Assembly (NCBI GenBank): GCA_965261485.1
Contig: CBDHCY010000005.1
Span: 1,228,901 to 1,292,900 of the forward strand
From: Leptospiria bacterium
GTDB lineage: Bacteria > Spirochaetota > Leptospiria > Turneriellales > CBDBES01
Direction of reading: 5' to 3'
Length of the DNA stretch: 64,000 nucleotides
The notes below the pieces were generated by a model that was not told the DNA's origin, ran no database searches, and saw only the letters and a program-made list of their open reading frames with translations. The position numbers were made by a program, and so were the translations under genes. Shown here piece after piece: positions 1 through 64,000 of this stretch. How positions within the stretch are numbered: the stretch's first letter is position 1; each line of letters starts with the position of its first letter.

Positions 1-93
1 AAATGGTCAGGCATTACGATATGTTGTGTTACTAATTCCATATCTTTTTTTAGGGAATGACGCTCTAACATAAGTTATAAACTCAAATTAAGA

Positions 94-1809
94 TTATTGC
101 AAGTAAATTTCAACTCTCCTATTTTTAGCTTTAGAAATACTATCTTTTTTTACTGATACCGGTCTAGAAAAACCATGCCATTCATTAACCAGTTGCTCTT
201 GAGGTATACCTATTTTAAAAAATTTTTCTTTGATAAAACGTGATCTCTGGCGGGATATTTTTTTTTGTTGTCTAAAGTTTCCTTCTCTTCCAGAGTGACC
301 GCTAATGGTTATTTTTCTACTTTTATCTTTTAGCCAGATAGAATATATTCTTTTTACCTCATCATCACTTTTATTAGTAACTGCAATGCTTACAGAAAAA
401 TAAATAATACCAACCTTTATTTTTTTTTGAAGTCTGTATTTCATATTTTTTATATCTTTTTTTACTAAAGGTGTTAAAATAGGTTCTTTTGATACAATTG
501 AATTTTTTTTAGTTTGCATTATTATTTTTTTATTTTTTACTTGATTTTCCATGGGCATGATAAAATTTTTCTTAGTTACCGTATCTTCGATCTTACTCAG
601 AAAAAATATTTTTTCTTTCTTTTGATTTTCATGAATCACATTTTTTAAATTAAGTTGATATTGTTTAGTTTGATAACCAGGGGCAGATATTTTCACATAA
701 TACAGATCATTACTTTGTAATTGGGTTAAAAAATTACCTCCCGGCAACTTAGTAGAAAAATTATTCTTAAATTTTCGATTAGATATTTTTATATTTGCTT
801 CTATACCTTTTCTAGTATTTTTAATATAAACATTTCCTAGAAAAATAACAGATAATTTTGACTGAAATTCAAATTTAAGTTTCTGTTGATAAATATCATA
901 TAAACCCTTTCCTTGAGCCCGATTCGATGAGAAATAGATATACTTTCCATCTCCAGATAGACTGATACCTTCTTCATCATATCGTGAATTATAATTATTC
1001 CCAAGATTTTTAGGTTTTGTCCATACCTCTCCCTCTGGTATTCTTTTTCTTTGAGAAAGATAAATATCAAAACCACCATGTCCTCCCATTCGGTTAGATG
1101 AAAAATAAAGAGATGCTTTATTTTGATGAATTGTAGGTGAAATTTCATCAAATTTTGTATTGATCATGCCCCCTGCATTTGTCGGTTTTTTCCATTTTTT
1201 ATTTTGTTTGTCATATTCTGACTTCCAAATATCTTCACCTCCATAACCGCCCGGTCGATTCGAAGAAAAAAGCAGTATCGACCCATCTGGCACAATATAG
1301 GGCATTCTGTCGTGAAAAATAGTGTTGATCTCTTTTAACGATGACGGTTCAGCCCAAATACCGTCTTTGAAAGAAGAAAAGAAAATATCAGTTTCTCCTA
1401 CACCATCTCGTTTATCGTTTAAAATACTTGTGAAATAAAGGTGCCAGTGTTTCTCCGTTTTCCATTGAAGTGAAAACATTCCTTCTAAAAACTTTGTATT
1501 TATAGGAGCACCTAAATTTTGAGGAGGTAAAAAATTTACTTCTTCAAGAAATGCTGTATCTCTACGAGATATCCAAATATCAGAGCTTCCAGAATGAAGG
1601 CTACCATCAGGGCGATCTGATTGAAAGAATAAAAAATTTCCATTAGGACTCACAAAAGGCATATACTCATTATAAGAAGTATTCAATGATAAATTTTTAG
1701 CCTTCAAATTATTTGAATTTATTTGAGCAATAAGCCTCTGAGTGTCCGTTTGTGGTGATACTATAGACATAATCAACATTAATATTATAAATTTTAAATT
1801 ATTATTCAT
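94..1809 (-). CDS. OmpA-family protein with TolB-like (PD40) beta-propeller repeats
   Basis: 571-aa ORF with a hydrophobic N-terminal signal (MNNNLKFIILMLIMSIVS). It has repeated PD40-type motifs (FVSPNGNFLFFQSDRPDG, IVPDGSILLFSSNRPGGYGGEDIW, YFSSNRMGGHGGFDIY, IYFSSNRAQGKGLYDIY). The C-terminus (ISGHSGREGN...ISRQRS...NRRVEIYLQ) matches the OmpA/MotB peptidoglycan-binding signature. Its start overlaps the stop of the upstream gene by 8 nt, suggesting an operon. Confidence 0.8.
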   Translation of the reverse strand: MNNNLKFIILMLIMSIVSPQTDTQRLIAQINSNNLKAKNLSLNTSYNEYMPFVSPNGNFLFFQSDRPDGSLHSGSSDIWISRRDTAFLEEVNFLPPQNLGAPINTKFLEGMFSLQWKTEKHWHLYFTSILNDKRDGVGETDIFFSSFKDGIWAEPSSLKEINTIFHDRMPYIVPDGSILLFSSNRPGGYGGEDIWKSEYDKQNKKWKKPTNAGGMINTKFDEISPTIHQNKASLYFSSNRMGGHGGFDIYLSQRKRIPEGEVWTKPKNLGNNYNSRYDEEGISLSGDGKYIYFSSNRAQGKGLYDIYQQKLKFEFQSKLSVIFLGNVYIKNTRKGIEANIKISNRKFKNNFSTKLPGGNFLTQLQSNDLYYVKISAPGYQTKQYQLNLKNVIHENQKKEKIFFLSKIEDTVTKKNFIMPMENQVKNKKIIMQTKKNSIVSKEPILTPLVKKDIKNMKYRLQKKIKVGIIYFSVSIAVTNKSDDEVKRIYSIWLKDKSRKITISGHSGREGNFRQQKKISRQRSRFIKEKFFKIGIPQEQLVNEWHGFSRPVSVKKDSISKAKNRRVEIYLQ

Positions 1810-4117
1810 TGAACCCTCTTACAACATGACCTTCATGAATATCTTTTAGAGAAGAAAGCCCCATTATTTTAAGAATATTCTGCAATTCATCAATATATTT
1901 TTTAAGTAAATCATAAACTCCAAATCTACCGTAAGCTACAGCTGAAATAACGATAGGTCTCCCAATAAGAACAGCTTTAGCACCAAGGGCGATCATTTTA
2001 AAAACATCACTCCCTGAACGAATTCCACCATCCACCAAGATATCGACATCAGGATAATTTTTTTTAATAAAATTAGTGATAGAAGGGAGTACTTGAACAC
2101 TGGCAGGTACACCATCTAATACTCGACCTCCATGGTTACTTACAATAATGCCAGAAACACCAGCTTCACAAGCAATTTGAGCATCAGCAACGCTCATGAT
2201 TCCTTTTAAAAAGAAAGGTAATCGTGAACATTTTTTTAGTCTTAGCAACTCTTGATAAGTTTTTCTTTTGGTCCTCTGAGCTTTTGCTTGCATTGTTTTG
2301 AACCAAACTCCGTCTACATCCATCCCCCATGCCTTAGCACCCACCAACTCAGCTTTATTAATACGTTTTTCTAGTTCTAATAAATTCTCTCTGGGTTTAA
2401 ATACAGGTAAACCAAGCATCAATTTATGAATTACCTTTAAACCAATCCAATATTTATCAGAACTGGCTCCATCTCCAAATGTTGGTATCAAACCTAACTC
2501 TTTAGCGGCAATGGCTGTCTCATAAGCATACTCCCATTCTGAGATACTTCCCCCCATATTTGTAATACTACCAGTTATAGGTGCCGTCAAGATTGGTGCC
2601 TTCGTTGAAATTCCTAAAACATCTGTTTTTATGGAAATTTCTTCAAATTCAGTTTTATTGTCTTCTTCAAGATAATTAGGTAAAATTTTAATTTGTTGAA
2701 GAGCTTTATTATTTTCATGAAAAGTTTGCATATGATTGATTCCACCCATGCCGGGCACAGATGAAGCACAATTCAGACCATCACATATTTTACAAACCCA
2801 ACAATATTTTGGATTAAATTTTTTGACGGCTTGCCTTCGCATGGCTCTTACTTCAAAAGATGGATAATTAATCAGAGGAGATATCGTGTTCTTAATCTCT
2901 TCCCAAAAATTTTCTGCAATTTCAATATATTTTGATGTAATGATTGCGTGCGCGTATTTACCAACATTATTTTTGATAGGCCAAATGATATCTTCTTCCT
3001 TGTAGTTTACAAAAAGATCACATAAATGAGCGTCTTTATTTACGAATTTTTTTTTTTGTGGAACATCTTTAGTTTTCAATTTTCCCGGTTTAGTAAAAAT
3101 AGAGCGTTCAATACAAACGGATGTATGATGAATATCTCTCACCACACTAAAAAATGCAGTATTATTTTTTGTAATAAGGTCGAGATATAATTTCATGAGA
3201 TTAACTCCAGTTGAATAGGGAAACGTATGCGTACTCATAAAACCTCCTGATAAACGGGAAGCTACTTCACCTACAATAATTTCATTTTTATCTGTATATT
3301 TTAAATCACCCTTAAGAGCCCCATGATAAGGAGACACTTTAGAAGATAAAGCATCTGCAATACGTTGCATGGTGATTTTGATTTTTTGCACAACATCTTG
3401 ACTTTGTGCAGTAGGCATACTATGTCCAGTTTCAATAAAATACATATCATCCACTCTCTGAATTATTCGATCAGCAACTCCTGTGAGAAAACATTCTCCT
3501 TCATATACCAAAGCATCTACCGAAATTTCATCTCCTTCAATATAATCTTCAACAATTACTTCTTTTGAAACTGATTCCCGTTGAGCTAGCTCAAAAGCAA
3601 AACTAGTATCCATAGGATCTTTAAAATAAATTACACCACGAGCACCCATATTATCTACAGGTTTAATGACAAATTGATGTTGGTCTTGTTGAGTATTAAT
3701 CCAATTATCGATATCACTTTTATGAGAGCTGTATTTAAATTTTGGTTGAACACAAGCCGATGTTTTTAAAAACTCCCGCATCTTACCTTTATGTGAGGTT
3801 ACTTCACTCTGTTGTACACTCAAACCGCTAAGATTAAAATGAGCATTAATTTTAGCCATACTTGAGGTCATATCTGTGCCAACAGTAACACAGTGAGTTA
3901 ATTCTTTTTTAAATGGGAGGGCTTCTACTTTTTGAATAATTTCTTGTGGATTTTTTATTGAAACTTCAAGAAAATAGTCCGCTTCTTTGACTCCTGGGGC
4001 ATTTGGATTCATGTCAACGGCAATTGATCGACCACCATATTTTCTAATCTCTTTAATTAAAGGATGTTGCCCTACTCCAGCACCCAAAACGAGTACGTAG
4101 CCAAGGGGATTAATCAT
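1802..4117 (-). CDS. Fusion protein: N-terminal ATP-grasp ligase domain plus C-terminal FMN-dependent alpha-hydroxy-acid dehydrogenase/oxidase TIM barrel
   Basis: 771-aa ORF. The N-terminal half has ATP-grasp motifs (VLVLGAGVGQHPLI, FVIKPVDNMGARGVIYF, VIVEDYIEGDEISVDAL). The C-terminal half has the FMN-dehydrogenase signature (IIVSNHGGRVLDG...VDGGIRSGSDVFKMIALGAKAVLIGRP). A Cys-rich linker (CWVCKICDGLNC) joins them. Confidence 0.75.
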   Translation of the reverse strand: MINPLGYVLVLGAGVGQHPLIKEIRKYGGRSIAVDMNPNAPGVKEADYFLEVSIKNPQEIIQKVEALPFKKELTHCVTVGTDMTSSMAKINAHFNLSGLSVQQSEVTSHKGKMREFLKTSACVQPKFKYSSHKSDIDNWINTQQDQHQFVIKPVDNMGARGVIYFKDPMDTSFAFELAQRESVSKEVIVEDYIEGDEISVDALVYEGECFLTGVADRIIQRVDDMYFIETGHSMPTAQSQDVVQKIKITMQRIADALSSKVSPYHGALKGDLKYTDKNEIIVGEVASRLSGGFMSTHTFPYSTGVNLMKLYLDLITKNNTAFFSVVRDIHHTSVCIERSIFTKPGKLKTKDVPQKKKFVNKDAHLCDLFVNYKEEDIIWPIKNNVGKYAHAIITSKYIEIAENFWEEIKNTISPLINYPSFEVRAMRRQAVKKFNPKYCWVCKICDGLNCASSVPGMGGINHMQTFHENNKALQQIKILPNYLEEDNKTEFEEISIKTDVLGISTKAPILTAPITGSITNMGGSISEWEYAYETAIAAKELGLIPTFGDGASSDKYWIGLKVIHKLMLGLPVFKPRENLLELEKRINKAELVGAKAWGMDVDGVWFKTMQAKAQRTKRKTYQELLRLKKCSRLPFFLKGIMSVADAQIACEAGVSGIIVSNHGGRVLDGVPASVQVLPSITNFIKKNYPDVDILVDGGIRSGSDVFKMIALGAKAVLIGRPIVISAVAYGRFGVYDLLKKYIDELQNILKIMGLSSLKDIHEGHVVRGFNE

Positions 4118-4907
4118 TTTTTTTTGAAAACGAATGCAGAAAGATTCCTGCAGCGACCCCCACGTTTAAACTGTCAATTTTAGCACTATGGGGAATACGA
4201 ACTAAAAAATCTAATTCATTCTTGAGAGCAGCCGAAATTCCATTTTCCTCATCTCCTAAAACTAGAAAAATTTTTTGATACTTTTTTTGAATTTGATCTA
4301 AGAATATGCTCTTCATTGGTTCACCAGTAAGGCTAGCACCAATAAAACAAGACTTTCTTTTATTTATTTCTTTCTCTTTTAATTTTTTGATAAAATTTTG
4401 GCATCCATTTGACCATAAAATGGGAAGATGAGAAAGAGCACCCGTAGAAACCTTCCAAACAACTTGCCCTAAGGGCGGTGTTTTTTTTTTATTCATTATA
4501 AGAGCCTGAGATCCAAAAGCAACCATCGAGCGGACAATCGAACCTAGATTTTGGGGGTCATTGAGACGCTCAATCAGAACGTAAAGCCCAGAAGGCTGAC
4601 TTACAATCTCTTGTGCACTAATTTCAGGATAAATAAAATTTTCACAACGAATTAATAAAACTCCCTGATGTTTTTTTCTAGAAGTTAATTCTTCAATTTT
4701 TTTGGAAGCTACTTGTTGAATTTTAGCTCCTGAACGCTTAGCTTTTTGAATTATTTTTTGTAAACGAATATGAGGTGACTTTTGAGAAATATAAATAACA
4801 TCCGTTTGATAAAAGCCAGTTGTTTTTGAAATTTCGTCGCATGGTCGAACTCCATAAATCATAGTTTTTTCTAATTTCTGATGGTCGTTCATAAGGCTCA
4901 CAAACAT
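4110..4907 (-). CDS. rlmB: SpoU/TrmH-family RNA 2'-O-methyltransferase (RlmB-like)
   Basis: 265-aa ORF with SpoU motifs (LNDPQNLGSIVRSMVAFG, LVLGDEENGIS, IPHSAKIDSLNVGVAAGIFLH). It lies directly downstream of cysS, a common cysS-rlmB arrangement. Confidence 0.7.
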   Translation of the reverse strand: MFVSLMNDHQKLEKTMIYGVRPCDEISKTTGFYQTDVIYISQKSPHIRLQKIIQKAKRSGAKIQQVASKKIEELTSRKKHQGVLLIRCENFIYPEISAQEIVSQPSGLYVLIERLNDPQNLGSIVRSMVAFGSQALIMNKKKTPPLGQVVWKVSTGALSHLPILWSNGCQNFIKKLKEKEINKRKSCFIGASLTGEPMKSIFLDQIQKKYQKIFLVLGDEENGISAALKNELDFLVRIPHSAKIDSLNVGVAAGIFLHSFSKKND

Positions 4908-4920
4908 GTATTACTAATCA

Positions 4921-6420
4921 TTATATTTTGATTTTTCTAATTTGGCTTCCCCCTTTTTCTTTACTATCAAGAATTTCATAGCCAGCTTTTAAAATTTCTT
5001 CTCTTAGTTTATCTGCTTTTAAAAAATTTTTATCAGACCTCGCTTCATTCCTTTTATTTAATAACTCAAGAATTATCAGAGGAACATCTTTCACTTTTAT
5101 TAAGTCATTATGGCAAGATAAAATACTAAGTACCGAATCATAATATTGAAAAGATTTGTAAATACGTTGTTTGATTGCTTTCGGCATACCTTCACTCAAT
5201 TCATCCAACCAAATATTTACTTGTTTCAAAAAATCATGAAATATAGCTAAAGTTTTTGCTGTATTCAAATCATCTTTCAGATAATTTAAAAATTTTTTTT
5301 CATGCTCTTTACAGATAATATCTATCGAAGCAAAATTTGTGATTGAGTTATCTTTTTGAACTTTAGCCATCAAAAAACGATTATAGGTACCCCATATTCC
5401 TTTGATTGTTTGACTAATCGCATCTAAACCTGCAAGCGTGAAATTTATTTTTTGTCTGTAGGGCACCGAGATTAAAAAATATCGAATAGCCATTGCATGA
5501 TAACCTTTTTTGAGTAAATCTCTCAATGTATAAAAGTTATTTGATGATTTAGACATTTTTCTACCATCTACCTGTAAATGTTCACAGTGTAGCCAATACT
5601 TCGCTAATTTACCACCAAAGGCAGTTTCACTCTGGGCAATTTCATTTTCATGATGTGGGAAGATAAGATCAATACCACCAGTATGAATATCTAATTGTTT
5701 GTCAAAGAGACGATGAATCATAGCAGAGCATTCGAGATGCCACCCTGGGCGCCCCTTACCAAAAGGGCTCTCCCATGCAAGAGACTCTTCTGATCTTTCT
5801 TTTTTCCATAGAACAAAATCTCTGATATCTTCTTTTGAATACTCATCGGTGTTATATCTCAGCCCTGTTTTCATTTTAGAAAGATCAAGTTTAGACAATT
5901 TACCATAAGTATCTTTTTTTTTTATTGAAAAATATAGAGAGCCATCTTTTTCATAGGCTGCCTGTTTATTCAAGAGATATTGAATGAGTTGAAGCATTTC
6001 ATTGATGTGTTCCGTCGCTTTTGGATAATCAGAAGCCGGTCGAATATTCATTTGGCGAATATCTTCAAAAAACATTTGGATAAATGGTTGAGTGTACTCT
6101 GTTAGATCGTTTAAATTAGGTATAACTTTTTTTTTAAATACAGCATTGATTGTTTTATCATCAACATCGGTGATATTCATAGCACTTTTGACCTGATAAC
6201 CAGCAAGGCATAACGATTTTACCAAAATATCAGTGAAAAGATATGAACGAAAATTTCCAATATGAGCAACATCATAAACAGTTGGTCCGCAAGAATAAAT
6301 ATTAACCTTTTCTCGATTAAGCTCTTTAGGCATGAAATCTTCAAGTTTTTTACTTAGTGAATTAAAGAATCTAAAAGGTCTAACGCCACACTTTATTTTT
6401 TGATCTAATATCTTTTTCAT
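4921..6420 (-). CDS. cysS: Cysteine--tRNA ligase
   Basis: 499-aa ORF with the class I aaRS HIGH-type motif (VAHIGNFRSY) and KMSKS (RKMSKSSNNF). WHLECSAM and FPHHENEIAQSE are typical of CysRS. Confidence 0.95.
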   Translation of the reverse strand: MKKILDQKIKCGVRPFRFFNSLSKKLEDFMPKELNREKVNIYSCGPTVYDVAHIGNFRSYLFTDILVKSLCLAGYQVKSAMNITDVDDKTINAVFKKKVIPNLNDLTEYTQPFIQMFFEDIRQMNIRPASDYPKATEHINEMLQLIQYLLNKQAAYEKDGSLYFSIKKKDTYGKLSKLDLSKMKTGLRYNTDEYSKEDIRDFVLWKKERSEESLAWESPFGKGRPGWHLECSAMIHRLFDKQLDIHTGGIDLIFPHHENEIAQSETAFGGKLAKYWLHCEHLQVDGRKMSKSSNNFYTLRDLLKKGYHAMAIRYFLISVPYRQKINFTLAGLDAISQTIKGIWGTYNRFLMAKVQKDNSITNFASIDIICKEHEKKFLNYLKDDLNTAKTLAIFHDFLKQVNIWLDELSEGMPKAIKQRIYKSFQYYDSVLSILSCHNDLIKVKDVPLIILELLNKRNEARSDKNFLKADKLREEILKAGYEILDSKEKGGSQIRKIKI

Positions 6421-6608
6421 TTTAACGTTGTACCTCCAATAACTCTATCGCAGACTACTAGTCATGCTCTTTCTAAGAATTATTAATTTAGCAACTTAAG
6501 TTTAGTGTAAGTTTCGTCTCGAAGTGCAAGAAGTGAATTCGAACAATAAAATACAGTAACTTTTTAAAATAGAATTGACAAAACAGCTTTTATGTAAGAA
6601 AAAAAGAG

Positions 6609-6875
6609 ATGCCCACTGTAAAAAAAAGAGTAAAATCAGAGATTGATATTCAAAATCTTGATAGCACACAGATGCTATTTTATCTCATACAACGAATTGA
6701 TCAGAAAATAGATCGTCTTGACGATCGAATTGATAATGTCGAAAGCAAACTCAGCGACAGAATTGATAGTGTCGAAAATAAACTCAGCGATCGAATTGAT
6801 AATAATTTCAAATGGTTGGTCGGTATTATAATTACTGGTTTTCTCACGATGTTAGGCAGTTTCTTTTTGAAATAA
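6609..6875 (+). CDS. Bdr-like coiled-coil protein with C-terminal membrane anchor, copy 1 (2 x 11-aa repeats)
   Basis: 88 aa. Conserved N-terminus MPTVKKRVKSEIDIQNLDSTQMLFYLIQRIDQKIDR, repeats IDNVESKLSDR and IDSVENKLSDR, and hydrophobic tail NNFKWLVGIIITGFLTMLGSFFLK. Confidence 0.8.
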   Translation: MPTVKKRVKSEIDIQNLDSTQMLFYLIQRIDQKIDRLDDRIDNVESKLSDRIDSVENKLSDRIDNNFKWLVGIIITGFLTMLGSFFLK

Positions 6876-6900
6876 TTTTATCTTTTTTGATTTATAGTTA

Positions 6901-6934
6901 ACTTACTTATAAAAATATAATTATATAAGTAAGT
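6901..6934 (+). terminator. AT-rich inverted repeat in the spacer after each Bdr-like gene (possible terminator; first copy given)
   Basis: The arms acttacttata (6901-6911) and tataagtaagt (6924-6934) are exact reverse complements around a 12-nt loop. An equivalent hairpin (ttacttata ... tataagtaa) recurs in every spacer. There is no strong T-tract, so terminator function is uncertain. Confidence 0.35.
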
Positions 6935-7029
6935 AAGATTTAAATTATTGAAAGTGAATTCGAACAACAAAATATAGTAACTTGCTAAAATAGAATTGAC
7001 AAAACAGCTTTTATGTAAGAAAAAAAGAG

Positions 7030-7329
7030 ATGCCCACTGTAAAAAAAAGAGTAAAATCAGAGATTGATATTCAAAATCTTGATAGCACACAGATGCTATT
7101 TTATCTCATACAACGAATTGATCAGAAAATAGATCGTATTGATGACAAAATTGATAGTGTCGAAAATAAACTCAGCGACAGAATTGATAATGTCGAAAAT
7201 AAACTCAGCGACAGAATTGATAGTGTCGAAAATAAACTCAGCGATCGAATTGATAATAATTTCAAATGGTTGGTCGGTATTATAATTACTGGTTTTCTCA
7301 CGATGTTAGGCAGTTTCTTTTTGAAATAA
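7030..7329 (+). CDS. Bdr-like coiled-coil membrane-anchored protein, copy 2 (3 repeats)
   Basis: 99 aa with the same N- and C-termini as copy 1 and three ID[SN]VENKLSDR units. Confidence 0.8.
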   Translation: MPTVKKRVKSEIDIQNLDSTQMLFYLIQRIDQKIDRIDDKIDSVENKLSDRIDNVENKLSDRIDSVENKLSDRIDNNFKWLVGIIITGFLTMLGSFFLK

Positions 7330-7483
7330 TTTTATCTTTTTGGGTTTATAGTTAAATTACTTATAGAAATATAATGATATAAGTAAGTAAGATTTAAATT
7401 ATTGAAAGTGAATTCGAACAACAAAATATAGTAACTTGCTAAAATAGAATTGACAAAACAACTTTTATGTAAGAAAAAAAGAG

Positions 7484-7804
7484 ATGCCCACTGTAGAAAA
7501 AAGAGTAAAATCAGAGATTGATATTCAAAATCTTGATAGCACACAGATGCTATTTTATCTCATACAACGAATTGATCAGAAAATAGATCGTATTGATGAC
7601 AAAATTGATAGTGTCGAAAATAAACTCAGCGATCGAATTGATAGTGTCGAAAGCAAACTTAGCGATCGAATTGATAGTGTCGAAAATAAACTCAGCGACC
7701 GCATAGAGAAACTAGAGAAAAAGGTTGATAATAATTTCAAATGGTTGGTCGGTATTATAATTACTGGTTTTCTCACGATGTTAGGCAGTTTCTTTTTGAA
7801 ATAA
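7484..7804 (+). CDS. Bdr-like coiled-coil membrane-anchored protein, copy 3 (3 repeats plus EKLEKKV module)
   Basis: 106 aa with three 11-aa units followed by an extra 7-aa EKLEKKV segment before the NNFKW anchor. Confidence 0.8.
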   Translation: MPTVEKRVKSEIDIQNLDSTQMLFYLIQRIDQKIDRIDDKIDSVENKLSDRIDSVESKLSDRIDSVENKLSDRIEKLEKKVDNNFKWLVGIIITGFLTMLGSFFLK

Positions 7805-7958
7805 TTTTATCTTTTTGGGTTTATAGTTAAATTACTTATAGAAATATAATTATATAAGTAAGTAAGATTTAAATTATTGAAAGTAGATTTGAACAATAAA
7901 ATACAGTAACTTTTTAAAATAGAATTGACAAAACAGCTTTTATGTAAGAAAAGAAGAG

Positions 7959-8324
7959 ATGCCCACTGTAGAAAAAAGAGTAAAATCAGAGATTGATATT
8001 CAAAATCTTGATAGCACACAGATGCTATTTTATCTCATACAACGAATTGATCAGAAAATAGATCGTATTGATGACAAAATTGATAGTGTCGAAAATAAAC
8101 TCAGCGATCGAATTGATAGTGTCGAAAGCAAACTTAGCGATCGAATTGATAGTGTCGAAAATAAACTCAGCGATCGAATTGATAGTGTCGAAAATAAACT
8201 CAGCGATCGAATTGATAGTGTCGAAAATAAACTCAGCGATCGAATTGATAATAATTTCAAATGGTTGGTCGGTATTATAATTACTGGTTTTCTCACGATG
8301 TTAGGCAGTTTTTTCTTGAAATAA
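7959..8324 (+). CDS. Bdr-like coiled-coil membrane-anchored protein, copy 4 (5 repeats)
   Basis: 121 aa with five IDSVE[NS]KLSDR units and the same termini. Confidence 0.8.
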   Translation: MPTVEKRVKSEIDIQNLDSTQMLFYLIQRIDQKIDRIDDKIDSVENKLSDRIDSVESKLSDRIDSVENKLSDRIDSVENKLSDRIDSVENKLSDRIDNNFKWLVGIIITGFLTMLGSFFLK

Positions 8325-8478
8325 TTTCATCTTTTTGGGTTTATAGTTAAATTACTTATAGAAATATAATTATATAAGTAAGTAAGATTTAAATTATTGA
8401 AAGTAAATTTGAATAACAAAATATAGTAACTTTCTAAAATAGAATTGACAAAACAGCTTTTATGTAAGAAAAGAAGAG

Positions 8479-8877
8479 ATGCCCACTGTAGAAAAAAGAG
8501 TAAAATCAGAGATTGATATTCAAAATCTTGATAGCACACAGATGCTATTTTATCTCATACAACGAATTGATCAAAAAATAGATCGTATTGATGACAAAAT
8601 TGATAGTGTCGAAAATAAACTCAGCGACAGAATTGATAATGTCGAAAATAAACTCAGCGATCGAATTGATAGTGTCGAAAGCAAACTTAGCGATCGAATT
8701 GATAGTGTCGAAAATAAACTCAGCGATCGAATTGATAGTGTCGAAAATAAACTCAGCGATCAAATTGATAGTGTCGAAAATAAACTCAGCGATCGAATTG
8801 ATAATAATTTCAAATGGTTGGTCGGTATTATAATTACTGGTTTTCTCACGATGTTAGGCAGTTTTTTCTTGAAATAA
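8479..8877 (+). CDS. Bdr-like coiled-coil membrane-anchored protein, copy 5 (6 repeats)
   Basis: 132 aa with six 11-aa units (one ends in Q: KLSDQ) and the same termini. Confidence 0.8.
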   Translation: MPTVEKRVKSEIDIQNLDSTQMLFYLIQRIDQKIDRIDDKIDSVENKLSDRIDNVENKLSDRIDSVESKLSDRIDSVENKLSDRIDSVENKLSDQIDSVENKLSDRIDNNFKWLVGIIITGFLTMLGSFFLK

Positions 8878-9031
8878 TTTCATCTTTTTTGATTTATAGT
8901 TAAATTACTTATAGAAATATAATTATATAAGTAAGTAAGATTTAAATTATTGAAAGTAAATTTGAATAACAAAATATAGTAACTTTCTAAAATAGAATTG
9001 ACAAAACAGCTTTTATGTAAGAAAAGAAGAG

Positions 9032-9319
9032 ATGCCCACTGTAGAAAAAAGAGTAAAATCAGAGATTGATATTCAAAATCTTGATAGCACACAGATGCTA
9101 TTTTATCTCATACAACGAATTGATCAAAAAATAGATCGTATTGATGACAAAATTGATAGTGTCGAAAATAAACTCAGCGACAGAATTGATAATGTCGAAA
9201 ATAAACTCAGCGACAGAACAGAAAAACTAGAGAAAAAGGTTGATAATAATTTCAAATGGTTGGTCGGTATTATAATTACTGGTTTTCTCACGATGTTAGG
9301 CAGTTTTTTCTTGAAATAA
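9032..9319 (+). CDS. Bdr-like coiled-coil membrane-anchored protein, copy 6 (2 repeats plus EKLEKKV module)
   Basis: 95 aa with two 11-aa units, then TEKLEKKV, and the same termini. Confidence 0.8.
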   Translation: MPTVEKRVKSEIDIQNLDSTQMLFYLIQRIDQKIDRIDDKIDSVENKLSDRIDNVENKLSDRTEKLEKKVDNNFKWLVGIIITGFLTMLGSFFLK

Positions 9320-9473
9320 TTTTATCTTTTTGGGTTTATAGTTAAATTACTTATAGAAATATAATTATATAAGTAAGTAAGATTTAAATTATTGAAAGTA
9401 AATTTGAACAATAAAATACAGTAACTTTTTAAAATAGAATTGACAAAACAGCTTTTATGTAAGAAAAGAAGAG

Positions 9474-9806
9474 ATGCCCACTGTAGAAAAAAGAGTAAAA
9501 TCAGAGATTGATATTCAAAATCTTGATAGCACACAGATGCTATTTTATCTCATACAACGAATTGATCAGAAAATAGATCGTATTGATGACAAAATTGATA
9601 GTGTCGAAAATAAACTCAGCGACAGAATTGATAATGTCGAAAATAAACTCAGCGATCGAATTGATGATGTCGAAAATAAACTCAGCGATCGAATTGATAG
9701 TGTCGAAAATAAACTCAGCGATCGAATTGATAATAATTTCAAATGGTTGGTCGGTATTATAATTACTGGTTTTCTCACAATGTTAGGCAGTTTCTTTTTG
9801 AAATAA
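9474..9806 (+). CDS. Bdr-like coiled-coil membrane-anchored protein, copy 7 (4 repeats)
   Basis: 110 aa with four 11-aa units (IDSV, IDNV, IDDV, IDSV) and the same termini. Confidence 0.8.
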   Translation: MPTVEKRVKSEIDIQNLDSTQMLFYLIQRIDQKIDRIDDKIDSVENKLSDRIDNVENKLSDRIDDVENKLSDRIDSVENKLSDRIDNNFKWLVGIIITGFLTMLGSFFLK

Positions 9807-10123
9807 TTTCATCTTTTTTATAAAAATAAACTTCATCGGTGAGTGAACTCTCTTGTTTGAGCTAGAGTAGAGATTTAGCATATAAATATAGCTTTTTTCC
9901 ATTATTTGCACACTTTTGTATTTGATATTATTTTAAAAAAGATGTCATCTTTATAATATAATAGAAAAATATTTTATTTTTTTTATTTATTTTGGACTAT
10001 CACAATTCGACAAAACTTAAATTAAAACTCAAAAAATGAACAGAAGATTAAAAAAAATAAATATTTCTTGATATTACGTGTTACTTAAAAATTATTATAC
10101 ATAGTGGGTCTGTAACATTCACG

Positions 10124-10813
10124 ATGTTAGATTATGAAAGAAAGAAAATAGCAGAATTAGAGCTTCTTTATGTTCAGGGTGATAAAGAAGCTCCTTCCAT
10201 TTGTCTTTTGCATGGATATGGTGCTAATGCTTTTGACTTACTGCCCTTTTCAAAAATAATCCAACCAACAAATACCCTGAAGCTAAATTGGTATTTTCCA
10301 AAAGCCCCTTTAGCTGTTAATCTTGGTATGGGCTATCAAGGACGTGCTTGGTTTCCTCTTAATTTAGAAGCCTTGCAAAACTTCTCTTCTTCAAAACATT
10401 ATTCTGAAATTGAGCCTGAGGGCATGAAAAAAGCTAGAGAGCAATTAATTGCAATGCTAGTAGAACTTGATTTAAAACCATCTCAACTTATTTTAGGTGG
10501 TTTTAGCCAAGGTGCTATGATGACTGTTGATGTTTGTTTGCATCTTAAAGAAGCTTTAAAGGCTTTTATACTTCTTTCAGGAACTCTTGTAAATAGCCCT
10601 CAATGGAATAAAAAAGCAAAAGATCACTTAAAGACAAAATTTTTTCAAAGTCATGGTAAAGCTGACCCTGTTCTACAAATCAATGGTGCTCTCAAATTGT
10701 ATAATCTTTTAAAGGATGCTAATTTTGAAGGAAGCTTTTTTGAATTTGAAGGCGAGCATGATATTCCTCAAGAAGTAATTATTGAAGTAACAAATTTTTT
10801 ATCAAAAATTTAA
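10124..10813 (+). CDS. Phospholipase/carboxylesterase-family alpha/beta hydrolase
   Basis: 229 aa with the nucleophile elbow GGFSQGAMM and the family-typical LHGYGANAFDL and FPKAP...RAWFP motifs. Confidence 0.8.
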   Translation: MLDYERKKIAELELLYVQGDKEAPSICLLHGYGANAFDLLPFSKIIQPTNTLKLNWYFPKAPLAVNLGMGYQGRAWFPLNLEALQNFSSSKHYSEIEPEGMKKAREQLIAMLVELDLKPSQLILGGFSQGAMMTVDVCLHLKEALKAFILLSGTLVNSPQWNKKAKDHLKTKFFQSHGKADPVLQINGALKLYNLLKDANFEGSFFEFEGEHDIPQEVIIEVTNFLSKI

Positions 10814-10816
10814 GTA

Positions 10817-11827
10817 ATGAAAGCTTTTCAATTTTATAAATTTGGTTTGGAAAATTTGAAATTTATGGAAATACCTGAACCAAAAATTAAAAAACCAACT
10901 GAAGTCAAAATTAAATTTAAAGCTCAATCTATAAACTTTAGAGACTATCTTATGATTATGGGTAAATATAATCATAACCAAAAACTACCTTTGATTCCTT
11001 TATCAGACGGCGTTGGAGAAGTAATTGAAGTAGGGGAAGAAGTAATTTCCTTTAAAAAAGGTGATCACCTTTCCCCTATATTCGCTCAAAATTGGATTTC
11101 TGGTTCACTTCCAAGCAATGCACTCAAAAACTCTTTAGGAGGTCCACTGAATGGTACTCTTTGCGAATATGCTGTTTTTCCAGAAAATGCTCTTGTAAAA
11201 GTACCCGATAGTATGAGTTTTGTTGAAGCTGCTACCCTACCTTGTGCTGCTTTGACTGCTTATAGTGCCTTAATAACCCACGGTCAAATAAAAGAAGGTT
11301 ATCGAGTTTTAATTTTAGGTAGTGGAGGAGTTTCTATATTTGCGATTCAAATTGCTAAAATTTTTAAAGCATATATTATAGTAATTACGAGTCAAGAGAG
11401 CAAAATAAATACATTATATGAGCTTGGTGCGAATGACGTAATTTATTCAAAAAAGTTCCCTGAATGGCATGAAGAGGTACTTAGGCTTACACAAAATCAA
11501 GGTGCTAATATTGTTATTGAGGTAGGTGGTGCTGGAACACTATATAAATCAATGAGAGCTGTATCTTCAGCTGGACACATTAGTTTAATTGGAATTCTTG
11601 CTGGTAAAGAAACGAGTCTAAACTTGCTGCCCATTTTGATGCGTAATATATGTATTCAAGGAATTTTGGTGGGAAGTAAGACCCAATTTGAGTTAATGAA
11701 TCTTCTTTTTTCCGAGAAAAAGGTAAAACCAGTGATACATCGAACGTTTCCATTTGAAGAGAGTATAGAAGCTTTTAAACACCTTCAAGCCGCAAATCAT
11801 ATCGGTAAAATTTGTATTTCTAATTAA
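10817..11827 (+). CDS. Zinc-type alcohol dehydrogenase / quinone oxidoreductase (MDR superfamily)
   Basis: 336 aa with a GroES-like N-terminus (PLIPLSDGVGEVIEVGEEV) and a Rossmann motif (VLILGSGGVSIFAIQIAK). The C-terminus HIGKICI is typical of MDR enzymes. Confidence 0.85.
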   Translation: MKAFQFYKFGLENLKFMEIPEPKIKKPTEVKIKFKAQSINFRDYLMIMGKYNHNQKLPLIPLSDGVGEVIEVGEEVISFKKGDHLSPIFAQNWISGSLPSNALKNSLGGPLNGTLCEYAVFPENALVKVPDSMSFVEAATLPCAALTAYSALITHGQIKEGYRVLILGSGGVSIFAIQIAKIFKAYIIVITSQESKINTLYELGANDVIYSKKFPEWHEEVLRLTQNQGANIVIEVGGAGTLYKSMRAVSSAGHISLIGILAGKETSLNLLPILMRNICIQGILVGSKTQFELMNLLFSEKKVKPVIHRTFPFEESIEAFKHLQAANHIGKICISN

Positions 11828-12659
11828 TATTACTTTTTTTTATTCTTTTAACGTTGATTAAAAAAAACCAATAAAAAACTGAAAAAAAACGATACCATAA
11901 AAAAGGATTTTTAAAAATATTCCAAAACCATACTAGATGTTTTTTTTTAAAAAAATTAGGTGGAGCTTTTTTAAAACCAGCCAGTACATTAAATTCATTA
12001 GACATATTAACAACAATAGAGCTATTGAATTCAGATTTATAATTTTTCATCCAATTAAGACCACGCACATTGCCCAGATCCATTAAAATAATGTCTGGCT
12101 TTATTTTATTCCATGCTTGACGAATCAGTTTAGCCTCCTCATCAATAATCTCACCGTGATGCCTTCCCATAATAAGGAGATTAGGAAATGCGTGTTTAAG
12201 ATTAAAAAATAATTTCTCAGAACCTCTTTGACTACCTCCAATGAGAAAGATACTATAATTTTTAGCCTCCGCCAAGCGAAGTAAGCTCATCACATAACTA
12301 ACAGTAGGAACAATGCTAGGAATAGGGTTTCCCAATACTCTGCTCATCCAACAAATGCCTGAACCTACAGGAAGATTAATAAAAGAAGCTTGAGCAATCT
12401 CAGTATATTTTTTATTTAAACGCAATCGAATTAATTGATAGGGGTCAATGGGTAAAATATATAAAGGTTCTACAGACTTTCTCTGAGAGTTGGATTCTAA
12501 TTTGTGCAATGTTATATCAAGAAGCCCCATTAAATTAGTTTGAAAGAAGGGAAATCCAAGATAGTTCTTAGGCTTTTTAAGCACAAAGTTCGCCTTCGTA
12601 TTTCTTGATTCTAAAATCGGATCATTGTTTGTTTTATTTGTATTATAAGAATTTGACAT
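11820..12659 (-). CDS. WecG/TagA/CpsF-family glycosyltransferase
   Basis: 279 aa. IFLIGGSQRGSEKLFFNLKHAFPNLLIMGRHHGEI...IKPDIILMDLGNVRGLNWM matches the family core (LlGg...P.l.i.G.hhGyf...pDil.v.mG.P.QE.w). Confidence 0.7.
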   Translation of the reverse strand: MSNSYNTNKTNNDPILESRNTKANFVLKKPKNYLGFPFFQTNLMGLLDITLHKLESNSQRKSVEPLYILPIDPYQLIRLRLNKKYTEIAQASFINLPVGSGICWMSRVLGNPIPSIVPTVSYVMSLLRLAEAKNYSIFLIGGSQRGSEKLFFNLKHAFPNLLIMGRHHGEIIDEEAKLIRQAWNKIKPDIILMDLGNVRGLNWMKNYKSEFNSSIVVNMSNEFNVLAGFKKAPPNFFKKKHLVWFWNIFKNPFLWYRFFSVFYWFFLINVKRIKKSNIN

Positions 12660-12792
12660 TTTAGGACCTAAAGGGTAAAGTAGCGATTAGTTTTATTGAG
12701 AGAGAGACTGTCAATAAAAATTATTTTTATTCCCCCATCCAAAATTATTATATAGTACTTTGATCTCTTATAATTTAAGTTTTATTACAAGA

Positions 12793-14085
12793 TCAAACTG
12801 CTAAACTCTTTGCCCAAGAAAGAGCTTTATTAAGACCAGATATCGTCAATTTTGTTTGCCAAAAAAACCTTGTATAATCTTCTGATTTTAATATCTTTTG
12901 TTTTCTCTCATTGTTTTTGGATAAAGACAAATAATTTTGAATTAAATGTATATTTTTATCTAAATTTACTGTTTCTCTACCATCAGACATAAAGTCTTCT
13001 CCTAAATCATGCATGGAATATTCAAAGGAATGTCGCTCAAAATCTCCCGATTTTTTTTTCACTGAGCAATGAATTACAACAGGTTTTGACAATGAAAATG
13101 TAAGTGAGCCTTCTCTACCTTTTCGTATGACAATATTGATAGGGAATCCTGCAAATTCTCCTAATGACAACATTTTTTCGAGAAAAGGTTCATGAAAGGC
13201 GGAGGTAATTGAAATACCTGCACCCATAACACGAGTAAATTTTTCTAAGGTCGCCATAAAAGGACGTTTAATCATACGTTTTCTTAGATTTCGCCAGTGC
13301 TCCCATGAGCCACTAAGAGCCTTGTGATCAAGATATGTTCCCCACTGTGATTCATGTAAGACAGGCTTTTGATTAGAGTTTATAAATGGAGCATTCAGTT
13401 TTTCACCTATATTTTTTAATGTGACACCATATTTTGGTCCTGATGAATCACCACAAAGAGAAAGAACATAAAAACCTTGATCTCTCAAAGATAAAGCAAT
13501 CAAAGGTGTAATGAGAGGAGATTTTTCTACACCATTAAATGGTTCTGATAACTGAATAAGGTTTTTATTTGTTACCATTTTTTGAGAAAAGGGTGCCTGC
13601 AAGGTTTTCATAAAAGAAGAATGTAAACCCGAATATTCTCCGTTAGAGGCATATCTAAGCCTCAACCACGTAGCACTCATTGCCCTTGCCATATCATCCT
13701 CTTCAGTGGAATATTTAGTAATATTGAATAAAAAATCTCCCAGTTTCTCTGACTCTTTACGAGAAAATATATCACCTCGCAAAATTTTAAGAAGATTACT
13801 TTGAACAGATAATTTTGTGTGAGGGATAAATTGATTTATGAAAGAGTCTGGCTTGATCTCCCTCCCTGAGAGTAAATATTTTAAAAGCAATTGTTCATGT
13901 TCGTTGGGTCCCTTGAAATAAAGGGCCACAGCTAAAACTGTTTTTTGAATAGGATCAATCACTAGATCATCAATCTCACTTTTCTGAAAGGTATTGAGTA
14001 AATTTTTGACTAAATCTTGACTAAGAGAGCGATTGCCTTTTTTACCAATCGAAACAAGCTTGATCGCTTCTTTTAGATAATGCAA
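12793..14085 (-). CDS. Hypothetical protein, distantly glycosyltransferase-family-3 (TrpD)-like
   Basis: 430-aa ORF. The N-terminal helical region (YLKEAIKLVSIGKKGNRSLSQDL) and the central LCGDSSGPKYGVTLKNIGEKL and KRPFMATLEKF loosely parallel TrpD motifs. The canonical GTGGD and KHGN motifs are absent, so function is unknown. Confidence 0.4.
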   Translation of the reverse strand: MHYLKEAIKLVSIGKKGNRSLSQDLVKNLLNTFQKSEIDDLVIDPIQKTVLAVALYFKGPNEHEQLLLKYLLSGREIKPDSFINQFIPHTKLSVQSNLLKILRGDIFSRKESEKLGDFLFNITKYSTEEDDMARAMSATWLRLRYASNGEYSGLHSSFMKTLQAPFSQKMVTNKNLIQLSEPFNGVEKSPLITPLIALSLRDQGFYVLSLCGDSSGPKYGVTLKNIGEKLNAPFINSNQKPVLHESQWGTYLDHKALSGSWEHWRNLRKRMIKRPFMATLEKFTRVMGAGISITSAFHEPFLEKMLSLGEFAGFPINIVIRKGREGSLTFSLSKPVVIHCSVKKKSGDFERHSFEYSMHDLGEDFMSDGRETVNLDKNIHLIQNYLSLSKNNERKQKILKSEDYTRFFWQTKLTISGLNKALSWAKSLAV

Positions 14086-14192
14086 AATGACCTGATAATA
14101 ATCACAAAAACACGATTAAGCAGCCCATAAGAATTAGGCTTGGGCTATTTAAAATAAGAACCACTCAACAGAAAATAAAATAAAGCTTCAGG

Positions 14193-15050
14193 CTAGCTTT
14201 CCTTTATTTGACGACAAAATAAAATAAAAATTCCACAAGTTACAAACATAATCAAACTATACACTGCTGCGACAATTCCATAACTAGTATTCGCAAGAAG
14301 CAGTGTTGCGATTGAAATAGCTAGAGTTCCATTTTGGATTCCACTTTCAATTGCAATTGAAATACGCTGTTTGATGGATAAGTTTAAAATTTTACCAATA
14401 CCTAACCCAATTGACATTGCTGAAACATTTAATATGAGAGCTAATACACCCGCTTTTTGAAAATAAGGGATAACATTCTTTCTTTCGGCCATGATAATTC
14501 CAACAAAAATTAATACAAACACAATAACGGAAGCTCGGCGAACAATTGGTTCTACTTTTTTAGCGAATAGTTCTTTTTTAGCTCTCGTTAACATACCTAG
14601 AGTAACTGGAATAATTACAACAACAAATACTTGAGCGATTGTAGATAAAATATTTAGTTGTCTATCAGTATCTGACCCAAGTATCTCCCGAATACCAAAA
14701 TTAATCAGAAAAGGTATAGTAAACAATGTGATAAAACTACAAATTGCTGTTAAACTAACAGAGAGAGCAGTATCCCCTTTCGCCAAATAAGTTATCATGT
14801 TAGAGGTTGACCCACCCGGACAAGCGACCAAAATAACAATACCGATTAAAATCTCAGGAGGAGCAGAAATAGACTTAATCAAGATGAAACCAATAATTGG
14901 CAATAATATCAACTGACTCGTTAAACCAGCTAACATTGCTTTCGGCTTAACAAAAACTTGACGAAAATCCTCAAGAACCAATGATAGCCCCATCCCAAAC
15001 ATTATAATGATCAAAGACACAGCTAATATTATAGTAGATACTTTATCCAT
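14193..15050 (-). CDS. Bile acid:sodium symporter (BASS/SBF) family transporter
   Basis: 285 aa and polytopic. The N-terminus MFGMGLSLVLEDFRQVFVKPKAMLAGLTSQLILLPIIGF and ACPGGSTSN are characteristic of SBF-like transporters. Confidence 0.85.
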   Translation of the reverse strand: MDKVSTIILAVSLIIIMFGMGLSLVLEDFRQVFVKPKAMLAGLTSQLILLPIIGFILIKSISAPPEILIGIVILVACPGGSTSNMITYLAKGDTALSVSLTAICSFITLFTIPFLINFGIREILGSDTDRQLNILSTIAQVFVVVIIPVTLGMLTRAKKELFAKKVEPIVRRASVIVFVLIFVGIIMAERKNVIPYFQKAGVLALILNVSAMSIGLGIGKILNLSIKQRISIAIESGIQNGTLAISIATLLLANTSYGIVAAVYSLIMFVTCGIFILFCRQIKES

Positions 15051-15235
15051 ATATTTTAAACTCCAAATTTTTTTTACACATCACATACCATCCAGATATC
15101 AATAACCTTAGGTAAGATTTTTAAGATAGCCAGACTAACTTCTGGTTACTTAATTTAGCACAAATATCCCGACAAGTAAAATAAATGATTTATACATATT
15201 TAAAATATTTAGATCGTCTCAAGAAAGTTTTCCCT

Positions 15236-16988
15236 TCCACCCTTCGCTCAGAAATCAAAGCATCACTCGTGACTATCGGTCAGAGCACCCTCCAATCGCC
15301 ATCGCGATTGGCGATCGTCACTCTTCGCTCAGCGAGCAAGGCATCACTCGCTACTATCGGTCGCCACTCTTCGCTCAGAGATCAAAGCATCACTCGCGAT
15401 TGTCCGTCGACCTCCGCCCAGCGATCAAAGCATCACTCGCGATTGGCGGTCGGCCGTTTATCGTTGCCCTTCGAGCGAAGCATCACTCGTGACTATCGGT
15501 CAGAGCACCCTCCAATCGCCATCGCGATTGGCGATCGTCACTCTTCGCTCAGCGAGCAAGGCATCACTCGCTACTATCAGTCGCCACTCTTCGCACAACA
15601 AAGTATCACTAGCGATTATCGATCGGCACTCTTCGTACAACAAAGCATCACTCGCGACTTGTCGATCGTCACTCTCCGCTCAGAGATCAAAGCATCACTC
15701 GCGACTATCGGCGTTTTCTTCGCTCAGCGAGTAAAGCATCACTCGCGACTTGTCGATCGGCGTTTTCTTCGCTCAGCGAGTAAAGCATCACTCGCGACTT
15801 GTCGATCGGCGTGCCCTTCGCTCAGAGATCAAAGCATCACTCGTGACTGTCGGTTGGCTCTCTTCGCTCAGAGATCAAAGCATCACTCGCGACTGGCGGT
15901 CGTCACTCTTCGCTCAGAGATCAAAGCATCACTCGCGACTATCGGCGTTTTCTTCGCTCAGCGAGTAAAGCATCACTCGCGACTTGTCGATCGGCGTGCC
16001 CTTCGCTCAGAGATCAAAGCATCACTCGTGACTGTCGGTTGGCTCTCTTCGCTCAGAGATCAAAGCATCACTCGTGACTAGCGATCGTCACTCTTCGCTC
16101 AGCGAGTAAGCATCACTCGAGACTGTCGGTCGTCACCCTTCGCACAACAAAGCATCACTCGCGACTGTCGATCGTCACTCTTCGCACAACAAAGCATCAC
16201 TCGCGGCTTGTCGATCGCCACTCTTCGCCTTGCGAGCGAAGCATCATCCACAATTATCGATCGCCACTCTCCGCACAACAAAGCATCACTCGTGACTGGC
16301 GGTCGTCACTCTTCGCTCAGAGATCAAAGCATCACTCGCGATTGGCGATCGTCACTCTTCGCTCAGCGAGCAAGGCATCACTCGCTACTATCGGTCGCCA
16401 CTCTTCGCTCAGAGATCAAAGCATCACTCGCGATTGTCCGTCGACCTCCGCCCAGCGATCAAAGCATCACTCGCGATTGGCGGTCGGCCGTTTATCGTTG
16501 CCCTTCGAGCGAAGCATCACTCGAGACTATCGGTCGCCACCCTTCGCACAACAAAGTATCACTAGCGATTATCGATCGGCACTCTTCGTACAACAAAGCA
16601 TCACTCGCTACTATCGGTCGCCACTCTTCGCTCAGAGATCAAAGCATCACTCGCGATTGTCCGTCGACCTCCGCCCAGCGATCAAAGCATCACTCGCGAT
16701 TGGCGATCGTCACTCTTCGCTCAGCGAACAAAGCATCACTCGCGACTGTCGGTCGTCACTCTTCGCCCAGCGATCAAAGCATCACTCGTGACTGGCGGTT
16801 GACACTCTTTGTCTGCGAGTGCATCACTCGCGACTGTCGATCGTTTATCGTTGCCCGGAGAGCGAAGCATCACTCGTGACTGTCGATCGTCACCCTTCGC
16901 CCAGAGATCAAAGTATCACTCGCGATTATCGGTCGGCGTGCCCTTCGCCTAGCGAGCGAATCGCCATTCGTGACTGGCGGTCGACCGT
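15236..16988. repeat. GC/CpG-rich co-oriented tandem array of degenerate 42-47-bp units (about 37 units by eye), abutting the stop codon of the lipoprotein gene at 16989
   Basis: The core GCATCACTCG[CT]GA recurs every 42-47 bp (for example at 15261, 15341, 15387, 15430 ... 16867, 16913). Consensus unit: aaagcatcactcgcgactgtcggtcgtcactcttcgctcagagatc. The array has higher-order duplications (15302-15490 matches 16336-16524, and 15261-15360 matches 15481-15580). GC content contrasts sharply with the AT-rich surroundings. Confidence 0.95.
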
Positions 16989-18965
16989 TTATCGTTGCCC
17001 GGGGAGCAGAGTATCGTATGACGCACATACGCCGTTTGTTATTGGGCTGACACATCTTTTGATCGCAGGCAGCTGCTTGGCAGTGCCTAGGTCCCAAGCA
17101 CTACCTAAACCATCGGGGTGCATGCCAGTTATGCTCTTTAGCTGGGCCAGCGTAAGGCCCGTCGCATTTACACTACTCCCAGAATTTACACTACTCCCGG
17201 AACCCTGTGCCTTCTTATTCTCAAGCGTTCGTTCGGTGACATTCACACTTTGGGGTGCGTCGGTGTTCCAATAACTATCTGTTATCGTCATAATAAAAGA
17301 AGAAGCAAAAGGAGAAGCGCCCAGCAGACCACCTGAATTAGAAACAGCAATAGCAATACTACTAAAAGAAGAGATTTTACCAGAACCACTAAAATAACTA
17401 TTAGTTATTACTAAAGATTTCTCAGAATAACCCACCAGACCACCTGAAGTAGAACCAGCACTAGTATTATTAGAAGAAGAAAATATTTCACCAGAGCCAT
17501 TAAAATAACTATTCACTATCGTCAAAGAAGCAGAAGACTGGCCCACCAGACCGCCTGAAGTAGAATGCAAAACATTGGCATAAGAAGATATATCACCAGA
17601 ACCACTAACATAACTATTCATTATTACTAAAGAATTCTTAGAATAACCCACCAGACCGCCTGAGCCAAAAGACTTAAAAGTATTGGTAAGCTTGTTAGAG
17701 TAAGAAGAAACCCCAGCAGAACCACTAAAAATACTATTTATAATTACTAAACCAGTATCAGTTGAGGCGAAAACTTCACCCACCAAACCGCCTGATCGAG
17801 ACTGTTCAGAAGAACTAAAGACCCCACCTGAGCCACTGAAAGTGCATTCGCTTATTGTCAGAGAACCAGAAACACGACCAACCAAACCACCCACAGAATT
17901 AAAAGTAGTAACCAGAGCAGCATTAGCATAGATCGAGCCAGAGATGATCTCCACATTGCGAATCATTCCTCCATCTACCTGACCAAATAAACCGACAGCT
18001 ACAAGACTTGAATGCACCCAAAGATTGGCGATCGTATGATTATTTCCATCAAAAGTGCCAGTGAAGCTAGCAATAGTAGAGCCAATGGGTTCCAAAGAGG
18101 TGTCTATACTGGTGTCAATCACAGTTATCCGCTCGCCTGCATCGTCTTCATCACCGTCGGCATTTTTATCGATGCTCACCTCTGTTGTATCGATCACCCC
18201 ATTAGGTGTACCGTTCTTTCCACCGCCTGTATCAAGCAAGCTCAAAAGGTCAATGTTGGCTGTTAGCTCGTAGCCGTTGCAACTTCCTGAGGAGCAACCG
18301 CTTGAATTATTAGGTCCACCATTCTTCACACTTCTATAACTTGTGCCCGCCAAATTATGACGCATGTTATTGAGCATCTCAGCGGTATATATTTCAATTA
18401 AGCCATCACCATCATGATCAGCCTTAGAGCCTCCACCAGAGATCTCAACACCCGAAGCATAATTAAAGCTCATGTCATAAGCGAAAAGCTTATAAAAATA
18501 ATGGGTTGAAGCTGTAGCCTCGGAATCGATGAATGTAGTTTCGCTTGAGTTATACACCACCACACTTGAGGCACCAATTGACACGCCACTCGCATAATCT
18601 TGCCCTGTCGTGGGGGCATCTGATATGCTGCTTTCACTTCTCAAGATTAAAACCTTAGAAAAATCATCATCGCTAGGCTCGCTCCAAGTTAGAGTGATGC
18701 TAGTGCTATCTAAACTTGAGAAGCCACCACTTATAACGTTCTTTGGTGATGTTTTATCTTCTTCAGACCTAACACCCGGTCCTGGCATATCAGGTGCATC
18801 AGGTGCATCAGGTGAAACAGGTGGAACATTGTTGGGATTTTCTTTAGAACAAGACGCACCAAAAACGATACAAAATAATAAAAAACTAGCGACCACAGCC
18901 ATTAAACCACCTTTGATCACGCGAGCCACATAAAGTCTCATCCAATATTGTACATTTTCACACAT
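16989..18965 (-). CDS. Surface lipoprotein with FN3-like domain, Ca-binding DxDGDG motif and 6 GLUG-type (GGLVG) repeats (paralog L1)
   Basis: The ORF runs to 18998. I prefer the ATG at 18965 because GAGGAGG lies 6 nt upstream. Lipobox-type signal ...LLFCIVFGASC, FN3-like ITLTWSEPSDDDFSKVLILRS...YFYKLFAYD, then DHDGDGLIEIYTAEMLNNM. Six modules of GGLVGxSxxSLxIxNSYFSGSGxxSS follow, with the conserved C-terminus SYWNTDAPQSV...CASYDTLLPGQR. Confidence 0.85.
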   Translation of the reverse strand: MCENVQYWMRLYVARVIKGGLMAVVASFLLFCIVFGASCSKENPNNVPPVSPDAPDAPDMPGPGVRSEEDKTSPKNVISGGFSSLDSTSITLTWSEPSDDDFSKVLILRSESSISDAPTTGQDYASGVSIGASSVVVYNSSETTFIDSEATASTHYFYKLFAYDMSFNYASGVEISGGGSKADHDGDGLIEIYTAEMLNNMRHNLAGTSYRSVKNGGPNNSSGCSSGSCNGYELTANIDLLSLLDTGGGKNGTPNGVIDTTEVSIDKNADGDEDDAGERITVIDTSIDTSLEPIGSTIASFTGTFDGNNHTIANLWVHSSLVAVGLFGQVDGGMIRNVEIISGSIYANAALVTTFNSVGGLVGRVSGSLTISECTFSGSGGVFSSSEQSRSGGLVGEVFASTDTGLVIINSIFSGSAGVSSYSNKLTNTFKSFGSGGLVGYSKNSLVIMNSYVSGSGDISSYANVLHSTSGGLVGQSSASLTIVNSYFNGSGEIFSSSNNTSAGSTSGGLVGYSEKSLVITNSYFSGSGKISSFSSIAIAVSNSGGLLGASPFASSFIMTITDSYWNTDAPQSVNVTERTLENKKAQGSGSSVNSGSSVNATGLTLAQLKSITGMHPDGLGSAWDLGTAKQLPAIKRCVSPITNGVCASYDTLLPGQR

Positions 18966-19059
18966 AAAACGCCTCCTCAGACATTGACCGCATTTCACTA
19001 TGCCGATCTTGCAAATAAATTAAGTTAGAATCGCCTTCAATCTTGATGGGTGCTTCAAC

Positions 19060-19122
19060 ACCACGAAAAAAATAAAATAAAAGGCCAAAGATTTCAGCAA
19101 AAGCCACGACTTTTGCTGAAAT
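19060..19122 (-). terminator. Rho-independent-type terminator hairpin between the microsatellite and the L1 gene
   Basis: Perfect 13-bp inverted repeat atttcagcaaaag (19091-19103) / cttttgctgaaat (19110-19122) with a 6-nt loop. On the minus strand it is followed by ctttggccttttattttattttttt. Confidence 0.55.
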
Positions 19123-19232
19123 AACATGCATGATAATTAGGGCTAACGCCCCGCTTCTAAAATTTTTGAGAAAAATGCCGCGAAGGCACGACCTATTTTT
19201 TTTAGAGAATAAACTAAGACCTAAGTCTAGTG

Positions 19233-19386
19233 TCTGTAGTTCTGTAGTTCTGTAGTTCTGTAGTTCTGTAGTTCTGTAGTTCTGTAGTTCTGTAGTTCTG
19301 TAGTTCTGTAGTTCTGTAGTTCTGTAGTTCTGTAGTTCTGTAGTTCTGTAGTTCTGTAGTTCTGTAGTTCTGTAGTTCTGTAGTTC
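19233..19386. repeat. Perfect octanucleotide microsatellite (tctgtagt / actacaga), about 19 copies
   Basis: Uninterrupted tctgtagt repeats run from 19233 to about 19386. They lie between the stop of the Rpn gene (19563) and the terminator hairpin upstream of L1. Confidence 0.97.
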
Positions 19387-19562
19387 ATTCATTTTTCCAA
19401 GCCCCACACAGAGACAGCCTCAGTCAACAATGCCTGCACATGTTGTCAACGTTTTTTTATTTTTTATGTAAAATTGATGTCGCAACTTCGCACATGACGT
19501 GTGAAAAAAGCGGGTAAAAAAAGAGACTATTTTCTGCTAATCACAAACGATGCCAGATCCGC

Positions 19563-20564
19563 CTATGGTCGTAAATGCTCAATCTCTTCTATAGAAAGAC
19601 CGGTGCTTCTTGAGATCACTTTAATAGAGAAACCCTCTTTCAAGAGACTTTGAGCTACTTCAGCCTTGCCCTTAGCCACGCCCTTAGTCATGCCCTTAGT
19701 CATGCCCTCGGTTATGCCCTCGGTTATGCCTTCGGCTCTGCCCTTAGTCATGCCCTTAGTCATGCCCTCAGTTATGCCCTTAGCTATTAGCTCGTCTGCA
19801 ATGGATCTCATATCCCCTCCTGCCTTTGGTGAAATGTATTGCCCAGCACTCTTTACAATAAAATCAATAGTAAACCCGCCAGTGCTAGTAATAATATAGT
19901 TCAATAAAACATCAAGCATTTTCTTATTTTCTTGAGAGATTCGTGCATAATAATCTTTGAAAAGATCTTCTAAGCGTGACCTGCTCGATAAAAACCAAAT
20001 ATCCTGTAGACTTTTTAAAAATGCCTGTACAGCCACAGAGAAATCGGTGAACTCTGTTTTATCTGAGCGAAGATCAAGTAATTCATAGTGAAAGTCTGGT
20101 ATGTATTTTTGTAAAGACTTTCTCAGATGCTCAGGAATCACTAAAGAACTGCTGAAGAGCGTGGGAATATCCCACTCTTTTTTTCCGTGATAAAGCACTA
20201 AAGGAATCACGGGCATTGTGCTCGTTTTATAAATTCCAGCTAAATACATGAGAAGCTGTGAATGAATATTTTTTTCTTTATACGATTTATGTTCTATCAG
20301 ACAAAAAACGCCCAGCCTTTTTGATTCCAAAGATTTCGCAGATTCTGAATCTGATTGCTTTTTGATAGGTACGCTGTAGAGAATATCAGTGAATCGTTCT
20401 TGATCTGTTGCATCAATAAAGCACCCTTTCTCTATTTGTAATTTTATAAAGTCTAGCTCTGATGTGATCTCTTTAGGCAGAGCATTTTTAAGAAAATCTA
20501 CCGCATAAGTTTTTTGTGATAAAACTTGTTTGGTTATGATGTCGTGTTGGTTTAGCTTTGCCAT
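19563..20564 (-). CDS. Rpn/YhgA-like recombination-promoting nuclease (PD-(D/E)XK putative transposase family)
   Basis: 333 aa. The N-terminus (HDIITKQVLSQKTYAVDFLKNALP ... RFTDILYSV ... FCLIEHKSYKEK...QLLMYL) matches the Rpn/YhgA-like nuclease core. The C-terminus has 5-aa repeats (GITEG/GMTKG, 15-bp units, about 19672-19790) and a helix-rich tail (AQSLLKEGFSIKVISRSTGLSIEEIEHL) typical of the family. Confidence 0.8.
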   Translation of the reverse strand: MAKLNQHDIITKQVLSQKTYAVDFLKNALPKEITSELDFIKLQIEKGCFIDATDQERFTDILYSVPIKKQSDSESAKSLESKRLGVFCLIEHKSYKEKNIHSQLLMYLAGIYKTSTMPVIPLVLYHGKKEWDIPTLFSSSLVIPEHLRKSLQKYIPDFHYELLDLRSDKTEFTDFSVAVQAFLKSLQDIWFLSSRSRLEDLFKDYYARISQENKKMLDVLLNYIITSTGGFTIDFIVKSAGQYISPKAGGDMRSIADELIAKGITEGMTKGMTKGRAEGITEGITEGMTKGMTKGVAKGKAEVAQSLLKEGFSIKVISRSTGLSIEEIEHLRP

Positions 20565-20687
20565 AAGATGTTCATCTTATAATTGATAGACAAAGCAAAA
20601 ACCATTAAAAAATACTTTTGAAAGCGTCAATGGGGATTCAAGCTCTAAAGTTTGGGCAGGGCAGAATATTACTTACTCCCGACCTGC

Positions 20688-21785
20688 GAACAAAGCATCA
20701 CTCGCGACTGTCGGTCGTCACTCTCCGCACAACAAAGCATCACTCGCGATTATCGATCGTCACTCTTCGCCCAGCGATCAAAGCATCACTCGTGACTGGC
20801 GGTTGACACTCTTTGTCTGCGAGTGCATCACTCGCGACTATCGGCGTTCCCTTCGCCCAGAGATCAAAGCATCACTCGCGATTATCGATCGTCACTCTTC
20901 GCCCAACGATCAAAGCATCACTCGTGACTGTCGGGTCGTCACTCTCCGCACAACAAAGCATCACTCACAACTGTCGGTCGTCGTGCCCTTCGCTCAGAGA
21001 TCAAAGCATCACTCGCTACTTGTCGATCGACACCCTTCGCACAACAAAGCATCACTCGCGATTGTCCGTCGACCTCCGCCCAGCGATCAAAGCATCACTC
21101 GCGATTGGCGATCGTCACTCTTCGCTCAGAGAGCGAAGCATCACTCGCGATTGGCGATCGTCGACTCTCCGCCCAGCGATCAAAGCATCACTCGCGATTG
21201 GCGATCGTCGACTCTCCGCCCAGCGATCAAAGCATCACTCGCGATTGGCGATCGTCGACTCTCCGCCCAGCGATCAAAGCATCACTCGCGATTGTCCGTC
21301 GACCTCCGCCCAGCGATCAAAGCATCACTCGCGATTATCGGTCGTCACTCTCCGCACAACAAAGCATCACTCGCGACTATCGGCGTTCCCTTCGCCCAGA
21401 GAGCGAAGCATCACTCGCGACTGTCGGGTCGCCACTCTTCGCCCAGAGATCAAAGCATCACTCGTGACTGTCGGGTCGTCACTCTCCGCACAACAAAGCA
21501 TCACTCACAACTGTCGGTCGTCGTGCCCTTCGCTCAGAGATCAAAGCATCACTCGCTACTTGTCGATCGACACCCTTCGCACAACAAAGCATCACTCGCT
21601 ACTGTCGATCGTCACTCTTCGCACAACAAAGCATCACTCGCGACTGTCGATCGTCACTCTTCGCACAACAAAGCATCACTCGTGACTGGCGGTCGCCACT
21701 CTTCGCCCAGCGATCAAAGCATCACTCGCGATTATTCGGTCGGCGTGCCCTTCGCTCTGCGAGTGCATCACTCGCGACTGTCCGT
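20688..21785. repeat. Second GC/CpG-rich co-oriented array of the same 42-47-bp unit family (about 25 units by eye), abutting the stop codon of the lipoprotein gene at 21786
   Basis: The same GCATCACTCG[CT]GA core recurs at 20694, 20737, 20782 ... 21719, 21765. There is an internal duplication (20914-21060 matches 21454-21600) and a shared segment with array 1 (20782-20838 matches 16779-16835). Orientation relative to the adjacent gene is the same as in array 1. Confidence 0.95.
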
Positions 21786-23687
21786 TTATCGTTGCCCGGG
21801 GAGCAGAGTATCGTATGACGCACATACGCCGTTTGTTATTGGCCTGACACATCTTTTGATCGCAGGTAATTGCATATCGGTGCCTAGGTCCCAAGCACTA
21901 CCTAAACCATCGGGGTGCATGCCAGTTATGTTTTTTAGCTGGGCCAGCGTAAGAGCCCCATCCATACCCACAGCATTACCTCGTGCCTTCTTATCTTGGA
22001 GCGTTCGTTCGGCGACATTCACACTTTGGGGTGCGTCGGTGTTCCAATAACTATCTGTTATCGTTATAGAAGCAGCAAAACCATTTCCTATCAAACCACC
22101 TGAATTAGAACCAGCAATAGCAATACTAAAAGAAGAGATTTTACCAGAACCACTAAAATAACTATTAGTTATTGGCAAAGTACCTTCAGAAGAACCCACC
22201 AGACCACCTGAAGAAGAATTAGCAAGCCCATGATTAGAATAAGAAAAGATTTCACCAGAGCCATTAAAATAACTATTCATTATTGTCAAAGAAGCCTTAG
22301 AATAACCCACCAGACCACCTGAAGCAGAATGCAAAGCCTTGGTATAAGAAGATATATCACCAGAACCACTAACATAACTATTCATTATTACTAAAGACTT
22401 CCCAGAATAACCCACCAGACCGCCTGAGCCATAAGAGTCAGCAGTATTGGTAGGCTTGCTAGAGTAAGAAGAAACCCCAGCAGAACCACTAAAAATACTA
22501 TTTATAATTACTAAACTAGTACCAATCGAGGCGGAAACTTCACCCACCAAACCGCCTGATCGAGACTGTATAGAAGAACTAAAGACCCCACCTGAGCCAC
22601 TGAAAGTGCATTCGCTTATTGTCAGAGAACCATAAACAAGACCAACCAAACCACCCACAAAATTAAAAGCAGTAGCCAGATCAGCATAAATCGAGCCAGA
22701 GATGATCTCCACATTGCGAATTTGAACAGTTTCACTAGCTCCTCCATCTACCTGACCAAATAAACCGACAGTTGAAAGAGTTGAATGCATCCAAAGATTG
22801 GCGATGGTATGATTATTTCCATCAAAAGTGCCAGTGAAGTTATTAGTAGTAGCAATGGGTATCCAGGAGGTGTCCATACTGATGTCAATCACTGTTATCC
22901 GCTCGCCTGCATCGTCTTTATCACCGTCGGTATTTTTATCGACACTCTCCTCTGTTGTATCGATCTCACCGTTGGGGGCAACATAACCATTCTCACCAAT
23001 TTCACCAATCCCATCAAGCAAGCTCAAAAGGTCAATGTTGGCTGTTAGCTCGTAGCCATGGCAACCTGAGAGGCAACCGCTTGAATTAGGTCTACCATTC
23101 TTCACACTTCTATAACTTGTGCCCGCCAAGTTATGACGCATGTTATTGAGCATCTCAGCCGTATATATTTCAATTAAGCCATCCTCATCATGATCAGCCT
23201 TAGAGCCTCCACCAGAGATCTCAACACCCGAAGCATAATTAAAGCTCATGTCATAAGCGAAAAGCTTATAAAAATAATGGGTTGAAGCTGTAGCCTCGGA
23301 ATCGATGAATGTAGTTTCGCTTGAGTTATACACCACACTTGAGGCACCAATTGACACGCCACTCGCATAATCTTGCCCTGTCGTGGGGGCATCTGATATG
23401 CTGCTTTCACTTCTCAAGATTAAAACCTTAGAAAAATTAGTATCACTAGGCTCGCTCCAAGTTAGAGTGATGCTAGTGCTATCTAAACTTGAGAAGCCAC
23501 CACTTATAACGTTCTTTGGTGATGTTTTATCTTCTTCAGACCTAACACCCGGTCCCGGCATATCAGGTGCATCAGGTGAAACAGGCGGAACATTGTTGGG
23601 ATTTTCTTTAGAACAAGACGCACCAAAAACGATACAAAATAATATCAGAGCTTGAGCGATCTTGCAGAGTAATTTTATTATATTCAT
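21786..23687 (-). CDS. Surface lipoprotein with FN3-like domain, DxDxDG motif and 6 GLUG-type repeats (paralog L2)
   Basis: The ORF extends to a TTG at 23723. I prefer the ATG at 23687 (MNIIKLLCKIAQALILFCIVFGASC). The N-terminal roughly 170 aa are almost identical to L1. The centre is diverged and the C-terminus is ...CASYDTLLPGQR. Confidence 0.85.
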   Translation of the reverse strand: MNIIKLLCKIAQALILFCIVFGASCSKENPNNVPPVSPDAPDMPGPGVRSEEDKTSPKNVISGGFSSLDSTSITLTWSEPSDTNFSKVLILRSESSISDAPTTGQDYASGVSIGASSVVYNSSETTFIDSEATASTHYFYKLFAYDMSFNYASGVEISGGGSKADHDEDGLIEIYTAEMLNNMRHNLAGTSYRSVKNGRPNSSGCLSGCHGYELTANIDLLSLLDGIGEIGENGYVAPNGEIDTTEESVDKNTDGDKDDAGERITVIDISMDTSWIPIATTNNFTGTFDGNNHTIANLWMHSTLSTVGLFGQVDGGASETVQIRNVEIISGSIYADLATAFNFVGGLVGLVYGSLTISECTFSGSGGVFSSSIQSRSGGLVGEVSASIGTSLVIINSIFSGSAGVSSYSSKPTNTADSYGSGGLVGYSGKSLVIMNSYVSGSGDISSYTKALHSASGGLVGYSKASLTIMNSYFNGSGEIFSYSNHGLANSSSGGLVGSSEGTLPITNSYFSGSGKISSFSIAIAGSNSGGLIGNGFAASITITDSYWNTDAPQSVNVAERTLQDKKARGNAVGMDGALTLAQLKNITGMHPDGLGSAWDLGTDMQLPAIKRCVRPITNGVCASYDTLLPGQR

Positions 23688-23730
23688 AGGCGTCTTATGA
23701 AAGAAGTCTGTATATCCCGTCAAATAAAAT

Positions 23731-25713
23731 TTATTCTAAACTCTCTAACCATAATTTCACATCAGCATCGCTAGGCATTCTCCAATCTGTTCGTGATGAA
23801 AGAGCAACAGAGCCAATCTTTACTCCATCAGGCATCGCTGACCTCTTAAACTGATATTTAAAAAATCGCTTATAAAAAATAATAAGCCACTTTTTAATCG
23901 TTACTTGGTTATATTTTTTATTAAAGGCTGTCTCTGCTAAAAATAATATTTTTTTAGGATGAAAACCATAACGAATCATGTAAAAGATAAAAAAATCATG
24001 AAGCTCGTAAGGTCCAATTTTTTCTTCTGTTTTTTGAGTGATTCGCTCACCATCAGTTGGTAAAAGCTCAGGTGAAATCGGTGTGTCACAAATACTTTTA
24101 AGTACTTCTTGAATCTCCCCCTTATACTCAACCTCAGAAAACCACTCAACCAAAGAATAGACCAATGTTTTGGGCACACCAGAGTTTACCTGATACATCG
24201 ACATATGATCTCCATTATAGGTACACCAACCTAAAGCAATTTCTGAAAGATCACCAGTCCCTATAACTATACCATTGATTTGATTTGCAATATCCATAAG
24301 AATTTGTGTTCTTTCTCTCGCTTGAGAGTTTTCAAAAACAATATTGTATTGACCAATTTCATGTTGGATATCTTTAAAATGTTGATTTAACGCATTTGTT
24401 ATTTCGATTGTGCGTAAGCTAGCTCCTAATAAAGTACACAATTTTTGAGCGTTCTTTTTTGTCGTTTGGGTTGTACCAGGACCAGGCATTGTAATTACGA
24501 TAATATCTTTTGAAGAATAGCCTAATATCTGATAGGCTTTTAGAGTAACCAAAAAAGCTAAAGTGGAATCAAGACCCCCAGAAAGACCAATAACATTTTT
24601 TATAGAGCCTACTTTTTTAAGCCGTTTAACAAGAGCGGCGGTTTGAATAGAAAAAATCTCTTGGCAAACCTTTGAACGCTCTGATTTATCTTCTGGTACA
24701 AAAGGTTTTGGAGGTATAGAACGATACAAATTTTTAATGAAACACTTATCTCTATTTTTTTTGAGGAGATTAAGCTCAAAGGGAATTGTCGTATATGTGC
24801 TACTCGATGAAAATGTCGAAAAGACACTACTTTTAAGCCGTTCATGAGTAAGTCTGCCAATATCAATATCTGAAATAATGTACGAACCATCAAAACAAAA
24901 AAGTTGACTTTCTTTAAGTAAAACTCCATTTTCTGCAATTAAACAATGTCCAGAAAAAACAGTATCTGTCGTAGATTCATTAGGCCCAGCGGAGGCATAC
25001 AAATAAGCAGATAGACACCGAGCAGATTGTTGTTTAACTAAATCTCGACGATAATTAGCCTTACCCAAGGTTTCGTTTGAAGCTGACAGATTTAAAAAAA
25101 CATTCCCACCATTTAATGCCATTTCACTACTAGGTGGGTTGGGAGCCCATAAATCTTCACAGATATCAACACCAAAAATACATTCTTCAAAATCTCTAGC
25201 CTGAAATAAGAGGCGAGGACCAAATAATACTTTTTGTTCCCCAAAAATAATTGTTTGTGTTAGTTCCGTTTTTCCCGAACTAAACCAACGGTTTTCATAA
25301 TATTCATTTTTATTGGGTAAATATGACTTTGGTATCAAACCTAATAAATTACCTTGGCTAATAAATGCAGCAACATTATAGAGCCTCCCTTTAAGCTCTA
25401 TAGGTAAACCAACGATACAGGTCATATTTGTTTTAGCAGAAACTTTACTAATTATTTTTAATCCTTTTTTACACGCATCTAATAGATTTTTTTGATAAAA
25501 GAGATCTCCACAAGTATACCCGCTAATACAAAGTTCTGGGAAAAGAGCAATTTTTGATTGTTTGTTTGATGCAATTTTTAAGTGTTCTACAATATTATTT
25601 ATATTGTAATTCACATTGGCAACCTCTAATGGAGGGGAGTGAACCGTAACACGTAAAAATTGCAAATAGTCTACTTGCATAGACCTAGAATTAAACGAAT
25701 AACAAATTGTCAT
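23731..25713 (-). CDS. nadE: Glutamine-dependent NAD+ synthetase
   Basis: 660 aa. The N-terminal CN-hydrolase domain (FPELCISGYTCGDLF, CEDLW) is fused to an NAD synthetase domain (GLSGGLDSTL). The real start may be the internal ATG at 25680. Confidence 0.9.
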   Translation of the reverse strand: MTICYSFNSRSMQVDYLQFLRVTVHSPPLEVANVNYNINNIVEHLKIASNKQSKIALFPELCISGYTCGDLFYQKNLLDACKKGLKIISKVSAKTNMTCIVGLPIELKGRLYNVAAFISQGNLLGLIPKSYLPNKNEYYENRWFSSGKTELTQTIIFGEQKVLFGPRLLFQARDFEECIFGVDICEDLWAPNPPSSEMALNGGNVFLNLSASNETLGKANYRRDLVKQQSARCLSAYLYASAGPNESTTDTVFSGHCLIAENGVLLKESQLFCFDGSYIISDIDIGRLTHERLKSSVFSTFSSSSTYTTIPFELNLLKKNRDKCFIKNLYRSIPPKPFVPEDKSERSKVCQEIFSIQTAALVKRLKKVGSIKNVIGLSGGLDSTLAFLVTLKAYQILGYSSKDIIVITMPGPGTTQTTKKNAQKLCTLLGASLRTIEITNALNQHFKDIQHEIGQYNIVFENSQARERTQILMDIANQINGIVIGTGDLSEIALGWCTYNGDHMSMYQVNSGVPKTLVYSLVEWFSEVEYKGEIQEVLKSICDTPISPELLPTDGERITQKTEEKIGPYELHDFFIFYMIRYGFHPKKILFLAETAFNKKYNQVTIKKWLIIFYKRFFKYQFKRSAMPDGVKIGSVALSSRTDWRMPSDADVKLWLESLE

Positions 25714-25747
25714 TGACTTCTTAGAGAAATCTTAAACGATAGCAATC

Positions 25748-26074
25748 GTGCCTACCTATGATTATCAATGTGAGCATTGTTCTCACCTATTTGAAGCTTT
25801 TCATGGAATAAAAGAGACCCCCAATCTTTCTTGCCCTCAATGTAAAACTCAAAAAGTTAAACGTAAAATATCTAAAGGTGCTGGAATTCACTTCAAAGGG
25901 AGTGGTTTTTATGTGAATGACTATAAGAAGAAGCAATCTAATTCAACTTCCACGCAAACAGAACCTCCAAAGCCTAAGTCTTCTTCTGCAGAAAAAAAAG
26001 AAACCTCCAACTCTGTAAAAGAAAAAGGAAATCAACCAAGCAAAAAAAAAGAGACTAAAATACAAAAAAATTAA
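25748..26074 (+). CDS. FmdB-family zinc-ribbon protein with a Lys/Ser-rich tail
   Basis: GTG start. MPTYDYQCEHCSHLFE...CPQC is the CxxC...CxxC signature of the FmdB/CxxC_CxxC_SSSS family. Confidence 0.7.
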   Translation: MPTYDYQCEHCSHLFEAFHGIKETPNLSCPQCKTQKVKRKISKGAGIHFKGSGFYVNDYKKKQSNSTSTQTEPPKPKSSSAEKKETSNSVKEKGNQPSKKKETKIQKN

Positions 26075-26076
26075 TC

Positions 26077-26961
26077 ATGAATAGACCTTCTGTCGTGCTT
26101 CCTGAAGTTGAAGTCAACACTTTTCGTAAAAAAACACCACTTGAAGCTGAGGTTATCAAAAATCAAAGACTTTTTAACAATCAAGATAATGAAAACGATG
26201 CTCGTCATATTGTTTTTTCTGCTCCTAAAATAAATTATTGGGAAGGGCAAAGTATCGGTGTTTTGGTTCCCGGACTCAATGCAAAAAATAAAGCTCATGC
26301 TGTGCGGCTTTATTCAATCGCTTCTGTTGGAAATAATATGACCGTTAAAAATAAAGATCATCTTGATATCTGTGTAAAGCGTGTAACTTATATCGATAAA
26401 TTAACTGGTGAACAAAAATATGGAGTGGCTTCCAATTATTTATGTGACCTCAAAGTTGGTGATCGTGTTCAACTAACAGGCCCAGCGGGAAGAACATTTC
26501 TATTACCCATAAAAGAAGAGATCAACCGACCTTATTTATTTTTTGCAACAGGTACGGGTATCGCCCCTTTTCGAGGTATGTTACATCGACTTTTTAAGTC
26601 AGATCATCCGCTTCAACAAGATGTTTATCTTTTTTTTGGTGCAAAAAAAGAAAATGAGCTAATCTATCATGAAGAACTCAAAGCCTATACTTCGTTTTCA
26701 AATTTTTATTATCGAACTGCCTGCAGTCGAGAACAAACGACCCAGCATGGTGAAAAACTTTATGTTTATCACCTTATCGAAGCTGAGAAAAATAATATTT
26801 CTCAGCTCTTAAATAACCCAAAGGCCCTTATTTATTTATGCGGGCTTAAGGGTATGGAAAAAGGCATCTTTGAAAAATTAGCAGAAACTTTAGATCTGAC
26901 TGCAACTTCACCAGAGTTTGAAAATTTAATCTCTGAGAAAGTCTTTATGGAAGTCTATTAA
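26077..26961 (+). CDS. Ferredoxin--NADP+ reductase, plant (plastidic) type
   Basis: 294 aa with the FAD-binding RLYSIAS motif, the NADP motif GTGIAPFRG, CGLKGME, and a terminal aromatic residue (...FMEVY-stop) characteristic of plant-type FNR. Confidence 0.9.
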   Translation: MNRPSVVLPEVEVNTFRKKTPLEAEVIKNQRLFNNQDNENDARHIVFSAPKINYWEGQSIGVLVPGLNAKNKAHAVRLYSIASVGNNMTVKNKDHLDICVKRVTYIDKLTGEQKYGVASNYLCDLKVGDRVQLTGPAGRTFLLPIKEEINRPYLFFATGTGIAPFRGMLHRLFKSDHPLQQDVYLFFGAKKENELIYHEELKAYTSFSNFYYRTACSREQTTQHGEKLYVYHLIEAEKNNISQLLNNPKALIYLCGLKGMEKGIFEKLAETLDLTATSPEFENLISEKVFMEVY

Positions 26962-27172
26962 AGCGGCTAATGATCACCTAAAAACTATTGCGAAAAAAAA
27001 ATTAATCTCTGTACCCCTCTTGGAAAAAATTACTGCTGAGCCCCCTACCCTTGCTGAAGAAAATATTATCGAACTGCATACAAAAAATAATGCTTATAGA
27101 ATAATAATACTACAATTACAAGATACTTCCACTGTTTTAGGTAAATTTTGAGGAATATATAGAAAATACTGA

Positions 27173-28378
27173 ATGTTCCAAAGCGTCGCTAAAACAATCA
27201 TAATTATTATAGATTCTTTGGGAGCAGGCTCACTTCCAGATTCGTTTGATTATGATGACTATGATGTAAATTGTTTAACAAATATTTCTGAGTTTATAGG
27301 TGAGCTAAGTCTCCCTTATTTAGCTCAATTAGGTTTCGGAAATATTACCTATATGAAAAATATTCAACGCTACCATGAAACTCAAGCTTTTTATGGAAAA
27401 ATAAAACCATGTTCTTCGGGTAAAGAAAAATTGATTGCTTACTGGGAAATAATGGGAGTCATTACAAATATGATACCAACCACTTACACAGATGAAATTC
27501 CAAAAGATGTTTTGCATCAATTTTCGCAAGTATCTGGTCATAACTTTTTAGATGGCAAGTTTGGCAAGAGTTCCTCTATTTTAGAACAAAAATTTGATGA
27601 ACATAAAAAGACCAAAAGACCCATCATCCATGCTTCTCCGGATGGGTCAATACAAGTGCTCGCACATGAAGAGATTATCACTCCAGAAGATCTTTATAAA
27701 ATTTGTTTCACATTACGAAAAATTTGTGATCAACATAAAATTATGAGACTTATCGCCAAACCTTGTTCAGGTAAAACACAACCTAAAATTTTATTTGACA
27801 AAGAAAAAATTTTTGCAATGCCCATCCCTTACCCAGGGATGATGGATATCTTAAGTATTCAAGATATTGATATCTACTCAGTTGGTAGAGTTTCTGATTA
27901 TTTTAATGATATAGGATTTTTAGATACTTACAGAACAAACAATTATTTAGAAAGCTTAGAACAAGCTGCTTCTCTACTGAAGAAAAGAGAAAATAATCAA
28001 AATTCTCGAGAAATAATTTTAGTGGAGTATAATAATAATTATGAGGAAAATAATATAGATAAAGCTACCTCATACGCTCTTTTTCTTGAAGGCATTGATT
28101 CATATCTTCCTATCATCCAAAAAAATATGCATCTAGAAGATATTTTAATAATTATAGGAGATCAGCCTGCAGATCAAACTAAAGAGAATAAAATATTTAC
28201 AAGAGAATATATCCCTTTTTTATTTTTTTCAAAACTATTTAAACCTTATGATTCTGGAAACCTAGGGATTCGAAAAACGCTTGCAGATATTGCTCTTACA
28301 CTGGCTGATATGTATAATTTTAAATTACCACACACACAAGGGAGCAGTTTTTGGCAAAAAGTTAGCTCTCAAATTTAG
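27173..28378 (+). CDS. Phosphopentomutase (DeoB)-like metalloenzyme-superfamily protein, divergent
   Basis: 401 aa. The N-terminus IIIIDSLGAGSLPDS...LPYLAQLGFGNI and the C-terminus FTREYIPFLFF parallel DeoB (VLDSxGIG...PNLxxLGL, HTREYVPLL). Several remembered metal-ligand motifs appear substituted. Confidence 0.6.
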   Translation: MFQSVAKTIIIIIDSLGAGSLPDSFDYDDYDVNCLTNISEFIGELSLPYLAQLGFGNITYMKNIQRYHETQAFYGKIKPCSSGKEKLIAYWEIMGVITNMIPTTYTDEIPKDVLHQFSQVSGHNFLDGKFGKSSSILEQKFDEHKKTKRPIIHASPDGSIQVLAHEEIITPEDLYKICFTLRKICDQHKIMRLIAKPCSGKTQPKILFDKEKIFAMPIPYPGMMDILSIQDIDIYSVGRVSDYFNDIGFLDTYRTNNYLESLEQAASLLKKRENNQNSREIILVEYNNNYEENNIDKATSYALFLEGIDSYLPIIQKNMHLEDILIIIGDQPADQTKENKIFTREYIPFLFFSKLFKPYDSGNLGIRKTLADIALTLADMYNFKLPHTQGSSFWQKVSSQI

Positions 28379-29195
28379 ATTTAAATTTATTATTACAATT
28401 AATGATTCCCCTTTTGGAGGCAGATATAAAATTTATAAATTCATTTACTAATCGATGTGATTCTGCCTTTTCTTTTATTTGAGGTAATAAAACTTGCTTA
28501 ATTTCACTAATTACATTTTTAATATATTTATTTTCTTGATAAACTAGGTCAAAAACTTTTCTTAAAGAAGAAAGTGAGTCAGAAGTGATCCCCACTCTTT
28601 TCATACCTCGAACATTTAATGTATCAGCTAAAGCTGGATGTCCGGCAACCATTATGAAAGGTGGAACATCTTGTGTAATTTTTGAGAAACCACCAATCAT
28701 AGCAAGTTTACCAATTCGACAATGTTGGTGAATGCCAACATATGCTGAAATAAAAGCACGCTCTTCAACATGAACAAAACCAGCTAAGGAGCTACTATTA
28801 GCAATAATTACAAAATCACCTAAAACACAATCATGTGCAATGTGTGAGTAAACCATAAAATAACAACCATTACCTATCTGAGTTAAACCATCATCTTTAT
28901 TGGGACGATGAAGCGTAGAGTGCTCACGAAAAATATTATTATCTCCAATCACAACACATCCATCTTCACTATGATATTGAATATCTTGTGCTTTCTCTCC
29001 TATACTACACGCATGAAAAAATTGATTGGAGTTTCCAATTTTTGTATTACCAGTAATACGAACATGAGAACTAATATAAGAGTTATCTCCAATTTCTACC
29101 TCTGCCCCGATAATAGAATAGGGACCAATCTCAACATTAACACCAACTTTAGCCTTAGGATCGACAATTGCCGTTGGATGAACTGTCATAGACAT
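28362..29195 (-). CDS. lpxA: Acyl-ACP--UDP-N-acetylglucosamine O-acyltransferase
   Basis: 277 aa with left-handed beta-helix hexapeptide repeats from the N-terminus (VHPTAIVDPKAKVGVNVEIGPYSIIG...). The IAHDCVLGD and RGMKRVG motifs are typical of LpxA. Confidence 0.85.
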   Translation of the reverse strand: MSMTVHPTAIVDPKAKVGVNVEIGPYSIIGAEVEIGDNSYISSHVRITGNTKIGNSNQFFHACSIGEKAQDIQYHSEDGCVVIGDNNIFREHSTLHRPNKDDGLTQIGNGCYFMVYSHIAHDCVLGDFVIIANSSSLAGFVHVEERAFISAYVGIHQHCRIGKLAMIGGFSKITQDVPPFIMVAGHPALADTLNVRGMKRVGITSDSLSSLRKVFDLVYQENKYIKNVISEIKQVLLPQIKEKAESHRLVNEFINFISASKRGIINCNNKFKSKFES

Positions 29196-29208
29196 TTCAG
29201 TTTAGTTA

Positions 29209-31230
29209 TTAATTGGCGATACTTTTTTCTAAAACTTCAGCGATATCAAGCGTAACAACACTTTCATTTTTATCTTGAGCATTCACGCCATCAGTAATCA
29301 TGGTCACACAAAAAGGGCAGGCAGAAGCAATTGTTTTAGTTTCTGTAGCTAATAATTGGTTTGTTCTTTTTATATTCACCCTCTCGGTACCCTTTTCTTC
29401 CTCTTTCCACATTTGAGCTCCACCAGCACCACAACAAAGCGATTTACTATGATTATCAACAGCTTCAACAATTTTTTTACCAGTCGCTTTCTCTAATACA
29501 TTTCTAGGAGCCGAATAATTATCATTATACCTCCCTAAATAACAGGAATCATGGTATACTGCCTGAGTAAGTTTTTGTGCTTTTTCTTTATCTACTTGTA
29601 ATTTATCTTTTTGAAGAAGTTCATCAAGGAGTTCACTATGATGCGACACTTCATATTTTCCGCCTAACTGAGGGTATTCATTTTTAATAGTGTTAAAACA
29701 ATGCGGACAAGCGGTTACAATCTTTTTCACACCATAACCATCCATCGTTTCAATATTAGTCTGAGCCATCATTTGAAACAAATATTCATTACCAGCTCTT
29801 CTGGCCGAATCTCCCGTACAGTTCTCTTCAGTACCTAAGATGCCAAAATTGAGATTTGCCTTTTGCATCAGCCCAGCAAAAGACTGAACAATTTTTTTAT
29901 TTCTATCATCAAAGGCACCAGCACAACCAACCCAAAAAAGGATGTCTGGTTCCTTCCCCTCTTTCTTCCATTGTGCCATTGTTTTAATATTTAAACCTTC
30001 TGCCCATTCTTCTCTCTTGTGAGAACCAACACCCCAAGGGTTAGATTGATTCTCAATATTAGTAAGTGCACTCTGTACATCATTTGGTAAACTTCCTTCA
30101 TTGAGAACAAGTGATCGACGCATTTCAATAATTGAATCAACTTGATTATTACCTACAGGACAAGCTTCGACACAAGCATAACAGGTAGTGCAAGCCCACA
30201 AAGCCTCCGTTGAAGTGTAATTATCAATAACCCGAATCTCTGTGTCAGAGGTAATTTTTTCAGATTTTTGTTTGGCAGATTGAACTTTTGGCATTTTCTC
30301 CATTAAAGCATGCTTCAAGTCAACCATAATACTTTTAGGCGATAAAATTTTTCCTGTTTGTGAAGCAGGACACTCAAGTTGACATCGGCCACATTCAATA
30401 CAAGACAATCCATCAAGCAAACTCTTCCACGAAAAATCATTGATATTAGATGCTCCCCACAATTCAGTATTTTCTACATCTAAAAATCGAATCGCCCCTC
30501 GTGGAGTTGGTCTCGCAAAAAAATAATTAAGTGGTGCCCAAATTAAATGAGCATGTTTAGAACGAGGCACATAAATAGTTAAGCTAAATACTGTAAGAAT
30601 ATGAGCCCACCAACCTATTTTAAAAAGAAACGGAGCATAATTAACTAGATCATATGAATAATACAGTTCAACCAAAAAACTTCTAATTGGATTTAAGTTT
30701 TCTTGTGATAAAAGAATCGACTTTGCCGATTCTCCAATTAACGTAGAAATCATGAGAAGAGCAATTAATTGGATAATAATAAAACTTTGAAAAGAAGGGC
30801 GATCTAATTCGGGTGCCTTCAGTAGCCATCTTCGACAAGAAAAAAAGATCAGACCAGCAATAACTGATAGCGAGGCAATATCAAGAATATAATCATAAAC
30901 GTGTTCAATCTCAGCACCTAGCATCATTGGGATATAAAAATAATAATCACCCAAAAAACCTCCTATAAGCTGACTCGTAGTGTGAACTCCATATACAAGA
31001 AAACCATAAAAAACGAGTACATGGAAGAACCCTCGAACAGGTCTTTTAAATAATTTTTTTTGTAAAAAAACATTGAGGAATACACTTTTTAAGCGAAAAA
31101 ATAACGATGATTTAATCACTTCTGGTTGACCAAGATGGATCATCCGATAATAATTATATACGGTATAGCCCCCTAAAGCAAAAGCAACGCTAGCCATCGA
31201 TGAAAAAAGAATTATTGCAATCAAACTCAT
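29209..31230 (-). CDS. Membrane-anchored (Fe-S)-binding oxidoreductase with CCG domains (HdrD/DsrK/GlpC-like)
   Basis: 673 aa. The N-terminal multi-TM region resembles the NarI-gamma type. There are two 4Fe-4S motifs (CIECGRCQLECP, CTTCYACVEACP). The C-terminal Cys-rich CCG-type repeats include WVGCAG, CPHC, CCGAGG and CPFC. Confidence 0.8.
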   Translation of the reverse strand: MSLIAIILFSSMASVAFALGGYTVYNYYRMIHLGQPEVIKSSLFFRLKSVFLNVFLQKKLFKRPVRGFFHVLVFYGFLVYGVHTTSQLIGGFLGDYYFYIPMMLGAEIEHVYDYILDIASLSVIAGLIFFSCRRWLLKAPELDRPSFQSFIIIQLIALLMISTLIGESAKSILLSQENLNPIRSFLVELYYSYDLVNYAPFLFKIGWWAHILTVFSLTIYVPRSKHAHLIWAPLNYFFARPTPRGAIRFLDVENTELWGASNINDFSWKSLLDGLSCIECGRCQLECPASQTGKILSPKSIMVDLKHALMEKMPKVQSAKQKSEKITSDTEIRVIDNYTSTEALWACTTCYACVEACPVGNNQVDSIIEMRRSLVLNEGSLPNDVQSALTNIENQSNPWGVGSHKREEWAEGLNIKTMAQWKKEGKEPDILFWVGCAGAFDDRNKKIVQSFAGLMQKANLNFGILGTEENCTGDSARRAGNEYLFQMMAQTNIETMDGYGVKKIVTACPHCFNTIKNEYPQLGGKYEVSHHSELLDELLQKDKLQVDKEKAQKLTQAVYHDSCYLGRYNDNYSAPRNVLEKATGKKIVEAVDNHSKSLCCGAGGAQMWKEEEKGTERVNIKRTNQLLATETKTIASACPFCVTMITDGVNAQDKNESVVTLDIAEVLEKSIAN

Positions 31231-31405
31231 ATTAACGACACTCTTTTTTTCATAAATTATTAGTCAATACTTTGTTTGGTTTAAAGTAGAAATACGATTT
31301 AAAAAAAAAGACTAAACTTCATCCAAAAGTAATAGATGTTACTACAAAAACAAATTAAAGCGTCTGTTTCATGGCAGAATATCTACCCCAAATCTCAATT
31401 CAGCC

Positions 31406-33952
31406 CTATCTTTGCCCGGGGAGTAGGGCACCGTATGACGCACACGTCCTCCAATCAGTGACACCATTCGTTGTAATTGTGGGAATACACAACTTAACCG
31501 CGGGTAATTGCATGTTGCTGCCTAGGTCCCAAGCTTTTGTGTTATCAGCAGCACTATGTGAGAGACCACCGTCGGGATCGGTGTTACTTATGGCTTGTAG
31601 TTGCACTAGCGTAAGACCTGTTATACCTGATGGGTCAACTACATCCGCGGCATTACCCAATGCCCGATCGGCGACGAGCGTTTGTCCAGAGATACTTTGA
31701 GGTGCATCGGTATTCCAGTAAGACCTCATGACTGTCAAAGAAGAAAGAATTCGCCCCACCAAACCGCCAGAATAAGAAAAAGGATCTACGAAAGAAGATA
31801 CACCACTAGAACCACTAAAATAACTATTCACTATTATTGAAGAAGCTCCCAAATAACCCACCAGACCACCAGAATAAGAAGGAGCAGCAGCAGAAGAAGA
31901 AGAGACTTCACCAGAACCACTAAAATAACTATTCACTATTCTTGAATCACCAGCAGAATAACCCACCAGACCACCAGAAGCAGAATAAGAAGCAGCAGAA
32001 GAAGAAGAAGAAGAAACTCCACCAGAACCACTAAAATAACTATTCACTATTTTTGAAGCACTCGCAGAAAAACCCAGCAGACCACCTGAATAAGCATAAG
32101 AAGAAGAAGAAGAGGAGACTCCACCAGAACCACTAAAATAACTATTCACTATTATTGGAGCACTAGCAGAAGAACCCACCAGACCACCGGCAATAGTAGA
32201 AGGAGTAGTAGAAGGGGAGGAAGAGAAGGAAGATACACCACCCAATCCACTAAAATAGCTGCTAATCATCGTCAAAGAAGAAAGAGTTCGCCCCACCAAA
32301 CCGCCAGAAGAGGAAGCATAAGAAGAAGAAGAAGAAGAGACTCCACCAGAACCACTAAAATAACTATTAGTTATTGTCAAAGAAGAAGTGTTGGAAAGTC
32401 CCACTAGACCACCTGAATAAGAAAAAGAAAAAGAAGAAGAAGAGACTCCACCAGAACCACTAAAATAACATTTGATTATCCTCAAAACACCTTCAGAAGA
32501 ACCCACCAGACCACCTAAAGAAGAAGCAGCAAAAGAAGAAGAAGAGACGACTCCACCAGAACCACTAAAATAACTATTTATTATCGTCAAATCATCTTCA
32601 GAAGAACCCACCAGACCACCGGCAATAGTAGAAAGAGTAGTAGAAATAGAAGAAGCAAATACTGATCCTGAAATGATTCCCACATTGTGAATCTCTACAG
32701 ACCCTTTGACAAAACCAAATAAACCCGCATAAACATCACTTGTGGAAGAATCAATATTCACCCAAAGATTCCCAATGGTATGGTTGTTACCCTCGAAAAT
32801 GCTAGTAAATGGAGCAGATGCATCGCCAATAGGCACCCAGCTTGTGTCTTTGCCCGTGTCCGTATTAATCACCTTCACCTTCTCACCTGCATCATCAGTG
32901 TTTCCGTTGGCATTTTTATCAATGCCCTTCGGCGTCGTATCGATTTTTCCATTTCTGTTTGCATCAAGCAAACTCAAAAGATCAATATGGGCTGTTAACT
33001 CATAGCCATTGCAAACGTTGTTTGGACAACCATCAACATTACCTCTTGCTTGTTCTGCTGCCGAGCTTTTATAACTTGCACCTGCCAAATCATGACGCAT
33101 GTTATCGAGCATTTCAGCAGTATATATCTCAATCAAGCCATCACCATCATGATCGGCCTTAAAGCCTCCGCCAGAAATTTCAATACCTGAAGCATAATTA
33201 AAACTCGAATCATAAGCAAATAGCTTATAATAATAATGGGTTGAGGCTACTCTAGCCCCTGCCTCGGAATCTTTAAATGTAGTTGTATTTGAGTTATACA
33301 CCATGATTGAGCTACCAATTGAATTAGAATTTGCATAATCTTGCCCTGTTGTTGGAACATATGATATTGAATTTTCACTCCTTAAAATCAAAATTTTATA
33401 AAAATTAGCACCGATAGGGTTGCTCCAAGCTAGAGTTATGCCCTCATTATCTAAATTTAAAAACCTACTATTTATGACATTTTTGGGTGATGTGGGTGAT
33501 ATGGTACCTCCTTCAAATTCAACGCCCGAAGCATAATTAAAGCTACTGTCATAAGCAAAAATCTTATAAAAATAAGTGGCACCTTCTGTAATTTTCATGT
33601 CTGTAAAAGTTGACATCTCTGCGTGATGCACCACTTTTGAGCCACCAATCAAATCAACATTTACATAGCTTTTCCCTACCTCAGGAGTATCTGATATTGA
33701 GCTTTCACTCCTTAAAATTAAAACCTGAGAAAAATCAACATCGGTAGGGTTGCTCCAGCTTAACATTATTTCGTTTGAATTACGCCGAAAAACAAAATTT
33801 GTGATATTGCCTGGTGGGTTCTCATCTAAGATTATTGGTAATCTATCATTTGGTAGATCACTCAGATCTTTTTTAACACAAAACGCACTAAAGATGATGC
33901 AAACTAAGACTAAACCTCGGGTAACCTTAAACAATGATTTAACTACACTCAT
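31406..33952 (-). CDS. Surface lipoprotein with two FN3-like domains, DHDGDG motif and 9 GLUG-type repeats with Ser tracts (paralog L3)
   Basis: 848 aa. Signal MSVVKSLFKVTRGLVLVCIIFSAFC, two copies of the [IM]LSWSNPTD/ITLAWSNPI...YFYK[IL]FAYDSSFNYASG module, and nine GGL[VL]G modules. The C-terminus is ...CASYGALLPGQR. Confidence 0.85.
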   Translation of the reverse strand: MSVVKSLFKVTRGLVLVCIIFSAFCVKKDLSDLPNDRLPIILDENPPGNITNFVFRRNSNEIMLSWSNPTDVDFSQVLILRSESSISDTPEVGKSYVNVDLIGGSKVVHHAEMSTFTDMKITEGATYFYKIFAYDSSFNYASGVEFEGGTISPTSPKNVINSRFLNLDNEGITLAWSNPIGANFYKILILRSENSISYVPTTGQDYANSNSIGSSIMVYNSNTTTFKDSEAGARVASTHYYYKLFAYDSSFNYASGIEISGGGFKADHDGDGLIEIYTAEMLDNMRHDLAGASYKSSAAEQARGNVDGCPNNVCNGYELTAHIDLLSLLDANRNGKIDTTPKGIDKNANGNTDDAGEKVKVINTDTGKDTSWVPIGDASAPFTSIFEGNNHTIGNLWVNIDSSTSDVYAGLFGFVKGSVEIHNVGIISGSVFASSISTTLSTIAGGLVGSSEDDLTIINSYFSGSGGVVSSSSFAASSLGGLVGSSEGVLRIIKCYFSGSGGVSSSSFSFSYSGGLVGLSNTSSLTITNSYFSGSGGVSSSSSSYASSSGGLVGRTLSSLTMISSYFSGLGGVSSFSSSPSTTPSTIAGGLVGSSASAPIIVNSYFSGSGGVSSSSSSYAYSGGLLGFSASASKIVNSYFSGSGGVSSSSSSAASYSASGGLVGYSAGDSRIVNSYFSGSGEVSSSSAAAPSYSGGLVGYLGASSIIVNSYFSGSSGVSSFVDPFSYSGGLVGRILSSLTVMRSYWNTDAPQSISGQTLVADRALGNAADVVDPSGITGLTLVQLQAISNTDPDGGLSHSAADNTKAWDLGSNMQLPAVKLCIPTITTNGVTDWRTCASYGALLPGQR

Positions 33953-34001
33953 TCAAACATCTCTATCTATTATAAAATATACCTCAACTCTTCACGGAAG
34001 A

Positions 34002-34030
34002 TTATCTCATGGAAGATATATTTTGTCAAA
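34002..34030 (-). promoter_or_regulatory. Sigma-70-like promoter candidate for L3 (TTGACA-N17-GATAAT)
   Basis: On the minus strand, ttgaca (34030-34025), a 17-nt spacer, then gataat (34007-34002), about 50 nt upstream of the L3 ATG at 33952. Confidence 0.45.
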
Positions 34031-34104
34031 TATAAAAATAATAAAGTTGATCAAAAAAAATATTTTTTCATGGCAGAATATCTACCCAAAATCTCAGTTC
34101 AGCC

Positions 34105-36676
34105 CTATCTTTGCCCGGGGAGTAGGGCACCGTATGACGCACACATCGCCCAATCAGTGACACCATTCGTTCTAATTGTAGGAATACACAACTTAACCGC
34201 GGGTAATTGCGTGTTGCTGCCTAGGTCCCAAGCTTTTATGTTATCAGCAGCACTATGTGAGAGACCACCGTCGGGATCGGTGTTACTTATGGCTTGTAGT
34301 TGAACTAGCGTAAGACCCGTCGTACCTACTACCTCCACAGTACCTGATTCACCCACCAAAGCAGCTGAGTTGCTACTCTCAACATCACCCTGCGCCCGTT
34401 TTGGGTCTTGATTAGTGCCGCCAACACTTTGAGGTGCGTCGGTGTTCCAGTAAGACCTCATGACCATCAAAGGAAAAGGAGTTCGCCCCACCAAACCACC
34501 AAAATAAGAATTAGAAGGATCTATAGACAAAGATACACCACCAGAACCACTAAAATAACTATTAGTTATTGTCAAAGCATCTCCAGAATAACCTACCAGA
34601 CCACCTGAAGTAGAAGAAGAAGTAGAAGAAGAAGTAGAAGAAGAGACTCCACCCGCACCGCTAAAATAACTATTAACTATTTCTGAAGCACCAGCAGAAG
34701 AACCCACCAGACCACCTGAAGAAGAAGTAGAAGAAGAAGAAGAAGAAACCCCAGCAGAACCACTAAAATAACTATTAACTATCGTCAAAAAACTATCAGA
34801 AGAACCCACCAGACCGCCTGAATAAGAAGAAGAAGGAGAAGAAGAAGTAGAAGAAGAGACTCCACCCGCACCGCTAAAATAACTATTAACTATTATTGAA
34901 ACACTAGCAGAAGAACCCACCAGACCGCCTGAATAAGAAAAAGGAGAAGAGGAAGAAAAAACCCCAGCAGAACCACTAAAATAACTATTAATTATCGTCA
35001 AATCATCTCCAGTATAACCCACCAGACCACCTGAATAAGAAAGAGAAGAAGAAGAAGAAGAAGAGACTCCACCCGAACCACTAAAATAACTATCAACTAT
35101 CGTCAAAAAACTATCAGAAGAACCCACCAGACCGCCTGAATAAGAAGAAGAAGAAGAAGAAGAAGAGACTCCACCCATACCGCTAAAATAACATTTGATT
35201 ATCCTCAAAACACCTTCAGAAGAACCCACCAGACCACCTAAATAAGAAGCAGCAAAAGAAGAAGAAGAGACGACTCCACCAGAACCACTAAAATAACTAT
35301 TTATTATCGTCAAATCATCTTCAGAATAACCCACCAGACCACCGGCAATAGTAGAAGGAGTAGGAAATAGAAGAAGCAAATACTGATCCTGAAATGATTC
35401 CCACATTGTGAATCTCTACAGACCCTTTGACAAAACCAAATAAACCCGCATAAACATCACTTGTGGAAGAATCAATATTCACCCAAAGATTCGCTATGGT
35501 ATGGTTGTTACCCTCAAAAATGCTAGTAAATGGAGCAGATGCATCGCCAATGGGCACCCAGCTTGTGTCTTTGCCCGTGTCCGTATTAATCACCTTCACC
35601 TTCTCACCTGCATCATCAGTGTTTCCGTTGGCATTTTTATCAATGCCCTTCGGCGTCGTATCGATTTTTCCATTTCTGTTTGCATCAAGCAAACTCAAAA
35701 GATCAATATGGGCTGTTAGCTCATAGCCATTGCAAACGTTGTTTGGACAACCATCAACATTACCTCTTGCTTGTTCTGCTGTCGAGCTTTTATAACTTGC
35801 ACCTGCCAAATCATGACGCATGTTATCGAGCATTTCAGCAGTATATATCTCAATCAAGCCATCACCATCATGATCGGCCTCAGAGCCTCCGCCAGAAATT
35901 TCAATACCTGAAGCATAATTAAAATTCGAATCATAAGCAAATAGCTTATAATAATAATGGGTTGAAACTACTGTAGCTCCCCTATCTTTAAATGTAGTTG
36001 CATTTGAGTTATACACCATGGTTAAGCTACCAATTGAATTAAAATTCGCATAATCTTGCCCTCTTGTTGGAACATATGATATTGAATTTTCACTCCTTAA
36101 AATTAAAATTTTATAAAAATTAGCATCGATAGGGTTGCTCCAAGCTAGAGTTATGCCCTCATTATTTAAATTTAAAAACCTACTATTTATGACATTTTTG
36201 GGTGATATGGGTGATATGGGTGATATGGTACTTCCTTCAAATTCAACGCCCGAAGCGTAATTAAAGCTACTGTCGTAAGCAAAAATCTTATAAAAATAAG
36301 TGGCACCTTCTGTAATTTTTATGTCTGTAAAAGTTGATATCTCTGCGTGATACATCACTTTTGAACCACCAATCAAATCAACATTTACATAGCTTTTCCC
36401 TACCTCAGGAGTATCTGATATTGAGCTTTCACTCTTTAAAATTAAAACCTGAGAAAAATCAACATCAGTAGGGTTGCTCCAGCTTAATATTATTTCGTTT
36501 GAATTACGCCGAAAAACAAAATTTGTGATATTGCCTGGTGGGTTCTCATCTAAGATTATTGGTAATCTATCATTTGGTAGATTACCCAGATCTTTTTTAA
36601 CACAAGACGCACTAAAAATGATGCAAACTAAGACTAAACCTCGGGTAACCTTAAACAATGATTTAACTACACTCAT
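34105..36676 (-). pseudogene. GLUG-repeat lipoprotein paralog L4, split by a 2-bp deletion (frameshift)
   Basis: Two overlapping ORFs, 35321..36676 (N-terminal 451 aa) and 34105..35406 (C-terminal part with 9 GLUG modules), together align end to end with L3. At about 35355-35365 L4 reads ggagtaggaaat, where L3 (about 32645-32660) reads agagtagtagaaat. The frame shifts from ...ASSISTTLSTIAGGLVG to ...ASSISYSFYYCRWSGGLF-stop. Confidence 0.8.
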
Positions 36677-36724
36677 TCAAACATCTCTATCTATTATAAA
36701 ATATACTCCAACTCTTCACGGAAG

Positions 36725-36753
36725 ATTATCTCATGGAAGATATATTTTGTCAA
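36725..36753 (-). promoter_or_regulatory. Sigma-70-like promoter candidate for L4 (TTGACA-N17-GATAAT)
   Basis: Same motif pair as upstream of L3: ttgaca at 36753-36748 and gataat at 36730-36725 on the minus strand. Confidence 0.45.
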
Positions 36754-36828
36754 ATATAAAAATAATAAAATTTATCAAAAAATTTATTTTTTCATGGCAG
36801 AATATCTACCCAAAATCTCAGTTCAGCC

Positions 36829-39561
<2,733 letters not shown>

Positions 39562-39699
39562 TCAAACATCTCTATTTATTAGAAAATATACCTCAAACTC
39601 TTCATGGAAGATATATTTTGTCAAATATAAAAATAATAAAGTTGACCAAAAAAATTATTTTTTCATGGCAGAATATCTACCCAAAATCTCAGTTCAGCC

Positions 39700-42303
39700 C
39701 TATCTTTGCCCGGGGAGTAGGGCACCGTATGACGCACACATCGCCCAATCAGTGACACCATTCGTTCTAATTGTAGGAATACACAACTTAACCGCGGGTA
39801 ATTGCGTGTTGCTGCCTAGGTCCCAAGCTTTTATGTTATCAGCAGCACTAGGTGAGAGACCACCGTCGGGATCGGTGTTACTTATGGCTTGTAGTTGAAC
39901 TAGCGTAAGACCCGTCGTACCTGCTACCTCCACAGTACCTGATTCACCCACCAAAGCAGCTGAGTTGCTACTCTCAACATTACCCTGCGCCCGTTTTGGG
40001 TTTTGATCAGTGTCGCCAATACTTTGAGGTGCATCGGTGTTCCAGTAAGACCTCATGATCGTCAAAGAAATAGAAGAACCCACCAGACCACCTGAAGAAG
40101 AAGAAGAAGAAGAAGAAGAAGAAGAAGCAAATACACCACCCAATCCACTAAAATAACTATTTATTATCGTCAAAGCAGCTTCAGAAGAACCCACCAGACC
40201 GCCTGAATAAGAAAGAGAAGAAGCAGAAGAAGAGGAGGAGGAGGAAGAAACCCCAGCAGAACCACTAAAATAACTATTAATTATTTTGAGAGTACTAGTA
40301 GAATAACCCACCAGACCACCTGAATAAGAAGAAGAACCAGAAGAGAAGGAAGAAACCCCAGCAGAACCACTAAAATAACTATTAACTATTGTCAAAGAAA
40401 TAGAAGAACCCACCAAACCACCTGAAGAAGAAGAAGAACCAGAAGAAGAAGAGATTCCACCAGAACCACTAAAATAACTATTAGTTATTGTCAAAGTACT
40501 AGTAGAAGAACCCACCAGACCACCTGAACGAGAAAAAGAAGGGGAAAAAGAAGATACACCACCCAATCCACTAAAATAACTATTAACTATCGTCAAAGAA
40601 CTATCAGAAAACCCCACCAGACCGCCTGAGGTAGAAGAAGAGGAAGAAGAAGAAGAAGAAGAGGAAGAAGAGACTCCACCAGAACCACTAAAATAACTAT
40701 TAGTTATTGTCAAAGCACCTTCAGGAGAACCCACCAGACCACCTGAATAAGAAAAAGAAAAAGAAGAAGAAGTAGAAGAAGAGACTCCACCAGAACCACT
40801 AAAATAACTATTAGTTATTGTCAAAGCACCTTCAGAAGAACCCACCAGACCACCTGAATAAGAAAAAGAAGAAGAAAAAGAAGAAGAAGAAGAAGAAGAG
40901 ACTCCACCAGAACCACTAAAATAACACTTAATTATCGTCAAAGCACTAGCAGAATAACCCACCAGACCACCTGAATAAGAAAAAAAAGAAGAAGAAGAAG
41001 CAAATACTGATCCTGAAATGATTCCCACATTGTGAATCTCTACAGACCCTTTGACAAAACCAAATAAACCCGCATAAACATTACTTGTGGAAGAATCAAT
41101 ATTCACCCAAAGATTCGCGATGGTATGATTGTTGCCCTCAAAAATACCCGTAAAGGCATTAGTGTTAGAATCACCAATGGGCACCCAGCTTCTGTCTTTG
41201 GCAGTATCAATCACCTTCACCTTCTCACCTGTATCTGACGTATCGTCATCGGCATTTTTATCAATGCCCTTCGACGTCGTATCGATTTTTCCATTTCTGT
41301 TTGCATCAAGCAAATTCAAAAGATCAATATGGGCTGTTAACTCATAGCCATTGCAAACGTTGTTTGGACAACCATCAACATTACCTCTTGCTTGTTCTGC
41401 TGCCGAGCTTTTATAACTTGCACCTACCAAATCATGACGCATGTTATCGAGCATTTCAGCAGTATATATCTCAATCAAACCATCACCATCATGATCGGCC
41501 TTAGAGCCTCCGCCAGAAATTTCAATACCTGAAGCATAATTAAAACTCGAATCATAAGCAAATAGCTTATAATAATAATGGGTTGAAGCTACTGTAGCCC
41601 CTGCCCCAGAATCTTTAAATGTAGTTGCATTTGAGTTATACACCATGGTTAAGCTACCAATTGAATTAAAATTCGCATAATCTTGCCCTCTTGTTGGAAC
41701 ATATGATATTGAATTTTCACTCCTTAAAATTAAAATTTTATAAAAATTAGCATCGATAGGGTTGCTCCAAGCTAGAGTTATGCCCTCATTATTTAAATTT
41801 AAAAACCTACTATTTATGACATTTTTGGGTGATATGGGTGATATGGGTGATATGGTACCTCCTTCAAACTCAACGCCCGAAGCATAATTAAAGCTACTAT
41901 CATAAGCAAAAATCTTATAAAAATAAGTGACACCTTCTGTAATTTTTATATCTGTAAAAGTTGATATCTCTTCGTGATACATCACTTTTGAGCCACCAAT
42001 CAAATCAACATTTACATAGCTTTTCCCTACCTCAGGAGCATCTGATATTGAGCTTTCACTCCTTAAAATTAAAACCTGAGAAAAATCAACATCGGTAGGG
42101 TTGCTCCAGCTTAACATTATTTTGTTTGAATTACGCCGAAAAACAAAATTCATGATATTGCCTGGTGATATCTCATCTAAGATTATTGGTGATGTATTAT
42201 TTGGTAGATTACTCAGATCATTTTTGACACAAGACGCACCAAAAATAATGCAAACTAAGACTAAACCTCGGGTGATCTTAAACAATGATTTAACTATACT
42301 CAT
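39700..42303 (-). CDS. Surface lipoprotein with two FN3-like domains and 9 GLUG-type repeats (paralog L6)
   Basis: 867 aa. The N-terminal roughly 330 aa are almost identical to L5. It has nine GGLVG modules and poly-Ser runs of up to 11 residues. The C-terminus is ...CASYGALLPGQR. Confidence 0.85.
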   Translation of the reverse strand: MSIVKSLFKITRGLVLVCIIFGASCVKNDLSNLPNNTSPIILDEISPGNIMNFVFRRNSNKIMLSWSNPTDVDFSQVLILRSESSISDAPEVGKSYVNVDLIGGSKVMYHEEISTFTDIKITEGVTYFYKIFAYDSSFNYASGVEFEGGTISPISPISPKNVINSRFLNLNNEGITLAWSNPIDANFYKILILRSENSISYVPTRGQDYANFNSIGSLTMVYNSNATTFKDSGAGATVASTHYYYKLFAYDSSFNYASGIEISGGGSKADHDGDGLIEIYTAEMLDNMRHDLVGASYKSSAAEQARGNVDGCPNNVCNGYELTAHIDLLNLLDANRNGKIDTTSKGIDKNADDDTSDTGEKVKVIDTAKDRSWVPIGDSNTNAFTGIFEGNNHTIANLWVNIDSSTSNVYAGLFGFVKGSVEIHNVGIISGSVFASSSSFFSYSGGLVGYSASALTIIKCYFSGSGGVSSSSSSSFSSSFSYSGGLVGSSEGALTITNSYFSGSGGVSSSTSSSFSFSYSGGLVGSPEGALTITNSYFSGSGGVSSSSSSSSSSSSSTSGGLVGFSDSSLTIVNSYFSGLGGVSSFSPSFSRSGGLVGSSTSTLTITNSYFSGSGGISSSSGSSSSSGGLVGSSISLTIVNSYFSGSAGVSSFSSGSSSYSGGLVGYSTSTLKIINSYFSGSAGVSSSSSSSSASSLSYSGGLVGSSEAALTIINSYFSGLGGVFASSSSSSSSSSSGGLVGSSISLTIMRSYWNTDAPQSIGDTDQNPKRAQGNVESSNSAALVGESGTVEVAGTTGLTLVQLQAISNTDPDGGLSPSAADNIKAWDLGSNTQLPAVKLCIPTIRTNGVTDWAMCASYGALLPGQR

Positions 42304-42827
42304 TCAAACATCTCTATTTATTAGAAAATATACCTCGATTTTTCATGGAAGATATATTTTGTCAAATATAAAAATAATAAAGTTGATCAAAAAGTTTATT
42401 ATTTCATATATAATCAACCTCACTATTGGTGACGAGACCTAAAAAATCGAGCTATACGATATTTTACAGATTTTTAGGTAAATTATTTATCTACAAGTTA
42501 AATTGTAAAACAGCTTCTCCGGTAATTTTATTGAAATAAAAATTTTTAAAAAAATCTTCTAAAAGAGGAGGTGCATACGCTATAAAAGATAAAAAATAGT
42601 GTATCAATTGTTTCTAAAATTAAAGATCTCTTAGTTCTATAAAAAAAATACAAATTTAAGTGCCCGAGCTACACCAAAAAAAGTAAACAAAAAAATAAAA
42701 ATCTACAATAATATCTTGAGAAAAAGTACACACTCATGAACTTAAACCTACAACATAAAAAATTCATATAAAAGATAAAAGATCTTGTCCTTCTACAAAA
42801 ACTTTAATAAGGAAACCATAGATATCT

Positions 42828-45146
42828 ATGAAACATCCCGTGACTGTAATAACATCACAAGATATTCCTATTCTAGGAGTATCTCTAAACAAGAGTGAAT
42901 TTAAATTACCAAAAATAAAACATCAATTTTCTATCCATAAAGAGCAATTAACTAATAAAAAATCCACCATAATTGAGATACAATTTACTAAAGAAGCCTC
43001 CTATAATCAACTTAAACTTGATTTTTATATTAAACATATCAACAATATCAATATATTTTTTTCACATGATAATATATTTTGGTTTCGTATTCCCATTCGA
43101 TCAATCACAAATAAAGAAAATTCTACTACGCTAAGGTTACCTTTAATACGATCTAAATATTTACAGATTGTTATTTCTAATATAGAGATACTCAACTCTT
43201 TATCGGGCTCTATCTCTAAATCTGTGGATATTCATTTTGAAAGTTCTTCCAATAAAGATCGTTTATGGGTGCCTGAAAATCTAATTGATAAAAGAGAAGA
43301 TTATGGTTGGTCTCCCAATACAAAGCAACAATCTCAAGATGAATTTGTAATGCTTGATCTGGGAGATACTTATTACATTCATGATATTAGCCTAAGGGCA
43401 ACAAAAGCAGGTTTAACCAATTTTCCTAAAAATTTTTTAATCGAATTATCTAAAGATAAAAATAATTGGGATACGGTGGTCAGGGAAGGAAATTTTTCAG
43501 CTGCTCCACTATCTTGGTATCGATGGTCTGATCTTTTATGCCACGTTAGATATATAAAAATTAAGATCATCGAAATTAATATCAAGAAACAACCATTTTA
43601 TGAAATTTTAAAACTAGATATCTTTGCAATACCTGACAATGAGATAACTGAATGGGGAAAAAATTCTAATCATCAATGTGAAGCAAGTGAAATAAGACCT
43701 GGGCCTGTTCGTTTTGCAGAACTCAATAGTGTCCACCCCCTCCGTGCTGTTCAAGCTAACGACCCTCGATTAAAACATGGAACTACGACACGCCCAGGAA
43801 TTTTTAGAATTGCTAAAGATAACGAAAGTACCCCCATGATCGCTTTACAATCAAATGATTCAAGAATTACTTCCGCCACAGAGCAAAAAGAAGGCATCAT
43901 TCGTCTTGCGAAAGATAAAGAATCAATTCAGGGTGCCGCTCTTCAGTCAAATGATTCCAGGTTGAGAATCTCTAGCACTAAATTTCCAGGTATTATACAA
44001 CTCGCTGAAAATAAATCAGTGAGCCCTGGATATGCTGTACAATCCAATGATGATAGACTACGGTTTGCTTCAACGACTTGGCCTGGTATTATTCAATTAG
44101 CGAAACACGGAGAAATACATCAAGATAAGGTAGTTTTATCGGATGACCCGCGTTTGTTAGAAGCAAATGAAGAGACAAAAGGTCGAGTCAGATTCGCCAG
44201 AGATAAAGGAAAGGAGCCATTTACAGCTGTTCAAGGGGATGACTCTAGATTAACTTTATGTACGGATAAAAGAGTAGGTTTGGTCAAATTTGCGAATCTT
44301 AATCAAAAAAAAGAATTTTTAGCCGTTCAAAGTAATGATCCTAGGCTAGAAAATGCAAGAGCCTCCCTACCTCATCAACATGATTATGCATCCAAAAATC
44401 ATATTTTAAATTCTCATGAAGGAGCCCTTAATTTAACGATAACTAAAAAAATTAAAAATAATTTTAAATATAATTTAATTGATTTACAAAGCTTTCCTTT
44501 ATCTGTCCAAAATAAAGAAGGTATGAGTGCTGCTTTTCAAGGTGGAGTTGTGATTGAAGGCAATGAAGAGCCTGCACTTCATACATTTTCAAAAACAAAT
44601 GTAGCCTTAAAAGCAAAATCAAAAAATAAACCAGCTGGTATTTTCTTTTCTGAAAAAGATTTTAGCCTTCATTTGCCCGCAAAACTTGATGAATTAATGG
44701 GTTCATCTAAATCAATTTTAGCTGAGGGAGATGCTGTATTTCGTCAAAATATCTCTTTCGAAAACGGACTTTTTATCGCAATCTCTTGGTCTATTTTTTC
44801 TGACGAACTTTTTGTTGATGGTGACCTCTTAACAATACAAGATAACTTAATCTGTAAGCTAAAGAGCAACCATCAACCATTTATTGGTGTTTTTATTAAA
44901 GAACCTCCATTCTATTTGTCCCAGACTGCAGAGCAAGAAAGTGTTGTAAAAATTGCTATTTTAGGAGTGATAAATATTCGAGTTAAAGGTAAGATTAACT
45001 CAGGAGATTGGATCGGTTACCTTGATGACGAACCTGGTATCGCACGGCAAATCAATCCAGTGCAAAAACAACATGGTTTTGCTGTTGCAATGGAATCGTC
45101 TGGTAAGGAAACAGAAAAGTTAATTCCTTGTTTACTTAAACGTTAA
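42828..45146 (+). CDS. F5/8 type C (discoidin) domain protein with seven 32-aa tail-fibre-like repeats
   Basis: 772 aa. Discoidin-like segment (WSPNTKQQSQDEFVMLDLGDTYYIHDISLRA...FPKNFLIELSKDKNNWDTV). Then 7 x 32 aa of G[IV]xR[LF]A...A[VL]QSND[SP]RL (about 43690-44390). Confidence 0.7.
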   Translation: MKHPVTVITSQDIPILGVSLNKSEFKLPKIKHQFSIHKEQLTNKKSTIIEIQFTKEASYNQLKLDFYIKHINNINIFFSHDNIFWFRIPIRSITNKENSTTLRLPLIRSKYLQIVISNIEILNSLSGSISKSVDIHFESSSNKDRLWVPENLIDKREDYGWSPNTKQQSQDEFVMLDLGDTYYIHDISLRATKAGLTNFPKNFLIELSKDKNNWDTVVREGNFSAAPLSWYRWSDLLCHVRYIKIKIIEINIKKQPFYEILKLDIFAIPDNEITEWGKNSNHQCEASEIRPGPVRFAELNSVHPLRAVQANDPRLKHGTTTRPGIFRIAKDNESTPMIALQSNDSRITSATEQKEGIIRLAKDKESIQGAALQSNDSRLRISSTKFPGIIQLAENKSVSPGYAVQSNDDRLRFASTTWPGIIQLAKHGEIHQDKVVLSDDPRLLEANEETKGRVRFARDKGKEPFTAVQGDDSRLTLCTDKRVGLVKFANLNQKKEFLAVQSNDPRLENARASLPHQHDYASKNHILNSHEGALNLTITKKIKNNFKYNLIDLQSFPLSVQNKEGMSAAFQGGVVIEGNEEPALHTFSKTNVALKAKSKNKPAGIFFSEKDFSLHLPAKLDELMGSSKSILAEGDAVFRQNISFENGLFIAISWSIFSDELFVDGDLLTIQDNLICKLKSNHQPFIGVFIKEPPFYLSQTAEQESVVKIAILGVINIRVKGKINSGDWIGYLDDEPGIARQINPVQKQHGFAVAMESSGKETEKLIPCLLKR

Positions 45147-45189
45147 TCAAGCCTGTCAAAATAATTTTAATAGACTGATGTTACGTCTC

Positions 45190-45900
45190 TTATTGATACA
45201 ACCAACCAAAATAAAATAAATATCCTCCAATAAAAAAGGCTATGATAATTTTAATTAAATAAGGAGATCTCTTCCTAATTAACCAATCACAGTATCCTGT
45301 AAATATAGCCGTACTGGCAGTAAAAACACCACTTGACAAATAATTAAAATTTTGATAGTATACACTTATACCAATTATCGTAATAATTAAAGAATCAAAA
45401 AAATCTAAGATTTGTGGACGTCTAAAAATTATTTTAAAATAATTTTTAAATGTTTTAAATCCCTTGCGAAAAATTTGAAGTAGAATATCTGAATCAGTTT
45501 TATTATTGTTATGACTAATATCTTTTTGATTAAAAGTGCGAACCAACACACCATAATTATTACCGATAATTTTAAGTAAGCCATTATCAGGGAGTGAACT
45601 AATTTCTTGATGGTAGGAGGCAAAAAAATGTTCAAGATATTTACTCCTATTTATATTTACATCTCTTTCATCAATTACTATACCATTACTAATAACACTC
45701 TCATTACAATCACCAGTTGGATTTGTTATTTTAATTTTAATTTTACCTTTAAAAGAATTTCCCTTTATTTCAATAAAATGATTTTTACCTAATGCCAATC
45801 GATATTGATCGGGTAATTCAATACCAAAAAATTGATTGTGCTTCCACTTAACTTCCATCATCATCATAGATCGGTTAAGCTTCGGCTTTAGCTGAGTCAT
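45190..45900 (-). CDS. Hypothetical membrane protein
   Basis: 236-aa ORF with a soluble N-terminal part and C-terminal hydrophobic helices (LIITIIGISVYY, IIIAFFIGGYLFYFGWLY). No recognisable motif. Confidence 0.5.
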   Translation of the reverse strand: MTQLKPKLNRSMMMMEVKWKHNQFFGIELPDQYRLALGKNHFIEIKGNSFKGKIKIKITNPTGDCNESVISNGIVIDERDVNINRSKYLEHFFASYHQEISSLPDNGLLKIIGNNYGVLVRTFNQKDISHNNNKTDSDILLQIFRKGFKTFKNYFKIIFRRPQILDFFDSLIITIIGISVYYQNFNYLSSGVFTASTAIFTGYCDWLIRKRSPYLIKIIIAFFIGGYLFYFGWLYQ

Positions 45901-45910
45901 TTTGAACCTC

Positions 45911-47353
45911 TCAAGAACACCGAAACAAAATAAATTGATTCATTTGATCAACAACACGACACTCTTTAGGTAGATTACCTAAATATGAAAATCCAAATTT
46001 ATTTTTTTGAGAACCTTGCCTTTCTCCAAAACAAACTCCAAGTTGAGGAAACCTCTCTAGCGGAGAACGAAAGAGATAACCTTGGTCCCATGGAAAATCA
46101 GGATTTTGATAAATAAGCTTACGACATTCTTCATAGGTAGTATCTTTTCTCCAAGGTTGGACATAATTTTTCAAATCCATACCAAATCGTTCAAAAAGTG
46201 GAATTATAAAGCCTATCAAAAGTAAAAGACGAAATAATTTAAGGTGAGTATGCTTCCATGCAGCAAAATAGAGCAAACAACAGAAAGGAGTTGCTCCAAT
46301 AAAATAATACATATGAGAATATCCTTGTTTTCCTGCTAATAAAGCGACAAAAAGGAATTGAAGCACTATCATAAACCAAATCCAATGAATACGATATCGT
46401 TTCACTTTTATAGTTTTGGCAATGAGAATACTAAAAATAATAAAAAAACCACCAAAAAAAAAGAGAACCTGCCCAAAAAGTTTAACTATATATATATAGT
46501 TCTCTGAGAGTTCTACCAAAGCTTGAGATAGTGGAATTGTTTTTAAGTAAAATGTATCAGGGACATCCTGAAATTTTTCAATCCATTTTTTTATTTGTAT
46601 GAAATAGAATAAAGAGAGTGATGAAGAAATACTCACTACAATAAAAGGAATAAATAAAGGTCTAAATTGGTCAAAATTTATTATCTTAGTTTTTCTTTGA
46701 AATAACCAAGAATTTCCTATTAAAAGAGCAAAAATAATAATCGATGTAGGTTTAAGTAAAAGTCCTAAAGAACAAAATAAAAGGCTTAACCATATATTTT
46801 TTTTTGTTGGAGTATCTTTCCATATCAAGGCGATTCCCATACACACCAAAAGTAAAGAGAGATAATCTGGCATAAATTTACAAGACCAAGTAAGACCAAC
46901 TGAAAATAGAGGTAAAAGTAAAAAGGCAGGATATGCTTGAAGCCCGAAGATCTTTTTACCTTTCCAAATTTTAGCATTAATAATCGTTAAGGCCAAAGTG
47001 AGGAGATATAAAAAAGAAGAGGCCAAACCTCTACCAATTTCATGACCAAACACAAAGAAAGGAGCTGTCAAAATATTGAGAAGGGGGAATTCCATGGGGA
47101 CAATACCAAAAAAATCACCTGAATTTAAAATAGCCGGTAAAATATATTTTTCTAAAAATCCAAAGTTCTGGGGAAAACTTTCTAACGACCACCTACTCCA
47201 ATAACGAAGACTAATTCCCATCGTATCATATTGTCTCCAAACCTCAGGAAGCACAAAAGGGAGAAAAGATCGAATTACAAGAATAAGGTATTTTAGACCT
47301 AAACTTAGATAAATCCAATGAAGAATATTTTTTTTATTGAATTTTATTATCAA
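45911..47353 (-). CDS. Polytopic membrane protein, possibly an ArnT/PMT-like (GT-C) glycosyltransferase
   Basis: 480 aa with more than 10 predicted hydrophobic helices and a soluble C-terminal domain. The layout resembles GT39/GT83 enzymes, but no catalytic motif was verified. Confidence 0.45.
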   Translation of the reverse strand: MIIKFNKKNILHWIYLSLGLKYLILVIRSFLPFVLPEVWRQYDTMGISLRYWSRWSLESFPQNFGFLEKYILPAILNSGDFFGIVPMEFPLLNILTAPFFVFGHEIGRGLASSFLYLLTLALTIINAKIWKGKKIFGLQAYPAFLLLPLFSVGLTWSCKFMPDYLSLLLVCMGIALIWKDTPTKKNIWLSLLFCSLGLLLKPTSIIIFALLIGNSWLFQRKTKIINFDQFRPLFIPFIVVSISSSLSLFYFIQIKKWIEKFQDVPDTFYLKTIPLSQALVELSENYIYIVKLFGQVLFFFGGFFIIFSILIAKTIKVKRYRIHWIWFMIVLQFLFVALLAGKQGYSHMYYFIGATPFCCLLYFAAWKHTHLKLFRLLLLIGFIIPLFERFGMDLKNYVQPWRKDTTYEECRKLIYQNPDFPWDQGYLFRSPLERFPQLGVCFGERQGSQKNKFGFSYLGNLPKECRVVDQMNQFILFRCS

Positions 47354-47398
47354 AAGGTTAGTTCTATTTTTTTATTGTAAAATGGAAGTACAAAAAAA

Positions 47399-48091
47399 TT
47401 ACTGCACAGGTCTCATGCTCATCATATCAGCACCAAAGAGCTTTTGGAAGGCTTCGCTCATAATACGAATCAACTCAGACCTTGATATTTTTAAAGATGT
47501 TAAAATAATGAAATCACTGTGCCTTCTTTTTTTTCGATAGTCAGGTTGCTTAGATGGCATTTTCAGATAATAAGCAATTTTATATCGATGATTTGTTTGA
47601 TACAAAAAGGTTCCATGATGCATTAAATATCCTTTTTTACGCACCTGGCTATTACCTGATATTTTACGATGGGTGCCCTTTTGCATTACACATAAGTCAG
47701 AAAGACCATTCCTCTCAAGAATAAAACCTTTATTATAAAACATATTACATAAAGAGTCTAAAATTAATTGATACGAATCGTGGATTGAAAAAAACTTGGG
47801 AAACTTTTTCAAAGAAAATATTAAAGAATAATTTAAGTTTCCAGAAAAGTGAACAACACTCCCCCCTCCGCTCATCCTCCGTAAAATAGGGATATCTTGT
47901 TTATGTAAAAATATTTCTTCGCTAAATTTTAAAGATTTACCCAAAATAATTGATGGTAAATTTTCATAAAAAAGTAAGTGTACAATATTTAAATCCTTTT
48001 CTTCTCTATCGCATGTTAATATAGATTCTTCCGTTAAAAAATTTTTCCACGGATTTTTTGTCGGCAACAAAGATATTTGTAACTTTATCAT
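47399..48091 (-). CDS. Lipoate/octanoate-protein ligase family protein (BPL/LPL catalytic domain)
   Basis: 230 aa. RRMSGGGSVVHFSGNLNYSLIF matches the RRxSGGGAVyHDxGNLnfS motif of LplA/LipM-type enzymes, and a KISGNSQ lysine motif is present. Confidence 0.7.
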   Translation of the reverse strand: MIKLQISLLPTKNPWKNFLTEESILTCDREEKDLNIVHLLFYENLPSIILGKSLKFSEEIFLHKQDIPILRRMSGGGSVVHFSGNLNYSLIFSLKKFPKFFSIHDSYQLILDSLCNMFYNKGFILERNGLSDLCVMQKGTHRKISGNSQVRKKGYLMHHGTFLYQTNHRYKIAYYLKMPSKQPDYRKKRRHSDFIILTSLKISRSELIRIMSEAFQKLFGADMMSMRPVQ

Positions 48092-48217
48092 TTATTCTTC
48101 GCCCACAGTTATTTTTATTTGTTGCATTTAAAATACAAAAGTATTTAAGATAGTCATATTTTATTTTTAAAAAATAAAATATATTTGCATTCTTAAAGCT
48201 TCTTCCGTATTCGGACT

Positions 48218-49480
48218 TTGATGCTCCAATATCTCCTACTATATTTAAGTATTTTCTTCTTTCTAGATTGTGGGCTCAATGGTCAAGTTTTAGCTAGTTA
48301 CTCAGATAACAAGGTTAAAAGAAAACAAATGAGAGAAATTATCAAATGGTATAATCTCGAAGATAGTATGAAAGATGTAAAATCACAAAAAATTTTGATA
48401 AAGCAAATTGTAATTACTGAAATATTATCAAAAAAAGCCAAAGAGCTAGATTTTGATAAATCAGAGACCATACGTGCCTACGAACAAATAATAAAACAAA
48501 AAACTTTGGCCAGAATATTGCTTTCCCGATGGAAAGAAAATGAAGAAAAAAAACCTGAAACATTATATCAAACTGAATCTATTGTTCTCACCAAAGGACA
48601 AAATAAGAAATCACAGTTATTAATAAAAGGAGAAGAGCAAAAACAACAAGCACTCATGCGAAAGATTAGAGAAAAAATAATTAATAAAAAGCTTAATTTT
48701 GGAGACGTACCTAATTACGCGAATAAATACAATAAAATAATAAAGTATTTCAATCTAGAATATTTACCTGCTAACGCTATGGAAAAATCTTATTACACAA
48801 TTGTGAAAAAATTAATTACAACAAAAGAGTATATATCTCAACCAATCTCCACACCCTATGGTTGGCAATTAATACGCCTAAATGATACAGTGACAGTAAC
48901 AAAAAATAAGTTTGATGAATACTTTGATCATGAAAACTTAAATAAAATGTCCCATACAGGAAGACTTTACTGGAATCGCACCCTAAATTTTCGTAATATC
49001 AATTGGAAAAAATATTTATTTGAAAAATATGACATTAAATTAGAAAAATTGCCTAAATTACCCGACCATTGGCGAACCCAAACGACACTTTTTAAAAATA
49101 AAAAGCTTAAAATACAAACTGCAGACTTTGATTTATTTTGTAAACTAAACCTTGGGGGTATAAGTTCCACTCATAATCAATTTTGGAGCAACAAACGTGA
49201 AAAAGAAGCTGATAAGTTATTGAAAACTTTTTTTGAACTAATTATTTTTTCAAATGAAGCGATGAATCAAAAATTAAATCAAAATAATGAATTTAAAAGA
49301 TTAAAAGACTGGGAAGAAAAAAATTTATTGGTGAGGGAATATCTTCAAAAGATTTGGCTGGTTCAGAGAAATTCTAAAGATGAAAAAAGGAATAATAAAC
49401 GAGAAGAAAAAGAAAAAATGATTTTAAAAGAGTATAATTTTAAAATCATGGACGCTAACTTTAGAAATAATCTTATTTGA
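48218..49480 (+). CDS. Putative SurA/PpiD-like peptidyl-prolyl isomerase (parvulin-type) or chaperone
   Basis: 420 aa with a signal-like N-terminus ending ...FFFLDCG (possible lipobox). A parvulin-like segment ISQPISTPYGWQLIRLND is present. The assignment is weak. Confidence 0.4.
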   Translation: MMLQYLLLYLSIFFFLDCGLNGQVLASYSDNKVKRKQMREIIKWYNLEDSMKDVKSQKILIKQIVITEILSKKAKELDFDKSETIRAYEQIIKQKTLARILLSRWKENEEKKPETLYQTESIVLTKGQNKKSQLLIKGEEQKQQALMRKIREKIINKKLNFGDVPNYANKYNKIIKYFNLEYLPANAMEKSYYTIVKKLITTKEYISQPISTPYGWQLIRLNDTVTVTKNKFDEYFDHENLNKMSHTGRLYWNRTLNFRNINWKKYLFEKYDIKLEKLPKLPDHWRTQTTLFKNKKLKIQTADFDLFCKLNLGGISSTHNQFWSNKREKEADKLLKTFFELIIFSNEAMNQKLNQNNEFKRLKDWEEKNLLVREYLQKIWLVQRNSKDEKRNNKREEKEKMILKEYNFKIMDANFRNNLI

Positions 49481-49818
49481 ATACGATGCCAAATAATACA
49501 AACTTACAAAAAGAAATCACTCTAATCTCTTCAGATATCGAATTCTCAGGTGACTTACAGTTTGATCGAGAATTAGAGATTAAGGGTTCCTTTGAAGGAA
49601 AAATAGAAACAAAAGGTTCCATTACTATTCATTCTAATTCTGTAGTTAGAGCTGATATCAATGTAGGTTCAATTTATATAGCGGGTAAATTACAAGGTAC
49701 AATTAAAGATGCAAAATTTGTTCATGCCAAACAAAATGCACAAATTAAAGCAGACATTCGTTGTAAAGAAATACAAATTGATAGAAAGGCACATATAAAT
49801 GGTATAATATTAATGTGA
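49477..49818 (+). CDS. Bactofilin-family cytoskeletal protein
   Basis: 113 aa with beta-helical bactofilin repeats (GDLQFDRELEIKGSFEGKIETKGSITIHSNSVVRADINVGSIYIAGKLQGTI). The likely real start is the ATG at 49486. Confidence 0.8.
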   Translation: MNTMPNNTNLQKEITLISSDIEFSGDLQFDRELEIKGSFEGKIETKGSITIHSNSVVRADINVGSIYIAGKLQGTIKDAKFVHAKQNAQIKADIRCKEIQIDRKAHINGIILM

Positions 49819-49831
49819 TGGTTCCCAATAG

Positions 49832-52036
49832 GTGAATTTTGAGCCACCTTTTTTAACAACTCTTTCTTGGTTGCGAGGCATAACATCCAAATATAGTAAG
49901 ATGCAGCAGATAATTTATTCTGCATGGCTTAAAAGAGTAAATCTTTATATTTCTGAATTTAATTTACCTAAAAAAGATGCGGATACTCTTTTACAAAAAA
50001 AGGCATTTTCTTACTTCTTCCCTCATCATTCAATGATGCGTCCAGCTTTTGAACTCCCAGATATTCATAGTGCTATTTCTATTCTTAAAACATGCTATTA
50101 CAGTAAAGAGCAAAGAATTATTTTTTATGGTGATCGTGATGCTGACGGCATTTCTTCTTTAGCGATTCTTTATCTATTTTTACGTGACCAACTAAAATAT
50201 CCTGAAAAGAATCTCATTCCTTTAGTTCCTCGTGAACATGATAAATATGGTATTACCGAAGAGGTCGCTGATAGAATATTAAATCATAAGCCTGATGTGC
50301 TAATCATATTAGATTGTGGTTCCTCAAACCACAAAGAAATTACATATCTACATAAACAATATCAAAGCCTCAATAATGGTAATTTAAAGCTTAAAACAAT
50401 CATTATAGATCATCACTTTATACCTGAAAGTAAACAAGATTATCCCCATGTTGATGCCTTTATAAATCCTAAACGATTACTCCAAGGCAACCCAAATCGA
50501 GAACTTTGTACAGCAGGTTTGGCCTATAAGCTAATTTGGGGATTAACCTACTCATTTACCAGTGAGTATGAGAAGCTATACCAAGTTACTGTGTTAAAAG
50601 AAGACTCTCCTTCCGAATCAAAATTTATTTATTTTAAAAATTTAATTCAAAGCTATAGTGAGAAGATAAAAATTAAAATTAACCATGATTTTTCTGGAGA
50701 AGATAGCGAAACTCAAAAAGATAGTTCATCTATTCAAGGAGAGTGTCACAACATTGAGCTTGCCCCTCTTTGGAATAAGATGGTATCATCAAACTCTTTT
50801 TTTTCTCGTATTCAGAATTTTTTACATTTTACTAAGTTTACATTAAGTGTAGAAGATCAATCTCTATTTTTATTTCAAGCTAATTTCAGGAATATTCGCG
50901 AAAAAACTCAAAATTATTTAATTTTTTCTGCTATTGGTAGTATCGCCGATATGGTGCCTTTAATTGATGACAATAGAATCATAGTAAAAGAAGGACTAAG
51001 TTTACTCAATCAATATCTAAAAGTCGAATACCCGCTGCACCCTTCTTTAGAAGGTATAATTGCACTAGTACGTTTTTTCTTTTCACAACAAAATCAAATC
51101 TGGGAGGAGAATCTATCTTTTGTAATTTGCCCTGCTATAAATGCAGCGGGTAGATTAGGCAAAGCTGAAGTCGCCTTAAATAGCCTAATCGAAAAAGATC
51201 GACTCATCGCTGTAAAAAAAGCTTCCGAACTCAAAAAACTCAACGAAGAAAGAAAGAAAATATCAAAAGATATAACAAAAAAAATCATATTTTCATCTGA
51301 CATAACTACCCACCAAAAAGAAATTTTAATCGTTTATGACGAGAGAATTCATAGAGGTATCTCAGGGCTCATCGCGAATCGGCTGTCTGATCATTTTGGA
51401 AAACCTGCCCTCGTTTTAGTTAATGACGATGATTCCATCAGAGGATCGATACGCTCTGCTCAAAATCAAAATGTTTTTTCATTTTTAATGACTTTAGAAC
51501 ATTGGTTCATTCAATTTGGAGGTCATAAACAAGCAGCTGGATGCTCTTTAGAAAAAAACAAATTAAAAAATTTTATTAAAGCAGCCCAAGAACTGGGTGA
51601 AAAATTTTTTCCAAAAGAACAAAAGACTGATTCTAAAAAAGAGAAAACTCATGATGAATACTTTGAGCCAATCTCTATAAATGACTACGAAATAACAACC
51701 ACCATCTGGGAAGAGTGTAATTTATTCGCCCCTTTTGGTAAAAAGAATCCAGCCCCCGTATTAGCAATCAGACTAACTCAACCTGTAATGTGTGAAAATA
51801 TCGGAAAAAGTGAAGAGCATGTAAAAATAAAATTTTTTGCTTGTAAAAATGAGTTAATCGAAGGGGTCTGGTTTTTTCATAAGGGAGAAGCTGACAAACT
51901 AAGTAAGCATGCTATCGAAGAAAAGCCTCAAATTTTATTTGCAGAACCTTCCATGGATTCTTGGCGAGGACGCAAAGTATATCGTCTCAAGGTTACAAAA
52001 ATTTCACCTGATCAAACTTCCTCCATCTCTGTTTAA
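49832..52036 (+). CDS. recJ: Single-stranded-DNA-specific exonuclease RecJ
   Basis: 734 aa with DHH-family motifs (FYGDRDADGISS, LDCGSSN, IIDHH) and a DHHA1-like GGHKQAAG. Confidence 0.85.
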   Translation: MNFEPPFLTTLSWLRGITSKYSKMQQIIYSAWLKRVNLYISEFNLPKKDADTLLQKKAFSYFFPHHSMMRPAFELPDIHSAISILKTCYYSKEQRIIFYGDRDADGISSLAILYLFLRDQLKYPEKNLIPLVPREHDKYGITEEVADRILNHKPDVLIILDCGSSNHKEITYLHKQYQSLNNGNLKLKTIIIDHHFIPESKQDYPHVDAFINPKRLLQGNPNRELCTAGLAYKLIWGLTYSFTSEYEKLYQVTVLKEDSPSESKFIYFKNLIQSYSEKIKIKINHDFSGEDSETQKDSSSIQGECHNIELAPLWNKMVSSNSFFSRIQNFLHFTKFTLSVEDQSLFLFQANFRNIREKTQNYLIFSAIGSIADMVPLIDDNRIIVKEGLSLLNQYLKVEYPLHPSLEGIIALVRFFFSQQNQIWEENLSFVICPAINAAGRLGKAEVALNSLIEKDRLIAVKKASELKKLNEERKKISKDITKKIIFSSDITTHQKEILIVYDERIHRGISGLIANRLSDHFGKPALVLVNDDDSIRGSIRSAQNQNVFSFLMTLEHWFIQFGGHKQAAGCSLEKNKLKNFIKAAQELGEKFFPKEQKTDSKKEKTHDEYFEPISINDYEITTTIWEECNLFAPFGKKNPAPVLAIRLTQPVMCENIGKSEEHVKIKFFACKNELIEGVWFFHKGEADKLSKHAIEEKPQILFAEPSMDSWRGRKVYRLKVTKISPDQTSSISV

Positions 52037-53564
52037 TCGCTTCTGAATAAAGATTCTCGAACAAAAGAGCTTGGTTGTAGAGAGCCACAGGATGATCTCC
52101 ACTCTGTTTTTGCATCTTTTTGAATATTTTTTGAGCTTCTCGTGTTTTATTCATATTAATGCAATATACCGCATATTCGTTAACCACAGATAAATTATCA
52201 GGATGATCATCTAAAAGTTTTCTGATCTCTTGAAAATATTTCTCTTTATCGTTAGCATCATGAAAGAGACATCTCAATCGAAAAAGTTTACCAGCAACCT
52301 GATTACGATAAATACCAAGCGATTCATAAAATATTAATCCTTTTTTCCATTTTTTGAGATATACTAAATATTGAAAAAATATCCATCGCATACCTAATGG
52401 CAGTAATTTTGGATGTTCCATTATATTTTTAATCTCACAATCATTCATTCCATATTTTGTTATAGTATCAATGGAAGCATTAATTGCTTTTAGATAATAA
52501 AATATATGTAATTTTGGATACCTCTGCTGAGATAAATATTTGATGACTAATTCTTTTTTGCTTTTGCTTATTCTAAGATCATCTTGTCCTTGATTATTTT
52601 GAAAGATACTTAAAATAAATATTTTTAACTCTCCAGAAATATCAGGTATTTTAAGTAACTTTTGATAGTTACCAAACTTAAAAATAGTCTCTAAAATTAT
52701 TTTTTCTCCAATTTTTCCTAAAAACCGAGTAAAATTTAATGCGATATAGCTACGTAACATTCGCGTACTCTTTGATATAAGAAATACCAATAATTCTTTC
52801 ATAGGTGGATGAGCTTCAATCTCTTTTAATATACAAAATGAGCGAACTTGTTCTCTAAACGTGATAATATTCCAAGGGTACTCATGGGAGCTAATTATTT
52901 TAGAGAATAACAAATTCTCAGTCTGATAATGTGTTTCTATTTCTTCAACAGGAAAGCGAGTAATATCCACAGGTTTTTTTAAAATATCCTGAAAATAGAG
53001 CCACAATAAACTTTTTTGTGATATATTTATTCCAGGATAATTGAGAAATTTCAATAGAATTGATTTAATATCGTCTTTTTCGATAGGGAAAAGATAAATC
53101 ATCAAAATCAAAGGCAATTTGGGATGACGAAAACCTAGCTCCCAAAAAGTATACAATTCTTCAATTTGTCTATTCCTTTCATGACTTGGATAACATTTAA
53201 ATTTAATTTTATAGGTCTTCAAATCTTGAAATAAAATAGGGCTCCTCACTTTAAGAAATTGATCAAAATCATCCGCCATAAATTGATCAACAGAACAAAA
53301 AAATATTTCTGCAAGCTTTCTTTTACTTATATTAGTAATATTTAATTTCATTTTATCACAAAATTCTTCGTTAAAAATAATTTTTTTTTCCTTCTTTACT
53401 TTCTTAATAAGCAGTATTTTAGAAGACAGACTGCGATAAATTTTATATGAGCAATAACTTAATAGAAATATAGAGCTAAGACTAATAATGAAAAAATTTT
53501 CATGAAAAAATTTATCCCATAAAAAAGAGTGAAGAAAATCCAAAATTTGCTGACTATACTCCAC
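51993..53564 (-). CDS. Hypothetical protein with an N-terminal TM helix and a TPR-like C-terminus
   Basis: 523-aa ORF with a helical-repeat-like C-terminal region (REAQKIFKKMQKQSGDHPVALYNQALLFENL). The 3' end overlaps the recJ 3' end by 44 nt, convergently. Confidence 0.45.
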   Translation of the reverse strand: MEYSQQILDFLHSFLWDKFFHENFFIISLSSIFLLSYCSYKIYRSLSSKILLIKKVKKEKKIIFNEEFCDKMKLNITNISKRKLAEIFFCSVDQFMADDFDQFLKVRSPILFQDLKTYKIKFKCYPSHERNRQIEELYTFWELGFRHPKLPLILMIYLFPIEKDDIKSILLKFLNYPGINISQKSLLWLYFQDILKKPVDITRFPVEEIETHYQTENLLFSKIISSHEYPWNIITFREQVRSFCILKEIEAHPPMKELLVFLISKSTRMLRSYIALNFTRFLGKIGEKIILETIFKFGNYQKLLKIPDISGELKIFILSIFQNNQGQDDLRISKSKKELVIKYLSQQRYPKLHIFYYLKAINASIDTITKYGMNDCEIKNIMEHPKLLPLGMRWIFFQYLVYLKKWKKGLIFYESLGIYRNQVAGKLFRLRCLFHDANDKEKYFQEIRKLLDDHPDNLSVVNEYAVYCINMNKTREAQKIFKKMQKQSGDHPVALYNQALLFENLYSEAIKQRWRKFDQVKFL

Positions 53565-53614
53565 CTATATAATACTATCGACTTAAAGTATTGTCTACAA
53601 AGTAATTTTAGCCA

Positions 53615-54214
53615 TTACCACTCAATACCTTTTTGAGCGAGAATTCCTTGCTCATCAAAAGGATGTTTAATATTTTTCATCTCTGTTACGAGATCTGCTA
53701 CATTACATAGTGCACTACTAGCATTTCTACCTGTTAAAATAAGATGAATATCAGGAGGTTTTTCATTTTTCAAAAAATCAAGTACGATATTCTCATCGAT
53801 AAAATTATAATCAAGCACATAAATAATCTCATCTAAAAGCACCAGACGATATTTTTTTGAAAGTATAATTTCTTTAGATTTTTCCCATGTATCTAACGTT
53901 GTTTTAATATCAAGAGCTCTATTTTTTGTATCCCATGTAAAGCCAGCACCCATCGTAAAAACATCTAAATTATCATATTTCTTTTCTAATTTATGCTCCG
54001 CATATTTAAAATCATCAGAATTTTTCATAAATTGTACAATTGCAGCATTCCAACCATGAGCAACCGTGCGCATAACGGTACCTAATGCTGCGGTAGTTTT
54101 ACCTTTGCCATCTCCCGTATGAATTATAGTTAAATATTTTTTTTTTGATTTTTTTTTTCTTGTTTTAATTTGCTCAATGGCAATTTTATCTTCAATTTCA
54201 CTTCGACCAGTCAT
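53615..54214 (-). CDS. cobO: Cob(I)yrinic acid a,c-diamide adenosyltransferase
   Basis: 199 aa. TGDGKGKTTAALGTVMRTVAHGWNAAIVQFMK and LVLLDEI...LILTGR match CobO/BtuR-type ATP:corrinoid adenosyltransferases. Confidence 0.85.
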   Translation of the reverse strand: MTGRSEIEDKIAIEQIKTRKKKSKKKYLTIIHTGDGKGKTTAALGTVMRTVAHGWNAAIVQFMKNSDDFKYAEHKLEKKYDNLDVFTMGAGFTWDTKNRALDIKTTLDTWEKSKEIILSKKYRLVLLDEIIYVLDYNFIDENIVLDFLKNEKPPDIHLILTGRNASSALCNVADLVTEMKNIKHPFDEQGILAQKGIEW

Positions 54215-54585
54215 AGTAATATTATTTTTTTAAGTATTACTTTGGCTCACTCACAATGGTCGATACCTGGTATATTTGAAATAGTGACCATCTGAATCAA
54301 ATATCCTATCATGCTACAGTAAGCATATTTTTCAATTTGAAGCGAACGCTCAGAAATAATATGAAATTTTGTTTTATAGATATACCAAACAAAATAAAAT
54401 AAGGCAAGAAAAATAAGAGAGAATAGAGTAAAATTACACCGATTCATTGTTGATCTAGGAACCTAGACTAAGTCAAGCTCCCCAGTTACCAAATAGTGAT
54501 TATAAAGTCAATACCTTTTATTAGAGTTGTTATATAAAAAAAAAAGTATAATAATAATCTCCCTACTGGTATATAACAAATTTAT

Positions 54586-55476
54586 CTACACTCTTAATAC
54601 AGATAAATTATAGCCAATAAGGAATAGCACACAAAATAGAAAAAGAATCAATCCGTTAAGTGTAAGTACCTGATTGAGCTCCTCAATCTTTTTATGGAAA
54701 TAAATTTTTCTTATGGAAATAAACATCAACGGAACTATCATCAAAACAAGCAACACTCCTTTTCCGAAGCGGGGAATTAAAAAAAATAGATTGCTGATGG
54801 CTACAACAGAGATACCCACATAAAGTATTTTTGAGTATAGCAGACCTAGTTTTACGACGAGAGTATTTTTACCCTGTTTACGATCAGTTTCGTAATCACG
54901 AATATTATTGACCATTAATATCAGCATAGATAAAAGTCCTGGAGCGATAGAAACCAATAGTATTTTAGTTCCTTCATCAAAAGTAAAGTGAAAAGTTCTT
55001 TGTGTATAATAAGAGCCAATAACTGCAACAGGACCAAAAAATAAAAAAACAAAGATTTCCCCCAAACCATGATACGCCAGTGAGTATGCTCCACCCGTAT
55101 AAAGATAAGCAAAAATGAGTGATAAAATTCCGATTAGCAAAATATAATAATCAGTTTGCTTGACAAGCCATCCTCCTAAAAAGAGACATAAGATAACCAA
55201 GCTAAAAATAGCCTTTTTCATAGCCTCTGGCTGAATTCTTCCTGTTTGCAGCATTCTGGCAGGGCCTACTCTTTCTTCAACATCGGCTCCTTTTTTAAAA
55301 TCATAATAATCATTAATATAATTTGTAAGAATTTGAATCAAAATCGTTGTTAATAAAGTAAAGCCTGCGAGCTGGACATCCAAAAAACCTTCATGCTCAA
55401 CAATACCAAGACCCAACAAAACAGGTGAGATACTAGCAAATAATGTTTTTGGGCGAGCCGCGAGTAACCAAGCCAT
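54586..55476 (-). CDS. menA: 1,4-dihydroxy-2-naphthoate polyprenyltransferase
   Basis: 296 aa, a UbiA-family polytopic protein with NYINDYYDFKKGAD and NNIRDYETDRKQGKNTL motifs. It lies adjacent to, and is translationally coupled with, menB. Confidence 0.85.
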   Translation of the reverse strand: MAWLLAARPKTLFASISPVLLGLGIVEHEGFLDVQLAGFTLLTTILIQILTNYINDYYDFKKGADVEERVGPARMLQTGRIQPEAMKKAIFSLVILCLFLGGWLVKQTDYYILLIGILSLIFAYLYTGGAYSLAYHGLGEIFVFLFFGPVAVIGSYYTQRTFHFTFDEGTKILLVSIAPGLLSMLILMVNNIRDYETDRKQGKNTLVVKLGLLYSKILYVGISVVAISNLFFLIPRFGKGVLLVLMIVPLMFISIRKIYFHKKIEELNQVLTLNGLILFLFCVLFLIGYNLSVLRV

Positions 55477-56297
55477 TAAGCTTGACGAGGAAATTTAGAG
55501 AAATCTGGTTTTCTTTTTTCGTTAAATGCGTTTTTACCTTCCTGCCCTTCTTCTGACATATAATAAAGCATTGTAGTATTTCCAGCTAATTCTTGAAGAC
55601 CCATTTGACCATCACAATCTGCATTAAAAGCAGATTTCAAACACCTTAAAGCAATTGGTGATAAAGCAAGCATCTCTTGACACCACTGAACTGTCTCACC
55701 TTCAAGTTTTTCGAATGGAACAACCTTATTTACAAGACCCATCTGAAGGGCTTCTTCAGCACTATACTGCCTACATAAAAACCAAATCTCGCGTGCTTTT
55801 TTTTGACCAACAATTCGAGCTAAATAGCTAGCTCCCAAACCTCCATCAAAAGAGCCGACCCTAGGGCCAGTTTGACCAAATATTGCATTTTCTGAAGCAA
55901 TACTCAAATCACAAATTACATGTAAAACGTGACCACCCCCTATGGCAAACCCATTAACCATAGCAATCACTGGCTTTGGACATGTTCTAATATATCTTTG
56001 TAGATCAAGAACATTCAAGCGCATAACTCCTTTATCATCCTTATAACCTGAATTTCCTCGAATTCTTTGATCTCCTCCCGAACAAAAGGCCTTGTCTCCA
56101 GAACCTGTTAAAATAATAACACCAATTTTTTTGTCTTCACGAGCATCACAAAAAGCATCACTCATTTCAAAAATAGTTCGAGGACGAAAAGCATTTCTAA
56201 CTTCAGGTCGATTAATTGTTACTTTTGCAATTCCTTCCCATTTTTGATAAATAATATCTTGATATTTTTTATATTTTTTCCACTTTACCTTAACCAC
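55476..56297 (-). CDS. menB: 1,4-dihydroxy-2-naphthoyl-CoA synthase
   Basis: 273 aa with a crotonase fold and MenB-typical [30 protein letters not shown] and [14 protein letters not shown]. Confidence 0.9.
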
Positions 56298-56371
56298 ACA
56301 AACAATTTCAAAAATTATTTTAGGCGGTCAAACTTTATTAATAAAATTTGATTTATTTATTTTTTAAGTTT

Positions 56372-56532
56372 TTATACTTTGTAGATGCTATTCGCAGATT
56401 GAATGCCTAAACACGAATTCTCTGAAAAATACTCCCCGCCTGATTCAGATAACTATCAGCTGTTTGTACAAAACTAATACCATCCTCAGTATTTCGTTCT
56501 GCTTGACGTAGCCCTCTTCTTTGAATTCTCAT
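56372..56532 (-). pseudogene. Relic of a second flagellin (flaB-like) gene, truncated at both ends and frameshifted
   Basis: The minus strand translates to [41 protein letters not shown]-stop, then in another frame GIQSANSIYKV-stop. This aligns with FlaB residues about 51-105 ([52 protein letters not shown]). It is too short to appear in the ORF track. Confidence 0.6.
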
Positions 56533-56560
56533 TTGACACTCTTATGTTTTTTTTGAGTGC

Positions 56561-56604
56561 GAAAGAATAAAATAATCGGTGCTAAATAATTTTTCAGCAC
56601 CGAT
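56561..56604 (-). terminator. Rho-independent terminator of flaB
   Basis: Perfect 9-bp inverted repeat atcggtgct (56575-56583) / agcaccgat (56596-56604), 13 nt after the flaB stop. On the minus strand it is followed by tattttattctttc. Confidence 0.7.
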
Positions 56605-56616
56605 TTAATTACTAAC

Positions 56617-57462
56617 TTATCTTAATAATTGTAAGACAGTTTGTGGTTTCACATTTGCTTGTGCTAGGATTGCCGTACCACTCTGAACTAATATTTGATT
56701 TTTAGTAAAATCAGACATTTCTTCAGCCATATCTGTATCTCTGATACGAGATTCAGAAGCTTGAATATTTTCATAAGCGTTCATTAAACCCTTAGCAGTA
56801 TATTCTAACCTATTATAATAAGCACCTAAATTTGCTCTTTGCTTATTAATCTTGAACAATGCCTCATCCATAACACCAATTACATCATTGGCTTTAGATG
56901 GGGTAGAGATACTGAGGATATTTCCATCAGTTAACCTCATATTCAATGCTTGAGCTGTCATAGTTCTTATATAGACTCGCTTCCTTTGATGCATATTCGG
57001 TCCAACATGAAACCACATGGAAGCAGTTCTGGAATCTCTTCCAAAATCTCCCTGAAACAGTTTCAATGTATTGAACTCTGCTTGCGAAGCAACTCTGTCC
57101 ACTTCATCAATTAATTGAGATACTTCCAGTTGTATCATTTGACGATCTTCAGCTGTGTAGATTCCATTTGAACTCTGAATAGACAGTGTCCTTATGCGAT
57201 GAATCATGGCACCTATCTGATTCAAATAACCCTCAGTAGTTTGTATCAGACTCATACCGTTTTCTGTATTTTGCTCAGCTTGACGCAAACCCTGTACCTG
57301 AGCACGCATTTTTTCGGATACCGCAAGACCTGAAGCATCGTCTCCAGCACGATTAATGCGCATACCACTGGATAATTTTTCCATGTTCTTATTAACATTC
57401 CAGTGTTGAAATTTAAGAACACGGTGCGTATTAATCGCAGACATATTGTGATTTATGATCAT
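56617..57462 (-). CDS. flaB: Periplasmic-flagellum core flagellin FlaB
   Basis: 281 aa. [14 protein letters not shown]...[23 protein letters not shown]...[11 protein letters not shown]...[25 protein letters not shown] is the spirochaete FlaB pattern. A strong AAGGAGG lies 7-8 nt upstream of the ATG. Confidence 0.95.
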
Positions 57463-58067
57463 TTTCGATTCCTCCTTGAACCATCTCTAAACATAGTAGA
57501 CTAAAAACTTCTTGTCTAAATTCCTACTACATCGATAAAATAAATAACTAAGAAAAGCCTCAACGAAAGACCGCTTACGAAGCAAGACTAAATTTAGCTT
57601 TAAGTAGTCACCCACTTAGGGAGATTTTCGGAAAGCCGAGACACCTAACTTAAGGTGAGATAAATAAGATTAGATCAAGTTAAGCCCTAAAAAACCTAAA
57701 GAATAACGATTATATCACATTTAAACTATGATAACTTTAGTACAAAAATATGAAAGCTAATGTGCAAATTTTGGTAAATTATACTTTTTATTAAGATCTT
57801 TTTAGTTTGGATTAATAAAACTGTTCTCAGTCTCATATTCATGGCCTTCTCTAAAATACACAAGATAAATAAATAAGGAGTGTATCATATGATGCAAAAA
57901 ATGGCTATTTTTAGCTTATAAATTAAATAAGTTAAAGCCAAAATTAAATATTTATATTTGATTTTGTTTTACTTTTCACAAAATACAAGAGCTTATAATT
58001 TTAAGACTGAACTCAAAAACTTTATAAAATTCTTGACATAGAGAATTGACAATCAAGTATTAGTTGT

Positions 58068-59057
58068 ATGGTTCTCGAAACTGATACCAAAAAATACCTT
58101 CAAACCGCCGGGGAGATATATAAAGATGCCGCACAAAATCCTGATGTCGGACTTTGTTGTACGACAACACCGATATGGTCTCTTCCTGGATTAACCATAC
58201 CTCAAAAAATGTTAGAAATGAATTATGGTTGTGGTAGCACAGTACATCCAAGAGATTTAGTTAATAATCCTAAAATTTTATATGTCGGTGTTGGAGGAGG
58301 AATGGAACTATTACAGTTTTGTTACTTCAATCAGCAAAGAAAAGGAATAATTGGCATAGACGTGGTCGATGAAATGCTACTCGCTTGCAAAAAAAATTTT
58401 ATTGAAGCGGAAAAAATCAATCCTTGGTTTGAACCTAATTTTATTGATTTACGGCATGGAGATGCTTTGAATTTACCTATTGAAGATAATACAATTAATG
58501 TTGCAGCACAAAATTGTTTATTTAATATCTTCAAAGAAGAAGAATTAAAACAAGCTTTAAAAGAAATGTATCGGGTTCTTAAACCCCATGGTCGACTTGT
58601 TCTTTCGGATCCCGTTAGTGAAGATACAGTACCTGAAAACCTTAAAAATGATGCTAATTTGAGAGGCTTGTGTCTGAGCGGTGCCCTATCACTCAAAGAA
58701 TACGTTAATATAATAACGAATATTGGATTTGGTACCGTAGAAATTAGAGCGAAGAGACCTTATCGTATTTTGGCTCCAGCACATTATGATACAAAAGAAA
58801 ATATTTATATCGAAAGTGTTGAGGTTTGTGCAATAAAAGATACCATGCCTGATGATGGTCCATGTGTTTTTACCGGTAGATCTGCTATCTATATCGGAAA
58901 AAAAGAAAGCTATGATGATGGTAAGGGTCATATATTTATGAATAACCAACCACTGTCAATATGTGATAAAACAGCTGAAGATATTGAGCAGCGTTGTGAT
59001 GATGAAATTGTTATAACAAAAAGTACTTTTTTTTATGATGGTGGAGGTTGCTGTTAA
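58068..59057 (+). CDS. SAM-dependent methyltransferase, arsenite methyltransferase (ArsM)-like
   Basis: 329 aa. The N-terminal Cys pair (VGLCCTT) and NYGCGS, plus SAM motif I (ILYVGVGGGMELL), resemble ArsM-type enzymes. The C-terminus is Cys-rich (GGGCC). Confidence 0.65.
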   Translation: MVLETDTKKYLQTAGEIYKDAAQNPDVGLCCTTTPIWSLPGLTIPQKMLEMNYGCGSTVHPRDLVNNPKILYVGVGGGMELLQFCYFNQQRKGIIGIDVVDEMLLACKKNFIEAEKINPWFEPNFIDLRHGDALNLPIEDNTINVAAQNCLFNIFKEEELKQALKEMYRVLKPHGRLVLSDPVSEDTVPENLKNDANLRGLCLSGALSLKEYVNIITNIGFGTVEIRAKRPYRILAPAHYDTKENIYIESVEVCAIKDTMPDDGPCVFTGRSAIYIGKKESYDDGKGHIFMNNQPLSICDKTAEDIEQRCDDEIVITKSTFFYDGGGCC

Positions 59058-59179
59058 CCCAAGCTCTCATTTTAGAACCTATACATGCTAGCTGTCTCGC
59101 TCATAGTAGGTATGTAATATTTATTAGTAATAGTGAAAGTATAATTAATTTGCGTTTTATCCATTTCTTTACTTAATCT

Positions 59180-59701
59180 ATGCTATACAGTTTAGGTGAT
59201 AAAAAACCTTTTGTCCATTCTTCGGCCTATATTGCTCCTTCTGCAGAGTTAATTGGCGATGTAAAAATTGGTGAGAATTCTTCAGTCTGGTTTCACTGTA
59301 CCTTACGAGGGGATGGTTTTCCAATTGTTGTAGGTAAAGGTACTAATATACAAGATAATACAGTTGTTCATATTCAAACGGGTAAAATCAAAACGGTCAT
59401 TGGTAATTATGTGACAATTGGACACAATGCCGTCATTCACGCAGCCTTCCTTGAAGATTATAGTTTTATTGGAATTAGTGCCACTTTATTAGATAATGTA
59501 ACAGTAAAGTCTTATGGTTTTGTTGCAGCCGGTGCTTTGGTGCCTCCTGGGTTTGAAGTTCCAGAAAAAACACTTGTGGCTGGTATTCCTGCTAAAGTTA
59601 TTCGACCTCTAAAAAAACTAGAGATAAAAATGATCGAAGAATCTGCTAAAAATTATCAAGAAAATACAAAAATCTTTAAACAAAAGTTGCTACAGTTATA
59701 A
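59180..59701 (+). CDS. Gamma-class carbonic anhydrase family (hexapeptide-repeat) protein
   Basis: 173 aa. FVHSSAYIAPSAELIGDVKIGENSSVWFHCTLRGD and GHNAVIHAA match the PaaY/YrdA/gamma-CA family. Confidence 0.85.
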   Translation: MLYSLGDKKPFVHSSAYIAPSAELIGDVKIGENSSVWFHCTLRGDGFPIVVGKGTNIQDNTVVHIQTGKIKTVIGNYVTIGHNAVIHAAFLEDYSFIGISATLLDNVTVKSYGFVAAGALVPPGFEVPEKTLVAGIPAKVIRPLKKLEIKMIEESAKNYQENTKIFKQKLLQL

Positions 59702-59710
59702 AATTTTCCT

Positions 59711-61399
59711 GTGCTCACTGTAAAAAGAAAAATTAGTTTTGTTTTTTTCTTATGTGTTTTTTTGAATATATTTTCACAAGATCAAGTAAAACAAGAAAAA
59801 TCTACTTTTAATATCGAAGAAGAATTTATAGAAGATTTAGGTGGTGAGGAGCAACTTACTTCTGAAGAAAAAATATTAAAATTGAAAGAAAAAGATCATA
59901 TTATTGTGCAAGGTGATGATGAGCTTCTAATTAAAAGTCGTAAAAAACAAGGAACTTTGATTGAACCAATTTCAGAAAAAAATATTGAATGGAGTTTTTA
60001 CGAACAGACTCAACAATCAACAGATAATTATAATCAAGAAAAAAAATTGGAAAGAATCGCAAACATTTATGCAGGATATGGATTATACAATAATTTTTTC
60101 ATAAAGAGCTCAATCAATGCAAGCTCTAAAAATAATGCCCACGCCATTGTATATCAAAGAGCTTACCAAGAGGGTGAGGGTTATAATGGTATTATTCTTG
60201 ACAATTCTTCCTCTAATTTTGATCAAATTATTTCAACAAATATCTTCAGAATTTCTAATTTCTATCGAATTTTTCTAAAAGGCTCTTTTTTATTAAAAGA
60301 TCAGGAGCTACAAGAAAACCTTACTTTTTTCAATCAAGATCAAAGAGCACTTTTTGCAGAATTTGCCAATTTATTTGTCTTCCCTGAACAAAAATTTAAA
60401 ATCTCCGGCGAAATTCATAATATAATGTCTGAGGCCCATAGGGTGGATATCCAAGAGAAGTTATCAGAAAAAGCAAGCTTTACATCAATTGATATTAAAA
60501 GCTCATGGGACTATTTTTTCGGAGAAAGAAATTCTTTAGGTGCCACAGGTCATGTATTTTATGCAGATAATCAACTTTACAATAATAAAGCTAAACATTA
60601 TCTTCAGGGAACGATGGGAGTTTGGGTGCTTATGCCTATTTATTCTGCCATTTTGGAAAAAGATAGCGTGCCATGGAATGTTTATCTAAAAGTTAGTTTT
60701 GATGTATTTATCTCAGAACCAAATAAGGCAATATTTACTCCTAAATTCGATTTAGAAAGTCAATTGGGCATATGGTTATTTCGTTTGTCAATATATCGTA
60801 AAACTGAAACCCCTAATATTACAGAAGCTTATTTAGAAAAAAAATTTTTCAAACCAATTCATTTTGATAGTCCTGAAGATAAATGGGGTACTGGCCTTAG
60901 AAATGAACTTAATTTTCATCGAATGTCAAGAATCTTTTTGGAAGGAGGTTTCTATTATTATAATGTCTATTATTATCCAGCATTAAGCTTTGATTCTTTA
61001 TATCAATATACACCACAAAAATTACGACTTGCATATGGGCATCTCGGGTTAGAGTATACACCTTTTAAATTTATTCAATATTCTTTTGAACTAAGATATG
61101 AATATTTTATTGACCTCGTTCACTTCAGGCCACCCCTTTCATTTCTCACTGAAGTTCAAGTTAATTGGAATAAATTTATTATTGTAACTGAAGTAGAAAT
61201 TATAGATAAAAGAAGTACTCCTAATCAACTGCTATCTCTATATATTTTACTCAATTTAAATATTTCTCTAAAGCTGACTAAGGTAATGGAGTTTTATGTT
61301 ACTATAAATAATATTCTTAATCAAAGATATCTTTTATTACCACTCTACAAAACATCAGGTATCACTTTTGTTACGGGTGCTAAGATTGATATATATTGA
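59711..61399 (+). CDS. Putative outer-membrane beta-barrel protein
   Basis: 562 aa with a GTG start and signal peptide (ISFVFFLCVFLNIFSQD). It has alternating aromatic/hydrophobic beta-strand patterns and a C-terminal ...GAKIDIY. It lies immediately upstream of a TonB-dependent receptor. No plug motif was recognised. Confidence 0.4.
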   Translation: MLTVKRKISFVFFLCVFLNIFSQDQVKQEKSTFNIEEEFIEDLGGEEQLTSEEKILKLKEKDHIIVQGDDELLIKSRKKQGTLIEPISEKNIEWSFYEQTQQSTDNYNQEKKLERIANIYAGYGLYNNFFIKSSINASSKNNAHAIVYQRAYQEGEGYNGIILDNSSSNFDQIISTNIFRISNFYRIFLKGSFLLKDQELQENLTFFNQDQRALFAEFANLFVFPEQKFKISGEIHNIMSEAHRVDIQEKLSEKASFTSIDIKSSWDYFFGERNSLGATGHVFYADNQLYNNKAKHYLQGTMGVWVLMPIYSAILEKDSVPWNVYLKVSFDVFISEPNKAIFTPKFDLESQLGIWLFRLSIYRKTETPNITEAYLEKKFFKPIHFDSPEDKWGTGLRNELNFHRMSRIFLEGGFYYYNVYYYPALSFDSLYQYTPQKLRLAYGHLGLEYTPFKFIQYSFELRYEYFIDLVHFRPPLSFLTEVQVNWNKFIIVTEVEIIDKRSTPNQLLSLYILLNLNISLKLTKVMEFYVTINNILNQRYLLLPLYKTSGITFVTGAKIDIY

Positions 61400-61457
61400 T
61401 TACTTTATATATTTACATGTTTATTCAAAACGATTAAATCGATAAAAGAACAATATT

Positions 61458-63524
61458 GTGAAAAATATTTTTTGTCGAATTATAATTTGGATATTTTTGA
61501 CCTTAACATTCATCAAAACCAATTTCATTGTTTTAAATAAAAAAAATATAAAAGAGGAGCAACAAAAAAATAATAGAAATAAAATTTATGTAAGTGCTCA
61601 GCGTGATCATCCTAAAAATTTAAATGAGAAAGGAAATTCTATTTATTTATCCGAAGATGCAAATAAATCAGAAAATTATTTATCAGATATTCTTCAGAAA
61701 CAATCAGGAGTCACTCTCAAACGCTACGGAGGACCAGGAAGTTTTAGTGAGCTATCTATTCGAGGCTCTTATTCTCATCAAACAAATATTTATATTGATG
61801 GAATTTTAATGAATAATGCACTAGGAGCTGGAGTTAATCTTGAAGAGTTTCCTATTGATTTATTTAGTAAAGTTGAAATTTATCCCTCTTACATTCCAAC
61901 CCACCTTTTGGGTAATAATTTAGGCGGGGCTGTCGATTTAATCCCTCAATTTTCTACAGATAAAACAAAAAATTTATTCTTTAAAACCTTCGCTCATAGT
62001 TTGTACGGTGGTGGCTTAGGTATTGGACTTGTTGATAAAAACCAAATTCACTTCGCCTATCTTGAGGGGAGTTTAAATCAGTATCGTTATTTAGATGACA
62101 ATGGTACAAAATTAATCAATTCTAGAGACGATAAAATGAAGAAACGTGAAAATGAAGATTATCTTCAAGGTAGCTATACTAGTTTTTTTAGAATACCCAT
62201 CGCAGAAAAAAATATCAAGGTCTTTATTAATTATTTTGGAAAAGAGCGTGGACTTCCCGGACCTCTTAATTTTAAGTTGCATAAAGCTCGCTACGATATC
62301 CATCGACTGATTATCAAACCATCAATTGACTATGCTATTTCTTCTCAAATATTTTTAAATATATTGGCTGGATTCGTTGGACAATACTCTTATCTTGATG
62401 ACCCTGATAATGAACTTTTTTTTTTCAAATCAAAACGCAAACGATATTCCCTGAACAATCAAGTAGCACTAAGACCTACTTTTTTTCTATTTTCTGAGAG
62501 ATTAATTATTCATTCTTCTTTTACTTACGCTTTTCATAAATTATATCTTAACGAGCAAACTTTAGGTCAACGTATGAAAGTGGAATTTGGCACATCAGCA
62601 AAATATATTCCTTTCTCGTGGTTAGGGTATTTGAGTGTAGGAGGGAAATATCTATATATTCCAGATACACCAGGTAAAGTATATCAGAATATTCTTTTTA
62701 TTCAACCTGACTTAAACATAAAACATAATCATTTATTTGGTGGAAGTATAAGAGCAGGAATTTACCCACTCAATATTTTTAATAAAATAAGAAAAAACAA
62801 AAAAAAAAAAGATCTACTCGAGTTTTTCATGATGATTTCTCATGCTGAGCGAACACCTTCTTTAAGTGAAGCTTATGGAGATGGCTCTTTTTTATTACCC
62901 AATTCAAAACTTAATAATGAAAATTCAATTACTTATACAACTGGTTTATTCAAAAAAAAAGATTATAAAATAGTCACGTATTCTTTTGACATCTCCTATT
63001 TTTATACTCAGTCAAGAAATCTCATTATTTTAATTAGTAATTCTCGTAGAAGTGCTAAATATTTTAATATTTCAGCTTCTTACAGTCATGGTATAGAATT
63101 TGATTTAAAGTTTTTTTATTCTACTTATTTTTTAATTGATATTAAAGCCTCCTATCTAAGAGCAATCGATAATAGTGATCTTACTTTTTATAGAGGAAAA
63201 TTCTTACCTTTCAAACCAATTTATATCATCACAGGATACCTTGAAGGAGGTTATCAACGATTACAAAGTTTTCTAAATTTTACATGGCGAGGACAAGTAT
63301 ATCGTGATCGCTTTAATCAAAAAAGAAGTCTTATACCGAATCAATTTTTTCTGGATATCGGCCTAATATATTATTTTCAGAAAAATAGAAATTATTCTAT
63401 TTTATTCAAAGTAAAAAATATATTAGGGAACTTTGTAAGTGATATTCTTAATTATCCTCTACCTGGACGATATTTTGAATTACGATGTACGGGAAAGTTG
63501 GAGTTTGAAGGAGGTAAAATTTAA
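61458..63524 (+). CDS. TonB-dependent receptor
   Basis: 688 aa with a signal peptide and plug-domain motif (LSDILQKQSGVTLKRYGGPGSFSELSIRGSYSHQTNIYIDGILMN). The C-terminal barrel ends near ...LPGRYFELRCTGKLEF. Confidence 0.75.
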   Translation: MKNIFCRIIIWIFLTLTFIKTNFIVLNKKNIKEEQQKNNRNKIYVSAQRDHPKNLNEKGNSIYLSEDANKSENYLSDILQKQSGVTLKRYGGPGSFSELSIRGSYSHQTNIYIDGILMNNALGAGVNLEEFPIDLFSKVEIYPSYIPTHLLGNNLGGAVDLIPQFSTDKTKNLFFKTFAHSLYGGGLGIGLVDKNQIHFAYLEGSLNQYRYLDDNGTKLINSRDDKMKKRENEDYLQGSYTSFFRIPIAEKNIKVFINYFGKERGLPGPLNFKLHKARYDIHRLIIKPSIDYAISSQIFLNILAGFVGQYSYLDDPDNELFFFKSKRKRYSLNNQVALRPTFFLFSERLIIHSSFTYAFHKLYLNEQTLGQRMKVEFGTSAKYIPFSWLGYLSVGGKYLYIPDTPGKVYQNILFIQPDLNIKHNHLFGGSIRAGIYPLNIFNKIRKNKKKKDLLEFFMMISHAERTPSLSEAYGDGSFLLPNSKLNNENSITYTTGLFKKKDYKIVTYSFDISYFYTQSRNLIILISNSRRSAKYFNISASYSHGIEFDLKFFYSTYFLIDIKASYLRAIDNSDLTFYRGKFLPFKPIYIITGYLEGGYQRLQSFLNFTWRGQVYRDRFNQKRSLIPNQFFLDIGLIYYFQKNRNYSILFKVKNILGNFVSDILNYPLPGRYFELRCTGKLEFEGGKI

Positions 63525-63879
63525 ACTAGATTATTTTTTTAATAAATCTACGACAAAAAATAATTAATAAATTTACTGTAAAAAATTAGTAAACTATAAA
63601 GATAATATAAATTTTTCTATGGATAATATAGAGATCAAATGAGAGTAATTTAAGGATAAATTATTATTTTAAATTTTATAATCGACACAGTGCTTTTCAA
63701 TAAACTAAAGACTATCATAATTCAAGTTTATATTAGTCATGAAGAAATTATTTGAGAATGTTGAATGATAATTTTAAAGGAGTATTTTCACATATTTATA
63801 AGTGAATAGTCTTTTTTTATCCTATTAGTTAAGCTTTTAAAGTTGAAGTGATTATATCTGTTTCATATAGAAAATTATT

Positions 63880-64000
63880 ATGTTAAAAAAATATTTTTTA
63901 CAAATTACAATAATCATTCTTGGCATACTTTGTTCATGCACGAGTAGACAAATTATTACCCAACAAATATTTTTTAGTCAATATCTTAAATATAATTTGA
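63880..64000 (+). CDS. Partial CDS (5' end only): putative lipoprotein
   Basis: An ATG at 63880 opens MLKKYFLQITIIILGILCSCTSRQ..., a signal peptide with a lipobox-like LCSC. The frame is still open at the window edge. Confidence 0.35.
   Translation, partial: MLKKYFLQITIIILGILCSCTSRQIITQQIFFSQYLKYNL

Follow-up and report, generated by a model that had tools for sequence, protein, structure and literature searches.

A lineage-specific, GC-rich minisatellite tied to the 3' ends of GLUG-motif lipoprotein genes in a Leptospiria bacterium

Genes and Repeat Arrays of the Locus

The DNA analyzed here, hereafter the window, is a stretch of 64,000 nucleotides from a Leptospiria bacterium. It carries two arrays of short tandem repeats, each of which lies behind a gene of a paralogous lipoprotein family (the L genes), and a gene for a predicted nuclease, rpn. 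The principal features are the following:

15238-17008, no strand assigned: array 1, ~35 units of the array 2 family and orientation, abutting the stop codon of L1
16989-18998, - strand: L1, a paralogue of L2 with ~80% amino-acid identity
19563-20564, - strand: rpn, an Rpn / Transposase_31 nuclease gene downstream of array 2 and on the same strand as L2
20679-21812, no strand assigned: array 2, 25 head-to-tail units of 42-48 bp, delimited with TRF, core anchors and a profile HMM
21786-23723, - strand: L2, a gene for a lipoprotein (GLUG motif, repeats of the SGGLVG type) that has its stop codon at the edge of array 2

Read along the - strand, L2 (23723 to 21786) is followed by array 2, a 124-bp non-repeat spacer and rpn (20564 to 19563), all of which are co-directional. 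The GLUG-motif match of L1 and L2 is weak, SGGLVG-type repeats are present in both, and a search of solved structures with L2 returned no match. On reading of their sequences, the N-termini of the L proteins possess a spirochaete-like lipobox. Four more L paralogues are found at 31.4-42.3 kb of the window, and at least three of them (L3, L4 and L6) end in CASY..LLPGQR and the stop codon, followed by AT-rich DNA that contains no array. Given that these three array-less genes share a conserved C-terminus, an L gene can therefore exist without an array. The L genes are also mosaics of each other. For instance, the L gene of a related locus (L130, see below), compared in 100-nt windows, has segments with 99-100% identity to L2 and segments with 99% identity to L1, the remainder being at 66-87%, and this alternation between L2 and L1 shows segmental gene conversion among the L paralogues.

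The product of rpn matches Pfam family Transposase_31 with an E-value of 2.8e-33 and also TIGR01784 (Rpn family), and the gene has 12-bp (4-amino-acid) intragenic repeats at 19667-19783. Such 4-amino-acid intragenic repeats are typical of Rpn toxins, which are PD-(D/E)XK DNases, each accompanied by a protein antitoxin encoded within the toxin gene (PMC10400941). When the cassette proteins were submitted to PADLOC, the sole match was a weak one, between rpn and PDLC01084 "putative invertase" (E = 3.6e-06). The closest plasmid-borne Rpn homologues are those of Leptospira, at ~31% identity. The window also encodes a plastid-type ferredoxin-NADP reductase and small proteins resembling the KID-repeat / Bdr family. 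Taken with the lipobox, these features are at most a hint of a spirochaete relative.

Structure of Array 2

Array 2 contains 25 GCATCAC core anchors, the first at 20695 and the last at 21765, which divide 20695-21814 into 25 successive units. TRF reports 20686-21731 with a period of 47, 23.5 copies and 78% matches, and the unit profile HMM places the array at ~20679-21812. The consensus of its units on the + strand is GCATCACTCGYGAYTRKCGRTCGNCACTCTYCGCNCAGMGANCAAA. The 10-mer GCATCACTCG is found 55 times in the 64-kb window, always on the + strand and always within arrays 1 and 2, where dinucleotide shuffles of the window give an expectation of 0.05. These data agree with a preliminary description of the locus, in which array 2 was said to comprise about 25 units with the core of array 1 and with the same orientation relative to the gene: 25 anchors are counted, and the unit family is common to both arrays. 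The same description let the array end at the L2 stop codon (21786). The array does adjoin the stop codon, but the profile HMM carries its terminal unit over the stop codon (21786-21788) and through ~25 nt of coding sequence to 21812.

Within the array, the following duplications are distinguished:

20889-21071, no strand assigned: 183-bp (4-unit) block, copy one, family D4, 96% identity
21138-21278, no strand assigned: three adjacent, identical 47-bp units, a mark of recent local expansion
21429-21611, no strand assigned: 183-bp (4-unit) block, copy two, 540 bp from copy one

Three consecutive 47-bp units had been taken as evidence of recent expansion, and the units that start at 21138, 21185 and 21232 are indeed identical. 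A block duplicated 540 bp apart had also been noted; it proves longer than the 147 bp given at first, extending over 183 nt at 96% identity. The identical triplicated units and the duplication of a 4-unit block support the conclusion that array 2 underwent recent local expansion.

With 25 direct repeats of 42-48 bp, array 2 falls within the range of minisatellites, whose units measure ~10-100 bp. Two other classes of repeat were considered and rejected. REP/BIME-type palindromic elements are contradicted by 20600-21850, in which there are no inverted-repeat pairs, and by the units, in which there is no consensus pairing. In a CRISPR array, unique spacers would be present, whereas here the whole unit repeats and the variable columns are dimorphic and common to several arrays.

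Related Arrays and Their Gene Context

Homologous arrays were located on contigs that had been identified by the L homologues or array translations they encode, every one of them from the ENA assembly ERZ26693861. Eight arrays from four sequence sources are thereby available: arrays 1 and 2 of the window, arrays a, b and c of L117, arrays a and b of L130, and the array of L131. Each of the eight begins where an L gene, which encodes a GLUG-motif lipoprotein, has its stop codon, and all are from one lineage. L117 is the orthologous locus, with flanks that are 92% identical over 11.6 kb; its order is NadE, the L2 homologue, a 1.04-kb array of 22.7 copies, rpn and two more cassettes of the form L - array - rpn. 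The NadE locus thus has two cassettes in the window and three in L117, and the paralogue in the second position also differs. L130 is a different locus, consisting of LepA, an L gene, ~10 units, an inserted 88-codon gene, ~6 units and an SBF paralogue. L131, from a strain with 99.2% identity, corresponds to DNA that precedes the start of the window by a few kb, and its array of at least 41 units runs into the contig end. The L gene of L131 has 45-53% amino-acid identity to L1/L2, yet its array shares the common unit consensus.

The DNA upstream of four rpn copies was read, and each of the four has an array in front; a fifth array (P0124) has a flank whose translation matches the rpn-side spacer. 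No rpn is found downstream of window array 1 and the L130 arrays, where the genes are unrelated. Because an L gene is present at every array and rpn only at some, the consistent link is with the L gene, not with rpn. The repeat was likewise rejected as an rpn-associated element, given that none of four plasmid-borne Rpn loci from Leptospira and Arsenophonus, a small sample, has an upstream non-coding array; only 12-bp intragenic repeats are present there.

The arrangement of array 2 and rpn brings to mind a type III toxin-antitoxin system, in which units cut from a sense (- strand) repeat RNA would neutralise Rpn. The direct repeats immediately precede, in the same direction, a gene for a nuclease of a toxic family, and the rpn copies with an array in front, together with the P0124 flank, fit such a pairing; Rpn, however, is a PD-(D/E)XK DNase with an intragenic protein antitoxin, not a ToxN-type RNase (PMC10400941). 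No - strand terminator is found between array 2 and rpn, and neither the arrays that have no rpn behind them nor the four plasmid Rpn loci that have no upstream array are expected of such a system, which we regard as very improbable here. Known type III antitoxin arrays have 2-6 copies, against 25-41 here. ToxI reportedly consists of ~5.5 copies of a 36-nt repeat, has a terminator behind it and is paired with a ToxN-type RNase. The arrays analyzed here resemble ToxI in that short direct repeats are located directly upstream of a co-directional gene for a toxic nuclease, and differ from it in their 25-41 copies, in the missing terminator, in a PD-(D/E)XK DNase paired with a protein antitoxin of its own, and in that some of them have no rpn. 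A ToxIN-like system was accordingly rejected, as it requires a terminator and an endoribonuclease of the ToxN/AbiQ family, whereas array 2 is accompanied by Rpn / Transposase_31 and no terminator.

The repeat family is rare and restricted to one lineage. In a metagenome scan with two adjacent cores (24 specified bases), all 10 matches were unrelated tandem repeats that share a 12-mer. A scan of a genome collection with a 15-mer core, a pattern too short for the purpose, yielded nothing but isolated chance matches from unrelated taxa, and a literature search for the core sequence gave only primer coincidences.

Unit Variation and Turnover

Among 104 distinct units, the first 10 nt, GCATCACTCG, are 93-100% conserved, and later columns of the unit (CG.TCG.C and CGC) exceed 93% conservation, while 11 columns are strongly dimorphic. 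The index of dispersion of the variation per unit column is 16, a value inflated by the shared ancestry of the units. The variants of the unit tail, ACAACAAA, AGATCAAA, CGATCAAA and AGAGCGAA, recur in nearly all arrays, and a few variants are private to one array. GATC/Dam-site clusters and CsrA-type GGA motifs were both rejected as candidate elements, as they are on dimorphic columns and are not conserved.

This pattern of conservation could be that of an array of binding sites for a sequence-specific DNA- or RNA-binding protein, forming an insulator, a silencer, a nucleoprotein filament or an RNA sponge that controls expression of L2 and/or rpn. The conservation is strongly position-specific, the core GCATCACTCG and a half-site TCACTCYCGC are ~22-25 bp apart, with a roughly two-helical-turn periodicity, and array 2 stands between two co-directional genes. 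The cassette, however, encodes no candidate binding protein except for the C-terminal HTH of Rpn. The units have no conserved palindrome, CGATCG and CGGTCG being present at ~50:50, nor any inverted repeats, and the genes downstream of window array 1 and the L130 arrays are unrelated. We therefore consider a binding-site array unlikely. The sopC centromere of plasmid F, which is composed of twelve 43-bp tandem repeats that bind SopB, each with an inverted-repeat site, and is located beside sopAB, is similar to array 2 in its tandem units of ~43-47 bp with a conserved core in each. Unlike sopC, the arrays described here have no conserved palindrome, are present several times per chromosome and have no partition genes nearby.

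The best match of a unit has an identity of 0.96 if taken from the unit's own array, 0.90-0.92 if taken from the other array of the window genome and 0.85-0.87 if taken from the orthologous array. Orthologous arrays align at 49-84% identity with unit-sized gaps, against 91-92% for their flanks. Comparison of array 2 with its ortholog in L117, a step that had been proposed with the preliminary description, reveals a difference in length: array 2 has 25 units in 1.10 kb, and the array of the 92%-identical L117 has ~23 units in 1.04 kb, with indels between them. Array 2 accordingly shows the between-strain differences in copy number and unit content that are characteristic of minisatellites. The run of identical units in the window has a counterpart at the matching place in L117, where every copy carries the run's own substitutions; such lineage-specific homogenised runs at one position are a signature of concerted evolution.

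Copies of the L-gene terminus are also present in array 1:

15456-15469, no strand assigned: L-gene terminus copy GTTTATCGTTGCCC (stop and last codons), interior of array 1
16490-16503 and 16843-16856: further copies of the 14-mer GTTTATCGTTGCCC in array 1

This 14-mer has 5 matches where 0.02 are expected, and only two of the five (16987 and 21784) are true gene ends. The three copies inside array 1 show that the gene-proximal hybrid unit spread into the array by unequal exchange. Derivation of the unit itself from the 3' end of an L gene was considered and rejected; the profile aligns one 24-nt stretch in all five L termini, with E-values of 0.14-0.27 in a 600-nt search, which are not significant. 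The comparisons above show that the arrays grow, shrink and homogenise via unequal crossing-over and gene conversion, both among units and from one array to another.

The same turnover is compatible with a neutral or selfish minisatellite that plays no part in the biology of the L genes, lengthens and shortens by slippage and unequal exchange, and owes its position to cassette duplication. The eight arrays may share a single origin that was copied with the cassette, they evolve faster than their flanks (49-84% vs 92% identity), L paralogues without arrays exist, and structure, coding capacity and known motifs were all looked for and none was found. The core and several further columns are, however, near-invariant across arrays whose genes are ~48% identical, and the length of the orthologous arrays is kept (1.10 vs 1.04 kb) despite heavy unit turnover. 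A purely neutral satellite is a serious rival, though we consider it somewhat unlikely.

Composition and Coding Capacity

The GC content of array 2 is 0.52-0.58 (~55%), compared to ~34% for the genome and ~0.33-0.45 for the flanks. On the + strand, the array is composed of 35.2% C and 20.9% G, and the calculated GC skew is -0.20 to -0.27, with weaker values in the flanks; an excess of C over G on this strand, pointed out from the sequence at the outset, is thus present. It had been stated as well that the + strand has few stop triplets. A modest depletion does exist: array 2 has 5 on its + strand vs 12.5 +/- 2.8 in dinucleotide shuffles, and array 1 has 18 vs 27 +/- 4. As a selected property, however, the scarcity fails, for it is reversed in the orthologous array of L117, where stop triplets are enriched (34 vs 18 +/- 3 expected), and the L131 array is at expectation (30 vs 28). 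Selection for the stop shortage on the + strand of array 2 is not supported. Since the scarcity is reversed in an orthologous array, it is a consequence of the ancestral unit sequence, and the asymmetry between the strands exists because the ancestral unit contains TCA three times, which gives TGA on the opposite strand.

The - strand of array 2, which is the sense strand with respect to L2 and rpn, has 60 stop triplets vs 54 +/- 5 in shuffles. Among 130 units of the eight arrays, unit lengths range from 41 to 52 bp. Array 2 is non-coding because these lengths are not multiples of three, and the reading frame consequently drifts through all three phases; the variable unit lengths, the 60 sense-strand stops and the lack of a match to any protein family are what is expected of a non-coding minisatellite. 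That the long + strand ORFs over array 2 (20803-22050 and 20813-21685) encode real proteins is almost certainly wrong. Public gene calls (P0121-P0125) do exist for such ORFs, but the frame drifts with the 41-52-bp units, the + strand ORFs have no Pfam match, stop triplets are plentiful in the orthologous array, and among 5.8 billion proteins only five matches were found, all of which are array translations from one lineage. The public gene calls P0121-P0125 across these arrays are therefore spurious.

RNA Structure and a Candidate Promoter on the + Strand

A structured RNA from array 2, which had been offered as an explanation of the strand asymmetry, is not borne out. Rfam 15 covariance models have no match anywhere in the window. 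A 272-nt stretch of the array, folded as a single sequence, is no better than its shuffles (z = -0.46 for the - strand and -0.71 for the + strand), and RNAalifold, applied to each strand of 104-113 distinct units with two choices of unit frame, returned an empty consensus without a single pair. A hairpin at the unit junction (GCGAGT...ACTCGC) was also rejected, as fewer than half of the units contain it and it shows neither conservation nor covariation.

A feature that might direct transcription into the array from the rpn side is located in the following block:

20580-20620, no strand assigned: rpn-upstream block containing TTGATA-N17-TAAAAA, compared in four paralogous/orthologous copies

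The elements TTGATA (20583-20588) and TAAAAA (20606-20611), separated by 17 nt, are on the + strand exactly where they had been reported. The -35 element matches the consensus at 5 of 6 positions and the spacing is 17, but the -10 element, TAAAAA, does not have the T at position 6. A scan of the region for sigma-70-type promoters found 2 sites, against 3.5 +/- 1.8 in shuffles. Throughout the 41-bp block, a single C/T position varies among the four rpn-upstream copies and the rest is invariant, whereas the sequence from the block to the rpn ATG varies. The block is probably functional, since it is invariant while the sequence toward the rpn ATG is not. Its conservation does not favour a + strand promoter, however, because the block is also the 5' region of rpn and is the sole obvious site for a promoter or leader of rpn itself.

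A promoter divergent from rpn would produce a + strand RNA that is antisense to the 3' end of L2 and might act as a structured or antisense regulator. The presence of the motif inside a near-invariant block speaks for such a transcript, as does a + strand that is C-rich, G-poor and unstructured. RNA of precisely this kind is the expected substrate of Rho-dependent termination, and the transcript would probably be terminated early. Further points against it are a -10 element without the conserved T at position 6, promoter-like sites that are no more frequent than chance predicts, the absence of any stable or conserved structure and of an Rfam match, a scarcity of stop codons that is not conserved, and a conserved block that is at the same time the 5' region of rpn. 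As L2, array 2 and rpn are co-directional on the - strand, sense read-through into the array is no less plausible than an antisense transcript. We thus regard the antisense reading as quite improbable, and no support was found for array 2 as a structured or antisense RNA gene.

A Proposed Recombination-Driven Minisatellite and Comparison with Known Systems

Array 2 is a lineage-specific, non-coding, GC-rich bacterial minisatellite that is tied to the 3' ends of L genes. The reading that we prefer, with a probability of roughly 0.55, is that of a recombination-driven minisatellite that gives the L cassettes shared downstream homology. Under this proposal, the arrays would supply 1-2 kb of shared homology directly downstream of every L gene, and this homology, in combination with the near-identical 5' parts of the genes, would allow duplication, deletion and partial conversion of the L - array - rpn cassettes. 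The array would then act like the downstream homology block of a recombining surface-antigen family and not as an RNA gene. The near-invariant 10-nt core may be a recombination register or target, or a protein-binding site. The signatures of the arrays could arise passively, as they would in any long repeat. Features that are uncommon are the 25 to at least 41 copies, the 55% GC in an AT-rich genome, the start at the L stop codon and the near-invariant core.

Mycobacterial interspersed repetitive units (MIRUs) are direct repeats of 40-100 bp located between co-directional genes, usually in 1-12 copies. Array 2 is similar to MIRUs and other VNTRs in that its repeats are intergenic, head-to-tail and between co-directional genes, in that the first unit extends over the stop codon of the gene before it, and in that copy number and unit order vary by strain, through slippage and unequal exchange. 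Unlike MIRUs, the arrays have 25 to at least 41 copies per locus, are GC-rich within an AT-rich genome and are confined to one paralogous gene family instead of being scattered over unrelated loci. The dispersal of MIRUs is not seen: over 64 kb the core is only in the two arrays, and all eight arrays are behind genes of the L family. Nor does the repeat provide the small ORFs of MIRUs, which overlap the stop and start codons of the neighbouring genes and allow translational coupling; there are ~3 sense-strand stop triplets per unit and a 124-bp spacer before rpn.

The nearest analogue of the proposed function is the downstream homology sequence (DHS) of the vmp genes of Borrelia hermsii, although on anatomy the arrays do not belong to that class. 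The DHS is a 214-bp extragenic element downstream of surface-lipoprotein genes, with a 31-bp inverted repeat; it was proposed as a crossover point for gene conversion, and the inverted repeat was shown to be required for switching (PMC6011951). It is found at a variable distance from the stop codon and serves one expression site and silent archives (PMC6011951). Like the DHS, the arrays are a conserved extragenic element downstream of paralogous surface-lipoprotein genes, and the L genes are mosaic. They therefore correspond to the DHS in position and conservation, and mosaic L genes and variation in cassette number are observed as well, with no inverted repeat. The arrays differ from it in being 1-2 kb tandem arrays that start at the stop codon, and no architecture of expression site and silent copies is evident at the L genes.

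A bolder proposal is that the arrays and Rpn constitute a dedicated switching module, a bacterial analogue of switch-region recombination that drives variation of the surface lipoproteins. Rpn or another enzyme that recognises GCATCACTCG would break the G-rich transcribed arrays behind L genes, and repair between arrays would shuffle, duplicate or delete the L - array - rpn cassettes. We consider this distinctly unlikely. Immunoglobulin class-switch regions are eukaryotic kilobase arrays of 20-80-bp units with a G-rich non-template strand, next to alternative gene cassettes that are exchanged when the arrays recombine, and they depend on AID and R-loops. The resemblance, a working one only, consists in kilobase arrays beside alternative cassettes and in a sense-strand skew of ~+0.25 here; unlike switch regions, these arrays have only one G-run per unit.

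If the arrays are a true crossover substrate for a family of mosaic surface lipoproteins, the locus would offer a compact and testable model of repeat-mediated shuffling of antigen cassettes in an uncultured bacterium, and a recombination-promoting nuclease within the cassette would add to the value of that model. The arrays are also hypervariable markers and likely break-points in assemblies, as illustrated by the L131 array at its contig end.

Mosaicism and Repeats in the L-family Lipoprotein Genes

The L genes, which encode GLUG-motif lipoproteins, are mosaics. This applies to L1 (16989-18998) and L2 (21786-23723) of the window and to their relative at a different locus, L130 (10001-11913), in which 100-nt segments that match L2 at 99-100% identity alternate with segments that match L1 to the same degree. 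Such alternation points to segmental gene conversion in the L surface-protein family. Repeats are also found within and upstream of the L genes:

31406-42303, minus strand: four further L-family lipoprotein genes in tandem
19228-19386: perfect 8-bp microsatellite (TAGTTCTG) x 19.8, 230-390 bp upstream of L1

The four tandem genes contain coding repeats of 102-117 bp and long (GAA)n tracts, and at least three of the four share the terminus ...CASY..LLPGQR* and lack an array downstream. The 8-bp microsatellite of L1 is also found upstream of other L genes with varying copy numbers: 15 and 10 at the orthologous locus L117 and 11.1 in the closely related strain (L131), and it is a candidate phase-variation tract. 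The 149-codon ORF that contains the microsatellite upstream of L1 (18958-19407, with 'ELQNYRTT' repeats) is probably spurious.

Gene Calls and Short Repeats Associated with the Arrays

Public annotation includes hypothetical proteins called across the non-coding arrays that abut the stop codons of L genes:

20813-21685, 15185-16081 and 16208-16879: hypothetical proteins P0121-P0123

Two further calls of this kind, P0124 and P0125, lie over arrays outside the window. All five are almost certainly false gene calls, which arise because the plus strand of the arrays is poor in stop codons.

Short 7-bp repeats, (CAATTGA/CAATTGT)n, are found in the relatives (L117, ~8592-8625 and ~9300-9330; L131, 1909-1935), where they separate the L stop codon from the first unit and, in one case, sit within an array; they are absent from the arrays of the window.

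The rpn Gene and Its Spacer

The Rpn nuclease gene adjacent to array 2 contains an internal repeat, and the spacer between array and rpn is found in several copies:

19667-19783: 12-bp repeat, 9.8 copies, inside rpn, coding for the 4-amino-acid repeats GITE/GMTK
20565-20690 of the window; 9662-9727, 13713-13830 and 18162-18293 of L117: array-rpn spacer copies

PMC10400941 describes a hypervariable repeat for Rpn toxins and the RpnS antitoxins encoded within their genes, and the 12-bp repeat here is an instance of it. Repeats of the same type are also found in Rpn genes of Leptospira and Arsenophonus. The spacer copies occur in a long form of ~124 bp and a short form of ~65 bp. Common to both is a 41-bp block in which only a single C/T position varies; the two forms differ, however, over the 15 nt immediately before the rpn ATG.

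A Family of Small KID-repeat-like Proteins

6722-9806: tandem series with units of ~454-475 bp
7484-7804, 7959-8324, 8479-8877 and 9474-9806: four ORFs of 106-132 codons in this series
12429-12695 of L130: 88-codon gene of the small KID-repeat family, inserted mid-array

Repeats of 33 bp (11 amino acids, 'IDSVENKLSDR') run throughout the series, and the two ORFs tested against Pfam gave sub-threshold matches to XhlA and to the KID repeat found in the Bdr proteins of Borrelia. The product of the 88-codon gene matches that of 8479-8877 (BLASTP E = 1e-10). The array piece distal to this gene is flanked by CAATGCTTTGAAAGCAT, once on its L-gene-proximal side and again on its distal side.

A Plastid-type Ferredoxin-NADP Reductase

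26077-26961: plastid-type ferredoxin-NADP reductase (FNR)

The top solved-structure matches of this protein are plant and cyanobacterial FNRs, and it matches over its full length structure entry 2rc5, the FNR of Leptospira interrogans; the protein thereby offers a weak clue to taxonomy. This enzyme type is unusual in a non-photosynthetic bacterium.

Follow-up and report, generated by a model that had tools for sequence, protein, structure and literature searches.

Paralogous families of variable surface lipoproteins that change through recombination and through altered repeat length are known from spirochaetes and mycoplasmas, among them the Vsp/Vlp and vls systems of Borrelia, the tpr/tprK genes of Treponema pallidum, and the Vlp/Vsa families of Mycoplasma. 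A related arrangement occurs in the lpl cluster of Staphylococcus aureus (nuSa-alpha island), where head-to-tail, diverged lipoprotein paralogs, each with its own signal peptide, have multiplied on the spot. At the level of protein modules, the closest described systems are the GLUG domains, which comprise the NTD2 gating domain of the IgA1 metalloproteases of Streptococcus pneumoniae and Gemella haemolysans (structures 6xja, 7jgj, and 7uvk) and the Bacteroides ovatus protein BACOVA_03286 (3n6z). In streptococcal IgA1 proteases, this domain has been described as the beta-helix NTD2 (PMC9637739).

Here, we describe four large genes, L3 to L6, in a 64,000-nt stretch of DNA (hereafter, the window) from the genome of an uncultured Leptospiria lineage. 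Like the Borrelia, Treponema, and Mycoplasma families, these genes encode putative lipoprotein paralogs in a tandem array with mosaic blocks and in-frame variation of repeat length, but they have no kinship with those families in sequence or fold, and their predicted architecture is that of an FN3 stalk carrying a GLUG beta-helix. Unlike the cassette systems (vls, tprK, and pilE/pilS), the array is not organized around one expression site fed by silent cassettes. It resembles the S. aureus lpl cluster in its head-to-tail layout, its local growth, and the presence of a signal peptide in each copy, whereas the proteins are unrelated and are, in the present case, far larger, modular, internally repetitive, and clearly subject to exchange between copies. 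With the GLUG proteins, the array shares the repeat motif and the right-handed beta-helix, and the IgA1 protease/3n6z group provided the only significant sequence-profile match as well as the best fold match. The array proteins nevertheless lack the M26 protease domain, the G5 domain, and the LPXTG anchor of the IgA1 proteases; their helix would form the C-terminal head of a lipoprotein on an FN3 stalk, its rungs are more numerous, nearly identical, and furnished with poly-Ser loops, and it is encoded in dozens of gene copies. We consider it probable that the array arose when, within a very large, lineage-specific family of presumably surface-exposed beta-helix proteins with lipid anchors, one branch recently underwent local tandem expansion.

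Results

A tandem array within a large gene family

The four genes, all on the minus strand, follow one another head to tail, and every copy has a separate intergenic region. The array begins with L6 (39700 to 42303, minus strand; 867 aa), which contains nine GLUG rungs (40039 to 40971), and continues with L5 (36829 to 39561, minus strand; 910 aa), which contains 10 rungs (37168 to 38211) and a longer acidic loop that is unique to it. The next gene, L4 (34105 to 36676, minus strand; nine rungs, 34444 to 35343), is frameshifted and split into ORFs of 451 aa (35321 to 36676) and 433 aa (34105 to 35406). The last one, L3 (31406 to 33952, minus strand; 848 aa; nine rungs, 31712 to 32620), has a short form of the C-terminal linker, unlike L4 to L6. 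These coordinates and lengths agree exactly with those of an initial annotation of the window. That annotation had also counted six paralogs covering about a quarter of the window, by including two members of a shorter subfamily, L2 (21786 to 23723, minus strand) and the similar L1 (16989 to 18998, minus strand), both with one FN3-like module, six rungs, and no poly-Ser tracts. The six genes do cover 14.4 kb (22.5%), but the real family extends far beyond them. A carbohydrate-binding domain of the discoidin (F5/8 type C) kind is encoded by a neighboring gene.

Across the 2.2-Mb genome, we found 45 members with the full architecture and 78 ORFs with at least one shared module, the latter amounting to 180 kb, or 8.1% of all genome bases. 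Over their 5′ 900 nt, the array copies are 93 to 100% identical to each other, and the next paralogs reach at most 80%. This genome and related ones contain many arrays of the same kind. No comparable array adjoins the Fe-S oxidoreductase gene in three related genera. The conserved C-terminal tail was found in three of the four genera of this uncultured family and in none of the 147 other genomes of the class Leptospiria that were searched. The nearest genomes are MAGs labeled Leptospiria bacterium or Spirochaetota bacterium, which bears out the initial guess of a spirochaete; a search of metagenome contigs with an exact intergenic 30-mer gave no match, and an exact-protein look-up of LpxA for a second strain returned nothing. 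We found no paper on a GLUG-based lipoprotein family in spirochaetes, in line with the first impression that the family is uncharacterized, and the literature on GLUG function yielded nothing relevant except the IgA1 protease structures.

Most rungs contain a poly-Ser run, and nearly all of these runs are pure (TCT)n tracts, with TCT making up 164 of the 174 Ser codons within them (for example, in the L6 rung region at 40039 to 40971 on the minus strand, and in the equivalent regions 37168 to 38211, 34444 to 35343, and 31712 to 32620). Near-identical rungs differ chiefly by 3-nt indels in these tracts. The coding repeats are either (TCT)n triplets or 9-bp units, both of which keep the frame, and the sole long homopolymer is a T8 in L6 (within 40973 to 40991). 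Repeats of the phase-variable contingency type, which would set frame or spacing, were found neither in the coding region nor in the promoter spacer; T-runs of 6 to 8 do occur upstream of the −35 hexamer, outside the spacer. A more far-reaching reading of these data is that the array takes part in a genome-wide combinatorial variation of the cell surface, with recombination among dozens of genes and independent in-frame (TCT)n change in nearly every rung, an idea that we put forward only tentatively. If it were true, each lineage could keep retuning the lengths of many poly-Ser loops, maybe glycosylated ones, on the face of the helix, and an uncultured spirochaete, perhaps a symbiont, would be devoting 8% of its reduced genome to the family.

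Predicted architecture and fold of the proteins

All four copies follow the same order of modules: a signal peptide that extends to Cys25, a disordered tether of ~25 residues, two FN3-fold modules, the motifs DHDGDGLIE and DANRNGKID, an acidic loop that differs between copies, 9 to 10 rungs of a right-handed GLUG beta-helix, and a conserved Cys-containing tail that ends in LLPGQR. The signal peptide has an n-region (K5, K9, and R12) and an h-region, which are followed by FGAS-C in L5 and L6, FSAS-C in L4, and FSAF-C in L3, the last of these being unusual in that Phe replaces Ser directly before the lipobox Cys (position −1). Position −3 of the lipobox is Gly or Ser rather than Leu, which only the less strict lipobox definition used for spirochaetes admits. 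In 44 of the 45 full-architecture family members, a hydrophobic stretch runs up to a Cys, and the genome encodes both Lgt and LspA. Lipidation of the L3 to L6 proteins would be compatible with these features.

The two FN3-like modules that had been annotated were recovered as a predicted fold and not as a Pfam sequence profile, since PF00041 (fn3) gave no match in whole proteins (E ≤ 0.01) or in isolated modules (E ≤ 10). PF00041 does occur in certain relatives (P0041, P0081, and P0101). In the AlphaFold2 model of L6 (pLDDT 84.9 for the full length, 85.9 for residues 268 to 867, and above 90 in the solenoid rungs), two beta-sandwiches span residues 51 to 148 and 163 to 265 (pLDDT 77 to 94). 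For this N-terminal part, the best 50 Foldseek matches were FN3 tandems or FN3-containing proteins, with FN3 pairs such as 1qg3 and 3lpw among them (E ~ 1e-7, probability 1.0). The models thus support an FN3-type beta-sandwich fold for both N-terminal modules. Following them, the calcium-type motif DHDGDGLIEIYTAEML was found in every copy, as annotated (in L6, DHDGDG at 41470 to 41496, minus strand). DHDGDGLIE conforms to DxDxDGxIE but, as read from the sequence, carries a Thr at position 12, and EF-hand_5 matched at DANRNGKID with E = 3.9e-4 and 20.2 bits, below the cut-off of 25.9. The acidic loop indeed differs in length between copies.

The repeat modules, likewise as first described, number 9 in L3, L4, and L6 and 10 in L5, each unit being 33 to 40 aa long and the last one short. 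Pfam PF07581 (GLUG) exceeded its cut-off of 20.5 bits in L3 (44.5), the 3′ ORF of L4 (41.1), L6 (28.5), and L2 (22.5), while L5 had no Pfam match at all, though it contains the identical kind of GLUG units; in NCBIfam, there was no family for any of the paralogs. An alignment profile led to the beta-helix of streptococcal IgA1 proteases (6xja and 7jgj, E = 2.6e-9; also 7uvk). When the rest of L6 was compared by Foldseek, the best match was 3n6z (the B. ovatus “putative IgA1 protease,” E = 1.2e-6), followed by IgA1 proteases (probability 1.0) and then by other right-handed beta-helices. These matches point to a right-handed beta-helix as the likely fold of the GLUG region.

Lyases, depolymerases, and tailspikes use a beta-helix as their catalytic scaffold, and by analogy the array might encode lipid-anchored enzymes, or enzyme-like binders, of polysaccharides or host glycoproteins, with the copies reflecting a range of substrates and not surface variation. 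The weaker Foldseek matches, to PL6 lyases, polygalacturonases, and phage depolymerases, lean in this direction, as does the adjoining discoidin gene. However, the lyase-type matches had E > 0.05 and low probability, whereas the significant ones were non-catalytic GLUG beta-helices; no catalytic family was matched in Pfam or NCBIfam, and the near-identical, low-complexity rungs form no obvious conserved catalytic groove. We regard an enzymatic role as unlikely.

Promoter-like regions of the individual copies

The promoter-like sites upstream of the four genes are of unequal quality. That of L4 (36725 to 36753, minus strand) reads TTGACA-17-GATAAT with a TG (11/12), and that of L3 (34001 to 34029, minus strand) has the same structure. 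A weaker site, TTGACA-16-AAAAAT (10/12), precedes L6 (42338 to 42365, minus strand), and the intergenic region of L5 (39562 to 39699) contains a −35 hexamer without any scoring −10. The promoter features that L3 and L4 had been said to have in common come down to a 15-bp insertion confined to these two copies (within 36712 to 36739 in L4 and 33988 to 34015 in L3), which houses the −10 hexamer, so that L3 and L4 owe their near-consensus −10 box to this indel. No intrinsic terminators were predicted between the copies.

Unequal apparent promoter strength, mosaic blocks common to several copies (see below), and a nonfunctional L4 that could serve as a donor are all features that one might expect of programmed antigenic variation of the vls, tprK, or vmp type, where silent donors rewrite one expressed copy by unidirectional gene conversion or the copies are expressed one at a time. 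Yet every copy, L4 included, has its own start codon and an entire signal peptide behind a promoter-like region, nothing points to expression of the copies one at a time, and the promoterless cassettes and flanking direct repeats that are typical of cassette systems are missing. Nothing resembling an invertible element, a recombinase gene, or a frame-switching repeat came to notice in the intergenic regions or the scanned neighboring genes (inverted repeats left out of the scan). Nor is dN/dS elevated: The values by segment are only 0.2 to 1.1, and there is therefore no signal of diversifying (positive) selection. Such a programmed system is, in our judgment, improbable here.

Exchange of sequence blocks between copies

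A sliding-window comparison bore out the patchy identity among the copies. In this one assembly, the N-termini of L5 and L6 are nearly identical, at 99 to 100% over alignment columns 151 to 1100; the 5′ 1 kb of L5 is ~99.6% identical to L6, with a strongly diverged acidic loop in between. The 5′ part of L4 resembles L3, and the 3′ linker and tail of the gene resemble L5 and L6, with the linker 91 to 99% identical to those of L5 and L6 versus 33 to 65% to that of L3. Rungs were shuffled between copies in that whole rungs were duplicated, deleted, and exchanged.

Four tests (max-chi-square, AU, Fisher, and PHI-like) gave statistical backing to this mosaicism. The max-chi-square test placed L4 between L3 and L5 (chi2 = 73.7, permutation p < 0.001) with a breakpoint near column 1717, a position that is approximate because all ungapped columns were used, the rung region included. 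As the alignment of the rung region is ambiguous, the Fisher, PHI-like, and tree tests were confined to columns outside it. In the 5′ tree, L5 and L6 grouped together (100/99) and a grouping of L4 with L5 was rejected (p-AU = 1e-5), and in the 3′ tree, a grouping of L3 with L4 was rejected (p-AU = 0.0027). L5 and L6 differed at 4 of 991 flank sites versus 28 of 120 loop sites (Fisher p = 1e-24), and L3 and L4 at 44 of 1491 versus 43 of 128 sites (Fisher p = 3e-27); the PHI-like test gave p < 0.0002. For the L5-L6 pair, dS lay between 0 and 0.015 in the flanks but reached 0.39 in the loop. The gene conversion that had been proposed among the copies thus stands as recombination, for which gene conversion and unequal crossing-over fit these tests alike. 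Had L4 arisen entirely through one unequal crossover of L3 with L5, its position and promoter would be correctly predicted; neither the rung region nor the last rung, however, obeys one breakpoint, and more than one event must therefore lie behind L4. Elsewhere in the genome, a search for donors of the L3 linker and the L5 loop gave nothing above ~80% identity.

The frame of L4 is broken by 2 bp (“TA”) that are missing at ~35354 to 35373 (minus strand) relative to L3 (32631 to 32652), with no homopolymer or simple repeat around the site. In the present assembly, the only one from which the frameshift is known, L4 is a pseudogene. One may ask whether the mosaic and the frameshift are artefacts of assembly or polishing in a repeat-rich region, as this genome and its relatives are MAGs and mis-polishing could yield both the near-identical 1-kb tracts of L5 and L6 and a lone 2-bp indel. 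The array, however, lies within a 2.13-Mb contig and is made up of long, internally coherent blocks, the deletion falls outside any homopolymer, and arrays of like kind occur many times in this and related genomes. The copies are also too different for a trivial assembly duplication, which is ruled out by their many substitutions, their indels, and their different rung sets and promoters. We consider an artefact very unlikely. Plain tandem duplication and independent divergence without exchange, where the patchiness would stem from uneven constraint (plausibly weaker in the acidic loop, rungs, and linker), is hardly credible and is rejected by the segment dS, AU, Fisher, and PHI-like results unless the assembly is wrong, given that the 5′ and 3′ topologies conflict, that synonymous divergence leaps from ~0 to 0.39 to 0.7 inside one gene pair, and that the derived linker insertion of L4 to L6 contradicts the derived promoter insertion of L3 and L4.

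Discussion

If the array is a recent local expansion within a family of lipid-anchored beta-helix proteins, as we favor, each protein would be held by its lipid anchor and tether and would rise on a stalk of two FN3-fold domains to a cap with two DxDxDG/EF-hand-like motifs and the variable acidic loop, beyond which the GLUG beta-helix would form the head, followed by the Cys-containing tail. Each copy would have its own promoter region. Recombination inside the array, through unequal crossing-over and/or gene conversion, has made L4 a hybrid with an L3-type 5′ part and an L5/L6-type 3′ part, and the same homologous recombination has homogenized L5 and L6 around their divergent loop. Rungs have been duplicated, deleted, and exchanged as whole units, while slippage at the pure (TCT)n tracts would give rise to poly-Ser loops of varying length in most rungs.

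As read from one assembly, diversification of the family by recombination and slippage may be ongoing. The proteins could act as adhesins or bind ligands, the “host-interacting” and “variable surface” character that was initially ascribed to the family would be compatible with such a role, and variation might be of benefit to the population.

The array is a clear but fairly ordinary case of a fast-evolving surface-protein family. Tandem duplication, exchange, and slippage are textbook processes, and the finding is therefore of descriptive and comparative rather than conceptual value: An uncharacterized protein family joins the known multigene families of recombining surface proteins. Because the GLUG motif has almost no functional literature, a well-behaved, stand-alone, stalked GLUG beta-helix would lend itself well to structural work and binding assays. 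The lineage belongs to an uncultured, small-genome family of Leptospiria, and almost nothing is known of such organisms; the 8% of a 2.2-Mb genome that the gene family takes up hints strongly that interaction at the surface, together with variation in it, is central to how this organism lives.

Organization of the array and extent of the family

Four large predicted lipoprotein paralogs, L3 to L6, form a head-to-tail series on the minus strand, and the coordinates proposed in the initial annotation were borne out exactly: L6 at 39700-42303 (867 aa), L5 at 36829-39561 (910 aa), L4 at 34105-36676, present as two open reading frames (ORFs; 35321-36676 and 34105-35406), and L3 at 31406-33952 (848 aa). 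The spacers between them measure 138-152 bp and are themselves repeated. Relative to L3, L4 lacks 2 bp at about 35354-35373, with no homopolymer or simple repeat in the sequence context, and, because this loss splits the frame outside any such context, L4 is a pseudogene as assembled here, barring an erroneous indel. Two shorter relatives, L1 (16989-18998) and L2 (21786-23723), each have one N-terminal module and six rungs (GLUG repeat units of a right-handed beta-helix); the six paralogs together make up 22.5% of the window. Directly 3′ of L1 and L2 are GC-rich tandem arrays with a unit of about 46 bp (15319-16937, about 31 copies; 20686-21731, about 23 copies; GC about 49% against a background of about 30%), and between the two genes a microsatellite of about 20 perfect copies of the 8-bp unit TAGTTCTG (19228-19386) adjoins a gene for an Rpn-family recombination-promoting nuclease/putative transposase (19563-20564).

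Promoter calls, made as consensus matches only, differed among the copies. L3 and L4 carry the site TTGACA-17-GATAAT with a TG upstream (11/12), its −10 hexamer located within a 15-bp insertion, and L6 carries TTGACA-16-AAAAAT (10/12); the region upstream of L5 contained no scoring site, and no intrinsic terminators were predicted between the copies. This pattern suggests that the copies are expressed unequally and that transcription may read through from one to the next. Of the two best-scoring promoters, one belongs to the broken L4.

The window belongs to a 2.13-Mb contig of a 2.21-Mb genome (33% GC). A census of this genome with four module queries, setting a minimum ORF length of 150 aa and requiring at least one shared module, yielded 78 ORFs totaling 180 kb (8.1% of the genome). 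Full architecture (mid, GLUG, and C-terminal modules) was found in 45 ORFs, and a set of about 20 genes has only the N-terminal FN3-like module in common. The 78 ORFs include several other arrays; one of them, at 1944479-1973087 of the contig, consists of eight genes (875-1171 aa) arranged head to tail. The nearest genomes in which the family occurs are the metagenome-assembled OZ253494.1 (“Leptospiria bacterium”) and CBDBLF01 (“Spirochaetota bacterium”). The C-terminal tail was detected in three of the four genera that make up the GTDB family of this genome, whereas a search of 147 other genomes from the class gave none; none of 358 homologues bore an informative name, “hypothetical protein” being the sole source name listed, and NCBIfam has no family for the array proteins.

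The array is flanked by housekeeping genes (LpxA and a CCG/4Fe-4S oxidoreductase) and by a plus-strand gene (42828-45146) for a 772-aa protein whose F5/8 type C (discoidin) galactose-binding-like domain marks it as another likely surface or carbohydrate-binding protein. The array copies are mutual closest relatives, 93-100% identical in the 5′ 900 nt, and the next paralogs in the genome reach at most 80%. In three related genera, the Fe-S gene has no such array next to it. These comparisons identify the array as a recent local expansion.

Predicted protein architecture

All copies begin with MS(V/I)VKSLFK(I/V)TRGLVLVCIIF(G/S)A(S/F)C, i.e., an n-region with positive charges, then a hydrophobic stretch leading to Cys25, followed by polar residues. 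A hydrophobic N-terminal stretch ending in Cys is present in 44 of the 45 full-architecture members, among which several different signal-peptide types occur, and the genome encodes Lgt and LspA. The array lipobox, G/S-A-S|C, is unlike the classical L-x-x-C and compatible only with the looser spirochaetal rule. Judged from these sequences, lipidation of the family proteins is likely; in L3, Phe instead of Ser at position −1 (codon 24, 33878-33880; FSAF|C versus FGAS|C) might hamper it.

An AlphaFold2 model of full-length L6 (83 homologues; pLDDT 84.9, pTM 0.78) comprises a helix (residues 3-22), a disordered segment (23-47), two beta-sandwiches (51-148 and 163-265), a cap region (270-385), a regular solenoid with pLDDT >90 (387-762), and a poorly predicted tail (770-867). 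The FN3-like modules of the initial annotation are thus supported at the level of predicted fold, Foldseek matching the N-terminal part best to the tandem FN3 pairs 1qg3 and 3lpw (E about 1e-7, prob 1.0), but not by the fn3 profile, which matched neither the whole proteins nor, at E<=10, the isolated modules. EF-hand profiles align to DANRNGKID but score below their cut-off. The GLUG modules were confirmed, with PF07581 above the Pfam cut-off in L3, the L4 3′ ORF, L6, and L2. Pfam gave no GLUG match in L5 despite ten clear units, an absence that we attribute to the effect of its Ser-rich composition on scoring, and family members may consequently escape annotation pipelines. The rungs (nine in L3, L4, and L6; ten in L5) are 33-40 aa long with a short final unit, and follow the consensus GGLVGxSxxxLTIxNSYFSGSGGVSS and then a Ser run. 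In L6, a T8 run, the sole long homopolymer across the four array genes, lies in coding sequence within 40973-40991, where the helix cap meets the first rung; the same low-complexity junction bears the 2-bp deletion in L4.

A second model, of L6 residues 268-867 (pLDDT 85.9), had its best match in 3n6z, a “putative IgA1 protease” from Bacteroides ovatus (E 1.2e-6), followed by Gemella and pneumococcal IgA1 proteases (prob 1.0) and lastly by generic right-handed beta-helices with non-significant scores; the family sequence profile matched the same IgA1 proteases in the PDB (E 2.6e-9), within the part described as the beta-helix NTD2 gating domain (PMC9637739). An enzymatic role for the beta-helix is a minor alternative. 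The motif C(A/T)SYGxL(L/I)xGQR is found in nearly all of the 45 full members, at the C-terminus or a few residues from it. This motif is conserved across genera in a tail that AlphaFold2 did not predict confidently, and a disulfide loop or a sorting/anchoring signal are candidate roles. Overall, we read the proteins as a lineage-specific family combining a probably lipid-anchored stalk with a beta-helix.

Recombination among the array copies

Identity between copies changes abruptly along the alignment of the four units. In sliding windows, L3 and L4 share 94-100% identity between the promoter and about column 1700, a stretch in which their acidic loops (the variable D/N-rich segment before the rungs) are identical, and L5 and L6 share 99-100% in columns 151-1100 and 1301-1450 but just 49-71% in the loop between. 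In the 3′ linker, between rungs and tail (columns 2600-2750), L4 is 91-99% identical to L5/L6 versus 33-65% to L3. Where L3 and L5 have different bases, L4 agreed with L3 and L5 in proportions of 104:27 left of column 1717 and 55:127 right of it (maximum chi-square 73.7, reached in 0 of 1000 permutations), a breakpoint that is approximate because the test took in every ungapped column, even those of the rung region, where the alignment is ambiguous. Further triplets were significant too.

Maximum-likelihood trees with outgroup paralogs agreed. The 5′ set (1327 columns) grouped L5 with L6 (support 100/99) and rejected L4+L5 (p-AU 1e-5) and L4+L6 (p-AU 1e-27); the 3′ set (330 columns) placed L4 with L5/L6 (98/96) and rejected L3+L4 (p-AU 0.0027). 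Differences were likewise clustered between L5 and L6 (flank 4/991 versus loop 28/120; Fisher p 1e-24), L3 and L4 (5′ part 44/1491 versus linker 43/128; p 3e-27), and L4 and L5 (middle 79/499 versus 3′ part 13/430; p 9e-12), and a PHI-like neighbour-incompatibility test restricted to unambiguous columns gave p<0.0002. Between L5 and L6, dS jumps from 0-0.015 in the flanks to 0.39 in the loop, which selection on the protein cannot explain; dN/dS among the array copies was 0.2-1.1, with no sign of diversifying selection. The 15-bp promoter insertion common to L3 and L4 and the linker insertion (ESSNSAALVGESGTVEVV-type) common to L4, L5, and L6 are conflicting derived characters, the L3 linker having the short form seen in other genera. 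Elsewhere in the genome, we found no donor for the L3 linker or the L5 loop. The tests show recombination among the copies; its attribution to gene conversion goes further than the tests, which do not tell conversion from crossing-over. An assembly artefact is a minor alternative.

A 9-bp in-frame repeat (TGGGTGATA on the plus strand, encoding SPISPISP) occurs at 36199-36228 and 41826-41855; L4 and L6 have one unit more than L3 and L5, a pattern that runs across the L3/L4 versus L5/L6 grouping.

If an array of three copies had undergone one unequal crossover between L3 and L5, a 5′-L3/3′-L5 hybrid with an L3-type promoter would stand exactly in the place of L4, but the rungs of L4 defy one breakpoint. 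L4.r1-r2 match L3.r1-r2 (98% and 94%), L4.r3 and L4.r6 match L5.r8 (95% and 94%), and L4.r9 is nearest to L3.r9. With no common breakpoint in the rung region, several events are needed. Past the first two rungs, we observed no positional orthology between copies, and the closest matches often lie at other positions or in the same gene (L6.r1-L5.r3, 96%; L4.r5-L4.r7, 93%). In L3-L6, TCT makes up 164 of the 174 codons of the Ser runs and forms uninterrupted tracts of 5-11 units that L1 and L2 lack. Where two rungs are almost identical, most of their differences are 3-nt indels and TCT/TTT changes within these tracts; this pattern, as seen in one assembly, is the signature of replication slippage and alters loop length in frame.

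Implications for the family

The family proteins are most likely surface-exposed, with binding as their probable function. A dedicated switching system is a minor alternative, and the parts that define cassette-type and frame-switch systems are absent. We read the family as expanding by tandem duplication and diversifying as neighbouring copies recombine, rungs turn over, and triplet tracts slip. In this reading it works in the manner of the variable surface-protein families classically known from spirochaetes and mycoplasmas; it belongs to none of them. The array offers an explicit statistical case of exchange between copies, together with (TCT)n tracts in most rungs.
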